A stretch of 64,000 nt of DNA from Candidatus Omnitrophota bacterium (GTDB taxonomy: Bacteria; Omnitrophota; Gorgyraeia; Duberdicusellales; 4484-171), in assembly GCA_024231025.1 (NCBI GenBank), contig JAAEQW010000256.1, positions 2,954-66,953 of the forward strand, given 5' to 3'. The translations under genes were made by a program, and so were the position numbers. Under the pieces are notes generated by a model. That model made no database searches, was not told the origin of the DNA, and saw nothing but the letters and a program-made list of their open reading frames with translations. Each line of letters begins with the position of its first letter. The stretch's first letter is position 1. Positions 1-64,000 of this stretch are shown here, one piece after another.

Positions 1-825
1 TCGCGCTTTATTTATAAATTTCTTATTGATTTGGGGGTGGTTGAAACTAATTTTCCGGAGCCATTTAAAAGATTGTTTACTCAGGGGATGATTGTAAAAG
101 ACGGCGCAAAAATGTCAAAGTCAAAAGGCAATGTTGTTGCTCCGGATTATATACTTGAGAAATATGGGTGCGACACGATGCGCTTATATATTCTCTTTAT
201 GGGGCCACCCGAAAAAGATGCCGAATGGCAGGATGAGGGCTTGCAAGGGTGCCGGCGTTTTATCCAACGCGTTCTTCGTCTTGTAGATATTCTTTCTGAG
301 TATAAGGCCCCAGACGAAGGCGAGCTTAGAACCTGTGAAAAAGAATTGTTACGCAAGATTCATTCAACAATAAAATCAGTTACTGTCGACTTAGAAGGAA
401 GTTTTCAATTTAATACCGCGATAAGTAGGATTATGGAGCTTGTCAACCAAACGTATAAAAGTATTGGCGACGGCAAGTTGAGAAAAAATATTTTAAAGCA
501 GTCAGTCGAAACCATATCTTTATTGCTTGCGCCGTTTACTCCCCATGTTAGCGAAGAGATAAATGCCTCTTTCGGAAATAAATTTTCAATTTTTTCTAAA
601 ACTTGGCCAAAATTTGAGGAAAAATATTTATATCAAGAGGAAATTGAATTAGCTGTTTTATTAAATGGTAAAGTACGCGGGAAGCTAATGGTTAATGCCA
701 ATTCTAGCGAAGAAGAAATTCAGGCAAAGGCAATTAAGCTAGAAAAAGTTAAGACCATTCTTAATGGTCGGCCCGCCAAAAAAATAATTTATGTTCCCGG
801 TAAAATCGTTAACATAGTTGGTTAA
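1..825 (+). CDS. leuS: Leucyl-tRNA synthetase, C-terminal part; the reading frame is open from base 1, so the 5' end lies outside the window
   Basis: Class I aaRS KMSKS motif (KMSKSKGNVV) followed by an anticodon-binding/editing C-terminal region. Conserved leuS-lptE-holA gene order downstream. Confidence 0.85.
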   Translation, partial: SRFIYKFLIDLGVVETNFPEPFKRLFTQGMIVKDGAKMSKSKGNVVAPDYILEKYGCDTMRLYILFMGPPEKDAEWQDEGLQGCRRFIQRVLRLVDILSEYKAPDEGELRTCEKELLRKIHSTIKSVTVDLEGSFQFNTAISRIMELVNQTYKSIGDGKLRKNILKQSVETISLLLAPFTPHVSEEINASFGNKFSIFSKTWPKFEEKYLYQEEIELAVLLNGKVRGKLMVNANSSEEEIQAKAIKLEKVKTILNGRPAKKIIYVPGKIVNIVG

Positions 826-1146
826 ATGCTGCATCTTACTCTCAACGAACGTAAAGCTCTTTTATGCATTGGGCTTATTATTCTCGTTGGCGCTGGTTTA
901 AGGCAAATCAAAAAACATCCTCTTCCAGTACAATCCTCCCAAATGCAACAAGAGACAACGCTAAACATAAACAGCGCATCGCATCAACAATTGCAAAGCT
1001 TGCCCGGTGTTGGTCCGGCAATCGCCCTTGCTATAATTCAATACCGCAGTCAGAATGGGCCTTTTGCCGGATACCAAGATTTAAAAAATGTAAAAGGAAT
1101 CGGCGACAAAAAAATAGAATCAATTAAAGACTTGGTTGTTTTCTAA
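826..1146 (+). CDS. comEA: ComEA-like helix-hairpin-helix DNA-binding competence protein
   Basis: N-terminal hydrophobic anchor and C-terminal tandem HhH motif (LPGVGPAIALAIIQYR...LKNVKGIGDKKIESIKD). Start codon abuts the leuS stop. Confidence 0.75.
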   Translation: MLHLTLNERKALLCIGLIILVGAGLRQIKKHPLPVQSSQMQQETTLNINSASHQQLQSLPGVGPAIALAIIQYRSQNGPFAGYQDLKNVKGIGDKKIESIKDLVVF

Positions 1147-1205
1147 AATACGGCCAAAGGCATATCCACTTTAATATGACATTAAATATGGATAATTGCC
1201 ATATA

Positions 1206-1234
1206 TTGACATAATATTGTTTGTGATGTAAAAT
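1206..1234 (+). promoter_or_regulatory. Sigma70-type promoter TTGACA-17-TAAAAT ending 9 nt before the comEC ATG, implying a leaderless transcript
   Basis: ttgaca (1206-1211), 17-nt spacer, taaaat (1229-1234). No Shine-Dalgarno before the ATG at 1244. Confidence 0.5.
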
Positions 1235-1243
1235 GTCTGGCAA

Positions 1244-2668
1244 ATGGCCCCCCTTTTTTTTGTTAGCTTTGGCTTAGGTATTGTTTTAGGGTTTTATTTT
1301 TCTAATTTTTGGTTGTTTGTTGGTGTCGCGGTGATTTGTATGTTTTTTGTAGGGGCGAAAAATCTTTCGCCCCTACGTTCAGATATTTTTATTTTATTGT
1401 TATTTATTTGTCTTGGTGCGGTTTGGGCGATTCCGGTGATAAAACAAAGTCGTGTTATTGATGATCTTGTAGGGACGCGATTTATCGCGTCCTCAAATAT
1501 CTGCCCGATAGCCATTAAAATCATCACCATTCCGCAACAAAAATCTACCCGTAATACCTGTTATGCTATTATAAGAGCAATTCATGAATTGCCCCTACAA
1601 AAAAAGGTTAAGGTTTTTGATTATACCCGCCAATTAGAATATTTACGCACATATAGAGTAGGGGTCGATGGCGTCGGTCCTAAATATAAAATATCCTGCC
1701 GCAACTACCAGGGCCGTCCTTTTTATACTCTTTGGATTAAAAAAGATGCCGCCATTAAATCACTACCTTCATCATTTTGGAATAAGTGCGCTATAGCGGC
1801 TACAAATTATACGATGTCGGTTTTTAAAAACAATCTTAGTGACCAGGCTTATCGTTTTATGTCTTCAGTTTTTTTGGGCCGTAGAGAATTATTAGGTAAT
1901 GATAAAGAAGTGTTCATAAACGCAGGGGTTGCCCATCTTCTTGCGATAAGTGGTTTGCACATGGGGATTACGACGCTAGCAGTATTTTTTATTTTAGGGG
2001 TGTTGGGAATAAAATTTAGGAGCAAGCTGTTGATTTCGCTTGTCTTTCTTTGTTCGTATACGATCATTACTGGCGCAAGCGCAAGTTCGGTTAGGGCGGT
2101 AGCTATGTATGCTGTATTTGTTTTTGGATTTTTTTTACAAAGAAAAGTAAGTTCCTTTAATTCTTTAAGCTTGGCGGGGTTGATTTCGCTGGTGATTAAT
2201 CCGATGGTCTTATTCGAAGTGGGGTTTCAGCTTTCTTTTTTGGCCGTTTTTTCTTTGATTATCGGATATGAAATATTTCATCCGAAAACTATAAAGCCAG
2301 TAGTTGCAAATTACATACGACAAATCATTTTTTCTTCCACTTGCGTCGCACTATTTACGGCACCTCTAATAGCATACTATTTTGGCAGGGTTTATTTAAT
2401 GTCTATTTTGTACAATGTTGCGCTAATCCCTTATTTTGCAATGATTTTAACAATAAATTTTGTAATGATTGTTTTGTCTCCGATAACATTTTTTGCTCAA
2501 TCATTGGGGGTGGTTCTTTCTTGGTTGGTTTCAGGTTTTATTATGTTGACAGGTTTTCTTGGCGGTGGAAAATTTTCTTTTTTTCATTTTCGGGCCACAG
2601 TAGCTCAGCTGATTGCTTTTTATTTTTTGCTGATTTTGCTGATTTTTAAAAAAACACGAACGGTTTGA
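1244..2668 (+). CDS. comEC: ComEC/Rec2 family competence channel protein (competence domain only, 474 aa)
   Basis: Polytopic membrane protein with the ComEC signature HLLAISGLHMGI. Adjacent to comEA. Confidence 0.75.
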   Translation: MAPLFFVSFGLGIVLGFYFSNFWLFVGVAVICMFFVGAKNLSPLRSDIFILLLFICLGAVWAIPVIKQSRVIDDLVGTRFIASSNICPIAIKIITIPQQKSTRNTCYAIIRAIHELPLQKKVKVFDYTRQLEYLRTYRVGVDGVGPKYKISCRNYQGRPFYTLWIKKDAAIKSLPSSFWNKCAIAATNYTMSVFKNNLSDQAYRFMSSVFLGRRELLGNDKEVFINAGVAHLLAISGLHMGITTLAVFFILGVLGIKFRSKLLISLVFLCSYTIITGASASSVRAVAMYAVFVFGFFLQRKVSSFNSLSLAGLISLVINPMVLFEVGFQLSFLAVFSLIIGYEIFHPKTIKPVVANYIRQIIFSSTCVALFTAPLIAYYFGRVYLMSILYNVALIPYFAMILTINFVMIVLSPITFFAQSLGVVLSWLVSGFIMLTGFLGGGKFSFFHFRATVAQLIAFYFLLILLIFKKTRTV

Positions 2669-2693
2669 CAAAAACCCTTTATTTTGATATATT
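2665..2693 (+). promoter_or_regulatory. Sigma70-type promoter TTGACA-17-TATATT ending 7 nt before the ATG at 2701 (leaderless candidate)
   Basis: ttgaca 2665-2670, tatatt 2688-2693. The ORF-tracker start at 2665 is a TTG inside the -35 element. Confidence 0.5.
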
Positions 2694-2700
2694 TTCTCCT

Positions 2701-3642
2701 ATGAAAAGAATATGTTTTGCCCTAATTTTTTGCTTTTTTTCGATTAATAGCTACGCTTTTTGGATTTGGTCACCTAAAACAAATGAATGGAAAAATCCTG
2801 GCTATTCACCCGCTGCGACTCCGACCTTGCAGTATGAGGCGGCACTAAAGAAGTTTAAAGCTAATCAATACAAGAAGTCTTATGGAGAATTTCGCAAAAT
2901 TCTTGCGCATTATCCTGAAGCAAAAGAAGCTGCTGAGAGCCAGTATTATCTTGGCAGGTGCTTAGAAGAACTAAAAAAACCTTATGCCGCTTTTTCGCAG
3001 TATAAAAAGGTTATAGATAGCTACCCTAATAGCAAAAGAATAAATGAGATAGTCCAGCGCATAAATGATATCGGTGATTTTTACCTAAACCGCAAAAGAA
3101 AGAAAATGCTCGGAGTATCCGTTTATGATTTTGTTGAACATCCTGCAATTGAAATTTTTTCCTATCTTATTGATAAGATGCCTTATTCAGAGTATGCTCC
3201 AGACGCTCAGTATAGGTTGGGTATGCTTTTTTTTCAAATGAACCGTTACGATGAAGCGGGAGAAGCTTTTCAAAAGATTATCGATAATTATCCCAATAGC
3301 GAATGGTTTGCTCCTTCAAAATATCAACTTGCTCAGGCAACCGCGAAAGGTTCTTACGGAGAGGATTACGATTCGACTTCGATCAATGACGCTACCGCTC
3401 GCTTAGACGAGTTCATTAGCAGCCATCCCGATGCTCAAATTGCTCCTCAAGCGGCCGAACAGCTTAAGGAATTACGAAATCAGGAGGCCAAGAAAAATTT
3501 TGATGTCGGTCGTTTTTATGAGATTCAGAAAAAGTATGAAGCTGCCAAAATGTATTATGAAATTGTTGCAAACAGTTATTCCGATAGCGAATATGTTCAA
3601 AGAGCGCAAAAAGGGATAAAAAGGGTAAATGCACGACAATGA
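2701..3642 (+). CDS. TPR-repeat outer-membrane lipoprotein-like protein (BamD/YfiO-like)
   Basis: Signal peptide (MKRICFALIFCFFSINSYA) followed by tandem TPR-like repeats (YYLGRCL..., YRLGMLFFQMNRYDEAGEAFQKIIDNYPNS). Stop overlaps the next start (ATGA). Confidence 0.5.
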   Translation: MKRICFALIFCFFSINSYAFWIWSPKTNEWKNPGYSPAATPTLQYEAALKKFKANQYKKSYGEFRKILAHYPEAKEAAESQYYLGRCLEELKKPYAAFSQYKKVIDSYPNSKRINEIVQRINDIGDFYLNRKRKKMLGVSVYDFVEHPAIEIFSYLIDKMPYSEYAPDAQYRLGMLFFQMNRYDEAGEAFQKIIDNYPNSEWFAPSKYQLAQATAKGSYGEDYDSTSINDATARLDEFISSHPDAQIAPQAAEQLKELRNQEAKKNFDVGRFYEIQKKYEAAKMYYEIVANSYSDSEYVQRAQKGIKRVNARQ

Positions 3643-4163
3643 TTAAATTGTTTTTTTTGACCATACTAGTCTTAAATTTATATGGTTGTGGCTACTCTAC
3701 GATGGCGTCATCTTATAGTGAAAATAAAATCTTTATCGTTCCGGTAGAGAATAAAGTCAATATTACTTCTGAGGCGAGAAATTATTCCAACTACAATAGC
3801 TTTCCTCTTTTATTGGAGAAGAAGCTGACCAATTCATTAGTTAACCAATTCAACACTGATGGCCATTTTAAAGTTGTAAGCACCCAAGATGAGGCCCTGG
3901 TTCTTGAGTGTAAAGTTGATAATTATGAAAAAACTGCCCTTCGCTATACTGACAGCGACGATGTCAAGGAGCAGCGGTTAAGATTGCGTGTTACTGTTAA
4001 GCTTAGTGATTCTTCAGGCGCAATGCTTGATACTAAAAAAGTGGTTGGGCAAACTAGCTATTTTCTTTCAGGACCAAACAGAAAAAGCGAAGCAGCCGCT
4101 CAAGTTGAGTTGATCGAAGATACCGTAAGAAGAATATCTGAGGTAGTAGTAGAACGGTGGTAA
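3639..4163 (+). CDS. Lipoprotein, LptE-like (LPS assembly) candidate
   Basis: Lipobox-like LNLYGCGYS and a size of about 170 aa. Its position between leuS and a holA-like gene mirrors the conserved leuS-lptE-holA order of Proteobacteria. Confidence 0.4.
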   Translation: MIKLFFLTILVLNLYGCGYSTMASSYSENKIFIVPVENKVNITSEARNYSNYNSFPLLLEKKLTNSLVNQFNTDGHFKVVSTQDEALVLECKVDNYEKTALRYTDSDDVKEQRLRLRVTVKLSDSSGAMLDTKKVVGQTSYFLSGPNRKSEAAAQVELIEDTVRRISEVVVERW

Positions 4164-4245
4164 AAATTATTATACTCTGAATGCGGATTCATGCTGATAG
4201 TTTAATCTTTGCGTGTATCCGTTTTTTTTATACCCATTTATTATA

Positions 4246-4932
4246 ATGACTGTTAGAGAAAGACTTTTTTTAGTTGCAGGAACAAATTTTACACAGCGTA
4301 AACTTGCTATCGATAATATAAAGAAAAAAATACTTAAAGGCAAAGATGCTTCGTTTAATATTTTCACATTTTACGGTAAGGAAGTTAGCCTTAAATCTTT
4401 ACAGGAGAAGATTTTTACTTTTTCTTTTGATAAAGAAAGGGCAGTAGTTTTTAAAAACGCTGATTTATTGCCTAAGGAGATCAAGGGTTTTCTTTTTCAA
4501 GATATTAAAAGGGTGCTTTTAACAACGCATGTTATTTTGGAAATTGAAAAAGACTATAGTGCTTTTGCGAAAGAGAAGAAAACCACATCTAATGAATTTT
4601 TCAGCTTTGCTTTAAAGAACGCGTGTATTTTTAAAATTGGCTCAATGCGTGTTGCGGCGACGATTGATGATTTTAGAATGAGCTTGCGTAGGAATGATCT
4701 ACAATCAGCCTTATACAGTTTAGATGGCCTGTTTAATAATCGGAATCAAGGCAGAGATCTGGGCCCTTTGATCTTAGGAATTCTTGTTAGCAAGATATCA
4801 TATCTTTATGAATCAAAAAACAAAAATCGATATTTTAAATATCTCTGGCAAGCCGATAGGGCCATAAAAGAAAAGGGCATAGAAGCCCGGCTTGCTATTG
4901 AAGTGCTTTTGGTGAAATTGCTTAAGACTTAG
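4246..4932 (+). CDS. DNA polymerase III delta subunit-like protein (HolA-like), short form
   Basis: Assigned by synteny (after the lptE-like gene, before rpsT) plus weak N-terminal resemblance (RLFLVAGTNF...). The tracker start at 4213 is GTG; ATG at 4246 is preferred. Confidence 0.35.
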   Translation: MTVRERLFLVAGTNFTQRKLAIDNIKKKILKGKDASFNIFTFYGKEVSLKSLQEKIFTFSFDKERAVVFKNADLLPKEIKGFLFQDIKRVLLTTHVILEIEKDYSAFAKEKKTTSNEFFSFALKNACIFKIGSMRVAATIDDFRMSLRRNDLQSALYSLDGLFNNRNQGRDLGPLILGILVSKISYLYESKNKNRYFKYLWQADRAIKEKGIEARLAIEVLLVKLLKT

Positions 4933-5188
4933 TTTTTTTGAGTAGTGCGCTAAGGCGACTCTTTTTTCTTGCAGCTTTGTTAGGGTGGATCACCTTTTTA
5001 GATGCTGCCCTGTCTAGCATCTTGTAAACGTTCTTCAAGCTTTCCTGGCTGTCGTCGCTTTTTTTGCTTTCAACTACCTTTTTAAGGGTTTTGACAGCAG
5101 TTTTAATCTTTTTTTTCGTTACCAGGTTTCTTTGGCGTCTTTTTACTGTTTTTCTTAGTTCTTTTTTGGCTGTTCTTCTTTGTGGCAT
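4922..5188 (-). CDS. rpsT: 30S ribosomal protein S20
   Basis: 88-aa Lys/Arg-rich protein with the S20 N-terminus (MPQRRTAKKELRKTVKRRQRN). Divergent from murJ, as in E. coli. Confidence 0.85.
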   Translation of the reverse strand: MPQRRTAKKELRKTVKRRQRNLVTKKKIKTAVKTLKKVVESKKSDDSQESLKNVYKMLDRAASKKVIHPNKAARKKSRLSALLKKTKS

Positions 5189-5279
5189 AATTACTCCTTG
5201 TTTACCTCGTCAAAACCTAGTTTTTCACGTGGTTTATTTAAGGATTTTATAGGAATCGTAATGAAAAGTCAAGCGTTTT

Positions 5280-6833
5280 ATGTTTAAAAAAATTATTAAA
5301 AATACCTCCATTTTGAGTCTGGGAACACTTATTTCTCGGGTTTTGGGGCTGGTGCGTCTTGTTCTAATATCTAATTTCTTTGGTACAGGAGCAATTTTAG
5401 AAGCTTTTATAGTGGCTTTTCGCCTTCCGAATCTTTTTCGTAGTGTATTTGGAGAGGGTTTTGGTGATGCGGTAGCAGTTCCGGTTCTTTCTGAATATCA
5501 AGACGATAAAGAAGAATTGTTTAAGATTGGCAACCATTTGATCTCACTTTTTACTGTAGTTTTATTAATTACAAGTTTGCTTGGTATGATTTTCGGCAAG
5601 TATTTAGTATCATTGATCGCTCCAGGTTTTATCGCCGATGGTGAAAAGTTTGCTTTGGCGGTGTCTTTTACTAGGATAACTTTTTTTTATCTGTTTTTTA
5701 TTGGATTGGCAGTTAATTTTACTTCAATACTTTATTCGTTGAAGAAGTTTTTTATTCCGGCGATAAACCCAGTTTTTTTAAATATTTCATTTATTATTGG
5801 CATAATATTTTTTGCTGATTCGCTACGAAAATATATACTTGTTATTTGTGTTTTAGTTGGAGGAATATTGCAGATTGTTTTCCCTTTTGTGGCGCTTAGG
5901 AGATCGGGATTTATTTTTAAATTTAGAATCAAGGAATGCTTTAAAGATAAGGTTATTTTGCGGATGGTAAAATTATTTTTACCCCGAGTTTGGTCGAGCG
6001 TAATCTACCATTTAAGTGTGATTGTTGACACGGTGTTTTCTTCATTAAGTGTGATTGTTGGGGTTGGGGCATTGGCGGCAATTACTTATGCCAATGTTTT
6101 GATACAATTGCCACTTGCTCTAATTGTTTTGCCGCTTACGCGCGTTGCGATTGTTGATTTATCTCTATATCACAAGCAATCTAAGATGGATGATTTTAAA
6201 AAGCTTTTTGTTTTTTCTTTTCAAAATATTGTTTTTTTCGTTGTGCCGATTACATTTGTTTTTCTTTTTTTATCAGAAGGCATAATCGATGTTCTTTTTA
6301 AAAGAGGTGAATTCGACGCACATTCTTTGGCGATTACTTCTTCGGTGTTTTTTTTCTATTCCTTTGGTTTATTTTTCTTTTGCATGACAAAGCTTTTTGT
6401 TAGCGCCTTTTACGCGCTTAAGAATACCGCAATCCCCGCTAAATTGGCGGCGCTATCACTGGTTGTTAATGTGATTTTAAGCGCAGCGCTGATGTTTCAT
6501 TTACGAATTGGCGGTGTAGCCCTTGCTAGTAGTTTAGCTGCAGTGTTTAATTGCTTTCTATTGTATAAGTGTTTGCTAAAACAAATTGGAGCTATTGATT
6601 GGCAAAACACCCCAGCGCAATTTGTAAAAGTAGTCGTGATCAGTCTTATGATTGGTTTTTTTTCAAAGATGCTTTGGGGCATTTTGCCTTGGAATAAATA
6701 TATTAATATGAGTGCGATTTTTATTATTGATGTATGTTTATTTTTTAGTAGTGGAATGATTTTTGGTTTGGGGCAGGCCGATTACTTAAAGAAGTGGCTA
6801 TTGAGGGCATGTAATTGCGAAGCTAAAACATAA
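5280..6833 (+). CDS. murJ: Lipid II flippase MurJ (MviN)
   Basis: 14-TM MOP-superfamily protein with the typical MurJ N-terminus (SILSLGTLISRVLGLVRLVLISNFFG). Conserved rpsT-murJ adjacency. Confidence 0.85.
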   Translation: MFKKIIKNTSILSLGTLISRVLGLVRLVLISNFFGTGAILEAFIVAFRLPNLFRSVFGEGFGDAVAVPVLSEYQDDKEELFKIGNHLISLFTVVLLITSLLGMIFGKYLVSLIAPGFIADGEKFALAVSFTRITFFYLFFIGLAVNFTSILYSLKKFFIPAINPVFLNISFIIGIIFFADSLRKYILVICVLVGGILQIVFPFVALRRSGFIFKFRIKECFKDKVILRMVKLFLPRVWSSVIYHLSVIVDTVFSSLSVIVGVGALAAITYANVLIQLPLALIVLPLTRVAIVDLSLYHKQSKMDDFKKLFVFSFQNIVFFVVPITFVFLFLSEGIIDVLFKRGEFDAHSLAITSSVFFFYSFGLFFFCMTKLFVSAFYALKNTAIPAKLAALSLVVNVILSAALMFHLRIGGVALASSLAAVFNCFLLYKCLLKQIGAIDWQNTPAQFVKVVVISLMIGFFSKMLWGILPWNKYINMSAIFIIDVCLFFSSGMIFGLGQADYLKKWLLRACNCEAKT

Positions 6834-7017
6834 AAAATAGCGCAATAAATTTAAAGAAGAGAATTAAAGATATGATACAATTAAGGGTGGCCGAAATTAA
6901 AGGGCGATTGCAGTAATTAAGGTGGAGACATTTTTAATCATTGCGATTAGTATTAAATCTGTGTAACCAGGTATAATTTTAGCAAAGTTGTGCCTGAAGG
7001 TTATGCCAGGAGATGAG

Positions 7018-8088
7018 ATGAATATAAGTGATATTTTAGACAAGATGATTGATGTTAATGCGTCAGACATTTTTATACGAACGGGTAGTCCCCTAAGGGG
7101 CAGAATTAGTTCTTATGTAGAAACGCTTGGTGATGAAGTGTTTACTAAAGAGGAGATTGAGAAAGCGGTTAAAAATCTAACTGGCGAAAGAGAGAAGGAA
7201 AACCTAAAGAGAGACTTGAGCTGTGAGTTTGCTTTTTACCACAAAGAGCATTGGCGATTTCGTGTTGGCGTATTTTATCAGCGAGAAAGTCTTGCGATGG
7301 TTATTCGGAAAATTGACTTGCGTGTTCCCACGTTTGAAGACTTAGGTTTACCTGCCGGTGTGTTAGAAAGATTTTGTGTGGAAAGGCGAGGGTTTGTGCT
7401 TCTTACTGGCATAACTGGCAGCGGAAAGTCTACAACTATTGCTAGCATGATTGAGTACATGAACGAAAACTACAGTAAGCATATTTTGGCGATTGAAGAA
7501 CCGATTGAATTTACATTTGACGATAAAAAAGCTTTGATTAATCAGCGCGAGATCGGCACAGATGTTTTAAGCTATAACGATGCGCTTCGGCAATTTGCGT
7601 TGCATTCCCCAGACGTTATATACATAGGCAACATCCGCGATGCCGATACTTGCCATGCGGCTCTTACTGCGGCTGAAACGGGGGTATTGGTTCTTTCAAC
7701 TATTCACACAGTGAATGCTCCATCTACGGTTGAAAGGATAATAAATTTTTTTCCACCTCATCAGCATCACTTAGTTTTGAATCAGTTGTCATCTTTGCTT
7801 AAAGGTGTTATTTCTTTGCGATTGGTTCCTAAGGCTGATGGATCAGGCTTAGTTCCTGCTTATGAGGTGATGAGTTTAAGCCCATCAGTATCACGGCTCA
7901 TAAGGGAAAATAAAATTTGGGAAATATATAAATATATTGAAAAGGGTGATGTCTACGGTATGACTAGCTTTAAACAGTGCTTGCTGAAGCTTGTTGAAGA
8001 AGATGCAATTACTGCTGATGTTGCCTTGGAATATGCTGATAAAAGAGAAGAGCTTGAAATGGAGCTTCGTAATAAAGGATTTATGTAG
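7018..8088 (+). CDS. pilT: Type IV pilus retraction ATPase PilT/PilU family
   Basis: N-terminus ASDIFIRTGSP, Walker A GITGSGKSTT, and secretion-ATPase Asp/His boxes. AGGAG lies 5 nt before the ATG at 7018; the tracker start at 6988 is TTG. Confidence 0.8.
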   Translation: MNISDILDKMIDVNASDIFIRTGSPLRGRISSYVETLGDEVFTKEEIEKAVKNLTGEREKENLKRDLSCEFAFYHKEHWRFRVGVFYQRESLAMVIRKIDLRVPTFEDLGLPAGVLERFCVERRGFVLLTGITGSGKSTTIASMIEYMNENYSKHILAIEEPIEFTFDDKKALINQREIGTDVLSYNDALRQFALHSPDVIYIGNIRDADTCHAALTAAETGVLVLSTIHTVNAPSTVERIINFFPPHQHHLVLNQLSSLLKGVISLRLVPKADGSGLVPAYEVMSLSPSVSRLIRENKIWEIYKYIEKGDVYGMTSFKQCLLKLVEEDAITADVALEYADKREELEMELRNKGFM

Positions 8089-8093
8089 TTTTA

Positions 8094-9188
8094 GTGATGG
8101 AAGAAATTGAAAAAGAGATAAATAGGCTATCCCTTGAGGTAGAAAACATAAAACAGCTTCTTAAGATCGATCAAAAGCGCGCCCGCATTAAAGAGCTGCA
8201 ATTGAGGATGTCTGAAGCTAATTTTTGGCAGGATCAAAAGGAGTCTAGCTGTGTTGTGGAGCAGCTCAAAAGCCTCAAAAGCGATGTTGATGCTTGGGAT
8301 AATCTGAGCAATAGCTTAGAAGAGTCAACGGAACTGCTTTCGCTTTCCGATGCGTCTTTAGATGATGATCTTTCTAAGGAGGTCTGCTTTTTAAGTAGTG
8401 AAGTTGAGAAGTTAAAATTGCGGATTTTATTTTCCGGAAAGTTTGATCATAGTAATGTAATCATCGAAATAAATTCCGGGGCCGGTGGGACTGAGGCGTG
8501 TGATTGGGCAGGAATGCTTTTTCGCATGTATGCGCGTTGGGCCGAGGAAAAGAAATTTAAATTTAAGGTTTTAGATGAGGTAAGAGGCGAAGAGGCCGGT
8601 GTTAAAAGCATCGTTTTTCTTATTGAAGGTGATCGTGCTTATGGAATGCTTCGTTCAGAACGAGGAGTGCATCGACTTGTGAGGATTTCTCCGTTCGATG
8701 CCAATAAACGTAGACATACTTCGTTTGCATCAGTCGATGCTATTCCTGAAGTAAAAGAGAATATTGATATTGACATAAAAGCTGAAGATTTAAGAATCGA
8801 TACTTACCGTTCGTCAGGGGCAGGGGGTCAACATGTTAATGTTACGGATTCGGCAGTGCGGATTACTCATATTCCCAGCGGGATTGTTGCCGCTTGTCAG
8901 AATGAACGGTCTCAACATCAAAATAAACAAACCGCTTTTAAAGTGCTAAAAGCAAAATTGTATGAGCTAAAAGAAAAAGCGAATAAAAAAGAAATGGAGC
9001 AGATGAGTACAGGAAAACGAAAGATTGAATGGGGTTCACAAATTCGCTCTTACGTTTTGCACCCGTATCTGATGGTTAAAGACCACCGAACGAATGAGGA
9101 AGTATCTAATGCAAAAGCAGTTTTAGATGGTAAAATAGATGCTTTTATTTACGCGTACCTTAAAAACAATGCGAGTGAGGATAACTAA
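8094..9188 (+). CDS. prfB: Peptide chain release factor 2, uninterrupted (no programmed +1 frameshift)
   Basis: GGQ motif (SGAGGQHVN) and the RF2-specific SPF tripeptide (VRISPFD). Single continuous ORF. Confidence 0.85.
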   Translation: MMEEIEKEINRLSLEVENIKQLLKIDQKRARIKELQLRMSEANFWQDQKESSCVVEQLKSLKSDVDAWDNLSNSLEESTELLSLSDASLDDDLSKEVCFLSSEVEKLKLRILFSGKFDHSNVIIEINSGAGGTEACDWAGMLFRMYARWAEEKKFKFKVLDEVRGEEAGVKSIVFLIEGDRAYGMLRSERGVHRLVRISPFDANKRRHTSFASVDAIPEVKENIDIDIKAEDLRIDTYRSSGAGGQHVNVTDSAVRITHIPSGIVAACQNERSQHQNKQTAFKVLKAKLYELKEKANKKEMEQMSTGKRKIEWGSQIRSYVLHPYLMVKDHRTNEEVSNAKAVLDGKIDAFIYAYLKNNASEDN

Positions 9189-12050
9189 ATGATAAAAAAA
9201 ATAATTTTTAACAACTCTCAGAAAAAGATTAATTCTTTAAAGCCGGAAGTTAATATCGTGTTGAATAAAGAAATTCCTACACCATCTTTAAAGGAAATCA
9301 CTATTCTTTCGAAAATTGTTAGCAAAGTTAATTCATTTGAGGCGCAATTATTAGAAAAGCCCGATAGCTTTTTTAAAGAAAAAACCATCGAATACAAAAA
9401 AATTATCCAAGATAAAACATCAACTTTGTCTGATGAAGACTATAGGGCTGGCGTTGATAAAGTTCTCGATGAGATATTGCCATTTTACTTTGCGATGGTT
9501 CGCGAAGCTGGCCGGCGAACAATTAAAATGCGCCATTTTGATGTGCAAATTTTAGGTGGAATAGTACTGCATAAAAATAGAATTGCCGAAATGGTAACTG
9601 GCGAAGGTAAAACGCTGGTGGCTACACTTTCCGCATCGTTGAATGCTTTGACCGCAAAAGGAGTGCATGTAATAACTGTAAATGATTATTTGGCTGGTCG
9701 TGACCGAGACTGGATGTCTCCGATCTATGAATTTTTGGGATTGACTTGTGGAGTAATCAAACAGGACACCGATAAAGCCAATCGACGCGCAGCTTATCAT
9801 TGTGACATAACTTATGGAACTAATAATGAGTTTGGTTTTGACTATCTAAGAGACAACATGGTTAATCATCATCGTGAAATGGTACAGCGAAATTATTTTT
9901 ATGCTATTGTCGATGAAGTTGATTCAATTTTAGTTGATGAGGCAAGAACGCCGCTAATAATTTCTGGTCCTGCGGAAGTTTCGATCGACAAATATTACCA
10001 TGCTGATAAAGCTGTCAGGCAACTGAAAACAAAATTTGTTATACAGAGTTTTGATGGAAAAGATGGGATGGTTACAATTAAAAACAAAGATGGTAGCGAG
10101 GTGCGCTTGCAACCTGAAGAGCTAGAAGAAAATTATGATGCGATCGTCGAAGAAAAAACCCGTAACGCTTATCTCACTCCTCGTGGCGAACGTAAGTGCG
10201 AGAGCGCTCTTGGAATTAAGAGCATCGCCGAAGATACTCCGGATAAATTTTCCAATACCTGGATTCATTATGTAACTCAGGCTTTAAAAGCGCATAATTT
10301 TTTTAAGTGCGATTGTGAATATATTGCTAAAGACGGCCGAGTCGTAATAGTTGATGAGTTTACTGGGCGGCTTATGCCGGGCAGGCGGTGGTCTGATGGA
10401 CTTCATCAGGCGGTAGAGGCCAAGGAGGGGTTAAAGATACAGCAAGAAAGCCAAACACTTGCCACTGTTACCTTGCAAAATTATTTTAGAATGTATCAAA
10501 AGTTAGCGGGTATGACCGGAACAGCTTATACCGAGGCTAATGAATTTCGCCATATTTATAATTTAGACGTTTCAGTTACTCCTACCAATCGCCCTTTAGC
10601 AAGAGAAAATTTTGCCGACCGGATATATAAAACTAAACGGGGAAAATTTGATGCTGTGATTGCGGAGATAGAGCATTCATATGAGAAAAAACAACCGGTT
10701 TTGGTTGGTACTACGTCGATAGAAGATTCAGAAACTCTATCTTTTTTGCTTTCAAAAAAAGGAGTTCCGCACAGCGTGCTAAATGCAAAGCACCATCAGC
10801 GAGAAGCGCAGATCGTTGCTCAGGCTGGACGTCTGGGGCAAATTACGATTGCAACTAATATGGCAGGTCGTGGAACCGATATTGTCTTAGGCGGTAATGT
10901 TGAAGCGTTTGTTAAAGATCTTTTGGGAAAAGGTGATCTTTCTGAAGACGACCAGGATTACAAAGAAGAATACAGTAAACTTATCAAAGAATATGCGGAT
11001 AAGTTTTCTAAAGAGCAAAAGAAAGTTATTGAAGTCGGCGGGCTGCATGTTATTGGTACTCAGCGTCACGAAGCAAGACGTATCGATAATCAGCTAAGAG
11101 GGCGTTCGGGTCGTCAAGGTGATCCCGGATCGTCACGTTTTTATGTTTCGCTAGAAGACGATTTGATGCGTTTATTTGGATCAGATAGAATTTATATTTT
11201 GATGGATCGTTTTGGTTTTCCAGAAGACGAACCGATAGAGCACGCGTTGATAAATAAGTCACTTGAAATTGCTCAAAAAAGAGTTGAGCGGCATAATTTT
11301 GAAATTAGAAAGCATCTTCTTGAATATGATAATGTGATGAATAAACAACGAGAAGTTATTTACTATCAGCGTAAACAGGTTTTGAGCAAGGAAAATATAC
11401 GAGAAGAAATTTTAGATATGGTTGATGAGGTTATCGACAAAGATGTTCCAATATATTTCCAGGAAGAAAAAAATCTTCTTGGTCTTAAGAATTGGTTAAA
11501 ACAAAAGTTTGATGCCGATATCGCGACCAATGAATTTAATGATTCAGAAATCGAAGAGGTAGTATCTTCATTAAAGACGACGGTATCGCGTATTTTAGAA
11601 GATAGAAGCCGCGAGGCTGGCCAAGAAGAATTTTTCCATATGGAAAAAGCAGTTGCCCTTTGGACTATTGATTCTCGCTGGAAGGAGCATCTGTTGATCA
11701 TGGATTCTTTGAAAGAGGGAATTTATTTGCGCGGTTATGCTAATACCGAACCGTTAATCGAGTATCAGAAGGAGTCATACGGTGCCTTTGAGGAAATGAT
11801 AGATTCGATCAAAGAAGGCATAGTGGATATGGTTTTTAAGGCAAAGATTACCCGCAAGGAAACAAGTGTTTTTGATGAAGGTGCGAAAAACTTTGTTCAC
11901 TCGCAATATTCTCCGCTGAAGAAAAAAGGTGCTGTCGCGCAAGAGAACTCAAAAGAGATTTCAGCAAAAAAAGTTGAACAAAAAGTAGGTAGAAATGAAC
12001 CTTGCCCATGTGGCAGTGGAAAAAAATATAAAAAGTGCTGTGGAAAGTAA
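9189..12050 (+). CDS. secA: Preprotein translocase ATPase SecA
   Basis: DEAD-like motor motifs (MVTGEGKTLVATL, DEVDSILVDEARTPLIISG) and a C-terminal zinc-binding tail (CPCGSGKKYKKCCG). Confidence 0.9.
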   Translation: MIKKIIFNNSQKKINSLKPEVNIVLNKEIPTPSLKEITILSKIVSKVNSFEAQLLEKPDSFFKEKTIEYKKIIQDKTSTLSDEDYRAGVDKVLDEILPFYFAMVREAGRRTIKMRHFDVQILGGIVLHKNRIAEMVTGEGKTLVATLSASLNALTAKGVHVITVNDYLAGRDRDWMSPIYEFLGLTCGVIKQDTDKANRRAAYHCDITYGTNNEFGFDYLRDNMVNHHREMVQRNYFYAIVDEVDSILVDEARTPLIISGPAEVSIDKYYHADKAVRQLKTKFVIQSFDGKDGMVTIKNKDGSEVRLQPEELEENYDAIVEEKTRNAYLTPRGERKCESALGIKSIAEDTPDKFSNTWIHYVTQALKAHNFFKCDCEYIAKDGRVVIVDEFTGRLMPGRRWSDGLHQAVEAKEGLKIQQESQTLATVTLQNYFRMYQKLAGMTGTAYTEANEFRHIYNLDVSVTPTNRPLARENFADRIYKTKRGKFDAVIAEIEHSYEKKQPVLVGTTSIEDSETLSFLLSKKGVPHSVLNAKHHQREAQIVAQAGRLGQITIATNMAGRGTDIVLGGNVEAFVKDLLGKGDLSEDDQDYKEEYSKLIKEYADKFSKEQKKVIEVGGLHVIGTQRHEARRIDNQLRGRSGRQGDPGSSRFYVSLEDDLMRLFGSDRIYILMDRFGFPEDEPIEHALINKSLEIAQKRVERHNFEIRKHLLEYDNVMNKQREVIYYQRKQVLSKENIREEILDMVDEVIDKDVPIYFQEEKNLLGLKNWLKQKFDADIATNEFNDSEIEEVVSSLKTTVSRILEDRSREAGQEEFFHMEKAVALWTIDSRWKEHLLIMDSLKEGIYLRGYANTEPLIEYQKESYGAFEEMIDSIKEGIVDMVFKAKITRKETSVFDEGAKNFVHSQYSPLKKKGAVAQENSKEISAKKVEQKVGRNEPCPCGSGKKYKKCCGK

Positions 12051-13470
12051 AAGAGGCATCGCCCTTGTTAGTATTAGCGCTTTACTCACCGGATTAAGTT
12101 TTAACCATCCCCAATTATTTTTTCTTACTTGGTTTTCTTTGTGTCCTTTTCTGTATGTTTTAAGCAGATCCACAAAAAAAGCAAGCATTCTGAATGCGTT
12201 TATTTTTGGAGCCATTTATTATTTTACAATTATTTTTTGGGTGGCTAATGTTACTATTCTCGGTCTTATATTTTTGTTAGGTTATCTTTGCTTGTATCCG
12301 GTAATGTTTTCATTTCTAGCGAGATATTTTTTTAAAAAAAGATTCGCGATAGTGACAATTGCATCAGTTTGGGTGCTTTTAGAACTTTTAAAAGAGAACA
12401 TTTGGTGCGGATTTAGCTGGGGCAATATTGGTTATTCGCAATATCTTAATCGTTATATCATTCAAATTGCGGATATTTTTGGTGTAAAGTCTATATCATT
12501 TCTGGTAGTCATGGTGAATGTTTTGTTTTTCGAAATTATTTCAAAAAACAAAAATATTATTAAAAAGTTGTTTTTTGTTGCGAGCGTGCTATTTTTCTGT
12601 ACGGCTTATTCACACTATAAGTTAAATACCTTCATTACCTCAGGGGAAGTGACGTTGTCTTTAGTGCAGCCCAACGTTGGCGAAAGCGAAAAGTATAATT
12701 TATCTTCTGGGTCAAATATAGTAGCTAGGTTGAAAAAACTAAGCCGCCAAACCGAGGAGGGCTCGTTAGTTATATTTCCTGAGGCAGCTTGGCCGTTTGT
12801 AATTAAAGATGATGATCGTCAAATTTTACCAGAGTTTGTTGCTGAAATAAAGCGACGCTCCTTAATTGGACTTATCCAACATGATGGAAAATTTCATAAC
12901 CGAGCTTCGTTATTTAACAGTAGTGGAAAATTAGTTGCTTTTTATGATAAACTAAAATTAGTTCCTTTTGGTGAATATGTTCCGTTAAGGAAATATCTAT
13001 CCTTCATTCCGGTTATAAATTCTATAGGAGACATGCATCGCGGTAGGGAGATAGTAGTTTTTCCTTACGGTGATCAAAAATTTAGTGTTTTGATTTGCTT
13101 TGAAGATATTTTCTCTGACTTGGTTCGTGACTTTTCAAGTGAGAGTGACTTTCTTATAAATATTACTAATGATGCTTGGTTTATGGGGGAGCCTCAAGCG
13201 AGTCAACATTTGGCGATAATGGTTTTTAGAGCAATTGAAAATCGCATCTCCATTGCTCGATGTGCGAATACCGGCATTAGCGGATGGGTTTCTTTTAAAG
13301 GAGATATCAACAAGTTAAAAAAACAAAATAGCGAAGTTTTCTTTGAAGGTGTAATGAATTTTAAATTACCGTTGAATGATCAGCGCAGTTTTTTTAATGC
13401 TTACGGGGGAATGGTTTCATTTCTTTATGTATTTTTATTAGGATTGGGTTTCATTCATCATGAAGAATAA
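11995..13470 (+). CDS. lnt: Apolipoprotein N-acyltransferase
   Basis: N-terminal polytopic membrane region plus a C-terminal CN-hydrolase domain (VLICFEDIF...). The 5' end overlaps the secA tail; the true start may be the in-frame GTG at 12040. Confidence 0.75.
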   Translation: MNLAHVAVEKNIKSAVESKRGIALVSISALLTGLSFNHPQLFFLTWFSLCPFLYVLSRSTKKASILNAFIFGAIYYFTIIFWVANVTILGLIFLLGYLCLYPVMFSFLARYFFKKRFAIVTIASVWVLLELLKENIWCGFSWGNIGYSQYLNRYIIQIADIFGVKSISFLVVMVNVLFFEIISKNKNIIKKLFFVASVLFFCTAYSHYKLNTFITSGEVTLSLVQPNVGESEKYNLSSGSNIVARLKKLSRQTEEGSLVIFPEAAWPFVIKDDDRQILPEFVAEIKRRSLIGLIQHDGKFHNRASLFNSSGKLVAFYDKLKLVPFGEYVPLRKYLSFIPVINSIGDMHRGREIVVFPYGDQKFSVLICFEDIFSDLVRDFSSESDFLINITNDAWFMGEPQASQHLAIMVFRAIENRISIARCANTGISGWVSFKGDINKLKKQNSEVFFEGVMNFKLPLNDQRSFFNAYGGMVSFLYVFLLGLGFIHHEE

Positions 13471-14329
13471 ACGTTTTAGCGCGTTAAGAATTAGCTGGAT
13501 AAGTATTGCGATCAATTTGATTTTGGCTGTTGCTAAGATAACTGTAGGCGTACTCTCTAATAGCATTGCTATAATTAGCGACGCGATACATAGTTTAAGC
13601 GATTTAGCAACCACTGTTGTTGTAATTTTAAGTTTGCGTGTAAGCAAAAAACCTGCCGACAGAAAACATCCTTTCGGACATGGCCGCGCGCAAGATGTTG
13701 GGGGGTTAATACTTTCAATTGGTCTTGTTTTGGTTGGTGTCGGTTTTTTCAAAACAGCAGCATCGCGTTTAATATCTCCTGAGCCGGTTAACGTTAACTT
13801 TGTTTTTGTGGGAGTTATTTTGATATCGGCAGCGATTAAATTGATATTAGGTGCAATTACGCACCGAATATCTGTCTTAGAGCGTTCGGCGATTCTAAAA
13901 GCCGATGCGTATCATCACTATAGCGATTTTGTTACTAGCTTTGTGGTGGCAATTGGTTTTATTTTTGCCAGGACGAATGTTAATTTAGACTCTTGGTTAG
14001 GAATTTTTATTGCTTTGATAATTATTTTTTGGGCAATAAGATCAGGCAAAGAGTTCTCTGATAATCTTATTGGCAAAAGAGCCTCGCCGCAGGTTTATCA
14101 AAAGGTGAGGGCGATTGCGCATTCGTTTGAAACTGTTTTAGGTGTGCACGATATCCAAGCGCACAGCTACGGCCAACATAGAATAATTTCTCTTCATGTG
14201 GAAGTTGATCCCAATCTTTCTTTAGAAGAAGCGCATGGCGTTGCCGATAGTATCGAAAAAAAGATACGCTATCAACGTTTGGGCAAGTGCATTGTTCATG
14301 TGGATATAAAGCGCAGTATTCAGTCGTAA
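13460..14329 (+). CDS. Cation diffusion facilitator (CDF) family metal efflux transporter
   Basis: CDF signature HSLSDLATT, six TM helices, and a C-terminal cytoplasmic domain. Confidence 0.8.
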   Translation: MKNKRFSALRISWISIAINLILAVAKITVGVLSNSIAIISDAIHSLSDLATTVVVILSLRVSKKPADRKHPFGHGRAQDVGGLILSIGLVLVGVGFFKTAASRLISPEPVNVNFVFVGVILISAAIKLILGAITHRISVLERSAILKADAYHHYSDFVTSFVVAIGFIFARTNVNLDSWLGIFIALIIIFWAIRSGKEFSDNLIGKRASPQVYQKVRAIAHSFETVLGVHDIQAHSYGQHRIISLHVEVDPNLSLEEAHGVADSIEKKIRYQRLGKCIVHVDIKRSIQS

Positions 14330-14358
14330 GTTATAAGTTATAAGTTGTGGGAGGTGAA

Positions 14359-14850
14359 ATGATGAAAATTGATTTAGAAATTGTAAAGATAAAAAATCCG
14401 CAAGAATTAAATGTTATTATCGGGCAGTCTCATTTCATAAAAACAGCCGAAGATATTTATGAGGCATTAGTTACGGCTGTGCCTACGATCAAATTTGCGT
14501 TGGCTTTTTCTGAGGCATCAGGGAAATGTCTTTTGCGTCTTGAATCAAATGACGAAGATTTGCGTGTGCTTGCTTGCGAAAATGCCTTAAGTATTGGTTG
14601 TGGGCATAGTTTCATTATTTTTTTAAAGAATGCTTTTCCGATAAATGTTTTAAATCAAATTAAGAAAATTCCTGAGGTCTGCCATATATTTTGCGCAACA
14701 GCTAATCCTTTGGAAATTATCGTTGCTCAAACTGAACAGGGTAGGGGAATTTTAGGTGTGATCGATGGGTTGTCTCCCAAAGGAGTTGAAACTGAGCTCG
14801 ATGTAAAAAGCAGAAAAGAACTCCTAAGAAAATTCGGATACAAATTATAA
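14359..14850 (+). CDS. Conserved hypothetical protein, possibly of the adenosine-specific kinase-like (PF04008) family
   Basis: About 160 aa, soluble. GGGAGGTG Shine-Dalgarno before the ATG pair at 14359/14362. Family assignment is from memory only. Confidence 0.3.
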
Positions 14851-14851
14851 G

Positions 14852-14880
14852 TTGTGTTATAATTAATAATTATAGCACAA
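14852..14880. promoter_or_regulatory. Near-perfect 13-bp inverted repeat (TTGTGTTATAATT / AATTATAGCACAA) upstream of the acyltransferase gene; possible operator overlapping a -10-like TATAAT
   Basis: Read directly from the sequence. Confidence 0.35.
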
Positions 14881-14906
14881 TCAACCTCGAAAGATGTTTT
14901 GGCAAA

Positions 14907-15845
14907 GTGAGTAAAGAAAAGATAAAACACATCAGAAGAAGAGTCGCCTTTATTGTTTTAAAGGCGTTTACCGTTTTCCATGGAATTTTTCCTCCTGGAT
15001 GGAGCTATATTCTGGGTACTGTTTTGGGCAATCTCGTTAATCTTGTTTTAGTTCATCATCGTAAGGTTTCAATAGAAAGTTTATCAGTAGCTTTTCCGAA
15101 GATGGCGCTTAAAGAAAAAAGAAAAATTACGCGTGATTTTTTTGTTTTTATGGCTCAAGGCGGATTAGAGCTGTTGTATTTTTTAAAAAATCCACGACTT
15201 CTTAATAATGTGCGCATCGAAGGCAGAGAACATCTTCAAGCGGCGTTGAAGCAGCAGCGCGGAGTAATTTTTTTAACTGCACATTTAGGAAATTTTCCTT
15301 TAATGAGTTTGAAACTGGCTAAAGAAGGCTTTGCTGTGAATGTTGTTGCTCGTCCGATGCGCGATGAAAAAGCAGGAGATTATTTACATAATTTACGCAC
15401 CAACTCTGGGGTTAAAACGATTTTTTCTTATCCTCGTCGTGACTGTGTAAACGGAATAATAAAAGCCCTTCGGAACAATGAATGCGTATTAATACAAATG
15501 GATCAGAATTTTGGAACCGGCGGGGTTTGGGTGAAATTTTTTGATAAATTAGCGGCTACTCCAGTTGGGCCGATTATTTTTGCACTAAGAACCAAAGCGG
15601 TTATTTTGCCATCGTATATCTATCGTGAAGGAAAAGGAAAACATTGCATGAAAATATTTCCTGGCGAAACGCTTACCATTAAAGAAACGAAAGAAGAAAC
15701 TATTTTGGTTAACGCAATTAAGTTTACTAAAATAATTGAGCAGTGGGTTAGAAAGCATCCTTGGCAGTGGGGCTGGATACATCGTCGTTGGAAGTCGCGA
15801 CCGTCTGCTAAGGCCTTGAAGTCGGAATTCATGATTGAGAAATAA
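14907..15845 (+). CDS. Lipid A biosynthesis (Kdo)2-lipid IVA lauroyl/myristoyl acyltransferase family (LpxL/HtrB-like)
   Basis: PF03279-type pattern: N-terminal membrane segment, RIEGREHLQAALKQQRGVIFLTAHLGNF. GTG start. Confidence 0.7.
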   Translation: MSKEKIKHIRRRVAFIVLKAFTVFHGIFPPGWSYILGTVLGNLVNLVLVHHRKVSIESLSVAFPKMALKEKRKITRDFFVFMAQGGLELLYFLKNPRLLNNVRIEGREHLQAALKQQRGVIFLTAHLGNFPLMSLKLAKEGFAVNVVARPMRDEKAGDYLHNLRTNSGVKTIFSYPRRDCVNGIIKALRNNECVLIQMDQNFGTGGVWVKFFDKLAATPVGPIIFALRTKAVILPSYIYREGKGKHCMKIFPGETLTIKETKEETILVNAIKFTKIIEQWVRKHPWQWGWIHRRWKSRPSAKALKSEFMIEK

Positions 15846-15904
15846 TGGTTGTAAATGGTTTTGTAATTTGATAAAATCAATTTGGCAAAGGACTTACATT
15901 TGGC

Positions 15905-16858
15905 ATGAAACATAAATACTCTATAGGAATTGGTTTAAATCTTTTTGATGCTCGCGCGATCCTTTTACGAGAAGATGGTAAAATTATTGCCGAGATTGAA
16001 AAGAAAAGAGAAACGATTACCGCTAACGAAACCATTGAGGTTCTGCTTAGTTTGCTTGAGGAAATTGTTGATAAGTCCAGTAAGCATAAGGAAGAAATAA
16101 GTAAAATTGGTTTGGCTTTAGGTGGGATCGTTAACAAGAAAAAGGGCGTTGTGTATTGGCCCCAAACCCAAGCAACTTCTTATGCGCAAATAGCGCTGCC
16201 TTTAAAAGATCATTTAGAGAAAAAGTTTGGTTTTGGTGTTGTTATTGAAAATGATGCCAACGCTTGCGCTTGGGCAGAATATTGCCTGAGCTTTCCTAAG
16301 AATAAAAACCTAGTTTATATGTTTTCTGGCAGCGGATGCGGTATTGTTGTTGACGGCAAGCTTTATCGGGGCAAATATGGTGGAGCCGGTGAGCCATTTT
16401 TGGATCCTAAGGGAAAGCTAATGAGCTCTCGATTGGGAGAATTTTCTTTTCTTAGGCGCTGGCCGGCAGATTTAGAAATGGTAACTAGGGCAAAAGAGCT
16501 GATATCTTTAGGTAAAGAAAGTTCGCTGATAAAAAAAATAACGTCGACCGGAGGTTTGGACCTCAGAAGTATTTTTAAAGAATCCAAGAAAAAAGATAAG
16601 GTTTCGCGAGAAATATTAAGAGAAGGCGCTTTTGCTTTAGGGGTGAAAATAGCATTTTTAATAAATTTGCTAAATCCTGAAGTAGTGGTTGTCGGTGGAG
16701 GCTTAGAAGAAGCAGGCGATTTTTTTCTGGATGAATGCATTAGCGCGATAAAAAGTTTTTCTCTAAACGAAAGCAGGAAAGGTTGCAAAATAGTAGCTTC
16801 AGGGCTGAGCAAGAAAGCTACTTCCTTAGGCGCTGCTTTCATAGCTTTGCACCAATAA
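15905..16858 (+). CDS. ROK family sugar kinase/regulator-like protein
   Basis: ROK/ASKHA fold motifs (GIGLNLFDARAILLREDGKII; LGGIVNKKKG; ENDANACAWAE). Confidence 0.7.
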   Translation: MKHKYSIGIGLNLFDARAILLREDGKIIAEIEKKRETITANETIEVLLSLLEEIVDKSSKHKEEISKIGLALGGIVNKKKGVVYWPQTQATSYAQIALPLKDHLEKKFGFGVVIENDANACAWAEYCLSFPKNKNLVYMFSGSGCGIVVDGKLYRGKYGGAGEPFLDPKGKLMSSRLGEFSFLRRWPADLEMVTRAKELISLGKESSLIKKITSTGGLDLRSIFKESKKKDKVSREILREGAFALGVKIAFLINLLNPEVVVVGGGLEEAGDFFLDECISAIKSFSLNESRKGCKIVASGLSKKATSLGAAFIALHQ

Positions 16859-17001
16859 AAGAAAAGTGGTTAGTCGTATGCCGCTTTTAAAATGGATTGG
16901 TGAAGGCAGACAGTAATTATATTTCACAAGATGGCTTTACAGCCGTTTTTTATATGTTATAATTAGGTAAATCTATACATAAAGTGAAAAAGGAGGTTTT
17001 T

Positions 17002-18171
17002 ATGGGCAGAAAGATAATCATTGTTCTTTTATTATTAATAACGATTGGTGTGGGATATTTTGCGTACACCTTTTATACTCAAAAAGAAACGTTAACCCAG
17101 GATATTGCGGCACTTAAAAATGCACAAACAAAATTAAATCAAGAGAATAGCACCCTAAAAAATCAACTGAGCGCTTTGGAACGAGAAAAAAGAAGTTTGG
17201 AAGATCGGTGGGCAAAAGTGCAATCTAGGCTTGCTGAAATGGAAAAAGAAGGGGCTACGCTTAGACGCAAATACAAAGATGTTGTTAAAGACAAGGATGC
17301 TTTGGTTGAAAAGCTTAACGCAAAGCCTAAAGTGCAAGTTACAGAGAGAGTTGCGTCTGCATCATCACAATCACAGGCACCAGCTGGTTCCGATGACTAT
17401 TGGGCAGATTTTGTTAGGGCAAAGGCTGAATTGTCAATTAAGCTTGACGATATGAACAAGAAACTCACCACAGCAAAAATAACCTTGTCCGAAAGAGAAA
17501 AAAAGAACAAAGAATTAAGCCTTGAGATTGATGAGCTAGAAGCATTGAAGAAGCAGGTTGAGGATCAAGTGCAATTTAAAACAAGAGCCTTGGAAATTGT
17601 TAGCAAAGAGTTGGTCAACGAAAGAGAAGCTCGCAAGAATCTTACCGACGAAACGATGAAGATGCGAAAAAGTGGTGTAAAACTTAAGAGAGAATTGGTT
17701 CTTGCCAATAAAGAAAAAGTACAGCTTCAAAAAAGTGTTGAAGGTATGACTAGCGAGAAGGATAAATTAGAAAAGAGAATCTCTGAAATAGAGAGGATCC
17801 TCAAACAGAAAGCCTTAGCGCTACAGGATTTGCAGGATAATCTTTATCAGGCACTTAATCCAAATACTGTTATAAAGCAAGATTCCGCCTCTGTAGGGTT
17901 GCCACCGATTGTTGTTAAGCCCGATGTCGCTGGCGTGAAGGGGTTAAGGGGGGAAATCGTTGCCGTAAACCATGAAGAAAAATTTATTATCGTTGACATC
18001 GGTGAGACTAAGGGCATGAGGCCTGGTTTTCGCCTAAAGATTTTGCGCGGTGATAAGGAAATCGGTACAGCACAAGTTATTGAAACAAGAAGAGAGATTT
18101 CCGCCGCCGATATAAAGGAAGTAAGCGGTGGTTATACTATTCAAGAAGGCGATGCGATAATAAGTAAATAA
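17002..18171 (+). CDS. Membrane-anchored coiled-coil protein of unknown function
   Basis: N-terminal TM helix, roughly 270 aa of heptad-rich coiled coil, and a C-terminal beta-rich domain. AGGAGG 5 nt before the ATG. Confidence 0.4.
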   Translation: MGRKIIIVLLLLITIGVGYFAYTFYTQKETLTQDIAALKNAQTKLNQENSTLKNQLSALEREKRSLEDRWAKVQSRLAEMEKEGATLRRKYKDVVKDKDALVEKLNAKPKVQVTERVASASSQSQAPAGSDDYWADFVRAKAELSIKLDDMNKKLTTAKITLSEREKKNKELSLEIDELEALKKQVEDQVQFKTRALEIVSKELVNEREARKNLTDETMKMRKSGVKLKRELVLANKEKVQLQKSVEGMTSEKDKLEKRISEIERILKQKALALQDLQDNLYQALNPNTVIKQDSASVGLPPIVVKPDVAGVKGLRGEIVAVNHEEKFIIVDIGETKGMRPGFRLKILRGDKEIGTAQVIETRREISAADIKEVSGGYTIQEGDAIISK

Positions 18172-18177
18172 GACTTT

Positions 18178-19176
18178 ATGGTTCCTTTCGAAAAAATTAC
18201 GATAAAAGAAGTTGCTAAAAAAGCAAGGGTTTCTATTGCCACAGTTTCTCGATATCTCAACAACCCCTCTTCCTTAAAAGAAGCAAATAGAAAAAGAGTC
18301 GCAAAAGCAGTTAAGGAATTAAATTACCAACCTTTAATTTTTGCTCGTCGATTAGCCGGAGGAAAACTTAATACTTTTGGATTGATTATTCAGGGTTATG
18401 AAGGCATTTTTTATTCCTTCTATGCTCTTGAAATTATTCGTGAGGTTGGTTTCTCTTTGGATTCCAAGGGAATAGATATGCATCTGCATATTTTTTGGAA
18501 CAAAGACAACTTTAAAACTTCTTTAGTTGATGGTGTTATCTTTGCGGATGTTATTGGCAATGAGGAGCAATTAAAAAGATTGGTTGAGGCGAGAGTTCCG
18601 GTAGTAGTCATCAATAAAAGAGTTGAAACTCCGGATGTCAGTTATGTTGCGGTGGATAATTTTAAAGGAGCTTATGATGCTGCTGAATTTTTGATTCGTC
18701 ATAATCATAAAAAAATTGCCCATCTCATAGGAGATCTAAGCACTCAATGCGCGTGCCAACGCCTGGAAGGGTTTAAAAGTGCCTTAGAGAAGAACTCTAT
18801 TCCGTTACCCAAAGATTACCTTAAAAAAACAAATTTTTCTCGCAAAGAAGCGCGCAGCAAGCTTGAAGAATTATTTTCCCTAGACCAACCGCCAACAGCA
18901 ATTTTTTGTTGCAGTGATGAGGTTGCAAGCGAGGTGCTTGTTTTTGCTGAAGAAAAGAAAATAAAAGTTCCAAAGCAATTGAGTGTTATAGGATTTGATA
19001 ATAATCCGCATTGTCTTTATGGAGGAACAATGCTAACAACCGTAAAGCAACCGTTAAGGAAAATGGCGTCTTTGGGCGTTAGTATTTTAAAGGAAATTAT
19101 AGAGAAAAAAACTCCTCCAGAAAAAGTTATTTTAGAGCCAGAGTTAATCGTTCGCGATACAGTTGATTTTATCTAA
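18178..19176 (+). CDS. LacI family transcriptional regulator
   Basis: N-terminal HTH (IKEVAKKARVSIATVSRYLN) followed by a periplasmic-binding-protein-like sugar-binding core. Confidence 0.8.
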   Translation: MVPFEKITIKEVAKKARVSIATVSRYLNNPSSLKEANRKRVAKAVKELNYQPLIFARRLAGGKLNTFGLIIQGYEGIFYSFYALEIIREVGFSLDSKGIDMHLHIFWNKDNFKTSLVDGVIFADVIGNEEQLKRLVEARVPVVVINKRVETPDVSYVAVDNFKGAYDAAEFLIRHNHKKIAHLIGDLSTQCACQRLEGFKSALEKNSIPLPKDYLKKTNFSRKEARSKLEELFSLDQPPTAIFCCSDEVASEVLVFAEEKKIKVPKQLSVIGFDNNPHCLYGGTMLTTVKQPLRKMASLGVSILKEIIEKKTPPEKVILEPELIVRDTVDFI

Positions 19177-19268
19177 ATTAAATTGCCTTCATGTTCGTTT
19201 TTCGATAGAAAATTACTAAAATTGTTTCAGTTAATTGGAAATTACACAGGGAGATTTTTGATGTTCTA

Positions 19269-19315
19269 GAACAATATGTTGTAGTTGGCGGTGTTTGTCG
19301 CACAACATATTGTAT
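19269..19315. promoter_or_regulatory. Tandem NrdR boxes upstream of nrdJ
   Basis: Two palindromes, aACAATATGTTGTag (19269-19284) and gcACAACATATTGTat (19300-19315), centred 31 bp apart. They match the NrdR consensus acaCwAtATaTwGtgt and its typical three-turn spacing. The second box overlaps the -35. Confidence 0.6.
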
Positions 19316-19321
19316 TTTTTC

Positions 19322-19350
19322 TTGACATCAAGGTTATAACGTGATATAAA
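19322..19350 (+). promoter_or_regulatory. Sigma70 promoter TTGACA-17-TATAAA for nrdJ
   Basis: ttgaca 19322-19327, tataaa 19345-19350. Followed by a 50-nt leader with an AAAGGAG Shine-Dalgarno. Confidence 0.5.
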
Positions 19351-19400
19351 AAATTATCCCGCTAAATGTTTTTTAAACACTCGAATGAAAGGAGTAGCCC

Positions 19401-21683
19401 ATGGAAGACCACTTAGGTTTTTCCTCCAACGCTTTAATTGTTTTAAAAAAACGATACCTTAATAAGAACGAAAAGGGTGAAGTTATAGAAACACCTCAGG
19501 CGATGCTTTCTCGAGTTGCTAAAGCAATATCTTCTGTTGAAAGAAAATATGGAGCCGATAGAGAAGCGGTAAAAAAATTCGAAAAAGAGATTTTTGATGT
19601 AACCGCTAATTTGGAGTTTATGCCGAACTCCCCAACTCTTATGAACGCCGGAAAAAATTTAGGTCAGCTTTCCGCTTGCTTTGTTGTTCCGGTGGAAGAT
19701 TCAATGGAGTCAATTTTTGATGCGATTAAAGCAACTGCGCTTATTCATAAAACAGGCGGCGGTACCGGGTTTAATTTTTCTCGTCTTCGTCAATCAAAAA
19801 GCGTAGTTCGTTCAACTGGCGGTGTGGCAAGCGGGCCGATATCGTTCATGAAGGTGTTTGATGCCGCGACACAGGCGGTTAAGCAGGGTGGGACGCGCCG
19901 TGGTGCTAATATGGGCATCCTTAGAGTTGATCACCCCGATATTTTAGAATTCATAAAGTGCAAAGGAACAGAAGGTGAAATCTCTAATTTTAATATCTCT
20001 ATTGCGATAACCGATGCATTCATGGAGTCAGTTTTAAAAAGCGAAGACTACGACCTTATAGATCCTCACACAAAGCAATCAGTTGCTAAATTAAACGCGC
20101 GAACAGTTTCTGATTTGATCGCTGAATGCGCACACAAAAATGGTGAACCGGGAATTGTTTTTATTGATAAAATGAACGAAGATAATCCGACCGCTCATCT
20201 TGGTCAGATCGAAAGCACTAACCCTTGCGGCGAACAGCCACTTTTGCCTTTTGAGTCTTGTAATTTGGGTTCAGTCAATTTAGCAAAAATGTTAAAAAAA
20301 GTTGATGAATCTTTTCAGGTTGATTGGGAAAAGTTAGAGAAAACTACACATTTGGCGACAAGATTTCTAGACAACGTAATTGAAGCTAATAAATTTCCTC
20401 TACCGCAGATCAAAGAAAATACTTTTAAAACCAGAAAAGTTGGTTTAGGTGTTATGGGTTGGGCAACAATGCTTGGGTTTTTGGGTATTGCTTATGATAG
20501 CGATGAAGCAATAGGCTTGGCTAAGCAGGTTATGAAGTTTATTTATGGACACGCAAGAAAAGAGTCGGTTCAATTGGCTAAGGAACGGGGAGTATTTCCT
20601 GCTTGGAAAAAGAGTGTCTGGGATAAAAGAAATATTAAAATAAGAAATGCTACCCTTACGACTATCGCTCCAACCGGAACAATTAGCATTATTGCTGGTC
20701 CGACATCCTCGGGGATTGAGCCTAATTTCTCTTTGTGCTATTTTCGCAACGTTTTAGATGGCGAAAAGCTCCTGGAAGTTGACCCGGCTTTTGAACATGT
20801 TGCTAAGGGGGGCGGTTTTTATTCTCAAGAGTTAATGAAAAAAATAGCTTCCGGAGAGAGTATACAAAATATGGATGAAGTTCCAGATCAAATCAAAACG
20901 GTTTTTAAAACCGCAATGGAGATAACACCTTTCTGGCATATAAAAATGCAAAGTGCTTTTCAGGAGTTTACTGATAATGCAGTTTCAAAAACGATCAATT
21001 TGCCAAATTCGGCCTCTTTAGACGATGTAAAGGAGGCTTATACGCTTTCGCATAAATTAGGGTGTAAAGGAATTACTGTATATCGAGATGGATCAAGAAG
21101 CGTGCAAGTTTTAACTGTGGATAAGAAAACAGAGCCCGCGCCTTTGGCTGCGTCGGTTGATGATCTTGCTTTGTTTTGTCCAAAATCCAGACCGGAAGTT
21201 ATTTCCGGAACCACAAGCAAAGTAACCACAGGTTGCGGAAACCTTTATATTACCGTTAATCAGAATGAAGAGGGTCATCTTTTTGAAGTTTTTACTCAAA
21301 TGGGTAAAGCCGGAGGGTGCGCTGCTTCTCAACTTGAAGCAGTAGGAAGAATGGTTTCAGTGGCTCTTCGCGGAGGAATTGACATTAAAGCTGTTGTTGA
21401 ACAACTTAAAGGGATTCGTTGTCCGTCGCCGTCTTGGGCTAATGGAAAAAAGATTTTCTCTTGCGCCGATGCTATCGCGAGGGTCCTAGAGAAAAGAGCT
21501 AGCGAGAAAAAAACCCCTGTATCAAGAATTAAAGTTTTAAGCCATGTTAAAGGTGTTCCTTCTTTTGTTCAGGATGATACTAGCTTTGCTAATGTTGTTG
21601 GTGTTTGCGTTGATTGCGGTTTTGCGCTTCGCCATCAGGAAGGATGCCTCGTTTGCGATGCGTGTGGTTACTCTAAGTGCTAA
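19401..21683 (+). CDS. nrdJ: Class II (adenosylcobalamin-dependent) ribonucleoside-diphosphate/triphosphate reductase
   Basis: 760 aa with the RNR ten-stranded barrel active-site region (NPCGEQPL) and a C-terminal Cys-rich zinc ribbon (CVDCGF...CLVCDACGY). Confidence 0.85.
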   Translation: MEDHLGFSSNALIVLKKRYLNKNEKGEVIETPQAMLSRVAKAISSVERKYGADREAVKKFEKEIFDVTANLEFMPNSPTLMNAGKNLGQLSACFVVPVEDSMESIFDAIKATALIHKTGGGTGFNFSRLRQSKSVVRSTGGVASGPISFMKVFDAATQAVKQGGTRRGANMGILRVDHPDILEFIKCKGTEGEISNFNISIAITDAFMESVLKSEDYDLIDPHTKQSVAKLNARTVSDLIAECAHKNGEPGIVFIDKMNEDNPTAHLGQIESTNPCGEQPLLPFESCNLGSVNLAKMLKKVDESFQVDWEKLEKTTHLATRFLDNVIEANKFPLPQIKENTFKTRKVGLGVMGWATMLGFLGIAYDSDEAIGLAKQVMKFIYGHARKESVQLAKERGVFPAWKKSVWDKRNIKIRNATLTTIAPTGTISIIAGPTSSGIEPNFSLCYFRNVLDGEKLLEVDPAFEHVAKGGGFYSQELMKKIASGESIQNMDEVPDQIKTVFKTAMEITPFWHIKMQSAFQEFTDNAVSKTINLPNSASLDDVKEAYTLSHKLGCKGITVYRDGSRSVQVLTVDKKTEPAPLAASVDDLALFCPKSRPEVISGTTSKVTTGCGNLYITVNQNEEGHLFEVFTQMGKAGGCAASQLEAVGRMVSVALRGGIDIKAVVEQLKGIRCPSPSWANGKKIFSCADAIARVLEKRASEKKTPVSRIKVLSHVKGVPSFVQDDTSFANVVGVCVDCGFALRHQEGCLVCDACGYSKC

Positions 21684-21704
21684 CTGCGTTTGTAAACCTT
21701 TCTG

Positions 21705-21733
21705 TTGACATTCATTTCAGGATATAGTATTTT
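21705..21733 (+). promoter_or_regulatory. Candidate promoter TTGACA-17-TATTTT for etfBA
   Basis: ttgaca 21705-21710. An AAGG Shine-Dalgarno precedes the ATG at 21756. Confidence 0.35.
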
Positions 21734-21755
21734 GATATATCACAAAAGGTAAGTT

Positions 21756-22547
21756 ATGAATATAGTAGTCTGTATAAAACAAGTTCCTGACACAGTTGAT
21801 GTAAGAATCAACCCTGAAACAAATACGCTTATCCGAGAAGGGGTCGAGTCAATTATTAATCCTTTTGATATGTATGCGATTGAAGAAGGGGTGCGCCTGA
21901 AAGAGCGCTTCGGTGGAAAGGTTACAGCTGTTACTATGGGCCCTGCTCAGGCGCAAGATGCTTTACGTGAAGCGCTTTCAATGGGCGTTGATGAGGCAAT
22001 TCATCTTTCTGATCGTGCGTTTGCTGGAAGTGATACCTGGGCCACTAGTTTAATTTTGGCTAAAGCGATAGAAAAAATTGCTGATGTTGATTTGATCCTT
22101 TGTGGTAAGCAAGCTTCCGATGGCGATACGGCTCAGGTTGGGCCAGGGATTGCTTCGCATTTGAATTTCCCCCAAGCTACATATGTAAGGCGAATTGATA
22201 CCGTTCATCTTGATACATCACCTAAAATTATGATTGTTGAAAGATTGCTTGAGGAAGGTTATGAAATTTTAGAATTAAGCTTGCCGGCAATTGTGACCGT
22301 GGTTAAAGAAATAAATGAACCGAGAATGCCGTCATTAAAAGGTAAAATGAAAGCAAGAAAAGCCGAAATACCAACATGGGGAAACAAAGAATTAGAGATA
22401 GAAGCCGATCAGATTGGTCTTGATGGATCACCAACTCAAGTAGTGAAAATCTTTACTCCTTCTCAGAAAAAAAGTGGTAAGATTTTTGAGGGTGAACCAC
22501 AGGAAGTAGTAGAGAAATTGATCAACGAAATAAAGGATATTTTGTAA
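21756..22547 (+). CDS. etfB: Electron transfer flavoprotein beta subunit (EtfB/FixA)
   Basis: MNIVVCIKQVPD N-terminus and an AMP-binding fold. Confidence 0.85.
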   Translation: MNIVVCIKQVPDTVDVRINPETNTLIREGVESIINPFDMYAIEEGVRLKERFGGKVTAVTMGPAQAQDALREALSMGVDEAIHLSDRAFAGSDTWATSLILAKAIEKIADVDLILCGKQASDGDTAQVGPGIASHLNFPQATYVRRIDTVHLDTSPKIMIVERLLEEGYEILELSLPAIVTVVKEINEPRMPSLKGKMKARKAEIPTWGNKELEIEADQIGLDGSPTQVVKIFTPSQKKSGKIFEGEPQEVVEKLINEIKDIL

Positions 22548-22552
22548 TAATA

Positions 22553-22643
22553 ATATTACGTAGGGACAGGTTTTTAACCTGTCCTTTATAGAATTAAAAT
22601 ATTACGTAGGGACAGGTCGTGACCTGTCCGTTATAGAATTAAA
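22553..22643 (+). repeat. Two tandem copies of a roughly 46-bp unit, each carrying an 8-bp-stem hairpin (GGACAGGT...ACCTGTCC), in the etfB-etfA spacer
   Basis: Copy 1 is 22553-22598 and copy 2 is 22599-22643. The stems are identical and the loops differ (TTTTA vs CGTG). Confidence 0.7.
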
Positions 22644-22645
22644 AC

Positions 22646-23836
22646 ATGAGTGGAATAAAAGTAATAAATGAGAGTTGTGTTGGTTGCGGGGTATGCCTAA
22701 AGGCGTGTCCGGTTGATGCAATAAGTATGGTTGATAAAAAAGCGGTTATCGATTTGGATCGGTGCACTTTGTGTGGAGCCTGCGTTAGCAGCTGTAAATT
22801 TAACGCAATCCAAATCATACGTCAGGCGGTAGCTAAAGAGGATATATCAAATTATAAAGGTGTATGGGTATTTGCCGAGCAGCGTGACGGTGAGATTGCT
22901 TCTGTTGCTTTTGAACTTCTCAATAAAGCGGCTGTGTTAGCTGGTGACCTTGGCACTTATGTTGGTGCGGTGCTTCTTGGCTATGGAGTTGAAGAGAAAG
23001 CTCAAGAATTAATTCATCGCGGGGCCAATAAAGTGTTTGTTATGAATTCACAAGTCCTAAAGGAATATGTCGCGGAAAATTATTCTGCCGCTATTGTAAA
23101 TTTAGTTAAAAAACATAAACCAGAAATTATTTTAGCCGGTGCGACAACAACCGGCAGGAGCCTTGTTTCACGCATTGCGGTTAGCCTTTACACTGGTTTA
23201 ACTGCTGATTGCACCGCTCTTGACATTGATAAAGAAAAAAAGATCCTAATTCAGACCCGTCCTGCTTTTGGCGGCAATATTATGGCACAAATTATTTCGC
23301 CCGATTATCGCCCTCAGATGGCAACTGTTCGCCATAAGGTGATGCCCGAGAGCGCTAGCGATCCAACACGAACTGGTGAAGTAATCGAAGAAGTGTTTGA
23401 TTTAAATTGGCAAGACAAAAGGCTAAAATTTTTAGATTTTATAAAAGAAGCAGTTTCAACCGTTAATCTTGCCGAAGCGGATATTATTGTTTCCGGTGGT
23501 CGCGGCTTAGGCGATGGCGCAAATTTTAAGATAATTGAGGAGTTTGCTCAAAGCATTGGTGCTGCGGTTGGTTCTTCTCGCGCGGCGGTAGACAGTGGGT
23601 GGATCCCTTATTCGCATCAGGTAGGTCAAACCGGACGTACAGTTTGCCCGAAAATCTATATTGCTTGCGGAATATCCGGTCAAATCCAACACCTAGTTGG
23701 GATGCAGTCTTCAAAAACGATTATTGCGATCAACAAAGATCCTGATGCCCCAATTTTTAAGGTAGCCGATTATGGCATTGTTGGTGATTTATTCAAAATA
23801 CTCCCGCTTTTAACCAAGCACTTTAAGCAGGCGTAG
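22646..23836 (+). CDS. etfA: Electron transfer flavoprotein alpha subunit with an N-terminal 2x[4Fe-4S] ferredoxin domain (FixB/CarE-like)
   Basis: Two CxxCxxCxxxCP motifs (CVGCGVCLKACP; CTLCGACVSSC), then the EtfA FAD-binding domain. Confidence 0.85.
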   Translation: MSGIKVINESCVGCGVCLKACPVDAISMVDKKAVIDLDRCTLCGACVSSCKFNAIQIIRQAVAKEDISNYKGVWVFAEQRDGEIASVAFELLNKAAVLAGDLGTYVGAVLLGYGVEEKAQELIHRGANKVFVMNSQVLKEYVAENYSAAIVNLVKKHKPEIILAGATTTGRSLVSRIAVSLYTGLTADCTALDIDKEKKILIQTRPAFGGNIMAQIISPDYRPQMATVRHKVMPESASDPTRTGEVIEEVFDLNWQDKRLKFLDFIKEAVSTVNLAEADIIVSGGRGLGDGANFKIIEEFAQSIGAAVGSSRAAVDSGWIPYSHQVGQTGRTVCPKIYIACGISGQIQHLVGMQSSKTIIAINKDPDAPIFKVADYGIVGDLFKILPLLTKHFKQA

Positions 23837-24042
23837 GTTGTAACTTTCTGTTTTTCAAAGGGTTATGACTTTTTTTGCTTTTTTCTTGCATTCCGTGAAA
23901 GGATATGTTATAAATGAAGAACTGGATTTAGTAAGCGGTTTCACATTATTTGGAAAAATGAACTTATACTTATCAGGGGAGGGATCAGCTTATGTTGATT
24001 TGGTAAGGTCGTAAGTTCGCTTAACACAAATTGGAGCGAACA

Positions 24043-27000
24043 ATGATTTTACAATTACAAAGAAGACGGGCGTCGATTTCGTTTAGAGCAGTGGCAATAA
24101 TCGTTACCACTGTTTTTTTATTTTCTGTTTTTTCACTATACTTAAGCAAGTCACATCGGGTGTATGCATCAGCATTGCCTTATATGTCTGCACCGGCAAA
24201 GCTAGTTAGCACTAGTAGCACCTTTAACCCTCCTTTATTGCGTGGGATAAAACTTCATGCCGATAATCCATTTAAAATTGATTTTATAGTTGACCAGGGC
24301 GATTTTAGCCGGTCATCTAGTGAGTTAGAAGAAGAAACTAAGCGTTTAATTAAGTATTTTCTGGCTTCAATCACCATTCCGGAAGAGGATTTATGGGTTA
24401 ATCTTTCGCCTTATGAAAAAGATAGAATGGTTCCTAACGCCTTGGGTCTTACTGATATGGGCCGAGATCTTTTGGGGGAAGATTACGTTCTAAAACAATT
24501 AACCGCTTCCTTAACCTATCCGGATAGCCCTTTAGGGAAAAAGTTCTGGGATAAGGTTTATGAGCGCACCGAACAGCTCTATGGAACGACTAATATCCCT
24601 GCAAATACTTTCAGTAAAATTTGGATTATGCCGCAAAAGGCAGTGGTTTATGAAGACCGCAGTGGTGCCTTTGTTGCCGAGAGCCATTTGAAAGTTATGA
24701 TGGAGGCTGATTATTTTGCTGCGCAAAAGAATCAGCAGACCATAGACCATAGACTACAGACCACAGACCACAGACCAGAGACCAGAGGCCGTAAACCGGA
24801 CACCGTAACTGATGTTTCGGCTGCAATCATGAAAGATGTGATTTTGCCGGTAATCGAGGAAGAAATAAACACTGGTGCACAATTTGCTCACTTGCGTCAA
24901 ATTTATCACTCTTTAATTTTAGCGACATGGTTTAAAAAGAAATTAAAGCAGACCGCGCTTGAAAAAGCTTATATAGGTAAAAACAAGATAAAAGGCGCCG
25001 ACACCAGTGATCCGCAAATTAAAGAGAAAATTTACAACCAATACTTAGAAGCTTACACCAAAGGCGCATACAACTATATTCGCCGCGATCTCGACGTAAA
25101 AACAAATCGCCGTGTTAGTCGCCGCTACTACTCAGGCGGATTCACTACTGCCGGAGAAATGGATGAAGCATTTGATGCTAGGCCACTAGAGAGGCTTCCG
25201 GCCGGGCAAAGCCCGAGTGATTTTGATAACGGACCATCAACTCTTTTCCAGACTGATTTATCAGCTCTTTTAGGAGATGGTGAAGAAGTTAACATGAGTC
25301 GTCATTTTCGCACATCAGCACAAGCAGAAACAGTGACAACGGGGCTAATGAACGCATTAGAAAGCAAAGGAATAGTTTTTAGTCCAAAACAATGGCAGGG
25401 TTATGGTCATGCGGATGCATACACTCGTAATATGATAGGTAGAATTGTTACTGTAGTCGGGGAGGTAATAGATAATGATTCGTCAGATCCAATTAGTTTG
25501 TCTGCCCAAGACATGGCCTTTCAGCGCGAAAATGGAAGAGACCCGATTCAATTGCACTTGACGAAAGAAGATAAAGGTAATACGACTACGTTTTCAATTA
25601 CCTTTGTTAGTCAGAGTAACCAGGGTATTGTTGATATTGCGCTAGACAACGGTGGTCAAATTGTAGAAACTGATCATCGTCCAATTGCCTCTAATCGGAT
25701 GGCACGATTTAAAACCTGGGATCCAAAAGCTGCCCAAATGCTTGACTCGCTACAAAGATTAGAACCAACTGCCAATTTACTCGCGATAATTACCAATGGT
25801 CGACTTTTAGATTGGGTGCAGTTGCTTTGGAAGGGCGCGGTTCCGTCTTTAGATGAGCTAAAAAATTATACATTGGGTGATGTAGCTGATCATTTGAGTT
25901 GGCCAAGTTCGCTTACAGAAGGAATAGATGAGTTAATCAGCTCAATGAAAGCAGCGACTTTAATTGAATATGAGGAGATGGACGAAAATGGCGAAATGGT
26001 AAAAGTGACAAAAGAGTGGAGAGATCCCACAAATAGTTTAGCAAATAGGCTTAAAAAAGCGCAAAAGAGAAAAGATGCAATAGATAAAGAATTTGCTCCA
26101 GCGATAAAGCGGCTGGAAGCTCGCAGAAAGACAATAGCCGCGAGCGATGAAGGTGAAGAAGATAAAAAAAAGGCGATAGCCGAAGTGGATAAAGCGACTG
26201 CTATTGAAAAAAACAAGGCAGAAGCCCGAAAAAGGAGAATAGACATTAGCTTGGCTCGTGCAATCTCAAAGTATTCGGCGGCTCGGCTTTATCCGGGGCG
26301 CGAACCTCGCCTTTTCTTGCCAACACCAAAATACACTCTAGGCGAAATACAGGATTACCTGTCAGCTTTGTTAAATGAACCTGATGGAATTTCGACAAAA
26401 GTTGCGCAAGAAACAAGCGCAAGAGAAAAAAGGCTTGAGCTTTCAGGCAAAGCAGCTGAAATTTTGGTTAATGTATTGAGTAATGAGGGTGTAGAATTTC
26501 AACCAAAACGAGAATCCAGTGAACTTGCACCTACACCTCTTGAGCACGATGTTTACATCAAAGGCATAATTTCTCAAATTACTGCGATGCTTAATCGAGT
26601 AAAGGAAACAGACAGATTAACCCAAAGTGATTTACTCTACCAAGAAATTAATAGCAATAGTGTAATTAACCTAAACGTTGAAAGGGCGCCTAGCGAGCAA
26701 GGAACTGTATTGTCTGTTGCTTGGCATCGTACCAGTAGTAGCCCTGCCATTACGGATAACGCCCAGGGGGTAATTAATCTTACTATTTCAAATGAGGGCG
26801 AAATCACTACCTCTTTAGGGATTATTAAAAATGGTAAAGGGGGATTACCCGCAAGAACTTTTTCGCCAGAAAGCCCCAAAGGCCCAACCCCGGCAGATCG
26901 CCCATCATTACTGCCTGGTGGCTTCAACAGTCCCCCTGTGGTGGCCGGCAATAAGCCAAGCGATGATACTACAATAACAATTTCGCAAGATCCCCATGAA

Positions 27001-27747
27001 AAAAGTGGTGATTTAGCCGAAGTTTTAATTGACGCCTTAAAAAGCAAGGGAATAGCGTTTCAATTAAAAAGAGGTGCCAACGCAGTTAATAGTGGCGATT
27101 ATGCTGCTAAGATGAATAACGCTGTTAGCGAAATGTTTAGATGGGCAATAGCGACAGGATCTGGCGAATTATTTCCAGAAGATATGTTATTTCAAGGCAA
27201 TCATGGTGAAGATGTAATTAATTTAGCGGCTAACAGGAGTGTTAATCCTCAAGAGAAAATTACTGTTCGTTGGTATCGCAGGGGTGATCCTTCTGTGACT
27301 GATGATCAAGGGAGGGTTGATATTGTCATCTCAGAAGAGGGTCGAGTGAGTATTTTCCACCAGTTAATTAAGCCGCTTGACAGAAATGCCTTAGACGGTG
27401 CGCCTTTGGTTGGCGGTGGAGCAAGAACCTGGGGCGATGTTCTAGATTCTCCGGTATCAGAAGATAATGTGCCGTTTACCGAGCGTAACGGGGCGACAAT
27501 TCGGGTTAAGAAAAAGAAGTCACAAGTGGCTAAGAAGGAAATTAAAGGTAAAGGTAAGGGTAAGGACAGTTATGTTGGCGGTATCGATTTGGATACCGAT
27601 AATTGGGACGTTCAAGTTAAAGGTGGTGGAGCAGAGGTTTCCAGCTTTACGGATCTTCCTTTTGATGTTAAAAATTTGCGCGGGTTCACGCTTGAAATTT
27701 GTGATCGCAGCAGTGTTAACTCGGACGAATTGTTTGCCGTAAGATAG
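24043..27747 (+). CDS. Giant (about 1234 aa) signal-anchored protein of unknown function, paralog A. It has a conserved N-terminal domain shared with the 54668-58822 gene, internal repeat modules, and a Lys/Glu-rich coiled coil
   Basis: Long uninterrupted ORF with a GGAG Shine-Dalgarno 6 nt before the ATG at 24043 (the tracker start at 24031 is TTG). N-terminal TM helix. Residues ~45-375 align with the other giant ORF (ASALPYMSAP...WVNLSP.EKDR...GEDYVLKQLTASLTYP...RRYYSGG). Confidence 0.6.
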   Translation: MILQLQRRRASISFRAVAIIVTTVFLFSVFSLYLSKSHRVYASALPYMSAPAKLVSTSSTFNPPLLRGIKLHADNPFKIDFIVDQGDFSRSSSELEEETKRLIKYFLASITIPEEDLWVNLSPYEKDRMVPNALGLTDMGRDLLGEDYVLKQLTASLTYPDSPLGKKFWDKVYERTEQLYGTTNIPANTFSKIWIMPQKAVVYEDRSGAFVAESHLKVMMEADYFAAQKNQQTIDHRLQTTDHRPETRGRKPDTVTDVSAAIMKDVILPVIEEEINTGAQFAHLRQIYHSLILATWFKKKLKQTALEKAYIGKNKIKGADTSDPQIKEKIYNQYLEAYTKGAYNYIRRDLDVKTNRRVSRRYYSGGFTTAGEMDEAFDARPLERLPAGQSPSDFDNGPSTLFQTDLSALLGDGEEVNMSRHFRTSAQAETVTTGLMNALESKGIVFSPKQWQGYGHADAYTRNMIGRIVTVVGEVIDNDSSDPISLSAQDMAFQRENGRDPIQLHLTKEDKGNTTTFSITFVSQSNQGIVDIALDNGGQIVETDHRPIASNRMARFKTWDPKAAQMLDSLQRLEPTANLLAIITNGRLLDWVQLLWKGAVPSLDELKNYTLGDVADHLSWPSSLTEGIDELISSMKAATLIEYEEMDENGEMVKVTKEWRDPTNSLANRLKKAQKRKDAIDKEFAPAIKRLEARRKTIAASDEGEEDKKKAIAEVDKATAIEKNKAEARKRRIDISLARAISKYSAARLYPGREPRLFLPTPKYTLGEIQDYLSALLNEPDGISTKVAQETSAREKRLELSGKAAEILVNVLSNEGVEFQPKRESSELAPTPLEHDVYIKGIISQITAMLNRVKETDRLTQSDLLYQEINSNSVINLNVERAPSEQGTVLSVAWHRTSSSPAITDNAQGVINLTISNEGEITTSLGIIKNGKGGLPARTFSPESPKGPTPADRPSLLPGGFNSPPVVAGNKPSDDTTITISQDPHEKSGDLAEVLIDALKSKGIAFQLKRGANAVNSGDYAAKMNNAVSEMFRWAIATGSGELFPEDMLFQGNHGEDVINLAANRSVNPQEKITVRWYRRGDPSVTDDQGRVDIVISEEGRVSIFHQLIKPLDRNALDGAPLVGGGARTWGDVLDSPVSEDNVPFTERNGATIRVKKKKSQVAKKEIKGKGKGKDSYVGGIDLDTDNWDVQVKGGGAEVSSFTDLPFDVKNLRGFTLEICDRSSVNSDELFAVR
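24736..24784 (+). repeat. Heptanucleotide microsatellite [(C/T/G)AGAC(C/T)A]x7 inside the coding sequence of giant gene A
   Basis: Units cagacca, tagacca, tagacta, cagacca, cagacca, cagacca, gagacca. They encode TIDHRLQTTDHRPETR. Confidence 0.8.
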
Positions 27748-27770
27748 TTAATAAGAAATAAAGTAATCAA

Positions 27771-27806
27771 AAAAGGAACGGAGTAAATTCCGTTCCTTTT
27801 TTATTT
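27771..27806 (+). terminator. Rho-independent terminator after giant gene A
   Basis: AAAAAGGAACGG-agtaaatt-CCGTTCC followed by TTTTTTATTT. Confidence 0.8.
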
Positions 27807-27913
27807 GTGCATATATGGTAGATACTGTTTTTTTAACCACTAGATCTTGCGTATATTCTTTTATTATGGTAGTATAACTAAGAAAAGCTTTATTCTATTG
27901 AGGTTTTAGCACT

Positions 27914-30900
27914 ATGTATTTAAAAGAATTAGAAATTTTTGGGTTTAAATCGTTTCCGGAGAAAACAAAACTTTTGTTTGAACCGGGAACTACGGTTGTT
28001 GTTGGTCCAAATGGTTGTGGAAAATCAAATGTCTTTGACGCAATCAAGTGGTCGTTAGGAGAGCAGAGTCCGAAATCTTTGCGCGGGGCCAAAATGGAGG
28101 ACGTTATTTTTAACGGCACCGAACGTCACCCTGCCTTAAGCTATAGCGAAGTTACTTTAGTTTTTTCTAACGAGGACAATTATCTACCAATCGACTATAA
28201 AGAAGTAAGCGTCGCTCGGCGTCTTTATCGTTCCGGAGAAAGTCAATATTTTATAAATAAAAGTTTAGTTCGCCTTAAAGATGTTCAGCAATTATTTATG
28301 GGCACCGGGATTGGCGAGTCGACTTACTCTTTTGTTGAACAAGGTAAAATTGCAATATTCCTAAGTCATAAACCAGAAGAAAAACGTCTTATTTTTGATG
28401 AAGCAAGCGGAATCGTAAAGTATAAAGATCGCAAAAAAGAAACTTTAAAACGCCTTAAGGAGGCCGACGATAATTTGATTCGTCTGGAGGATATTCTCTC
28501 TGAGGTTGCTCGTCAAATCCGCTACCTCGAGCGTCAAGTTCAAAAAGCTAAGAAGTTTAAAGAAGTGCGCGAGCGTCTTATTGAGGTAGAGAAAAAAATA
28601 GCAACGATTGAACTCTCCAACTTAGATAAAAAAAGTGATGGCTTTGGTCAAGAGCTAGATGCGTTTGCGCAACAAGAAACAATTAAAACCCAAGAGCTGG
28701 AATCTCTTAATGCCGGTGCTAATTCCTTAGAAGAAGAATTAAATAGTTTAAGAATGAAATTAGAAGAAGCAAACGGAGTTGTCATATCAGTAAACGCACA
28801 AATTGAAAGTGCAACTAGTCATATTTCTGTTTATGTTCAGCAAATTGATGAATTGGGCCAGCGTAATCAAAATTTACACCACACCCAAGGTGGCTTGAAA
28901 GAAAGATTAAGCTTGCATGAACAAAGGGTGGTCGAAGAGCAAGCGCGGTGCTTAGCAATTGATGGTGAATCATCTTTGGCGGATAGTCAAATAGTTGCTC
29001 TAGGCGATGAAAGCGATGCCCTCAGTAAAGATATTGAGCAAGCGCGTCGTAATGCGCACAATGAAAAGAGTAAGATTTTTGAGTTCGAAAACGACAAAAC
29101 ACATGCCCACAATACCTTAATTGAAATTCAAGCTAATATAAGTTCATTCATTAAGCGCAAGCAACGGCTAACTCTGGATAAAACAAAAATAGAAGAGTTG
29201 GTTGATGAAAAAGAAGAGGCCTTCAAGCAGGCTTGCAGCGATCTTTCTAATTTAGAGGAGGAGCTTTCAATTTTGCGTGAGAAAAAAAACAATCTTTTGT
29301 TTAAAGAGAAAGAGCTTTCTTCTCGCAAAGAAGAGTTTAAAAATAAGCTGATCAACAAAGAAAAAGAAGAGGTAGAGCTGCAGTCATACTATGATTTCCT
29401 AAAAGATCTAAGTTCTAAATATGATATTTTTCCAGTTGATAAGAGGATTACTGTTATTTTTGATGAAGAGCCAAAAAATATTAATAAACTTGTTGCCTCC
29501 CTTAAAGGTGTAGATTTCTCTAATGAAGAAGGCATATACAAAGCCTCTGTGCAGGCAAAAGTAATATCTTTAGATGAAAGTCAATTAGAGCATAAAATCC
29601 AAAATGCTGCCAAGGAAATTGAGGATATTCGCATCAATTTGGAAACCATTGGTGTTGAGCTTAATAAGCTTAGGCAGGAATTAATTATCGAAACAAAACA
29701 ATTAGAAAATCAAGAACGCAAACTTTTTGAGAGCCAACAAGAGAAGGATAACCTTCAGAGAGATTGCCAGCGTTTTCGTGAAGAATTTGAATTAGTTGAT
29801 CAAGAACAACGCGCAACCCTTGAAAGCATAAGTGACTTAGAGGCACAGCAAAGCAAAAAAGAAGAAGAGCTCATGACTCACCAGCAGAATTTAGCGCTTA
29901 CTCAAGGCAGCCTTGATGCGGCTCAATCAACGATAGCGAAAAGCCTGGAGAGGATAAAAGAAATTGATATAGAGGTTGCTCGCAAAGAAGCGCACAAGCA
30001 GTCCTTGTTTAAAGAACGCGATTCGTTGCATTCAAAGGTGAGTTTATTTGAAGAGGAAAAACTTAATATTTTTAATAATTTGGCAAGCTTAGACAAAGAG
30101 CACCAAGATAATGTTTTGCGGTCGAATGATCTGCAAGCAGAGATAAACACTTTGCATGAAAAAATTGCAATCGATAAAGAGACAACTAAATCTGCAATCC
30201 AGGAAAAAGAATCTCTTGATACCCAAGAAAGAGAGCTATTGCAGAAAATATCTCAAAGTAGGGATTTCGCACGCAGCTTAGAGGAGCAGTGTCAGAAATT
30301 TCGTTCTTGTGTTTATAACAAAAAATTAGAGGCGCAAGGTCTGGATTACGAAAGAGAAAAGATTAAAGATTATCTTCTTCAGGTTTATGAAGAAAATCTC
30401 CAGCACTATCAATATCAAGATACTGGCGAATCTTTTGATGAATTGCTAGAGGAAAAAGACAAGTTGATAAAAAGAAAGCACTCACTTGGCGAAGTTAATT
30501 TAGTTGCGATTGAAGAGTTTGAAGAATTAAAAAATCGACAGGATTTTCTTACTCAACAAAGAGACGATTTAAATATTTCAAAAGATAATTTAAAGAAAGC
30601 GATTAGCAAAATTAATCGTACCTGCAAAGAGCTCTTTTTGGAAACTTTTTATAAAATTCAAGAAGAGTTTAAGAAAAACTTCCGTTTTCTTTTTAATGGC
30701 GGCCATGCCAGCCTCATGCTCATAGATAAGGATGACGTATTGGAGTCAGGAGTAGAAATTGAGGTTCAACCACCGGGTAAAAAATGTCAAAATGTTTCAC
30801 TTCTTTCCGGAGGAGAAAAAGCTTTAACTGCGATTGCGTTGATTTTTGCTATTTTTAGAGTGCGCCCATCTCCGCTTTGCGTGCTTGATGAAATTGATGC

Positions 30901-31096
30901 ACCGTTAGATGAAGCTAACGTTGATCGATTCAACCATCTTATAAAAGAGTTTTCATCGTTTTCTCAATTTATTATTATTACCCATAACAAAAAAACCATG
31001 AGCAATGCTGATGTTTTATATGGGGTTACGATGCAGGAGAAGGGGGTGTCAAAGCTCGTTTCAGTAAAACTCGCCGAACAAGAGGTTGCCGCTTAA
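27914..31096 (+). CDS. smc: Chromosome segregation protein SMC
   Basis: N-terminal Walker A (GPNGCGKSN), long coiled coils with a hinge, and a C-terminal ABC signature plus Walker B (LSGGEKALTAIALIFAI...VLDEIDAPLD). Confidence 0.85.
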   Translation: MYLKELEIFGFKSFPEKTKLLFEPGTTVVVGPNGCGKSNVFDAIKWSLGEQSPKSLRGAKMEDVIFNGTERHPALSYSEVTLVFSNEDNYLPIDYKEVSVARRLYRSGESQYFINKSLVRLKDVQQLFMGTGIGESTYSFVEQGKIAIFLSHKPEEKRLIFDEASGIVKYKDRKKETLKRLKEADDNLIRLEDILSEVARQIRYLERQVQKAKKFKEVRERLIEVEKKIATIELSNLDKKSDGFGQELDAFAQQETIKTQELESLNAGANSLEEELNSLRMKLEEANGVVISVNAQIESATSHISVYVQQIDELGQRNQNLHHTQGGLKERLSLHEQRVVEEQARCLAIDGESSLADSQIVALGDESDALSKDIEQARRNAHNEKSKIFEFENDKTHAHNTLIEIQANISSFIKRKQRLTLDKTKIEELVDEKEEAFKQACSDLSNLEEELSILREKKNNLLFKEKELSSRKEEFKNKLINKEKEEVELQSYYDFLKDLSSKYDIFPVDKRITVIFDEEPKNINKLVASLKGVDFSNEEGIYKASVQAKVISLDESQLEHKIQNAAKEIEDIRINLETIGVELNKLRQELIIETKQLENQERKLFESQQEKDNLQRDCQRFREEFELVDQEQRATLESISDLEAQQSKKEEELMTHQQNLALTQGSLDAAQSTIAKSLERIKEIDIEVARKEAHKQSLFKERDSLHSKVSLFEEEKLNIFNNLASLDKEHQDNVLRSNDLQAEINTLHEKIAIDKETTKSAIQEKESLDTQERELLQKISQSRDFARSLEEQCQKFRSCVYNKKLEAQGLDYEREKIKDYLLQVYEENLQHYQYQDTGESFDELLEEKDKLIKRKHSLGEVNLVAIEEFEELKNRQDFLTQQRDDLNISKDNLKKAISKINRTCKELFLETFYKIQEEFKKNFRFLFNGGHASLMLIDKDDVLESGVEIEVQPPGKKCQNVSLLSGGEKALTAIALIFAIFRVRPSPLCVLDEIDAPLDEANVDRFNHLIKEFSSFSQFIIITHNKKTMSNADVLYGVTMQEKGVSKLVSVKLAEQEVAA

Positions 31097-32256
31097 GCCA
31101 GAACGACTCTATTTTTCCCTTGATTTTTTGCTGCATATAAAGCTTTATCGGCTTTTTCGATCAGGGCTGCTTTGTTGTCGCCGTCTTTAGGGAAAGAAGC
31201 AATCCCTACGCTAATTGTGAATTTATGCTTTGAATTGTTTTGAGTTGATTCTCTTATGCGTTGGGCAAGATAGAAAGCTTCTTCCTTGCTTGCCGATGGA
31301 ATAATTAACGAAAACTCTTCTCCGCCATAGCGACAGATTATATCCACTTTGCGACAATTTTCTCTGAATATTTCAGCAATTTTTTTAAGTGCTTTGTCGC
31401 CTTCAATGTGGCCGAAAGTGTCGTTAAATTTTTTAAAGTCGTCTAAATCAACCATCATAATTGATAAGCTTTCGTTATTGGCCTTAGCTCTTTGCAGCTC
31501 CTCATCTAATTTATATTGGAAATATCCATGATTCCATAAAGAAGTTAAGGAGTCGGTGTGAGAGCGGGTTAATGTGTTTTCAAATATTTGAGAGTTTTCA
31601 ATGGCTCCACAAGCTTGCTCAACAAACATATTAAATATTTTTATATCCTCTTCGTTTATTGGCTTTTGAGTGATGGAGTTATCTACAATAATTAATCCGG
31701 CAGGTTTTTCTTTTATCCATAGTGATGCCGCCAGAAAATCTTTTAAGTGTAACTTAGATATTAATGGATCTTTCTGGCTATTTTCTATTTCTTCACTGGC
31801 GAAATAAATGGGCCCCTTTTCGCTAAGGATTTCAGAGAGAATTCCGTTCTCCTTTTCTGTGCTAAAAGACAAGGATCGCACCAGCTCCATAAATTTCGGA
31901 CGCACTTTGCCCTCTTTGATTGGGCGATAGCTTTCGATTAAATCATAAAGATCTTTTTTTTCGTCTTTGATGTTTTTCCATATCGTGTCGGCTTCTGCTC
32001 CGTCAACTGATCCAATTCCCATAAACCCGTTTATTTTTTTATTTCCACTAGCGGTTAAAAAAAGAACCGCGCGATTAAAACCGAGCCCCTGGTGAGCGGT
32101 TAATCCGGTTAAGATGATGTAGGCAATTTCGTCAAGATGCAGAGTTGTGCGCATTGCCTTGGTAAGCTCGTAGAAAATGTAAAGCTGGGAACGTATTTTT
32201 TCTACTTCTTTCTGTAGTTTTTTTATTTCGTCAATCATAGTGTATATTGATATCAT
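31093..32256 (-). CDS. GAF-domain diguanylate cyclase (GGDEF)
   Basis: C-terminal GGDEF domain with an intact RYGGEEF active site and an N-terminal GAF-like sensor. Convergent with smc, overlapping it by 4 bp. Confidence 0.8.
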   Translation of the reverse strand: MISIYTMIDEIKKLQKEVEKIRSQLYIFYELTKAMRTTLHLDEIAYIILTGLTAHQGLGFNRAVLFLTASGNKKINGFMGIGSVDGAEADTIWKNIKDEKKDLYDLIESYRPIKEGKVRPKFMELVRSLSFSTEKENGILSEILSEKGPIYFASEEIENSQKDPLISKLHLKDFLAASLWIKEKPAGLIIVDNSITQKPINEEDIKIFNMFVEQACGAIENSQIFENTLTRSHTDSLTSLWNHGYFQYKLDEELQRAKANNESLSIMMVDLDDFKKFNDTFGHIEGDKALKKIAEIFRENCRKVDIICRYGGEEFSLIIPSASKEEAFYLAQRIRESTQNNSKHKFTISVGIASFPKDGDNKAALIEKADKALYAAKNQGKNRVVLA

Positions 32257-32394
32257 ACTTTAGCTTAGTTTGCAACTTAATTTTTATCTGGTAAAATACA
32301 TTTTGATTCTTTCATGAGCCACTAAGTTCAATACCGTATTGAATCTAGTAGGGGTTTGAAATTTACGAAAGAGTGTGTATTTTTAGGAGATATT

Positions 32395-33426
32395 GTGAAA
32401 AAGAACCTTTTTAAACTTTCTGAATATGATTTCAATTTGCCCCATGAATTGATCGCACAAAGCCCCCTAACCCCGCGGGACAGTTCAAGATTGCTGGTGA
32501 TTAATCGAAAAAACAGCACGATCAATGAGCGCGTTTTTCGCGATATTGTAGATTATTTGGGCGCGGGAGATGCCCTTGTTTTAAATGATACCAAGGTGAT
32601 TAATGCTCGCTTGCTTGGCCAACGCAAAACCGGAGGAAAAATAGAAGCCCTTCTTTTGCGTCAAGAGCGCGCGGGTGTTTGGAGGGCCTTAGTTAATCCA
32701 GGAAAACGAGCAAAAACAGGTGAGGTAATTTTCTTTGAAGGCGGCCTAAGGGCCAAAATTTTGGGTGTAACTTCTGATGGTGGACGTATTTTAGAATTTT
32801 CATCAAAAAATATAAAAAAGTTATTGCCGTCCTTGGGTAAAGTTCCTCTGCCACCTTATATAAAGAAAGAGATTACAAGCCCAGAACAATATCAAACCAC
32901 TTATGCTAATTGTCAAGGAGCAATCGCCGCTCCAACGGCGGGGTTGCATTTTACCAAGGCTCTTTTAAAGAGAATTAAAAGTAAAGGCGTAAAAATAGTC
33001 TATATCACCTTGCATTGCGGTTTGTCTACTTTTCGTCCAGTAAAGACCGACGACATTCGTGATCATCCAATGAGTGAAGAGTGGATTGAAATATCAAAAA
33101 AGGCTTCAGAAGATATCAATGCGGCCAAGCGCATAGTCGCAGTAGGTACTACTGTTGTGCGTGCCCTAGAAAGCGCTGCATATCGGGATGATAGCAATGA
33201 GTGGAGGATGAAATCTTTTCTTGGCGATACTAAGCTATACATGACTTCGGATTACACCTTTAAGGTAGTCGATGCATTAATAACTAATTTTCATACTCCG
33301 CATTCCACTAATTTGATTCTTGTCTCTACTCTATGCGGACGAGAACTATTGAAGAGAAGTTATGAGTATGCGATCAAAGAGAAGTTTAGATTTTTTAGCT
33401 TTGGAGACGCTACTTTTATAGAATAG
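32395..33426 (+). CDS. queA: S-adenosylmethionine:tRNA ribosyltransferase-isomerase
   Basis: Characteristic N-terminus (LSEYDFNLPHELIAQSP). GTG start with an AGGAGA Shine-Dalgarno; the tracker start at 32356 is TTG. Confidence 0.85.
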   Translation: MKKNLFKLSEYDFNLPHELIAQSPLTPRDSSRLLVINRKNSTINERVFRDIVDYLGAGDALVLNDTKVINARLLGQRKTGGKIEALLLRQERAGVWRALVNPGKRAKTGEVIFFEGGLRAKILGVTSDGGRILEFSSKNIKKLLPSLGKVPLPPYIKKEITSPEQYQTTYANCQGAIAAPTAGLHFTKALLKRIKSKGVKIVYITLHCGLSTFRPVKTDDIRDHPMSEEWIEISKKASEDINAAKRIVAVGTTVVRALESAAYRDDSNEWRMKSFLGDTKLYMTSDYTFKVVDALITNFHTPHSTNLILVSTLCGRELLKRSYEYAIKEKFRFFSFGDATFIE

Positions 33427-33482
33427 CGTGCAATATATTGCGTATCAACAAGTTATGAGCGAGAATAAAAAATAGTTGTTTC

Positions 33483-33511
33483 GTTGACTAAGCCTAATAT
33501 TTCTAATATAA
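33483..33511 (+). promoter_or_regulatory. Consensus sigma70 promoter TTGACT-17-TATAAT, followed by a roughly 175-nt structured leader upstream of the EF-G paralog
   Basis: ttgact 33483-33488, tataat 33506-33511. The leader contains hairpin GGCTGTT-atgaaatgc-AACAGCC and a 6-codon uORF (MKCNSL). Confidence 0.55.
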
Positions 33512-33686
33512 TAACCCATTATAGGGCTGTTATGAAATGCAACAGCCTCTGATTACGGAGTTTGGGGAAAGGTTACAGCGGTTGGAAGCATTGAGTTTTT
33601 AATCTCTGTAATCTTGCTTTAATCGTTGTAATCAAGCATAACTTTATTAAAGCTATGTTTGAAGATTGTACCAGGAGGAAATTTAT

Positions 33687-35684
33687 ATGAGAGATGATTT
33701 AACAAAGAAAAAAGTTTTCATGTTGTGCGGTCATGCTCAAAGTGGCAAAACTTCTTTGGCCGAGGGGATTCTTTTTAAGAGTGGAGCGATCCCTCGCCTG
33801 GGACGAGTTGAAGAAGCAAATACGGTAAGCGATTATGAGGATGACGAAAAGAATAGAGCTAGTTCAATTAATCTTGCCGTTGTTAATGCGCAGTATAAAG
33901 AAAATTTTCTTCAAATTATCGATGCGCCTGGATATTTAGATTTCGTAGGTGAAACAATTTTGGCTAGTCGCGGTGCCGATTTTGCCGTTATGGTAGTTGA
34001 TGCAGCTGCCGGAGTAGAAGTTGGTACAGATAAAACTTGGGACATAATTCGTCAAGAAAATTTACCGTGTATGTTTTTTGTTAATAAACTTGATAAAGAA
34101 GATACAAATTTTCAAGGAGTTGTCGCTGATATACAGAAAAGTTTCAGTAAAAAAGCAATACCATTTTGTTCTTTTGAGGACGGAAAAATTATCAATAATT
34201 TAAAAGATAAAAGCAGTTCTTTCTACGGCCAAATCGTAGAGGCGGTTGCCGAAAGCGATGATGCTTTACTTGAGAAATATTTGGAAAGTGGTGCTATCGA
34301 TGATCAAGAATTTGAGCCGGCGTTAAAAAAAGCTATTGCTAACGGTAATTTGTTTCCGATAGTTTGCGGCTTTGTGACTTCTGATAGCGGGATAGATAGC
34401 TTTTTAGACATAATGATAAGCGCGATGCCTTCTGCGGCGGATGCTTTAGCTAGGAAAGTCAATAAGAAAGGCGAGGAGATAGAGATTGCCCCAAAAGTTG
34501 ATGGTCCACTGGTTGCTCAAGTTTTTAAAACAATAATTGATCCATTTGTTGGGCAACTTAGTATTTTTAGAGTGTTTTCGGGCAAAATTTCATCAAGTAG
34601 CGATATCTTTAATGGAACACAAGCCAGTAAAGAAAAACTAGGGCAAATTTTCTTACTTCAAGGCAAACAGCAGGTAACTACAGACGCAATTTGCGCCGGA
34701 GAAATCGGCGCAGTCGCGAAACTTAAAAATACTTCTACTATGGACGTTTTTTGTGATGCGTCCGGTGTTGTTGAATTCGCGAGTCTGAATTTTCCTTCAC
34801 CAGCTTATTCTGCCTCAGTTAAACCAAAAACGCGTAAAGATGAAGAAAAAATTTCAACTGCGCTTAGTCGTTTGACTAGCGAAGATTCAACGATTATGGT
34901 TTCTCGTGACAGCGGCGAACTGATAATTTCAGGAATGGGTGAACTTCATCTTAATGTAATTATTGAGCGGATGAAAAGAAAGTATGGAGCCGATGTTGAG
35001 CTGGGAACTCCAAAAGTTCCCTATAAAGAAACAATAACCAAATCGGTTAAGGTGCAAGGTAAGCACAAAAAACAGACTGGCGGTCATGGCCAATATGGAG
35101 ATTGCTCAATTGATGTTCAGCCTTTGGATCCGGAAAAAGATCTTGAGTTTGTTAACAGCATAGTTGGTGGAGCGATTCCTAAAAACTTTATACCTTCTGT
35201 TGAAAAAGGTGTTAGAAAAGCTATGAAACAGGGGATGCTTGCCGGTTGTCCTGTTTTTGGAGTGAAAGTTACCCTTTATGATGGCTCGTATCATCCGGTT
35301 GATTCATCGGACATGGCTTTTCAAATGGCAGGTTCATTGGCGATGAGAAAAGCCTTAGAGCAGGCAGGAAGTGTGTTGCTTGAGCCGATTATGGATGTGG
35401 AAATTGTTATTCCCGGAGAGTTGATGGGGCAAATTACCGGCGACATAAATGGGCGGCGTGGAAAAGTGATGGGAATGGAAGTTAAAGGAAAAAACGAGGC
35501 AGTAAAAGCACAAATCCCTTTAGCCGAAATGTTTAAGTATGCTTCTGATTTACGGTCAGTAACCGGAGGCAGGGGTAGTTATTCGATGAGTTTTTCTCAT
35601 TGCGCTCAAGTACCGGCGCGTATTGCTCAGGGTATAATTGATAAGGCTAAAAAAGAAAAAGAGGAAGAAGTGCACTCACATTAA
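33687..35684 (+). CDS. Elongation factor G-like translational GTPase (EF-G paralog)
   Basis: Five-domain EF-G architecture with a divergent G1 motif (GHAQSGKT instead of AHIDAGKT) and a DAPGYLDF G3 motif. AGGAGG 7 nt before the ATG. Confidence 0.75.
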   Translation: MRDDLTKKKVFMLCGHAQSGKTSLAEGILFKSGAIPRLGRVEEANTVSDYEDDEKNRASSINLAVVNAQYKENFLQIIDAPGYLDFVGETILASRGADFAVMVVDAAAGVEVGTDKTWDIIRQENLPCMFFVNKLDKEDTNFQGVVADIQKSFSKKAIPFCSFEDGKIINNLKDKSSSFYGQIVEAVAESDDALLEKYLESGAIDDQEFEPALKKAIANGNLFPIVCGFVTSDSGIDSFLDIMISAMPSAADALARKVNKKGEEIEIAPKVDGPLVAQVFKTIIDPFVGQLSIFRVFSGKISSSSDIFNGTQASKEKLGQIFLLQGKQQVTTDAICAGEIGAVAKLKNTSTMDVFCDASGVVEFASLNFPSPAYSASVKPKTRKDEEKISTALSRLTSEDSTIMVSRDSGELIISGMGELHLNVIIERMKRKYGADVELGTPKVPYKETITKSVKVQGKHKKQTGGHGQYGDCSIDVQPLDPEKDLEFVNSIVGGAIPKNFIPSVEKGVRKAMKQGMLAGCPVFGVKVTLYDGSYHPVDSSDMAFQMAGSLAMRKALEQAGSVLLEPIMDVEIVIPGELMGQITGDINGRRGKVMGMEVKGKNEAVKAQIPLAEMFKYASDLRSVTGGRGSYSMSFSHCAQVPARIAQGIIDKAKKEKEEEVHSH

Positions 35685-35692
35685 GGATAAAA

Positions 35693-37207
35693 ATGTTAAA
35701 AATAAGAAGAGTTTTGATCAGTGTTTGGGATAAAAAAGGTGTGGTAGATTTTGCTAAAAAACTATCTGAACATAATGTTGAGATAATTTCAACCGGCAAG
35801 ACAGCATCTCTTTTGCGTAAAAGTGGCGTTAACGCTCAGGACGTATCATCGCTGACCCTTTTTCCGGAGATACTTTCAGGAAGGGTGAAAACTCTTCATC
35901 CTAAAGTATTCGGAGGTATTTTAGCTAATAAAAAACATCCCCTACATATGGAGGAGATTAAGAATTTGAGTATTCAGCCTATTGATATGGTGATCGTTAA
36001 TCTTTATCCATTTGTTCAGAAAGTAAACGACAAGTTGATTTGGGATGAGATGGTTGAGTACATTGACATTGGCGGTCCGAGCATGTTACGGGCGGCGGCT
36101 AAGAATTTTAAAAATGTTGCCTGTGTAAGTGACTGCTCCCAATATAAGGCTATCGCTGATGAATTAAAAAAGAGTAAGGGGTTTTTGTCAGAAAATACAC
36201 TAAAGGCGCTTGCCCAACAAGTGTTTTACCTTACCAGAGAGTATGATAATTGTATTTATAATTACTTCAAGGGCCAAGAAATTTTGACTTGGAATTTGGA
36301 AAAATCTTCTTCTTTGCGTTATGGAGAAAATCCTCATCAGTCTGCCGGTCTTTATGATTTGGTTGACGGAAGCAGTTTAAAAGTTAATCAAATCCAGGGT
36401 AAAGAGTTGTCGTACAATAATTTTTTGGATCTCGATGCAGCATACACATGCATAAGAGAATTCGACGAGCCCGCAGCAACGATAGTTAAGCATGCGTCAA
36501 TTTGCGGAGTAGGGGTAGACAAAAAACTTGCCTCTGCCTATAAAAAAGCTTATCTAACGGATACTCTTTCCAGCTTTGGCGGTATTATTGCCCTAAACCG
36601 TAAGGTTGATAAGGAAACAGCCGATCAGATTATAAAGAGCGGATTTAAGGAGTGTGTCATTGCGCCGTCCTATTCTAAAGAGGCGCTTAAAATGTTTTCG
36701 ACAAAGAAGAATTTAAGAGTTTTGGAAACAAGCTTCAATCAGAAAATATCTTTACGCGACATCAGGGCGACTGCTTTTGGTCATTTAGTGCAGGAAAAGG
36801 ATGCCGTTTCTCTATCAAAAAATAATTTAAGAGTAGTTACTAAAAAGAAACCCTCACCGCATCAACTGAAGGATCTTGTTTTTGCCTGGAAGGTAGTTAA
36901 ATATGTTCGCTCTAACGCGATTGTGGTTGCTAAAAATCAAAGCGTTTTAGGCATTGGCGGAGGTCAGCCTTCTAGGGTGGGAGCCGCCAAAATTGCCCTG
37001 GCAAAGTTGGCTGGGTCTTGTAAAGGTGCCGTTTTGGCGAGTGATGGATTTTTTCCAAAAGAAGATTCGATTAAGCTTGTTCATAAAAAAGGTGTTAGGG
37101 CAATAATCCAGCCTGGTGGATCGATAAAAGACAATGACATTATCGATCTCTGCAATAAATTAGGCATTGTCATGATTTTTGTTGGCATGCGTCATTTTCG
37201 TCATTAA
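35693..37207 (+). CDS. purH: Bifunctional AICAR transformylase / IMP cyclohydrolase
   Basis: MGS-like N-terminal domain (VLISVWDKKGVVDFAKKL) and an AICARFT C-terminal domain. Confidence 0.9.
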   Translation: MLKIRRVLISVWDKKGVVDFAKKLSEHNVEIISTGKTASLLRKSGVNAQDVSSLTLFPEILSGRVKTLHPKVFGGILANKKHPLHMEEIKNLSIQPIDMVIVNLYPFVQKVNDKLIWDEMVEYIDIGGPSMLRAAAKNFKNVACVSDCSQYKAIADELKKSKGFLSENTLKALAQQVFYLTREYDNCIYNYFKGQEILTWNLEKSSSLRYGENPHQSAGLYDLVDGSSLKVNQIQGKELSYNNFLDLDAAYTCIREFDEPAATIVKHASICGVGVDKKLASAYKKAYLTDTLSSFGGIIALNRKVDKETADQIIKSGFKECVIAPSYSKEALKMFSTKKNLRVLETSFNQKISLRDIRATAFGHLVQEKDAVSLSKNNLRVVTKKKPSPHQLKDLVFAWKVVKYVRSNAIVVAKNQSVLGIGGGQPSRVGAAKIALAKLAGSCKGAVLASDGFFPKEDSIKLVHKKGVRAIIQPGGSIKDNDIIDLCNKLGIVMIFVGMRHFRH

Positions 37208-37216
37208 CCTTACGAT

Positions 37217-37540
37217 ATGGAAGTTGAATCTGCAAAACACTATTATGGTAAGGGGCATAACTGCGCTCAAGCAATTTTAAAAGCTTTTCAGAGTAAATTC
37301 AATATAAGTGATCGGCAAATTGAAGATGCCTCTACCCTTGGCAGAGGCAAGGCGAAGAATGGAGTGTGTGGAGCATTGTATGCTGCCGGATGGCTTTTAC
37401 CGAGGAATAAAAGTGAAATTCTTGATAAGAGTTTTCAATCTGTTGCAGGATCTATAAAATGCAAAGAAATCAGAAAGTTAAATAAGCTTTCTTGTGCAAA
37501 TTGTGTCGAGTTTTGTGCTCGATTCCTTAAAGAAGAATGA
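37217..37540 (+). CDS. C_GCAxxG_C_C family small putative redox protein
   Basis: HNCAQAILKAF ... GVCGALYAAG ... CKEIRK...CANCVEFC matches the PF09719 Cys pattern. Confidence 0.55.
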   Translation: MEVESAKHYYGKGHNCAQAILKAFQSKFNISDRQIEDASTLGRGKAKNGVCGALYAAGWLLPRNKSEILDKSFQSVAGSIKCKEIRKLNKLSCANCVEFCARFLKEE

Positions 37541-37582
37541 GATTTAAATAAAGATTACACAGCATAAGTGTATTTTTTTTAA

Positions 37583-37611
37583 TTGACAGAAAAAAATGCC
37601 AATGATACAAT
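37583..37611 (+). promoter_or_regulatory. Sigma70 promoter TTGACA-17-TACAAT for the glucan cluster
   Basis: ttgaca 37583-37588, tacaat 37606-37611. Then a roughly 65-nt leader with a TAAGGAGG Shine-Dalgarno. Confidence 0.5.
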
Positions 37612-37678
37612 TTTTTCACTCTATATATTAATAAAGAAGAGCAAAAATCAATAAAGATTGTTTTATAAGGAGGCAAAT

Positions 37679-38830
37679 ATGAGGAAAAAAACCTCTAGAT
37701 CCCCTAAAAAAACTAGGACAGTTAATAAGAAGGTTACAAAAAAAAGCACTATCGCCAAACCTGCTAAGAAGAAAATTGTCAAAAAAGTTGCTAAGAAAAA
37801 AGTCACCAAAAAGAAAACGGTAAAAAAGACCATTCAAAGAGTAGCAAAAAAAACAACTAAAAAACTCATTAAAAAGGTTACCGAGAGAACGGGGTTGCGT
37901 AATTCTTTTTCTTCTCGAACAGCTAAAGATGTAGCTGCAACCGTTGCTTCAATTGTTTCTATTCCAAAAAATAAGGAGTATTCTGAAGAAATGAAGTTTT
38001 CTCCTGAAGCTGCTGTTGCTGCTAGCGAAGTAGCTCCCCAAAAGATGCAGTACAACTTGCCTTTGAAGTATGCCGATGACCGCATAGTTTTGCTGGTTCG
38101 CGATCCGTGGTGGATGTTTACTTATTGGGATATTTCACCGAACAGAATCGATGGTGTATTAGCAACTATAGACAGTGATGAGCGTAACAATTTAAAATGG
38201 ATTGTGCGTGCGTATGAGCTAAGCGGTGTAAAAAAGTTTAATGGCCGCAATGCGAACCTTTCTTTTGATACGGAAATATACCTTGATGGGGGAAGTTGGT
38301 ATATCAATACTAATCAGCCCGGGGGTCTTTGGTGTATCGAGATAGGGTTGATTAGTGATTTAGGAAATTTCTATCCAGTCGCTCGCTCTAATATTGTTGG
38401 CAGTCCGCGTTTTGGTATTTCTTCTAATATTGATGAGCATTGGGCATCAGAAGACGATGATCACTTTAAAATACTAGGAATTTATGATTTAGGTAGAAGC
38501 TCAATGGAGCGTAAGCGTAAGTTTGAGGAAATTGTAAAAAAGACAGTTTCTTCTCCTCTTGCTTCATGGGGGATGAGCTCTCCCGGTGGAATAAAGAAGG
38601 AGGACAAGTTTTTTCTAGAAGTATGGACAGAAGTTATTTTGCATGGTCGTACTATGGCTGATGCTAAAGTTAACGTTGATGGAAAAGAAGTTACCTTAAG
38701 AGACGATGGAACATTCACTCAAAGATATGCATTGGTGGAGGGTGATTTTGAGTATAAAGTTGTTGGTGTTTCTAAAAATAAAAAGCACAAAATAAAAAAA
38801 ACCCCAGCGGTAAAGAGATATAACAAATAA
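37679..38830 (+). CDS. DUF4912-like protein with an N-terminal histone H1-like Lys/Ala-rich tail
   Basis: Roughly 70-residue KKxxKK low-complexity tail (KKTRTVNKKVTKKSTIAKPAKKKIVKKVAKKKVTKKKTVKK), then a globular domain of the kind commonly encoded next to GH57 genes. Confidence 0.5.
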   Translation: MRKKTSRSPKKTRTVNKKVTKKSTIAKPAKKKIVKKVAKKKVTKKKTVKKTIQRVAKKTTKKLIKKVTERTGLRNSFSSRTAKDVAATVASIVSIPKNKEYSEEMKFSPEAAVAASEVAPQKMQYNLPLKYADDRIVLLVRDPWWMFTYWDISPNRIDGVLATIDSDERNNLKWIVRAYELSGVKKFNGRNANLSFDTEIYLDGGSWYINTNQPGGLWCIEIGLISDLGNFYPVARSNIVGSPRFGISSNIDEHWASEDDDHFKILGIYDLGRSSMERKRKFEEIVKKTVSSPLASWGMSSPGGIKKEDKFFLEVWTEVILHGRTMADAKVNVDGKEVTLRDDGTFTQRYALVEGDFEYKVVGVSKNKKHKIKKTPAVKRYNK

Positions 38831-38831
38831 G

Positions 38832-40415
38832 ATGGAAAAAGGTTATCTTTCTTTAGTTCTGCATGCCCACCTTCCTTTTGTTCGTCATCCTGAATTTGAA
38901 GACTTCTTAGAAGAACGATGGCTTTTTGAAGCGCTCAGCGAAACTTATATGCCATTGCTTGAGATGCTTGAGGGCCTAACGGCTGATGGCGTTGATTTTT
39001 GTTTTACTTTAAACCTCTCGCCTTCTCTTTGTAGCATGCTTGATGACGGGCTCCTAAAAGATCGTTACCTGCGCCATCTAAATAATATGATTACTCTTTG
39101 CGAGGGAGAGATCGATCGACATCGCTTTGATCCAAGCTTTCATAGGGTAGCGCTTATGTATTACCATCGTTTTACTCGCACGAGAGATAAATTTGTAAAT
39201 AATTATGACCGTAATCTTATTGCGGAGTTTAAAAAATATCAAGATCGCGGTGTTTTAGAAATTATTACTTGTGGAGCAACGCATGGCTTTTTGCCGCTTT
39301 TACGAGTTAACAAAGAGGCCGCTAGAGCACAAATCAGAGTTGGTGCAAATTCCTATAGAAAGTTTTTTGGTACAAATCCAAAAGGAATTTGGCTTCCTGA
39401 GTGTGGATATTATGAGGGAGTTGATAAATTTTTAAAAGAGGAAGGCATAAAATATTTTTTAACCGAAACTCATGGGATAGTTTTTGCCGATCCTCGCCCC
39501 AAGTTTGGTGTTTATTCCGGGTACTACACTAAGAATAAAGTGGGCGTATTCGCCAGAGACAGCGAATCTTCTAAGAGTGTTTGGTCGGCAGAAGAGGGTT
39601 ATCCTGGTGATTACAATTATCGTGAATATTATCGTGATGTTGGGTTTGATGCCGACTATGATTATATAAAACCTTATATTTCTCCGTGTGGAACGCGAAT
39701 TTTTACCGGTATAAAGTATTATCGCATTACCGGCCCTACCTTAGAGAAACAGCCGTATAATCCTGAGATAGCAGCAAAAACTGCCGCAGATCATGCCGGC
39801 AATTTTATGTTTAATCGCCAAAAGCAGATCGAGCACTTAAGTCCTATGCTAGATAGAAAGCCGATTATTGTGTGCCCTTATGATGCGGAGTTGTATGGGC
39901 ATTGGTGGTTTGAGGGAGTGCAATGGCTAAATTTCTTAATTCGTAAAATATGTTATGACCAGAACACAATAAAACTTACTACTCCTTCAAGGTACTTACA
40001 GATTTATCCGAAAAATCAAGTAGTTACTCCAGCGGCGTCAAGCTGGGGGTATAAAGGTTATTACGAAGTGTGGCTCAATGGTTCTAATGATTGGATTTAC
40101 CCGCACCTGCATCGCGCGCAAGATATGATGGGTGAAGCGATTAAGGAGCATGGTTCGGGCGGCGATGTCAAAGACAGAGTCCTAAACCAGATGGTTAGAG
40201 AACTTCTCCTGGCGCAGTCTAGTGATTGGGCATTTATCATGAAGACCGGCACTTTTACTGAATATGCCAGCAAGCGCACAATTACCCATTTAGAACGATT
40301 TCATCTTTTAAAAAGTTATCTTGATAGAGGAAGCTATGATTTTGAGGTTATTGAGGATATTGAAGAAAAAGACAACCTTTTCCCCGAAATCACTTATTCT
40401 GTTTATTGCCCCTAA
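38832..40415 (+). CDS. Glycoside hydrolase family 57 enzyme, branching-enzyme type (1,4-alpha-glucan branching enzyme)
   Basis: N-terminus GYLSLVLHAHLPFVRHPE is typical of GH57 branching enzymes. Confidence 0.75.
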   Translation: MEKGYLSLVLHAHLPFVRHPEFEDFLEERWLFEALSETYMPLLEMLEGLTADGVDFCFTLNLSPSLCSMLDDGLLKDRYLRHLNNMITLCEGEIDRHRFDPSFHRVALMYYHRFTRTRDKFVNNYDRNLIAEFKKYQDRGVLEIITCGATHGFLPLLRVNKEAARAQIRVGANSYRKFFGTNPKGIWLPECGYYEGVDKFLKEEGIKYFLTETHGIVFADPRPKFGVYSGYYTKNKVGVFARDSESSKSVWSAEEGYPGDYNYREYYRDVGFDADYDYIKPYISPCGTRIFTGIKYYRITGPTLEKQPYNPEIAAKTAADHAGNFMFNRQKQIEHLSPMLDRKPIIVCPYDAELYGHWWFEGVQWLNFLIRKICYDQNTIKLTTPSRYLQIYPKNQVVTPAASSWGYKGYYEVWLNGSNDWIYPHLHRAQDMMGEAIKEHGSGGDVKDRVLNQMVRELLLAQSSDWAFIMKTGTFTEYASKRTITHLERFHLLKSYLDRGSYDFEVIEDIEEKDNLFPEITYSVYCP

Positions 40416-40416
40416 T

Positions 40417-41997
40417 ATGAGCAAATCACCTACAAAAATTATATTCATCTGGCATATGCATCAGCCTTGCTATCGCCATCCGAGTCGGAACTATTATATT
40501 TTGCCGTGGGTAAGACTTCATGGTGTAAAAGATTATTACGGAATGGCAAAGGTGGTGGAAAAATTTGAAGAAACAAGAGTTGTTTTTAACTACAGCGGCA
40601 TACTCCTAGAGCAGCTCACAGATTATGTAGAAAATCAAGCCCAGGATTATTATGGAATACTAAGCTTAAAGAATCCAGCAAAACTCACAAAAGAAGAAAA
40701 AAGTTTTATAATCGAAAGGTTTTTTTCGATAAATTTTGATCGGCACATAAAACCAAATCCTCGTTTTTTACAACTACATACTAAAAAGGCTTCGCATAAG
40801 CAAAATTTTACACTAAAAGATATCGGTGATTTACAGGCGATTTTCAATTTATGCTGGTTTCATCCTTATACAATAAAAAAAGATAAAAATTTAAAAGCAC
40901 TTATCAAGAAAGGTAAAGATTACACCCAGCAGGACCGACGTTATATTATTGATAAGCACTATCAAGTATTAAAGGAAATTTTTCCTTTATTGAAAAAACT
41001 AATAGCACGTAATCAAGTAGAACTAACAATTACGCCACATCACCATCCGATAATGCCGTTAATCTATGATACCGATGTTTTAAAGGAAATTCCTTATCTA
41101 AAACGTCCAGCATTGCGCTTCTATTCTCCGGATGATTGCCACTGGCACCTCAATCGCGCCAAAGAGGTTTTTCGACATATTTTTGCTGTTGATCCGAATG
41201 GGAGTTGGCCATCAGAAGGTAGCGTGTCGGAGAACGTATTGGATATATATGCTAAGGAAGGATTTAATTGGGTTGGTACTGATGAGGCGATCCTGTTTAA
41301 AAGTTTATCTAATGAATCCGTGCCGTATGACATGATCAAAAACCAGCGGCATATGATTTATTCACCATATAATTTTAGAGGAGTAAATATATTTTTTAGA
41401 GACAGAAACCTTTCTGATGCCATGGGTTTTACTTATTCCGGTTGGGATGATTCTGTTTTTGCTGCCAATGATTTATTGGAACATTTTAAAAGAACACACA
41501 ACCATATAAAAAATCTCTCACAACAGCGCGTGATAACGATAATTATGGATGGTGAAAACGCATGGGAGTACTATAATAATAGTGGAGTAGAATTTTTAGA
41601 AACACTTTATTCGTCATTAGAAAAAACTTCTATTCTTACAACTTCTACCCCCTCAAAATTTTTACAAAAAGGGTCCAGTAAGCATCTAGAGCGCTTATCG
41701 CCGGGGTCGTGGATTAATGGTGATTTTGGAGTATGGGTTGGCTCTAAGGAAAATAATCGCTATTGGGATATTTTGCGAAAAATAAAAGATACAATAGATC
41801 GTTCAAAAACCGATAAAGAAACTTTACAAAAAGTGAAAGATTACTTCCATCTTATTGAAGGCAGTGATTGGTATTGGTGGAACACATTTGAAGATTTTAG
41901 CGGAGAGTTTAAAAACATATTTTTTACATACGCTCAAGAGATATATGCTCTTTTGAACAAAAAAATACCACTTTATTTGACAGGAAGAAATGGGTAA
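40417..41997 (+). CDS. Glycoside hydrolase family 57 enzyme (second paralog)
   Basis: N-terminus IIFIWHMHQPCYRH. Start taken at the ATG at 40417, right after the previous stop; the tracker start at 40321 overlaps the upstream gene. Confidence 0.7.
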   Translation: MSKSPTKIIFIWHMHQPCYRHPSRNYYILPWVRLHGVKDYYGMAKVVEKFEETRVVFNYSGILLEQLTDYVENQAQDYYGILSLKNPAKLTKEEKSFIIERFFSINFDRHIKPNPRFLQLHTKKASHKQNFTLKDIGDLQAIFNLCWFHPYTIKKDKNLKALIKKGKDYTQQDRRYIIDKHYQVLKEIFPLLKKLIARNQVELTITPHHHPIMPLIYDTDVLKEIPYLKRPALRFYSPDDCHWHLNRAKEVFRHIFAVDPNGSWPSEGSVSENVLDIYAKEGFNWVGTDEAILFKSLSNESVPYDMIKNQRHMIYSPYNFRGVNIFFRDRNLSDAMGFTYSGWDDSVFAANDLLEHFKRTHNHIKNLSQQRVITIIMDGENAWEYYNNSGVEFLETLYSSLEKTSILTTSTPSKFLQKGSSKHLERLSPGSWINGDFGVWVGSKENNRYWDILRKIKDTIDRSKTDKETLQKVKDYFHLIEGSDWYWWNTFEDFSGEFKNIFFTYAQEIYALLNKKIPLYLTGRNG

Positions 41998-44071
41998 AGT
42001 TTATTTTTTATTCGGTATTCATAATCATCAACCAGTAGGTAATTTTGATCATGTTTTTGAATACGCCTATAAGCGTTGTTATTTTCCTCTTCTAGAGACT
42101 CTCGCCAATTTTCCTAAAATAAAATTTAGTGTACACATCAGCGGTCCCCTTTATGATTGGATCTTAAAAAATCGTAAAGAGTATGTAAGTCTTTTAAAGG
42201 AGATGGTTACTCGCGGCCAGGTTGAGATAATCAGCGGCGGATATTACGAACCGATTTTGCCTTTAATTTCCGATCGTGACAAAAAAGCTCAAATCCAAAA
42301 AATGAATGATTTCATTTCAAAAGAATTTAATTGCACCGCTAGTGGTCTTTGGCTTGCCGAGCGGGTTTGGGAGCCAAACTTACCAGCGATAATTAATCCT
42401 TGTGGATTAGATTATACTTTTTTAGATGATACTCATTTCCGTTTTGCCGGAATCAACAAGAATGAATTCACAGGTTATTATACAACTGAGGACCAGGCTT
42501 TTGGTTTGAAGATTTTTCCAATCAGCAAAGCGCTAAGATATAAAATACCTTTTTCAAGCGCGCAAGAGGGGATCGATTTGCTTAATTCGTTTGCTAGCGA
42601 AGAAGATGTGCTAGTTACATTTTTTGATGATGGAGAAAAATTTGGTCTTTGGCCGAATACTTATGATTGGGTGTATGAGAAGGGCTGGCTTAAAACATTT
42701 CTAACGTATCTTAGCGATTCATTAACTATTGAGACGATTAAGCCGAGTGAGGCAGCACTTAAATTTTCTTCCAGCGGAATAGTTTATTTGCCTACCGCCT
42801 CCTATGAGGAGATGGGGGAGTGGGTTTTATCTGCGGATAGTTTTAATACCTATGACAGATTGAATAACTTTTTAAAGAATCAAAATAAATTTGAAGAATT
42901 CAAAAATTTTGTGAGGGCAGGATTTTTTAGAAATTTTAATCGCAAATATCCGCGCCTTAATTACATGCACAAAAGAATGCTTTCGGTTAGCAAAAAGCTA
43001 CATGCGTATTTGAAAAATGGTGATAAGGCATTTACGAATTTATTTAAGGCCCAAACTAATTGCAGCTATTGGCACGGTGTTTTTGGGGGATTTTATTTGG
43101 GTCATATTCGCGGGGCAGTATATGAAAATCTTATTTGTGCCTTAAATCAACTGGATAAGAAAATTCAAAAGCACGATTTGGTAGTGGAGGAAGAAGATAT
43201 TGATTTAGATGGCGTAAAAGAAACAATTGTAAAAAATAAAAAAATGATCTGTTGTTTTTCACGTAAGGGTGGCACTCTTCTTGAATGTAGCCTGCGTAAT
43301 CCAGCAATCAATTTAACGAACACAATTACTCGTACGGTTGAATCCTATCATAAAAAAATTAAAGAAAATGTGAATGTTGATGCCTCTGTTGCTTCAATCC
43401 ATGATATAGTGGTTCAGAAAGACAAGGATTTAGATAAATTCCTGATTTACGATAATTATGAAAAAGTTAGCCTGATTGATCACCGCTTAGATAAAGATAT
43501 TACGATTGCCGATTTTAATACCGGAAATAAAATCACCACGTTTAGCGATAAAAATTATAACCTTTTAATAAAAAAAAGCACAAAGCAAGCTTCCCTAAAG
43601 TATAAATACGATTCGCAAACAATAAGTTTTACCAAAGAAGTAATCTTAAAAGGGGCATCTTCTTTCGCTGTTGAATATTCACTTAACAATTATTTAGAAA
43701 ATTGTGATTTTGGCGTTGAGTTTAATTTATTTTTACCTTCATTGAAAGATATTGTTGCTGTATCAGAAGGAAAATCTTCCAAAAGCGCTGGTCCTAAAGG
43801 CGTTACGATCAAAAAAGAAAATAAAAAAATATCTTTAAATGAGCCCAAAGTGTTTGATAGCTGTTGTTCGTTTGTTATAATAGGTAATCATAAAAGAATA
43901 AGTTTAGAGTTTGGTTGCGAAGACGCCTGTGTATTTACGATGCCGCTTTATTCGGTATCCTCATCTGAAGCGGGATTCGAAAAGGCGTATCAGCAATTGT
44001 CAGTTCTTTTTAAATTTTCAGGGGAGCGTAAAAAAATTCATTTTACCTTTAAGGTAAAAAAAGGGGAGTAA
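41990..44071 (+). CDS. Glycoside hydrolase family 57 enzyme (third paralog; alpha-amylase / 4-alpha-glucanotransferase-like)
   Basis: N-terminus VYFLFGIHNHQPVGNF. 693 aa with a C-terminal extension. Confidence 0.7.
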   Translation: MGKVYFLFGIHNHQPVGNFDHVFEYAYKRCYFPLLETLANFPKIKFSVHISGPLYDWILKNRKEYVSLLKEMVTRGQVEIISGGYYEPILPLISDRDKKAQIQKMNDFISKEFNCTASGLWLAERVWEPNLPAIINPCGLDYTFLDDTHFRFAGINKNEFTGYYTTEDQAFGLKIFPISKALRYKIPFSSAQEGIDLLNSFASEEDVLVTFFDDGEKFGLWPNTYDWVYEKGWLKTFLTYLSDSLTIETIKPSEAALKFSSSGIVYLPTASYEEMGEWVLSADSFNTYDRLNNFLKNQNKFEEFKNFVRAGFFRNFNRKYPRLNYMHKRMLSVSKKLHAYLKNGDKAFTNLFKAQTNCSYWHGVFGGFYLGHIRGAVYENLICALNQLDKKIQKHDLVVEEEDIDLDGVKETIVKNKKMICCFSRKGGTLLECSLRNPAINLTNTITRTVESYHKKIKENVNVDASVASIHDIVVQKDKDLDKFLIYDNYEKVSLIDHRLDKDITIADFNTGNKITTFSDKNYNLLIKKSTKQASLKYKYDSQTISFTKEVILKGASSFAVEYSLNNYLENCDFGVEFNLFLPSLKDIVAVSEGKSSKSAGPKGVTIKKENKKISLNEPKVFDSCCSFVIIGNHKRISLEFGCEDACVFTMPLYSVSSSEAGFEKAYQQLSVLFKFSGERKKIHFTFKVKKGE

Positions 44072-44077
44072 AATTCC

Positions 44078-44216
44078 AAATAACAAATCCCAAATCACAA
44101 ACAAACCACAATTCTAAATGTTCAAAATAACAAATAGAATCTATGATATTGTTTTGGATATTAAATTATTTGAATTTGGACATTGTTTGTAATTTGTTTT
44201 TTGTAACTTGTAATTT
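44078..44216. repeat. Palindromic AT-rich intergenic element, copy 1. Its CA-rich left arm and TG-rich right arm are inverted copies of the arms at 44505-44650, so the two copies bracket the DUF2934 gene
   Basis: Left arm CCAAATAACAAATCCCAAATCACAAACAAACCACAATTC. The right arm GAATTTGGACATTGTTTGTAATTTG is the reverse complement of 44525-44548. Confidence 0.7.
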
Positions 44217-44504
44217 TTGATAATACGAGGTAAAGAAAAAAAGGGGAGGTTTGAGATGCCGTTTCTAAAAAGGAAAAAAACAAAAGTGAAAGTATCCGCT
44301 AAAATCAAAGCGGCCGTGAAGAAAAGTGCAAAAATAGCTGCTAAAAAAACAATAGCTAAGAAGCCAAAGCTTGATGAAGCTCGTCTAAACCAAATGATTA
44401 AAGAAAGAGCTTATTATATTTGGGAAGAAAGGCAACGACCCAATGGGCAAGATTCTGATATCTGGGCGCAAGCTGAAAAAGATATGCATAAGAATATCAA
44501 ATAA
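44217..44504 (+). CDS. DUF2934-like small basic protein
   Basis: Lys/Ala-rich N-terminus and C-terminal motif RAYYIWEERQRPNGQDSDIWAQAE. Shine-Dalgarno AAGGGGAGGTTT. Confidence 0.5.
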   Translation: MIIRGKEKKGRFEMPFLKRKKTKVKVSAKIKAAVKKSAKIAAKKTIAKKPKLDEARLNQMIKERAYYIWEERQRPNGQDSDIWAQAEKDMHKNIK

Positions 44505-44650
44505 CAAATCACAAATTTCAAAATACAAACAATGTCCAATTGCCAAAAATCCAATGAACAAAAGGGTATTATTTTATTTTGTTTGATATTTTAGTTATTT
44601 GGAATTGTGGTTTGTTTGTGATTCGTGTATTGTGTATTGTAATTTTTTGA
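44505..44650. repeat. Palindromic AT-rich intergenic element, copy 2
   Basis: ATTTGGAATTGTGGTTTGTTTGTGATT (44600-44626) is the reverse complement of 44092-44118 with one mismatch. The same AAGGGGAGGTTT Shine-Dalgarno module follows. Confidence 0.7.
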
Positions 44651-44680
44651 CAGAGCGTACTTAAATAAGGGGAGGTTTAA

Positions 44681-45070
44681 ATGAACGCCAAAAAGAAAAA
44701 AGAGATCATTTTAACTACCGACAATAAAATTGGTAAATTGGAAGAGGTTAGCGCAGCGTTAAAGGCAGCCGACATCAATTTAACTAGCATTTGTGCTTAT
44801 TCTATGGAGGAGAAGGCAATTTTTTATATTACTGTGTGTGGTAGCGAAAAAGCCACGCAGGTTCTTTCAGGAATTGGCAGTGTTGAAACCAAAGAAGTTA
44901 TTGTCGTTGAAATGCCAAATGAAGTTGGTCAACTCCAAAGTTTAGCAGCTAAATTAAAAGATGCAAGCGTTGATCTTACTTATATTTATGGCACTACTTC
45001 AGGGGATGGGATAGCTCGGGTTGTACTTTCTTCCAGTGATAATGACAAGGCCCTAGAAGTTATTGCTTAA
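44681..45070 (+). CDS. Small tandem ACT-domain protein
   Basis: Two roughly 60-aa beta-alpha-beta-beta-alpha-beta-like halves (ILTTDNKIGKLEEVSAALKAADINL...; VVEMPNEVGQLQSLAAKLKDASVDL...). Confidence 0.45.
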   Translation: MNAKKKKEIILTTDNKIGKLEEVSAALKAADINLTSICAYSMEEKAIFYITVCGSEKATQVLSGIGSVETKEVIVVEMPNEVGQLQSLAAKLKDASVDLTYIYGTTSGDGIARVVLSSSDNDKALEVIA

Positions 45071-45078
45071 TTTTTACA

Positions 45079-46284
45079 ATGCAGATTGAGTTCCCTCATT
45101 ATTTTTTATGGGGTGCGGCCACATCCAGCTATCAGACTGAAGGGGGCAACTTAAATTCTGATTGGAGTGACTGGGAAAAAAGCAGAAAGCTCCAGCCAGC
45201 CGCTGACGCCTGCAAGCATTATCAACAGTTTCCGCAGGATTTTCAATTAGCATCCGACCTCGGTTTAAAGGCATTAAGATTTTCTATAGAGTGGTCGAGA
45301 ATTTGTCCGCGCCCAGGCGAGGTTTGCCAACGCGAATTAAGCCACTATAAAGCTGTAATCAAATCTTTAAAAGATAATGGATTGAAACCGTTTCTTACGT
45401 TGCATCACTTTACTAATCCGAGGTGGTTTGCCCATAGCGGCGGTTGGCTAAATTCCAAAAATATTGATTATTTTTTGCAATATCTTTCTGTAACTGCGCA
45501 GGCCTTAAAGGAAGATGTTGATTATTGGTTAATTTTTAATGAACCGCTAGTTTACTTATTTAATGGCTACATAAAGGGTATTTGGCCGCCTGGGAAAACT
45601 TCTTTGCCCATCGCTATAAGAGCGTTCAAAAACATTATATCTGCATACAAAACAGGTTATTGGGAAATAAAAAATATATGTAAGCATAATCCTTCTGTTG
45701 CGCAAGTGTCTTTGGCAAAACATATGATAGCCTTCTCACCTTGTCCAAATTCTAAATTGGGCGGATTATCGGCTGCACTTAGAGATAAGCTATTTAATAC
45801 ATCGCTTTGTGCCTATTTAAAGAAAAATAAATGCTTAGATTTTTTGGCGTTAAACTATTATTACAAAGAATATACCAAATTTAGCGGTCCATTAGGAGAA
45901 GAGTGCTCGCATAAGCACAAAGAGCGCAAAAATTATCTTGGTTGGAATATTTATCCGCAGGGACTTTACCAGATGCTTATAAGATCGAAGAAATTAAACC
46001 TACCGATAATGATTACCGAAAATGGCACCGCTGAGGAAAGCTCCGAAATGTATCAGGACTATATGGTAAAACACTTAAAGGCTATTGCAGATGCAATAGC
46101 TGATGGAGTAGATGTAAGAGGTTATTTTTGGTGGTCATTAATTGATAATTTTGAGTGGGATAAGGGTTTTGAGCCCCGGTTTGGTTTGGCGCATGTTGAC
46201 TATAGTACTTTTGCGAGAAAATTAAAGCCTTTTGCTTTTAGGTATGCTAAAATATGTAAAGAAAACATGATGACCTATGATTAA
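45079..46284 (+). CDS. Glycoside hydrolase family 1 beta-glucosidase
   Basis: N-terminal FLWGAATSSYQTEGG, acid/base motif LIFNEP, and nucleophile motif ITENG. Confidence 0.85.
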   Translation: MQIEFPHYFLWGAATSSYQTEGGNLNSDWSDWEKSRKLQPAADACKHYQQFPQDFQLASDLGLKALRFSIEWSRICPRPGEVCQRELSHYKAVIKSLKDNGLKPFLTLHHFTNPRWFAHSGGWLNSKNIDYFLQYLSVTAQALKEDVDYWLIFNEPLVYLFNGYIKGIWPPGKTSLPIAIRAFKNIISAYKTGYWEIKNICKHNPSVAQVSLAKHMIAFSPCPNSKLGGLSAALRDKLFNTSLCAYLKKNKCLDFLALNYYYKEYTKFSGPLGEECSHKHKERKNYLGWNIYPQGLYQMLIRSKKLNLPIMITENGTAEESSEMYQDYMVKHLKAIADAIADGVDVRGYFWWSLIDNFEWDKGFEPRFGLAHVDYSTFARKLKPFAFRYAKICKENMMTYD

Positions 46285-47050
46285 AGAAGAACTAGTAACT
46301 ATACTGGCGAATATTCCTCCATTTAATAAACTAAATCGCAAAGGTAATTTAGAATTTGCCCGCATTTGCGAAGTTAAGGAATATCAAAACGCGCAAACTA
46401 TCTACAGAGAAGGAGATGCACCAGGGTATTTTTATCTTCTTTTGCGAGGTAGAGTAGTTGCTCTTACCAGTGATAGCGGCATAGATTCCGAGATAGAGTT
46501 GTTAAAGCGTGGCACTTCTTTTGGGGTAATATCTCTTTTTACTGACGAGCCGCATTCAGTAACAACACAATCAATAGAAGATTCTATTATTATAAGAGTA
46601 GAAAGAAGCGCTTTTAAAGGCTTTTTAGAGAAATATCCGGTAATATCGTTAGATTTTTCTCGAATCCTTTCGTCAAGGGTAAAACGGCGTAAAAGTCCCA
46701 AAAAGATTTTTCAATGCAAAAGAATAGGTGTCATCGGATATCACGCATCAGGAAAAACAAACTATACTATTAATCTCAGTCGACAATTAAAAAAGCAAAC
46801 AAAAAAGAATGTTATTTGCGTAGAAATACGTGCAAAAGATGATTTTACTACACCGTCTTTAATTAATGCAGATTGTCGACCGCTAGTGTTGAAAAATTTC
46901 AATGAGGACCAACTCTGCGACTATATTGCGGTCGATGAAGTTGACCATCTGTTGGTGCAGGTTGATAGCGGAAGTCGTTTTTTGCGATTCTTAATCGTCT
47001 TTCTGAGAGTTATCATTTTGTTATATGTGAGTTATCGTGTAAATTACTGA
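46277..47050 (+). CDS. Cyclic nucleotide-binding domain protein; possibly the N-terminal module of a cNMP-regulated patatin phospholipase split from the next ORF by a frame change
   Basis: cNMP-binding beta-roll (YREGDAPGYFYLLLRGRVVA...FGVISLF). The downstream patatin ORF's frame is open back to 46969 and overlaps this ORF's tail by about 80 nt. Confidence 0.55.
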   Translation: MIKEELVTILANIPPFNKLNRKGNLEFARICEVKEYQNAQTIYREGDAPGYFYLLLRGRVVALTSDSGIDSEIELLKRGTSFGVISLFTDEPHSVTTQSIEDSIIIRVERSAFKGFLEKYPVISLDFSRILSSRVKRRKSPKKIFQCKRIGVIGYHASGKTNYTINLSRQLKKQTKKNVICVEIRAKDDFTTPSLINADCRPLVLKNFNEDQLCDYIAVDEVDHLLVQVDSGSRFLRFLIVFLRVIILLYVSYRVNY

Positions 47051-47088
47051 ACGATGCTTTTTCCGATTTCATTTACCGTGCTGACTCG

Positions 47089-48132
47089 TTGCACCTAATC
47101 TTTTTGCCAATTAAAGAAGATCTCGCAAAGGGGGGCAAATTTATAAGTGATTTAAGCGAAAGAGAACTTCTTACTAGGGAGAAAATAAGAGTAATTATCA
47201 ATGAGTTTAGCCAAGGACAAAAGCTAGATTGCGAAAAGACCAAAGCACTAAAGCATCCGGTATATGCAACAATACCTAAATCTGACTCACCGCACTACCA
47301 TAAAGTTTTTAAAAGAATTGCTCGCCAAATTGGAGAAGTAAGGCTAGGCGTTGCGTTAGGGAGTGGTGGTTCCTATGGTTTTGCCCATATTGGTGTGTTG
47401 GAAGTATTAGAAGAGAATAATATAGATATCGATATCATATGTGGCTCAAGCATGGGGTCGTTGGTTGCTGCGATGTGGGCGGCGGGATTTAGCGTCGATA
47501 AGATGAAGCAAGTTGCGGCTAATTTCGGAAAAAAATTAAACTTGTTTTCTTTTCCGGGGTTCTATTTTCCTTTTAAAGGAATTATTAAAGCTAAACGTTC
47601 GGAGAAAATTTATAAGGAAATTTTTGGTGGTCTAACATTTCATGATTTAAAACATGATCTGAAATTAGCTTCATTTGATTTTTATAAGAGAAAGGCAGCT
47701 GTTTTAGATGAGGGATTGCTTTATAAGGCAGTAGCTGCGAGTTGTGCTATTCCAGGTGTGTTTGAGCCGGTAAAAATGAAAAAAAACCTCATGCTGGATG
47801 GCGGAGTATTAAACCCTTTACCTAGTAAAATTCTTTTAAACTACGGTGTGAATAAAATAATTGCTATAAATGTAACCCCACCGTTGGAGAAAGTTGCTCT
47901 TCGTCAGAAAATCAAAGGTAAATGGCATATTTTTGATTTTATTTTTGGCACAATCGAGACTATGCAACGTGAATTTATTGATGCGGCACTAAAAGTGTCT
48001 GATGTTGTGATCCATCCTGTTTTTGAGGCGACCGATTGGGCCCATTTTGAAAATGTCGATGAATATATTGAAGCAGGAAGAAAAGCTGCCCTCGGAAAAC
48101 TCAATGACATAAAGGAGTTAAGTGAGCGATAA
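47089..48132 (+). CDS. Patatin-like phospholipase
   Basis: Oxyanion hole GSGGSYGFAHIG, serine lipase motif GSSMGS, and the catalytic Asp region (LMLDGGVLNPLP). The listed start is TTG. Confidence 0.75.
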   Translation: MHLIFLPIKEDLAKGGKFISDLSERELLTREKIRVIINEFSQGQKLDCEKTKALKHPVYATIPKSDSPHYHKVFKRIARQIGEVRLGVALGSGGSYGFAHIGVLEVLEENNIDIDIICGSSMGSLVAAMWAAGFSVDKMKQVAANFGKKLNLFSFPGFYFPFKGIIKAKRSEKIYKEIFGGLTFHDLKHDLKLASFDFYKRKAAVLDEGLLYKAVAASCAIPGVFEPVKMKKNLMLDGGVLNPLPSKILLNYGVNKIIAINVTPPLEKVALRQKIKGKWHIFDFIFGTIETMQREFIDAALKVSDVVIHPVFEATDWAHFENVDEYIEAGRKAALGKLNDIKELSER

Positions 48133-48852
48133 ATGAAAGCACTTATATCAACTTTACTAATTTTTTTTGCAGTTACTTTTAATTCCTTTTGTGCCCAAGA
48201 AGGCATCAAGGCGCGTTTTGAAGGGAAAGATACCTTAACTTATTCTGTTTATTTTAATGGATTTTTTTCTGGCAAAATTAAATGGGTTTATGTCGGCACC
48301 CAAAAAATTTCCGGTAAACAAGTTGATGTGCTGCATCTTGATTCCGACACTAAGATTTTTTCTTTTTTGGACATGACAAGCAAAGAGAAGATTTTCCTCG
48401 ATAGTCAAACTCACTTGCCGATCAAAGTCCAACGGGATATTGTGCTATTTGGCAAAGACGAAAAAATCGAGGAATTTTACAATCAAGATGAGGGCTTTGT
48501 AAGAATAACTCGCAGTACCGCGCAAGAAGTTCCACAGGAGATATTACGCCAAGACGCCCCAATTCATAATATTCTGGCACTGCTTTACTTTTTTCCTAGC
48601 GATGTTGATTTAGATAAAAAAAATAAAGCAGTTTACAATCTTCCTACACGTAAGGTGACAATTACAACTAGAGGCACGCGCAAGCTGCGCCTTGGCAAAG
48701 AAAAGGTAGAAGCTTATTTTCTTGTTGGTAAAGGGGCAAAGAGATTTAATCTTTGGCTGGATAAAAAACGCAAAACCCCTCTGCGTTTAGAGTTTTTATT
48801 TCCGGTTGGAAAAGTGACCATTGTTAAAGATTTACTCAATGAGCAAGAGTGA
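48133..48852 (+). CDS. Secreted hypothetical protein
   Basis: Signal peptide (MKALISTLLIFFAVTFNSFCAQEG) followed by a beta-rich domain. No confident family call. Confidence 0.4.
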   Translation: MKALISTLLIFFAVTFNSFCAQEGIKARFEGKDTLTYSVYFNGFFSGKIKWVYVGTQKISGKQVDVLHLDSDTKIFSFLDMTSKEKIFLDSQTHLPIKVQRDIVLFGKDEKIEEFYNQDEGFVRITRSTAQEVPQEILRQDAPIHNILALLYFFPSDVDLDKKNKAVYNLPTRKVTITTRGTRKLRLGKEKVEAYFLVGKGAKRFNLWLDKKRKTPLRLEFLFPVGKVTIVKDLLNEQE

Positions 48853-49854
48853 GTTTTTACCGCCAAAAGGGTCTTTTTCAGTTAATTTGTTATAAGGGTC
48901 AATTACCCATGAGTCACCGGCAACAAATTTGTAACGGTATTCACCTTTACTGAGAGGAAGATTTATACTCCAAATATCATTGCCAATCTTTTTTAACTTA
49001 TAGCTATTGTTCTTTTGCCATCCGTTAAAGTCACCCACAACATATACGTCAGACAAGTCTTTATCGCGATAAAATAGTGGAGCCCAGCTGGCTAAGCGGG
49101 TCATTGCCTCTATTTCATCGGTGAGGTTTTTGTAATCTTGCCCACCGCGAGAATCCGCTTTGTATTGGAAAATATCTTTTCCCGATGAAGCAGCTTCTCT
49201 TAAATGAACATTTGCCCTTATTGATGTTTTCAGTAAAAGATCGCCCAGATGTTTTTGCACTCGTTCCATAAATTCTTTAACAAAACGAGAACGCTTATCT
49301 ACCTGGGTAAATAAGTAAAAAGGTGCCGGAGCATGCCCTTGGAATTCTTTAAGCATAATTAATATGTTTTTAAGGATCTCTATCCCTCGTAAAGAAAAGT
49401 CACAGGTGCCGATCGGCACAAGAGAGTACTTACTCGCGGCCAGGGCGTTTAATGTGATCATTCCCAAATTAGGGGGACAATCTAATATGCAGTAGTCAAA
49501 ATCAGATGATATTTTTTTTAAAAGAGAAGAAAGTAGGGTAAATCGATCATCTCTTTTTAACAGCTCCTGTTCCATTGTTGCCAATCCAAGAGATGACGCG
49601 ATGAAGTAAAAGTTATCCGATACGGTGTCGTATAGCTTATCATCGGGATACAAATCGTCATGACAGAGTTTTACTAAGGCATCGGTTATTGTGTAGGTAT
49701 TATCTTTGTTAAGAGAGAAAGTGGCGTGTGCCTGTGGGTCAAGATCGATAAGCAATGTTTTGTGGCCCTTCTTGCTTAAGCCAGCGGCTAAATTTACAGC
49801 AGTGATAGTTTTGCCACAGCCACCTTTTTGGTTGATCACCGAAATTGTTTTCAT
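48832..49854 (-). CDS. ParA/MinD-type P-loop ATPase fused to a C-terminal CBM48 (AMPK-beta-type) glycogen-binding module
   Basis: Deviant Walker A (KGGCGKTITAVNLAAG) and ParA core (LLIDLDPQAHAT). The C-terminal ~85 aa are a classic CBM48/GBD (VYVVGDFNGWQKNNSYKLKK...W...LPLSKGEYRYKFVAGDSWVIDPYN). Confidence 0.8.
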   Translation of the reverse strand: MKTISVINQKGGCGKTITAVNLAAGLSKKGHKTLLIDLDPQAHATFSLNKDNTYTITDALVKLCHDDLYPDDKLYDTVSDNFYFIASSLGLATMEQELLKRDDRFTLLSSLLKKISSDFDYCILDCPPNLGMITLNALAASKYSLVPIGTCDFSLRGIEILKNILIMLKEFQGHAPAPFYLFTQVDKRSRFVKEFMERVQKHLGDLLLKTSIRANVHLREAASSGKDIFQYKADSRGGQDYKNLTDEIEAMTRLASWAPLFYRDKDLSDVYVVGDFNGWQKNNSYKLKKIGNDIWSINLPLSKGEYRYKFVAGDSWVIDPYNKLTEKDPFGGKNSLLLIE

Positions 49855-49866
49855 TTACTCCCCCTT

Positions 49867-50529
49867 TTAAGTAGGTAAATTTTCTTCTAAAAAAATATCT
49901 TTCATTAAAACCCAATTTTGGGTTTTGTTTTCAGGATAGAAATAAATAGTAACTTGATTTACCTTGTGTAAGTTTGTATTTTGTAAATCAACTTTTTTAA
50001 ACTCTATAGGAATTTTTGTAAAAGAACGAGTTTCTTTGGTGATAGTCATTTGCAGTGGATTCTTTGAGTTAGAGAAAAATCGATTATCTTTTGCTACAAC
50101 ATCTATTTTAAAGGGAAAATCACCTTTTTTCAAGCGGATAAAAAGTGATCTTTCTTTAAGGTTTACAGGTTTTTTAAACCTTATTTTTAGGCCTATTTTC
50201 TCATTGTTAGTGACGGCAAAGTAAATTGCCGATGATTTTTTCTCTACATTGCCGATGAATTCAATTTTGGCTAGTGCATGATTAACTAGAAGTGATGTTT
50301 TTGCTAGCTTAGTTAGGGGGGCTTTTCTATTTAAAACTATAAGTTCGTATTTTGAATGCAAAAAATATATACCGACGACTAAAGTGATCGTGCCCAAAAT
50401 GATAGCGGATATTAGAAGAATAGGTTTTTTGTGTTTCTTTTCTTCCTTAGGTGGGGTGAAAAAAGTTTTTTTTATTCTTTGTGAGTCCAAATAGCTATAG
50501 GCTACGGTTGCGCTGGTGCGTTTTTTCAT
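49867..50529 (-). CDS. Membrane-anchored hypothetical protein, co-transcribed upstream of the ParA-CBM48 gene (candidate partner/adaptor)
   Basis: Basic N-terminus, a single TM helix (ILLISAIILGTITLVVGIYFL), and a roughly 170-aa beta-rich domain. 12-bp gap to the next gene. Confidence 0.45.
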   Translation of the reverse strand: MKKRTSATVAYSYLDSQRIKKTFFTPPKEEKKHKKPILLISAIILGTITLVVGIYFLHSKYELIVLNRKAPLTKLAKTSLLVNHALAKIEFIGNVEKKSSAIYFAVTNNEKIGLKIRFKKPVNLKERSLFIRLKKGDFPFKIDVVAKDNRFFSNSKNPLQMTITKETRSFTKIPIEFKKVDLQNTNLHKVNQVTIYFYPENKTQNWVLMKDIFLEENLPT

Positions 50530-50620
50530 AGAGGTATATTAGCATTGAATTTTGCAGAAATCAACTATATAATTAGGCATATACGTGCGTTGCGTGTAAG
50601 GGGCAGATTGGATTTTTATC

Positions 50621-51625
50621 ATGAAACAGGCATTATTCTATAAAAAGAAAAACGATGACATTTTAGAGTGTTATTTGTGCGCTCACAACTGCTTGATTGC
50701 TGATTCGAAAACAGGGTTGTGCGGAGTCCGCAAAAACATTGAGGGAGTTCTGTATAGTTTAAATTACGCAAAGGTTGTTGCTGCTGCTATTGATCCTATT
50801 GAGAAGAAACCTCTTTTTCATTTTTTGCCAAAAAGCCTGGCCTATTCGATAGCTTGTGTTGGTTGTAATTTTCGGTGTGGGTTTTGTCAGAATTGGCAGA
50901 TTTCACAAACAAAAGAGATAAGAGGTAATTGTTACAATTTAACAGTGGAAAAAATAGTAAAGAATGCAGTAGACAATAAATGCTCTAGCATTGCTTACAC
51001 TTACACCGAACCTACCGTTTACTTTGAATTTGCTTATGATTGTTGCAAGCTTGCAAAAGAAAATAAGCTTTCTAACGTTTTTGTTACGAATGGTTATACT
51101 GGCAAAAGCGCAATAGAGAGGATTGCGCCTTTTCTTGATGCGGCTAATATTGATTTGAAATCATTTAGCAATGATTTTTATCAAAAAACATGCAAAGCGT
51201 CATTGGCCCCAGTGTTAGATACAATTACCCTTATGAAGCAGTTAGGCGTTTGGGTTGAGATAACAACCTTAATCGTTCCGGGCCTTAATGATAGTAGCGA
51301 AGAACTGTCTGATATTGCATCTTTTATTGCAAATTTAGATAAAAATATACCGTGGCATATTTCTCGTTTTCATCCGGATTATAAGTTTTCGCAATCGGAG
51401 GCGACCCCGTTAGCTACGCTAAATCGTGCCTTTGATATTGGCAAAAAGAAAGGGTTAAATTTTATTTATATCGGTAATATTATCGCTAGTAATAAGCAAA
51501 ATACTTATTGTTCGAATTGTCGTGAATCACTTATAGAGAGGGTTGGTTTTTCAGTTGTAGAAAACAATTTAGAGGGTGATAAGTGTAAATATTGCTCAAA
51601 TCTTGTTGCCGGAATTTGGGAATAG
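50621..51625 (+). CDS. AmmeMemoRadiSam system radical SAM enzyme
   Basis: Family-typical N-terminus (CYLCAHNCLIADSKTGLCGVRKN) preceding the CxxxCxxC radical SAM cluster (CVGCNFRCGFCQNW). Confidence 0.75.
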   Translation: MKQALFYKKKNDDILECYLCAHNCLIADSKTGLCGVRKNIEGVLYSLNYAKVVAAAIDPIEKKPLFHFLPKSLAYSIACVGCNFRCGFCQNWQISQTKEIRGNCYNLTVEKIVKNAVDNKCSSIAYTYTEPTVYFEFAYDCCKLAKENKLSNVFVTNGYTGKSAIERIAPFLDAANIDLKSFSNDFYQKTCKASLAPVLDTITLMKQLGVWVEITTLIVPGLNDSSEELSDIASFIANLDKNIPWHISRFHPDYKFSQSEATPLATLNRAFDIGKKKGLNFIYIGNIIASNKQNTYCSNCRESLIERVGFSVVENNLEGDKCKYCSNLVAGIWE

Positions 51626-51650
51626 ACAGGTTTAAGATATATGCTACAAT
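51623..51650 (+). promoter_or_regulatory. Promoter TAGACA-16-TACAAT ending 10 nt before the lpxA ATG (leaderless candidate)
   Basis: tagaca 51623-51628, tacaat 51645-51650. No Shine-Dalgarno before the ATG at 51661. Confidence 0.4.
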
Positions 51651-51660
51651 ATTTTTTGTT

Positions 51661-52551
51661 ATGGCAATAAATATTCATCCTAAAGCAGTTGTTAGCAAGG
51701 CCGCTATCTTAGAAGACGGGGTATCAGTGGGGCCTTACTCAGTAATTGATGATGGCGTAACCCTCGGTAAAAATGTTTGTGTTAATGCCCATGCTCATGT
51801 TAAGGGTAATACTTATATTGGAGAGGGCAGCTTTATCGGCAGTGGTGCGGTTTTAGGCGAGGCGCCTCAGTCAGTGGGGGCAACAGGGGGCGGTAAGTTG
51901 CGGATTGGTAAGAATAACATCATCAGAGAGTATGTTACGATACACAGCTCCCTTTCTAAGGATACATCTACTATTTTGGGTGATGATAATTTTTTGATGA
52001 TTTTCTCTCATATTGGTCATGATTGCAAAATCGCAAATAATGTTATAACTTGCCCGGGAGCGCTGGTTGGTGGACACGTTGAATTGAGCGATCGGGTGTT
52101 TATTTCCGGCGGAGTAGCAGTGCACCAATTTGCTAGAATAGGCAGAGGAGCGATGATTAGCGGGCTTGCACGGGTAAATCAGGATGTGCCTCCGTTTATG
52201 CTGGTTGTTGGTGACTCACGCGTTTGGGGCATTAATGTTCTTGGGGCGAAGAGGGCAAAACTTAACAGTAGCGATTTAAAAGAGTTAAAAAAAGCCTACA
52301 CTATAATTTATCGTAAAAAACTTTCAATTACCAACGCGTTAAAAGAACTTGAAAATTCAACATCAGAGGTTGTTAAAGAGATAATCATCTTTATTTTAGC
52401 TTCGAAAAGAGGGGTGTGCGGCCCAAAAAGAAATAGTTTTCTTGAAAGAATGTTTTTAGATTACCCGTATCTGCTTAGATCAAAACTTCCCGCATTTAAA
52501 GCTTTTGCCAAAGAAGAAAAACTACGTAAGCGTCTTAGTTGCAAGCGATAA
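51661..52551 (+). CDS. lpxA: Acyl-[ACP]--UDP-N-acetylglucosamine O-acyltransferase
   Basis: Left-handed beta-helix hexapeptide repeats and LpxA-specific motifs (MIFSHIGHDCKIANNVIT; GGHVELSDRVFISGGVAVHQFARIG; VNQDVPPF). Confidence 0.85.
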   Translation: MAINIHPKAVVSKAAILEDGVSVGPYSVIDDGVTLGKNVCVNAHAHVKGNTYIGEGSFIGSGAVLGEAPQSVGATGGGKLRIGKNNIIREYVTIHSSLSKDTSTILGDDNFLMIFSHIGHDCKIANNVITCPGALVGGHVELSDRVFISGGVAVHQFARIGRGAMISGLARVNQDVPPFMLVVGDSRVWGINVLGAKRAKLNSSDLKELKKAYTIIYRKKLSITNALKELENSTSEVVKEIIIFILASKRGVCGPKRNSFLERMFLDYPYLLRSKLPAFKAFAKEEKLRKRLSCKR

Positions 52552-52585
52552 TGGTTGAGTTTGTGCTATACCTAGAAATTGGCTA

Positions 52586-52610
52586 ATTATAAGGATTGCA
52601 ATTCCTTATA
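52586..52610. promoter_or_regulatory. Perfect 9-bp inverted repeat TTATAAGGA-N7-TCCTTATAA abutting the -35 of the downstream promoter (operator candidate)
   Basis: Read directly from the sequence. -35 ttgaca at 52612-52617, -10 tactat at 52635-52640, in-frame GTG at 52647. Confidence 0.4.
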
Positions 52611-53774
52611 ATTGACAAAATTCAAGGAATATGGTACTATAAAGGCGTGAATATACCAAGAATTTACGATGATTTAAATAAATACCTAAAGCCTAACAAG
52701 GCTTTAATCCTGTATGGATCTCGACAAGTTGGCAAGACCACTCTTTTAAATAAGTTTCTTTCGCAAACCTCATATAGATATAAACTAGATTCTGGTGATA
52801 ATATAAAGACACAAAATGTTTTAGGCTCAAGAGATTTTGCCTTAATTAAAGAGTATGCTCAAGGGTATGACTTGATTGCCGTTGATGAGGCTCAAAAAAT
52901 ACCTAGCGTAGGGACGGGGATTAAAATTATTGTTGACCAAATGCCGGGAGTAATGGTTATTGCTACCGGATCCTCTTCATTCGAGTTAGCTGGACAAATT
53001 GGTGAACCGCTTACCGGAAGGAAAAATACGTTAGCTTTGTATCCGATTTCTCAACTTGAGTTAATAAAGCTGCATAATCGATGTGAATTAAAAGACAGAC
53101 TCGAAGACTTTTTAGTTTTCGGTGCATATCCAGAGGTTGTAACTGCAGAAAGTAAAATCGATAAGATACGGATTATTGAAGAAATAAGCCAATCCTACCT
53201 ATTTAAAGATATCTTACAGTTAGACAAAATACGAAATTCGAAAATACTTTTAGACTTAGTTCGTTTGCTTGCTTTTCAAATTGGGAATGAAGTGTCTCTT
53301 AGCGAGATCGCTAAACAACTAGGAATCGATTATAAAACAGTTGGTCGCTATCTCGACTTACTTGAGAAATCGTTCATTATATATAATTTGCGTGGATTTA
53401 GTAGAAATCTTAGGAGTGAAATAATTAAAAAAAGTAAATATTATTTTATCGATAATGGTATACGGAATGCTATTATTTCTAATTTTAATAGCTTAGAGTT
53501 GCGTAATGATATAGGGGCGCTGTGGGAGAATTTTTTGTTTATCGAGAGATTAAAAAAGCGTACGTATAAGAATATATACGCAAATAATTATTTTTGGCGA
53601 ACATGGACACAAAAAGAAATAGACTTGGTTGAGGAACGAGACGGAAAATTATTTGCTTTCGAATTTAAATGGGGAAAAACTAGAGTAAAGCCACCTAAAG
53701 ATTGGGTTCAAGCTTATCCCGAATCAGAATTTATGGTTATTAATCAAGAAAACTACCTCGATTTTATAACCTAA
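52596..53774 (+). CDS. AAA-family ATPase with a DUF4143 C-terminal domain
   Basis: Walker A ILYGSRQVGKTTLL and Walker B LIAVDEAQ. The true start is probably the in-frame GTG at 52647 (leaderless); the listed start is a TTG inside the palindrome. Confidence 0.6.
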   Translation: MQFLIIDKIQGIWYYKGVNIPRIYDDLNKYLKPNKALILYGSRQVGKTTLLNKFLSQTSYRYKLDSGDNIKTQNVLGSRDFALIKEYAQGYDLIAVDEAQKIPSVGTGIKIIVDQMPGVMVIATGSSSFELAGQIGEPLTGRKNTLALYPISQLELIKLHNRCELKDRLEDFLVFGAYPEVVTAESKIDKIRIIEEISQSYLFKDILQLDKIRNSKILLDLVRLLAFQIGNEVSLSEIAKQLGIDYKTVGRYLDLLEKSFIIYNLRGFSRNLRSEIIKKSKYYFIDNGIRNAIISNFNSLELRNDIGALWENFLFIERLKKRTYKNIYANNYFWRTWTQKEIDLVEERDGKLFAFEFKWGKTRVKPPKDWVQAYPESEFMVINQENYLDFIT

Positions 53775-53797
53775 AACTACTAGTTGCTATGTGTTGA

Positions 53798-54562
53798 TTA
53801 TGTTGTTTTAGTTGCAAAAACTAACCATCCGGTGTGTGAAGGCATTGTTTGCTCGGGGCGAGTTTTACCGCGGCGAACAAGAATTCTGCGAACCAATACT
53901 TCAATTGTTTCGATATTAACAAAACCTTTATCTTCTAAGGCAAAAACAGTTTTGGTAAGCTGATCAAACGTTGGGCAAATTGTTGCAAGTTGACACCCTC
54001 CCTTTAAGGATTTATGCGCAGCATCAATTAGGGCCCACTGGCTTCCGATGTCAATCATTACAAAGTCTACTTCTTTTTGTGGATACTCATCAAATATTTC
54101 TTGATGGTTAAATTCAACCCATTCACTTAAACCGTTTTTTTCCAGGTTTTTTTTAGCATTCTGTAAAAACTCTTCGTTTCTTTCGTAGCTGTAAACTTTG
54201 CCGGTGGGTCTTACAAAATTAGCTAGTGCTGTGGTTAACGCGCCTGATCCAATACCGGATTCAATGACGTTTGCGCCGGGAAAAATCTGACCCCGAGTTA
54301 AAATTAAGCCAATATCTTTTGGATAAATAATTTGGGTTTGGCGTTTTACCTTCATTATTTTTTCGTGCAGAGTTGGCTTAAGCAGGTAGAAGTCATCACC
54401 CAAATTGGTGCTTACTTTTTCACCGAAATCCTTGCCAATAAAGGCGCTCATATCCAAAAATCCTTTATCAGTATGCAGACGTCCGCCCTGCACCTTTATC
54501 AGAAAGTTTCTGCGATGGTCGTGATACACCAAAACTAAATCACCCGCCTCAATCATGCTCAT
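53798..54562 (-). CDS. SAM-dependent methyltransferase of the tRNA (adenine-N1)-methyltransferase TrmI/Gcd14 family
   Basis: Rossmann SAM motif VIESGIGSGALTTALA with a GCD14-like N-terminal beta domain. Confidence 0.6.
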   Translation of the reverse strand: MSMIEAGDLVLVYHDHRRNFLIKVQGGRLHTDKGFLDMSAFIGKDFGEKVSTNLGDDFYLLKPTLHEKIMKVKRQTQIIYPKDIGLILTRGQIFPGANVIESGIGSGALTTALANFVRPTGKVYSYERNEEFLQNAKKNLEKNGLSEWVEFNHQEIFDEYPQKEVDFVMIDIGSQWALIDAAHKSLKGGCQLATICPTFDQLTKTVFALEDKGFVNIETIEVLVRRILVRRGKTRPEQTMPSHTGWLVFATKTT

Positions 54563-54574
54563 AATATACCAGTT

Positions 54575-54605
54575 TAAATAATTCTTGCAAGAAAATAAGG
54601 TTTGT
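54575..54605. repeat. 31-bp direct repeat copy 1 (TAAATAATTCTTGCAAGAAAATAAGGTTTGT), containing the perfect palindrome TTCTTGCAAGAA. Lies between the trmI-like start and the 3' end of giant gene B
   Basis: Identical to 58966-58996. Confidence 0.85.
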
Positions 54606-54667
54606 TATTAATACAAGGAATAAATTTTTGATGTAGCAGTGTAGTAGTGTAGTAATGTGGTGGTAAT

Positions 54668-57600
54668 TTACATCGATAACTTTTTAAATAGATCGGTGAT
54701 TTCCTTTGAACCAAGTATTTTGTAGCCGAATCCGGGAAAATCCTTAATTGTTTGTTCGGAGGCCTTGTAAGTATGGAAGACCTTTAAACCTTTGCCTTTT
54801 ACAGTTATATTGCCTCTATCTGTTAAGTCAACGCCTCCAAGGGTGTCGCGCTCACCTTGATAGTTACTGTCTTGCCCGTATTCCTGTTTGATCCCCTCTA
54901 ATGCATCAGAGGTTGTACTTATGACTTCAACATCAGCCATATTTAAAGTTTTCAACATTTCCTCCAATGTTTCAGAAGAGTTCTCAATGAGAAGAGCCAA
55001 AGCTATATTTGAAATGAGACCCAGATCCTCTAATTCATCTTTCAAATCCCAGGGTGCTTCAGCCGATCCTTGAGCAAGAGATTCACCAAATAAATCAGAT
55101 AAGCGCTCTTCTTCATCGTTATCAATTCCAGAAAGGTCATGACCTTCTTGGCGAAGGTGTCTTATAAAAGCGTGAAATGTTTCATGACCGTCACGAAATC
55201 TCTTAGCAAAGTTAAGATCGATTTCTTTAGGGTCTTTATTAAGGCGCTTGGCTAGTTCAGGTATTTGATCTTCTAATTCTTCGTCGGAGGTGTAAATAGT
55301 TTGTTTACCGGTTGCTAAATTTTCAACCATCCAGCCAAAAGATTTTCCACCAAGCATCAACGGTTTCGCAATAACTTGCATCTGGCGCAGAATTGTTTTA
55401 GCCAGCGCTTTGTTTCCATTGGGGTGACTTTTCATAATTCCTGCTGCTTGAGGGATTGATTCTAAATATTCATGAGAGTAAGCAAAGCGGTATCCTTGGG
55501 CTCTATGAGCATGAGTTGCACCATCTTTAAAGCGGGCGTCTGTGGCTTTTTCAAAAGCAGCATTTATCGGACTGTTATTATAGTTATCCGAGGCTAAAGC
55601 TATTGCGGTGAGTCCGTCAATTACTTCTTTTTGTGCTAGAAGATTATGTATATTTTGTGCGCTTAAAAGTGCACACAATGCCTCAATTACTTTGTCGGCA
55701 CCGTTGTTGTTGTCGATAACATATTGAATTGCCTGAGGTAAAACTTTTTTTGCTGAATCTAGAGTATCAGATCCACCGTGTTTGCCACGTAGAAGATGTG
55801 AAAGAGCAATAGCAATATCCTCACTACCCCCTCGGATAATTGAATATGCATCATCGCTGGCAAGAAGATATCTTACTTCTTCTTCGCGGGTTTCCGGTTG
55901 CCAGCCTATTGCTTTAAGGCCTTGGGCAGAATTGAGACCAAAATTTTTGCTCTGATTACCTAATCCATGGCTTAGGGTTGAGGTGACGACGGCTCCAACG
56001 TCGTTAGGAAGACTCTTTTTTTGTGTTTTAGCTAGGGCAGCGCTAATGTAAAGAATAGCGAATTCTCTTTTTCTATCGTCTTTTTCATAAATAGGACGTC
56101 TGTAAACGTCTTTTCCGGGACCAATAATTTGAGCCAACCCAACAGGATTATGTCTGAGATAATTTTCGTAATCTGTTTCTTCGCCTCGAACGATCTGATA
56201 TAGTAAATCTAATCCACCCGGTACATCATTAATTAACTCCATCAATTTGGCTTCAGTGCTTTCGTCATAAAATATGTACCTATTATCGATGCCGATAGAC
56301 CCTTTGAAAATTTCAATAATTGCTTTTTTAGGGTCGGAAGGTAGCGCTAATGATTCTTTTATTGTGTATCCGGCTAGGGCGAGAGTCGCGGTACCCGCAA
56401 TACCTCCTCCAAGTTTTTTAAGAAAGTCACGTCGCGGCATACTCATGGTGTATGCTTGTTGCCCGGCTGCTCGCAGGCGTTCTTTAGTTTCTGCCATTTC
56501 CGCAGGAGTGCTTGATTTAACGATTATATCAACACCGAATCGCTGCTTGATTATTTTATCCAATTCGTAGGGGTCCTTGTTGTCGCTCAGATTTTGGTTT
56601 TGCAAGTATTCCCAGAGGTCACTTATTAGCGAAAGTCCGTTTTGTGATAAGTGAATGTTAATTTGTGCCTCCAAAGCGCTTATTCTTTCTTCATGTTGGG
56701 GCGGAATCTTATTGCGCCCTAGGGCCCAAGAAATCGCAAAGATGTCGGCTAATTTTTCATTATGTTCAAATCCAATAAGTTCAAAAATGAGGTGAGCGGT
56801 TTCATGACCGTCAATAAAACGAATTGCCATTTCAGGGGTAACCGTTACATCAGTTATTCCCAAACCCTCAAGAAGTTCTTGGAAATCTTGAATATATTCC
56901 TCAATAGTTTTATCGTTATGATGAATTGTTATACTGCCGTCAGCGCCGGGTACAAATAATCCCTGTAGATTGTCATTTAGCATTTTTTCCATCGCCTTTG
57001 TGCCTTCTGATCCAGATGCACCATCATTCTCAACGGGTTCAATAGATATTGATTCATCTGATACCCCTTCGCTGTCTTGAGTCCAGGTAACCTTAACTTG
57101 GCGGCCGCGATACCATGCCAATTGACTTAAAATTCTTTTTTTCTGCTCATCGGAAAGTGCCTCATTCTTTTCAACAGTATCCATAAGTTCTTCAGCTGTA
57201 TCTCTAAAATCAGCGTTGATGGTTACCAATACAATGTGAAATAGAAAAAACCCTGGCTTTGATTCTTCTTCAATCGCTATCGATTCATCTAATACCCCTT
57301 CGCTGCCTTGAGTCCAGGTAATTTTAACTTCATTCTTGCCAAGCTTTTTCAGATTTTCTAATATTATCTCCTTTTGCTTATCAGAAAGTGCCTCATTCTT
57401 TTTGATATCTTCCATAAGTTCTTCAGCTGTGCCTTTAAGATTGGCTTTTATGATCATTATTGGAGAGGTAAATATAACAGCACCTCGCTGATTATTATCT
57501 TCATAGACTACCTCTTGCTCGATGTGTGTTTCTTCTGATAGAGGCAGTGGTTCAATTTTGGCCATGTTTTTTGGGGTTGAAGCACAGGCGATTTCCAGTC

Positions 57601-58822
57601 CACCTGCGACTAAAACAACTGCAAGGTTAGTTAAAGGGTTTTTTTTCAATTTCTCTGCAACTTTACCAGATTTTCCAGCTAATGGTTGTCGACCTTTTTT
57701 TACAACATTGCCGGTTTTTTTAGCAAATTTGACACCGCCAGAGTAATAGCGGCGATTGATGTGTTTTTTGGAGGATGGGTCAAAATCTTTTTTGATGTAA
57801 TCGTAGACACCTTTTTTGTATGCTTGAAGGTATTGATCGTAAATTTTATTTTTTAATTCAGGGTCATTATGTTTTATGCTGTCTATCTTTTTCTGATCAG
57901 CGGAAAGTTGAGTTACAATATGTTCTTTTAGCTTTTGCTTAAACCAGGTAGCTAAAAGTAATGAGTGGTAAACTTGGCGGAGATGTGAGAAATTCTTACC
58001 ATAATTTACATCACGTTCGATTTCGGGCAAAACCTCTTCCTTAAGTATTTCTGAGGTTATTTCGTGTATTTTTTCTTTTTGTCCGGCGCTTGCTTTAGGC
58101 GATTGGCGCAGATGACTTTGGTTTTCCATTGCGAGATAATCTTGTTCCGACATTACCTTAAGATAGCTCTCAGTTATAATTGCTTTGTCGTCATCTTCGT
58201 ATATTGTGGCACTTTGGGGAACAATCCAAACTTTATTGAAGGTGTCTATTGGAATTTTAATTGTACCGAAAAGCTCGCTGGCTTTAGCATAAATTTTTTG
58301 CCAGTATTGTTTGCCGATTTTATTTTCAGGATAAGTTAAAGAGGCTGTTAATTGTTTTAGGACATAATCTTCACCAAGCATATCCGCGCCCATATCGGTT
58401 TGGGCGAGTGTTTCAGGAATGACGCGATCTTTTTCGTGAGGAGAAAGATTAACCCAAAGGTCGTCTTCGGGCATAGTTAACGCGGCAAGAAAATAGCGGA
58501 TTAGTGTGTTGCTTTCTTCTTTTAATTTTTCTTTACCGAAATTGCTATTTCCCGCATCAACAATGAATTCAAATTTAAAAGGGTCATCGCCAAATACTTT
58601 AATTCCTCGCAGTATTGGTGCATCAAACGCAACGCTTGCATCAATTAGCTTGGTGGGGGCGGACATGTAGGGCAGGGCAGAGGCGTAGGCTGACGATGTT
58701 TGCAGGGCCGGTGTGCGCATAATCAATGTGCTAATTCCCGCAAGCAGCACCCCTGATGCGATAAAAACTGCTAAAATCTTAAAGGAAATCGACCCTTTTC
58801 TAAGTACTGATAGTTTATGCAT
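54668..58822 (-). CDS. Giant (1384 aa) signal-anchored protein of unknown function, paralog B. It has a conserved N-terminal domain shared with 24043-27747, a tandem ~75-aa repeat, two DGHETxH motifs, and an internal Tat-like motif
   Basis: Uninterrupted ORF with an N-terminal TM helix (ILAVFIASGVLLAGISTLIM). Residues ~45-365 align with giant A. Confidence 0.6.
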   Translation of the reverse strand: MHKLSVLRKGSISFKILAVFIASGVLLAGISTLIMRTPALQTSSAYASALPYMSAPTKLIDASVAFDAPILRGIKVFGDDPFKFEFIVDAGNSNFGKEKLKEESNTLIRYFLAALTMPEDDLWVNLSPHEKDRVIPETLAQTDMGADMLGEDYVLKQLTASLTYPENKIGKQYWQKIYAKASELFGTIKIPIDTFNKVWIVPQSATIYEDDDKAIITESYLKVMSEQDYLAMENQSHLRQSPKASAGQKEKIHEITSEILKEEVLPEIERDVNYGKNFSHLRQVYHSLLLATWFKQKLKEHIVTQLSADQKKIDSIKHNDPELKNKIYDQYLQAYKKGVYDYIKKDFDPSSKKHINRRYYSGGVKFAKKTGNVVKKGRQPLAGKSGKVAEKLKKNPLTNLAVVLVAGGLEIACASTPKNMAKIEPLPLSEETHIEQEVVYEDNNQRGAVIFTSPIMIIKANLKGTAEELMEDIKKNEALSDKQKEIILENLKKLGKNEVKITWTQGSEGVLDESIAIEEESKPGFFLFHIVLVTINADFRDTAEELMDTVEKNEALSDEQKKRILSQLAWYRGRQVKVTWTQDSEGVSDESISIEPVENDGASGSEGTKAMEKMLNDNLQGLFVPGADGSITIHHNDKTIEEYIQDFQELLEGLGITDVTVTPEMAIRFIDGHETAHLIFELIGFEHNEKLADIFAISWALGRNKIPPQHEERISALEAQINIHLSQNGLSLISDLWEYLQNQNLSDNKDPYELDKIIKQRFGVDIIVKSSTPAEMAETKERLRAAGQQAYTMSMPRRDFLKKLGGGIAGTATLALAGYTIKESLALPSDPKKAIIEIFKGSIGIDNRYIFYDESTEAKLMELINDVPGGLDLLYQIVRGEETDYENYLRHNPVGLAQIIGPGKDVYRRPIYEKDDRKREFAILYISAALAKTQKKSLPNDVGAVVTSTLSHGLGNQSKNFGLNSAQGLKAIGWQPETREEEVRYLLASDDAYSIIRGGSEDIAIALSHLLRGKHGGSDTLDSAKKVLPQAIQYVIDNNNGADKVIEALCALLSAQNIHNLLAQKEVIDGLTAIALASDNYNNSPINAAFEKATDARFKDGATHAHRAQGYRFAYSHEYLESIPQAAGIMKSHPNGNKALAKTILRQMQVIAKPLMLGGKSFGWMVENLATGKQTIYTSDEELEDQIPELAKRLNKDPKEIDLNFAKRFRDGHETFHAFIRHLRQEGHDLSGIDNDEEERLSDLFGESLAQGSAEAPWDLKDELEDLGLISNIALALLIENSSETLEEMLKTLNMADVEVISTTSDALEGIKQEYGQDSNYQGERDTLGGVDLTDRGNITVKGKGLKVFHTYKASEQTIKDFPGFGYKILGSKEITDLFKKLSM
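57050..57470 (-). repeat. Intragenic tandem duplication (about 230-bp unit x2, roughly 80% identical) in giant gene B, encoding two roughly 75-aa modules
   Basis: Protein repeats TAEELMEDIKKNEALSDKQKEIILENLKKLGKNEVKITWTQGSEGVLDESIAIE and TAEELMDTVEKNEALSDEQKKRILSQLAWYRGRQVKVTWTQDSEGVSDESISIE. Confidence 0.8.
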
Positions 58823-58965
58823 AATTGCTCCTTTTTTGAAATAATATCCTATTACTCCTAATGTATACCATATTATGCGTGAAAAAACAAAGGCTTAAGG
58901 GGTGTAAAAAGATAACGTTTTCATGTAATTCTTTTGTGTTGCGTATTATTTAAAATTGCCAAAAG

Positions 58966-58996
58966 TAAATAATTCTTGCAAGAAAATAAGGTTTGT
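58966..58996. repeat. 31-bp direct repeat copy 2 (identical to 54575-54605), in the divergent region between giant gene B and apgM. It embeds the apgM -35
   Basis: Exact 31/31 match. TTGCAA (58976-58981), 17-nt spacer, TAAACT (58999-59004), ATG at 59014 (leaderless candidate). Confidence 0.85.
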
Positions 58997-59013
58997 ATTA
59001 AACTTTCTTAGGT

Positions 59014-60204
59014 ATGAAGTATATAGTTATAGTTTTAGATGGAGCCAGCGATCATCCTTTGGAAGTTTTAGGCGAGAAGACTCCCCTAGAGGTTGCGGAT
59101 ACTCCGCATATGGATAGCTTAGCGCATAAGGGTATTCTTGGGCGCACCAAGAATGTTCCGCGTGGGTTTCCCGCTTCAAGTGATGTGGCGAACCTCTCTT
59201 TGCTTGGTTATGATCCGCAAGAATATTATTGCGGTAGAGGGCCCTTGGAGGCAGCGAATTTGGGAGTCAAACTTGGCAAGGACGACTTAGCCTTTAGATG
59301 CAATTTGATTACCGAGACTGAAAACAGAGTTGTTGATTATAGTGCCGGTCACATTCCCAATAAAGAATCTAAAATATTGATGAAATATGTCAATGAAAAG
59401 CTGGGAAGCAAAGATATCGAATTCTACTCCGGTACCAGCTATAGAAATTTAATGGTTTTTCGCGGAGGGAAAAAATATAATCTCCAGGAAAGTAAATATT
59501 TTGCTCCGCATGATATTATGGGTAAAAAAATAAAACGCCATCTTCCTCGCGGTAAAAATATTAATCTGGTATCTGACCTGATGAATAAATCGCGCGAGGT
59601 TCTAAGTGCTCATGCAATAAATAAGGTACGTATCGATTTAGGGGAAAATCCTGCTAATATGATTTGGCTTTGGGGTGTTGGTGCAAAACCGGCGATGCCT
59701 GCCTTTAAAGAGAAATTCGGCATTAACGGTGCGGTTATCTCAGCGGTGGATCTTATAAAGGGTATCGGTAGAATTGTTGAAATGGATGTTATCGAAGTGG
59801 AAGGCGCAACCGGTTATTATGATACAAATTATCGTGGCAAAGCCGCCGCGGCCCTTAAAGCTTTAGAGAGCGTTGACTTTGTTTTTATTCATATTGAAGC
59901 ACCCGATGAAGCGGGGCACAACGGTGATTTAAGAATGAAGATTTCATGCATCGAGCGAATTGATAAGTTTATAGTTGGTACAGTTCTAGAAGGCATGCGT
60001 GGCAAGGATTTCAGAATTTTAGTTACTCCTGATCATCCTACGCCGGTTGAAAAAAGAACGCACACCGATGAGCCAGTTCCGTTTGTGCTTTACGGTCGCG
60101 AAATAGAACCAGGTGGATTTTCTTCTTATTCAGAGCTAGAGGCACAAAATTCAAGCCTTTATTTCGATAACGGCGCCGCTCTTATAAGGCACTTAATAGG
60201 ATAG
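59014..60204 (+). CDS. apgM: 2,3-bisphosphoglycerate-independent phosphoglycerate mutase, archaeal type
   Basis: N-terminus MKYIVIVLDGASDHPLEVLGEKTPLEVADTPHMDSLA is diagnostic of the ApgM family. Confidence 0.85.
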   Translation: MKYIVIVLDGASDHPLEVLGEKTPLEVADTPHMDSLAHKGILGRTKNVPRGFPASSDVANLSLLGYDPQEYYCGRGPLEAANLGVKLGKDDLAFRCNLITETENRVVDYSAGHIPNKESKILMKYVNEKLGSKDIEFYSGTSYRNLMVFRGGKKYNLQESKYFAPHDIMGKKIKRHLPRGKNINLVSDLMNKSREVLSAHAINKVRIDLGENPANMIWLWGVGAKPAMPAFKEKFGINGAVISAVDLIKGIGRIVEMDVIEVEGATGYYDTNYRGKAAAALKALESVDFVFIHIEAPDEAGHNGDLRMKISCIERIDKFIVGTVLEGMRGKDFRILVTPDHPTPVEKRTHTDEPVPFVLYGREIEPGGFSSYSELEAQNSSLYFDNGAALIRHLIG

Positions 60205-60272
60205 TGAGTATTAAAATTGCACAAAACGAAGCAGGAAACATTTTGCATTGACATTTTAATTTAGGAGCAAAG

Positions 60273-61502
60273 ATGAGTGGTAAATTAATCGTTAAAAAAT
60301 TTGGTGGTAGTTCGGTTGCAAATGTTGAGCGCCTCAGGCGAGTTGCTTTAAGAATAGTTGAAACTGCCAAAGGAGGAAATCACGTTGTTGTTGTGGTTTC
60401 AGCCATGGGGGATACAACCGATGAGTTAATTGAACTTTCCAAGAAAATTACCAAGAATCCTCCTGAACGTGAAATGGACATGTTAATGTCTACCGGTGAG
60501 CAGATTTCGTCTTCTTTGCTTTCAATGACAATTAATGAAATGGGCACCCGTGCCATTTCTTTTACCGGTTCTCAGGTTGGCATTATGACTGACGGTTTTC
60601 ATACTAGGGCGAAGGTTTTAAAGATAGAAACAAAAAGAATCAAAAAAGAAATAGCCGGTGGAAAAATAGTAATTATCGCTGGTTTCCAAGGTATGAATAA
60701 AGCCCGAGAGATTACAACTCTTGGTCGAGGCGGCTCAGATTTAAGCGCGGTGGCTTTAGCAGTTGCCTTAGGCGCTGATGTTTGTGAAATATATACCGAC
60801 GTTGAAGGGATTTATACCGCTGATCCCAGAGTAGTTAATAATGCGAAAAAGCTTAAATACATTACTTTTGATGAAATGCTTGAGCTAGCCGCCAGAGGTG
60901 CTCAAGTTATGCAGACAAGAGCGGTCGAGGTAGCAAAAAAGTTTAATTTGCCGTTGCACGTAAGAAGCAGTTTTTCCAAAAAGGAGGGAACAATAATTAT
61001 GAAAAAAACACCATACATAGAGGAACCAGTTGTAAGAGGAGTAACATTAACTGAGAGCGAGGCCAAAGTTACTATTGGGTCAGTTCCTGATAAGCCGGGC
61101 ATCGCGGCAAAGATTTTTACCGAGCTTGCCAAGAAAAATATAAATGTAGATATGATTGTTCAAAACGTCAGCCACAAAAAAACAACCGACATATCTTTCA
61201 CTACATTAAAAAGCACGCTTCCTAAGGCAATTAAAACAGCCAAAGAGATTGCTAAAAAAATAAAGGCCGGAATAATTAGCTTTGACAATGATATTGCGAA
61301 AGTGTCAGTTGTTGGTGTCGGGATGAAATCGCATTCCGGTGTTGCGGCAAAATGTTTTTCAATTCTAGCTAAAGGAAAAATTAATATTGATATGATTTCA
61401 ACGTCGGAGATCAGCATTTCCTGCACTGTTAAGAAAGAGGCGGGTAAAAAGGCGTTAAAGATTTTGCATAAGGAACTTAAGTTAAATAAGGTTAAGTCAT
61501 AA
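60273..61502 (+). CDS. lysC: Aspartate kinase
   Basis: LIVKKFGGSSVANVERLRRVA amino-acid kinase N-terminus and two C-terminal ACT domains. Confidence 0.9.
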   Translation: MSGKLIVKKFGGSSVANVERLRRVALRIVETAKGGNHVVVVVSAMGDTTDELIELSKKITKNPPEREMDMLMSTGEQISSSLLSMTINEMGTRAISFTGSQVGIMTDGFHTRAKVLKIETKRIKKEIAGGKIVIIAGFQGMNKAREITTLGRGGSDLSAVALAVALGADVCEIYTDVEGIYTADPRVVNNAKKLKYITFDEMLELAARGAQVMQTRAVEVAKKFNLPLHVRSSFSKKEGTIIMKKTPYIEEPVVRGVTLTESEAKVTIGSVPDKPGIAAKIFTELAKKNINVDMIVQNVSHKKTTDISFTTLKSTLPKAIKTAKEIAKKIKAGIISFDNDIAKVSVVGVGMKSHSGVAAKCFSILAKGKINIDMISTSEISISCTVKKEAGKKALKILHKELKLNKVKS

Positions 61503-61599
61503 ATAAAACGAAAAACTTAGAACGAAAAACTAAAAATCATAGCGTAAAATTTAAAACCATATAAGAATTAAGATGTAAAAAATGATTGCATGAATAACC

Positions 61600-61775
61600 A
61601 AGATACAAGATGCAATGACCCCGCCTGCCGGCGGGCAGGCAAACAATAACCAATAATCAATTTTTAATAACCAAACGGTTTGATAATTGAGTATTGAAAT
61701 TTGTTTGTAGCTTGTAACTTGCCTGCCCGCCGTATTGGCAGGCGGGTATCTTGTTTCTTGTATTGAAAATAACCA
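61600..61775. repeat. Palindromic AT-rich intergenic element, copy 3, with two embedded GC-rich hairpins that share identical stem halves
   Basis: Left arm CCAAGATACAAGAT; the right arm ATCTTGTTTCTTGT is its inverted copy. Hairpin 1 is GCCTGCC-ggcg-GGCAGGC (61633-61650). Hairpin 2 is GCCTGCC-cgccgtatt-GGCAGGC (61730-61752). Confidence 0.65.
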
Positions 61776-61832
61776 ACTTACGACTAAATATGGCTTTACG
61801 TTTTTAATTGTGTAAGTTTACCAGGAGCAATT

Positions 61833-63404
61833 ATGAAAATGGTATCCATTTACGATACAACTTTAAGGGATGGTTCACAAACCGAGGGGATATCTTACTC
61901 TTTGCAGGATAAGATTAACATAGTAAAGCGTTTAGATAGCATCGGCATTGATTTTATCGAAGGGGGTTGGCCATTTTCAAATCCTAAAGATACCCAGCTT
62001 TTTGCGCATTTTAAAAAAAAGAAACTCAAAAAATCAAAGCTGGTTCCTTTTGGTTCTACCGCGCGTTGGGGCAAAGCGGCGTCGATGGACAAAAACTTAT
62101 TGGCCCTAATTAAAACCGGAACCGAATATGTAACTATTTTTGGCAAGAGCTGGGACCTGCACGTTAAAACTGTTTTAAAGATAAGTTTAGATGATAACGT
62201 AAAATTAATTTCTGATAGCGTAAAATTTTTAAAGAAAAAAGGGAAAAAAGTGTTTTACGATGCCGAGCACTTTTTTGACGGATATAAGGCAAACCCCAAA
62301 TACGCCTTAAAGACTGTTCTTGCTGCCCAAGAGGCGGGCGCAGAATTAATTGTTTTTTGTGACACCAATGGTGGAATACTTTCCTGGGAGATTGAGCAAA
62401 TAATAAAGGAAGCCCAAGCCGCCGGCGTGAAGGGTTTTGGCATTCATTGTCATAACGATCTTGGCTTTGCTTTGGCTAATTCATTGGTTGCAGTTAATTT
62501 AGGAGCTTCGCAAGTGCAAGGAACCATAAACGGCTATGGCGAACGCTGCGGCAATGCCGATCTTATTGCGGCAATGGGAATACTAAAATTTAAGATGAAT
62601 CGAGGCCTAGCGGCAAGTAAAAAAATATCAGATTTAACTGAACTTTCACATTTTGTAAGTGAAGTTAGCAATATGGCTCACCGGGATAGTTATCCACTGG
62701 TAGGCAGAAGTGCTTTTGCGCATAAGGGAGGAGTGCATATTGATGCAATGATTAAGAATCCTCTTGCTTATGAGCACATGAACCCATCTTTGGTGGGTAA
62801 TCACCGAAGATTTCTAGTTTCAGAATTAGCAGGAAAAGCCTCGTTAGTTGCTAAAGCAAAAGAGCTCGAATATGATTTAGATAAGAAATCACCAAAAGCA
62901 AAAAGACTGCACAAACGCATTCAGGAATTAGAAAAACAAGGTTATCACTTTGAAGCAGCCGAAGGATCTTTTAAGTTACTACTTAAAAAAGAGTTTAAGG
63001 AATACCGAAAGTTTTTTGATCTTTTGGGATTTAAGGTTTCTGTAGAGAAGCGTGAAGATAACAGTCTTATTTCTGAAGCCGCAATCAAACTAAAAGTAAA
63101 AGGAAAGCTTCAGCATACCGCTGCCGAAGGTGATGGTCCGGTTAATGCGCTTGATAATGCTCTTCGTAAAGCTTTGCTTGGAGTGTACCCGTCACTTTCT
63201 AAAATGCATTTAGCCGATTTTAAAGTTCGGGTGCTCGACGATAAAACCGGTACTGCGGCCAAAGTGCGTGTTTTAATCGAATCACAAGACACAAAAGAAA
63301 GCTGGGCAACAGTTGGTGTTTCAGAAAATATCATTGAAGCGTCTTGGCAGGCTTTAGTTGATTCGGTAGAATACAAGCTTCTAAAAGACTCCAAAAATAA
63401 TTAA
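61833..63404 (+). CDS. 2-isopropylmalate synthase / (R)-citramalate synthase family enzyme
   Basis: HMGL-like TIM barrel (VSIYDTTLRDGSQTEG...; HCHNDLGFALANSL) plus the LeuA-type C-terminal regulatory domain. AGGAG Shine-Dalgarno. Confidence 0.8.
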   Translation: MKMVSIYDTTLRDGSQTEGISYSLQDKINIVKRLDSIGIDFIEGGWPFSNPKDTQLFAHFKKKKLKKSKLVPFGSTARWGKAASMDKNLLALIKTGTEYVTIFGKSWDLHVKTVLKISLDDNVKLISDSVKFLKKKGKKVFYDAEHFFDGYKANPKYALKTVLAAQEAGAELIVFCDTNGGILSWEIEQIIKEAQAAGVKGFGIHCHNDLGFALANSLVAVNLGASQVQGTINGYGERCGNADLIAAMGILKFKMNRGLAASKKISDLTELSHFVSEVSNMAHRDSYPLVGRSAFAHKGGVHIDAMIKNPLAYEHMNPSLVGNHRRFLVSELAGKASLVAKAKELEYDLDKKSPKAKRLHKRIQELEKQGYHFEAAEGSFKLLLKKEFKEYRKFFDLLGFKVSVEKREDNSLISEAAIKLKVKGKLQHTAAEGDGPVNALDNALRKALLGVYPSLSKMHLADFKVRVLDDKTGTAAKVRVLIESQDTKESWATVGVSENIIEASWQALVDSVEYKLLKDSKNN

Positions 63405-64000
63405 TGGCTAAACACAAAACCTATTTCAAGGTTTACAATAATCTTCTTTTCTATTCTCCAGATCCTGGTTTTGCTCACAAAACAAAAGTTTCGGGTGTTT
63501 GGTCTTTAGACAAAAAACACAATTTAATTTTTATTGTCGATGAATCACAAAATAGTGTTTTTGGTAAAACGATATCTTTTTCTACTCGAATTGAAAAGGC
63601 TTCTAAAGGAAAAATAGAATTCTCTATTTTGCATCGCTTAACCCCAACTTTAAAAAATGTTAAACGCATAAGTTTTAAGGGTAATTGGAAAACCACACCA
63701 AAAAATAAGCTAGCTTTTTCCGTTAGAGGCAATCGCGCCAAGGGGGAGTTTTTATTTAGCAACAATTATAAATTTAACAAGAACAACCAAATTACCTACA
63801 GCTATCGGCGAACACTAAGTAGAAAAAGTACAATAGATTCATTTATTCTAAGGGGCAAATGCAAGTTTTTGGGAAATGTTTTTAAATACAAATTAGAAAA
63901 TTCCACTAAACCATTGTTTAGCCGGTATCTGTCAATCGAGCGCAAAGTAATTAACCCCAAAGGAGGCAAGATTGATTTTACTCTTGGTCTTAGCGCAAAG
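63405..64000 (+). CDS. Hypothetical protein, 5' portion; the ORF runs off the window end
   Basis: Open frame from the ATG at 63405 to base 64000 with no stop. A beta-rich basic protein. Preferred over the antisense 96-aa ORF at 63475-63765. Confidence 0.35.

Follow-up and report, generated by a model that had tools for sequence, protein, structure and literature searches.

On comparison with related genomes, the segment carrying geneB in this Candidatus Omnitrophota bacterium is a lineage-specific 4,360-bp insertion with a sharp-edged duplication of a promoter core on its two sides. It lies between a trmI-like gene and apgM in the window, that is, the whole stretch of 64,000 nucleotides that was analysed; the source sequence is a metagenome assembly (MAG), from which the junctions are taken. 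The reading that we favour, with a probability of about 0.7, is that the repeat is the duplicated core of an ancestral back-to-back divergent promoter, and that geneB was inserted there with both neighbours keeping their promoters. The locus is an instance of tidy genome evolution, and no new mobile element, switch or regulon is revealed by it.

An exact 31-bp repeat on both sides of geneB

The repeat, TAAATAATTCTTGCAAGAAAATAAGGTTTGT, is a 31-mer present in two exact copies (31/31 identical) in direct orientation. The initial annotation had considered it to exceed chance expectation, and this is confirmed: with up to 3 mismatches allowed, only these two matches are found in the 64-kb window and none in 100 dinucleotide shuffles. 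The perfect 12-bp palindrome that it had described at the core, TTCTTGCAAGAA, was also found, and within the window solely at the two copies. Between copy A and the first ATG of the trmI-like ORF (53798-54562, minus strand) there are 12 nt, and 62 nt separate this copy from the geneB stop, which it follows; copy B precedes the apgM ATG (59014) by 17 nt and the geneB ATG (58822) by 143 nt. The features of the locus are as follows, in window coordinates.

53798-54556, minus strand: trmI-like gene (GCD14 family; Pfam GCD14, E=1.5e-37), likely true start at the second ATG (54556)
54563-54571, minus strand: putative native extended -10 of trmI (TGG TATATT), outside the repeat; scan hit TTGCAA, 16 nt, TATATT with TG
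54575-54605, no strand: repeat copy A, duplicated promoter core on the trmI side; exact 31-mer, aligning to the conserved trmI/apgM intergenic module of relatives
54585-54590, no strand: palindromic -35 hexamer TTGCAA of copy A; from the minus-strand promoter scan, with CTTGCA invariant in 20/20 relatives
54606-58965, minus strand: lineage-specific inserted segment of 4,360 bp, containing geneB alone, which has a leader and Shine-Dalgarno sequence of its own; absent in about 25 relatives
54668-58822, minus strand: geneB (GY858_05880), 1384 aa; signal-peptide/anchor-like N-terminus, conserved module at about aa 8-370, variable C-terminal part
58828-58833, minus strand: Shine-Dalgarno sequence AAGGAG, 5 nt before the geneB ATG, as read from the sequence
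58953-58961, minus strand: possible extended -10 (TGG CAATTT) for geneB, belonging to the leftward face of copy B; a weak candidate read from the sequence and missed by the scan
58966-58996, no strand: repeat copy B, same promoter core on the apgM side; exact 31-mer; the conserved module of relatives extends into its right flank, ATTAAACT
58976-58981, no strand: palindromic -35 hexamer TTGCAA of copy B, with a 17-nt spacer to the conserved TAAACT
58999-59004, plus strand: putative native -10 of apgM (TAAACT), outside the repeat; assigned from the near-invariance of TTTGTAtTAAACT in relatives, the scan not calling it (8 of 12 matches)
59014-60204, plus strand: apgM (cofactor-independent phosphoglycerate mutase; Pfam PhosphMutase and Metalloenzyme), ATG 9 nt after the -10

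The trmI gene encodes a GCD14-type tRNA methyltransferase and apgM is a gene of glycolysis; the neighbourhood comprises trmI, an AAA_14/DUF4143 gene, an lpxA-like gene, apgM, and an aspartate kinase gene. The two copies had been thought to share about 6 more bp of their flanks, but gapped alignment against shuffles does not sustain this extension past 31 bp (p=0.83 on the right, 0.97 on the left). With flank similarity at chance level, the edges of the duplication are sharp at 31 bp. Among relatives, 13 of the 31 repeat positions vary freely; the two copies in the window are nonetheless identical, which indicates that the duplication is young or has been homogenised.

Empty sites in related genomes

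Divergently oriented trmI and apgM lie directly next to each other in about 25 related genomes, where no geneB intervenes and the gap narrows to as little as 59 nt. Removing one repeat copy and the insert from the window rebuilds a spacer of 60 nt. In a neighbour-joining tree built on apgM, aspK and leuA (no support values), the window nests among the empty-site genomes, and a metagenome scan with TCTTGCAAGAANATANGGTTTGT retrieved one contig, which holds another empty site, of the L007 type. The check that the initial annotation had proposed, namely a search for trmI beside apgM with one copy of the module, was therefore positive, and its suggestion of an insertion flanked by a duplicated target is supported by these single-module sites and by the nested position of the window. 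As the nearest apgM is only 72% identical and the branch leading to the lineage of the window is long, the insertion is undatable by comparison.

A -35 hexamer probably read in both directions

In relatives, the trmI/apgM spacer is a module composed of TATATT (-10 of trmI), TGn, a spacer, CTTGCAAG, a second spacer, and TAAACT (-10 of apgM). In an anchored alignment of relatives, the 31-mer coincides with this module and both -10s lie just outside the repeat; CTTGCA is kept in 20/20 relatives and TTTGT in 18-20/20, with TAAACT and TGn-TATATT conserved as well. The 31-mer is composed of 10 nt, TTGCAA and 15 nt, corresponding to the shared -35 plus parts of both spacers.

On the trmI side, a minus-strand promoter scan picked up TTGCAA-16 nt-TATATT with TG at copy A, and the equivalent extended -10 in relatives is TGA TATATT. 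On the apgM side, TTGCAA-17 nt-TAAACT was read from the sequence; it has 8/12 matches, below the threshold of the simple scan. This agrees with the earlier proposal that the palindrome supplies the -35 of apgM. In both directions the hexamers fit a sigma-70-type promoter: the distance from -35 to -10 is within the expected 16-18 nt, and the second and sixth bases of the -10 are A and T. At the reconstructed empty site, 30 bp separate the two -10s. For both trmI and apgM, the start codon lies about 7-9 nt past the -10, and both mRNAs are hence predicted to be leaderless or nearly so. The true trmI start is likely the second ATG (54556), which would give a leaderless mRNA: relatives align from residue 2-3 and the -10 ends 6 nt before this ATG. 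All promoter assignments are drawn from consensus and conservation, and promoter activity and leaderless starts are putative throughout.

The initial annotation had also raised the reading of a copied operator-promoter module, with copy A firing antisense into geneB. The promoter part stands, the repeat being a promoter core that includes the apgM -35, but the operator and the antisense direction are unlikely. The predicted working direction of copy A is leftward into trmI; rightward, the apgM-type -10 was not duplicated, and TTAATA or TAATAC stands in its place, without the key -10 positions. The only element of -35 quality upstream of geneB is the leftward face of copy B, which probably drives this gene, the putative -10 CAATTT being weak. 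No terminator or stable fold was found after geneB, so read-through from it may add to trmI transcription.

Proposed history of the locus

In the ancestral state, a single self-complementary -35, TTGCAA, would have served both trmI (leftward) and apgM (rightward), pairing with TGn-TATATT 16 nt off in the first case and with TAAACT 17 nt off in the second. In the lineage of the window, a segment of 4,360 bp with only geneB, its own leader and its ribosome-binding site would have entered this promoter, and 31 bp, encompassing the -35 and most of both spacers and neither -10, would have ended up on either side of it. The duplication may have arisen in the insertion event itself, most simply via fill-in of breaks staggered by 31 bp. 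Copy A with the native trmI -10 would form a complete trmI promoter, and copy B with the native apgM -10 a complete apgM promoter; since the 31-bp core lies on both sides of the insert, both promoters would still be complete. Selection would keep only those events that leave both housekeeping genes with a promoter. The palindrome itself would be a by-product of two overlapping -35 elements rather than an operator.

On this account, the locus would offer a natural example of a gene entering a fully packed 60-nt two-way promoter with neither housekeeping neighbour silenced, by way of duplication of the shared -35 core. It would also document a compact promoter design in an uncultured phylum, in which one palindromic -35 (TTGCAA) serves two predicted leaderless genes and is conserved in many genomes. 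Such a design may be of use in annotating Omnitrophota promoters and start codons, for example the second ATG of trmI.

Comparison with known arrangements

Back-to-back divergent sigma-70-type promoters with overlapping -35 regions are a classical arrangement of divergent bacterial genes. Like them, the trmI/apgM pair would fire outward from a short shared spacer with hexamers 16-17 nt apart, and in both cases two polymerases could not occupy the shared -35 together. Unlike them, trmI and apgM would use a single self-complementary TTGCAA as -35 both ways; moreover, the spacer between them spans about 60 nt, both transcripts are predicted to lack a leader, and a broad group of Omnitrophota has kept this layout. 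The trmI/apgM promoter also differs from the bidirectional promoters described by Warman and Grainger, in which a symmetric -10 is shared and start sites are mostly 18 bp apart, with 10 and 23 bp also common (PMC12825309; bioRxiv 10.1101/2020.01.31.928960). Here it is the -35 that is shared, the -10s lie outside it and 30 bp apart, and about 60 bp separate the predicted start sites; the locus thus falls outside that class, whose divergent starts are located within one shared -10 or on its two sides, about 10-23 bp apart (PMC12825309).

As in transposon target-site duplications, host sequence is doubled around the insert, the edges are sharp, and relatives retain an intact empty site. The target duplications of known transposases are of fixed length and measure about 2-15 bp, whereas 31 bp are duplicated here. 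Furthermore, unlike transposable elements, the insert is a single cargo-like gene: geneB is the sole ORF, no transposase or integrase domain is found in the insert, and no terminal inverted repeats pair at its ends. Between the flanks, the longest inverted match spans 12 nt, just as the palindromic core does. A transposon or insertion sequence was rejected on these grounds.

In Xer/dif sites, which are 28 bp long, a 6-bp centre separates two inverted arms of 11 bp each. A Xer/dif-flanked element (IMEX) was rejected, the symmetry of the 31-mer being a single central 12-bp palindrome and the orthologous site acting as a putative promoter in every relative. Inspection also led to the rejection of an integron attC site and of a CRISPR repeat. 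For known structured RNAs, no Rfam covariance model matched at gathering score in the whole window, and 53500-59500 showed nothing beyond sub-threshold noise.

The inserted gene and its family

A conserved N-terminal module characterises the large Omnitrophota family to which the geneB protein belongs; at least 11 other copies of this family are present in this MAG. Large proteins with unannotated N-terminal regions are described in the Omnitrophota papers surveyed, which contain nothing on the 31-bp repeat or the trmI/apgM promoter. No orthologue of geneB above about 55% identity was found among 5.8 billion proteins. The protein has no Pfam match at E<=0.001, even at E<=1 none of its matches is transposase-like, and a structure model of the N-terminal module (pLDDT 75.9) gave no Foldseek match in the PDB and no predicted recombinase-like fold. 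Searches with this module gave no match in phages and only weak matches to hypothetical proteins in Streptomyces plasmids. No leader shared among family members was found. Flanking repeats are absent in 4/4 other members (geneA of the window, L082, L083 and L084), which rules them out as a family trait. The gene is native-like in composition and without a known donor copy.

Alternative origins of the repeat

The alternative that survives best, though an unlikely one, is a site-specific or homology-driven (Campbell-type) integration, in which a geneB circle carrying one 31-bp copy recombined with the chromosomal promoter core. A single crossover leaves just such identical, sharp-edged direct repeats on the two sides of a discrete segment, and the 31/31 identity of short direct sequences at both ends of the insert recalls the cores of attL and attR. 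The lengths of att cores include 31 bp, which is also close to the minimum that RecA-dependent recombination requires. If this were the origin, the repeats would resemble attL and attR, and the segment might be excised through them as a circle of 4,391 bp. The remaining attributes of such elements are nevertheless missing: no integrase, excisionase or other recombinase gene is found in the insert or among the neighbouring genes, the modelled geneB N-terminus does not suggest a recombinase-like fold, and the window holds no tRNA, hence no tRNA or tmRNA target. What circle and chromosome would have had in common is a conserved promoter of the host itself, so that an incoming circle would have needed to bring 31 bp of this very locus with it, and the four other family members lack such repeats. 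The att-like site put forward in the initial annotation, and with it an integrative element, was set aside for want of a recombinase and of a tRNA target, the identical core being the one attribute present.

Rather less probable is a regulatory module, in which TTCTTGCAAGAA would be the operator of a dimeric transcription factor and two copies would be kept to co-regulate trmI, geneB and apgM. A perfect 12-bp palindrome at both copies, overlapping the -35, is in the classic position for a repressor, and TTTGTAtTAAACT is more strongly conserved than expected for a -10 region alone. The 12-bp symmetry is, however, unique to the genome of the window, relatives keeping 8-10 bp or less; relatives with separate one-way promoters keep CTTGCAA and lose the symmetric G, which is also lost in L035 and L022, two relatives with the shared promoter. 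No further TTCTTGCAAGAA sites exist in the 64 kb of this genome, nor is there an excess away from the locus in 1.31 Mb of DNA from relatives. There, CTTGCAAG occurs 28 times, 18 of them at the orthologous site and the rest at or below background. The prospect that the 31-mer is a common genome-wide motif, which would have refuted the initial annotation, did not materialise in these 64 kb and 1.31 Mb. An operator would also leave the 31/31 identity at freely varying positions unexplained. On the DNA sampled, a palindromic operator with a regulon is accordingly improbable, and a single -35 hexamer serving both directions accounts better for the palindrome.

An effect of the assembly graph, whereby the geneB segment would be a population variant or a separate molecule sharing the 31-mer and threaded in as a loop, is improbable. 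The source is a MAG (locus tags GY858_*), and 31, the length of the repeat, is a common assembler k-mer length. Even such a loop, however, requires reads across both junctions of insert and 31-mer, and the sharing of the 31-mer would thus be genuine in either case. Moreover, geneB shows no foreign composition signal, its GC, GC3 and codon usage matching the contig, and neither a replication gene nor a mobility gene is present on the 4.39-kb unit.

With regard to the duplication by staggered breaks favoured above, it is conceivable, at long odds, that its sharp 31-bp edges are the footprint of an unrecognised trans-acting integration process of Omnitrophota with cuts staggered by about 30 bp, by analogy with Cas1-Cas2 and the duplication of CRISPR repeats. 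If true, integration with such a stagger could help to spread the hugely expanded N-terminal-module gene family into intergenic regions.

Finally, the least probable alternative is the reverse polarity, with geneB ancestral and lost in relatives through recombination between the repeats, or toggled by such a deletion as a programmed switch, as the initial annotation had suggested: recombination of one copy with the other would restore the ancestral spacer at precisely 60 nt, but nothing in the sequence speaks for a switch, the nesting of the window among empty-site lineages would demand several independent precise losses, neither a geneB orthologue nor a recombinase was found in the searches above, and the identity of the two copies at freely varying positions favours a young duplication.

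A 31-bp repeat on either side of gene B

The initial annotation had described an exact 31-bp duplicate on either side of gene B, its giant gene, as too long to arise by chance, and both points hold. The repeat, TAAATAATTCTTGCAAGAAAATAAGGTTTGT, is present twice on the plus strand, at 54575-54605 (copy A) and 58966-58996 (copy B), with 31/31 identical positions. It has exactly two matches in the 64-kb window, even with up to 3 mismatches allowed, and is absent from all 100 dinucleotide-preserving shuffles of the window. The 12-bp palindrome TTCTTGCAAGAA is, within the window, restricted to these two copies. The similarity said to run about 6 bp past the repeat did not withstand analysis, gapped alignments of the flanks being no better than those of shuffles (p = 0.83 and 0.97). 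Genes and repeat copies are arranged in this order.

53798-54562, minus strand: trmI, GCD14-family tRNA methyltransferase
54575-54605: copy A, between trmI and gene B
54668-58822, minus strand: gene B, 1384 aa, without a Pfam domain
58966-58996: copy B, between gene B and apgM
59014-60204, plus strand: apgM
Following apgM: aspartate kinase gene, then a LeuA-like gene

Given this minus, minus, plus order, trmI and gene B are co-directional and gene B and apgM are divergent.

The repeat as core of a predicted two-way promoter

When the trmI-apgM spacers of relatives are aligned with TTGCAA as anchor, they share the conserved module …TATATCAyyWTAAAAAnATC-TTGCAA-GnAnATAnnnTTTGTAT-TAAACT…. Read leftward, TTGCAA and TATATT stand 16 nt apart, TGn closes the spacer between them, and the trmI ATG comes about 7 nt further on. 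Read rightward, TTGCAA is followed by a 17-nt spacer and TAAACT; from there to the apgM ATG it is 7 nt in L004, L013 and L019, which are compact genomes, and 9 nt in the window. A consensus scan independently called the leftward promoter at copy A (TTGCAA-16-TATATT with upstream TG); the rightward one scores 8/12, under the scan threshold, and the apgM promoter is predicted solely from its conservation. Functionally, the spacer would be a pair of back-to-back sigma-70-type promoters. In the recently described bacterial 'bidirectional promoters' (PMC12825309) the common element is the -10 and the start sites lie about 18 bp from each other, whereas the trmI/apgM pair shares the -35. The spacing implies that both mRNAs are probably leaderless or nearly so, and also that the actual trmI start would be the second ATG (54556), in agreement with the N-termini in relatives.

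Of the nucleotides in the 31-mer, exactly 10 belong to the leftward spacer, 6 to the shared hexamer and 15 to the rightward spacer, with both -10s outside. Copy A sits next to the original -10 of trmI, and copy B next to that of apgM; both housekeeping genes therefore retain a complete predicted promoter. Upstream of gene B, the leftward face of copy B is the only -35-quality element, and 17 nt beyond it lies TGG-CAATTT, which is weak as an extended -10-like site, the two forming a putative gene B promoter. On its rightward face, copy A runs into TTAATA or TAATAC, in which key -10 positions are missing, and for this reason the antisense firing into gene B that had been envisaged for the 3'-end copy is not predicted.

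TTGCAA is the sole self-complementary hexamer starting with TTG, so a single copy can act as a -35 both ways, and the C favoured ahead of TTG, on either strand, lengthens it to CTTGCAAG. A two-way -35 is the favoured reading of the palindrome. That TTCTTGCAAGAA might instead be the operator of a dimeric regulator, or a regulon motif, is weakened by its symmetry in relatives and its distribution. Relatives with separate promoters (L012, L014, L023, L024, L031) retain CTTGCAA and have lost the symmetric G, which is also missing from L022 and L035 despite their shared promoter; among the relatives compared, the full 12-bp symmetry is found in the window's genome alone. Nor is CTTGCAAG enriched off-locus: 18 of its 28 occurrences in 1.31 Mb of Omnitrophota DNA are the orthologous trmI/apgM site, and the remaining 10 do not exceed random expectation.

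The window contains three intergenic TTGCAA sites, in copy A, in copy B and at 32270. This third site is the single one in the spacer (32257-32355) of the divergent genes 31093-32256 (minus) and 32356-33426 (plus), and is readable as a -35 both ways (forward TTGCAA-16-TGG TAAAAT; reverse TTGCAA-17-TATCAA, with an ATG near). The location of all three at divergent promoters tentatively suggests that a shared -35 is a design used repeatedly.

Empty sites, polarity and age

Gene B is identical to GY858_05880 of a Candidatus Omnitrophota MAG. The empty site that the initial annotation had proposed to look for, trmI beside apgM without gene B, does exist: among the 80 Omnitrophota loci that an apgM scan (one genome per species) yielded, the two genes are direct divergent neighbours in about 24 of the closest, and likewise in one metagenome contig, with gaps of 59 to about 690 nt and no gene B homologue in between. 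Taking out one repeat and the 4,360 bp that separate the two copies leaves a trmI-apgM spacer of 60 nt; that of L004 and L019 measures 59 nt. In a neighbour-joining tree of apgM, aspK and leuA, which carries no support values, the window falls inside the empty-site group, with empty-site genomes branching on either side. Among 5.8 billion proteins there is no gene B orthologue, the best non-self matches (about 50-55% identity) being confined to the N-terminal quarter. Given this nested position and the lack of an orthologue, insertion of gene B in the window's lineage is the parsimonious polarity.

Across 20 relatives, 13 of the 31 repeat positions vary freely, and the relatives match the window 31-mer at 15-27 positions, against 31/31 between the copies. 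Identity at freely varying positions, together with the sharp edges, indicates that the duplication is probably much younger than the divergence between the sampled genera; the alternative is gene conversion homogenising the copies. From the 13 free sites, divergence between the copies has a 95% upper bound of about 0.23 substitutions per site. The databases hold no species- or genus-level relative (top apgM match, 72% identity), and the dating therefore cannot be made finer.

L030 and L032, the window's nearest tree neighbours, lack trmI at this position, and their lpxA is followed at once by the apgM promoter module, so the locus has undergone more than one rearrangement. In the window, an AAA_14/DUF4143 ATPase gene (52596-53774) separates trmI from the lpxA-like gene; many relatives have these two in convergent orientation about 30 nt apart, which makes the ATPase gene another lineage-specific insertion, at 0.8 kb from gene B and with no flanking repeat longer than 10 nt.

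Origin of the duplication

These comparisons support a reading in which gene B was inserted into the shared promoter, the duplicated core preserving the promoters on both sides. The favoured route is insertion at breaks staggered by 31 bp, the gaps then being filled in. Selection would retain only insertions that leave trmI and apgM each with a -35, because a simple insertion would orphan one gene in a 60-nt spacer filled by two overlapping promoters. Campbell-type or att-type integration fits the geometry of the repeats, but comes without a recombinase in or beside the insert and demands incoming DNA that already held 31 bp of host promoter. Less probably, an assembly loop placed the gene B segment between the repeats, but the shared 31-mer would have to be real anyway. 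Nothing supports an ancestral gene B that was lost repeatedly, or its programmed switching by excision, although repeat-to-repeat recombination would restore the ancestral spacer exactly.

The insert contains gene B alone, preceded by a leader of 143 nt in which a canonical AAGGAG stands 5 nt ahead of the ATG, and extends 62 nt past the stop. The insert ends have no terminal inverted repeats, the insert no terminator-like site (the RNA 3' of gene B lacks a stable fold, z = -0.11) and the window no tRNA genes or Rfam matches, and the GC, GC3 and codon usage of gene B are typical for the contig, all of which counts against a mobile element. In structure, the repeat is similar to a target-site duplication or att core; repeat and insert lack the defining properties of a transposon, an integrative element, a Xer/dif element and an integron cassette. 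The most fitting label for the repeat is an unusual form of insertion-associated duplication, and it shows instructively how promoters are organised and genomes evolve in an uncultured phylum.

The gene B protein

Gene B starts with a signal-peptide or anchor-like segment and carries a strongly conserved protein module of about 360 aa, common to more than 2,240 Omnitrophota proteins, which differ in their C-terminal parts and bear assorted enzyme domains there. The same MAG (GY858 tags) has at least 11 other family members among the matches listed, one of them matching the window ORF 24031-27747. A 2 x 77-aa tandem repeat (nt 57038-57489) and an internal twin-arginine-like motif, RRDFLKKLGGGIAGTATLALAG, at about aa 800 suggest a mosaic to which a formerly separate exported protein may have been fused. 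A model of the protein module, of reasonable quality (pLDDT 75.9), is without a match in the PDB (best E about 0.1) and gives no hint of a recombinase or nuclease; since it lacks a Pfam family as well, the module may represent an undescribed domain family. Distant homologues of the module (57593-58822), hypothetical proteins with 25-29% identity and E down to 6e-27, are encoded on large Streptomyces plasmids, such as Streptomyces fungicidicus plasmid p1 (L089).

Four other family members, all in unrelated housekeeping contexts, have no flanking repeats above background (longest 9-10 nt, versus 31 at gene B). The repeat thus belongs to the single gene B event, not to the family.

Other structured repeats

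In many relatives (L001, L007/L081, L014, L031, L034) the stretch from the promoter to the apgM or trmI start includes long inverted repeats of low complexity, with arms such as GACTATAGACAATAGACCATAGAC … GTCAATAGTCAATAGTCTATAGTC; a lone arm of similar look, GTAGCAGTGTAGTAGTGTAGTAATGTGGTGG, lies directly after gene B (54633-54665). A 12-nt gap separates inverted arms of 46 nt (74% complementary) at 61629-61732, between the aspartate kinase and LeuA-like genes; they have no Rfam match and could be a leader or attenuator structure. At 44070-44646, between an ORF ending at 44071 and one starting at 45079, is a large imperfect inverted repeat with arms of 71-74 nt, 73-77% complementary. Finally, a tandem pair of units, about 45 nt long and both containing the hairpin arms GGGACAGGT/ACCTGTCC, occupies 22546-22647, between ORFs 21756-22547 and 22646-23836.
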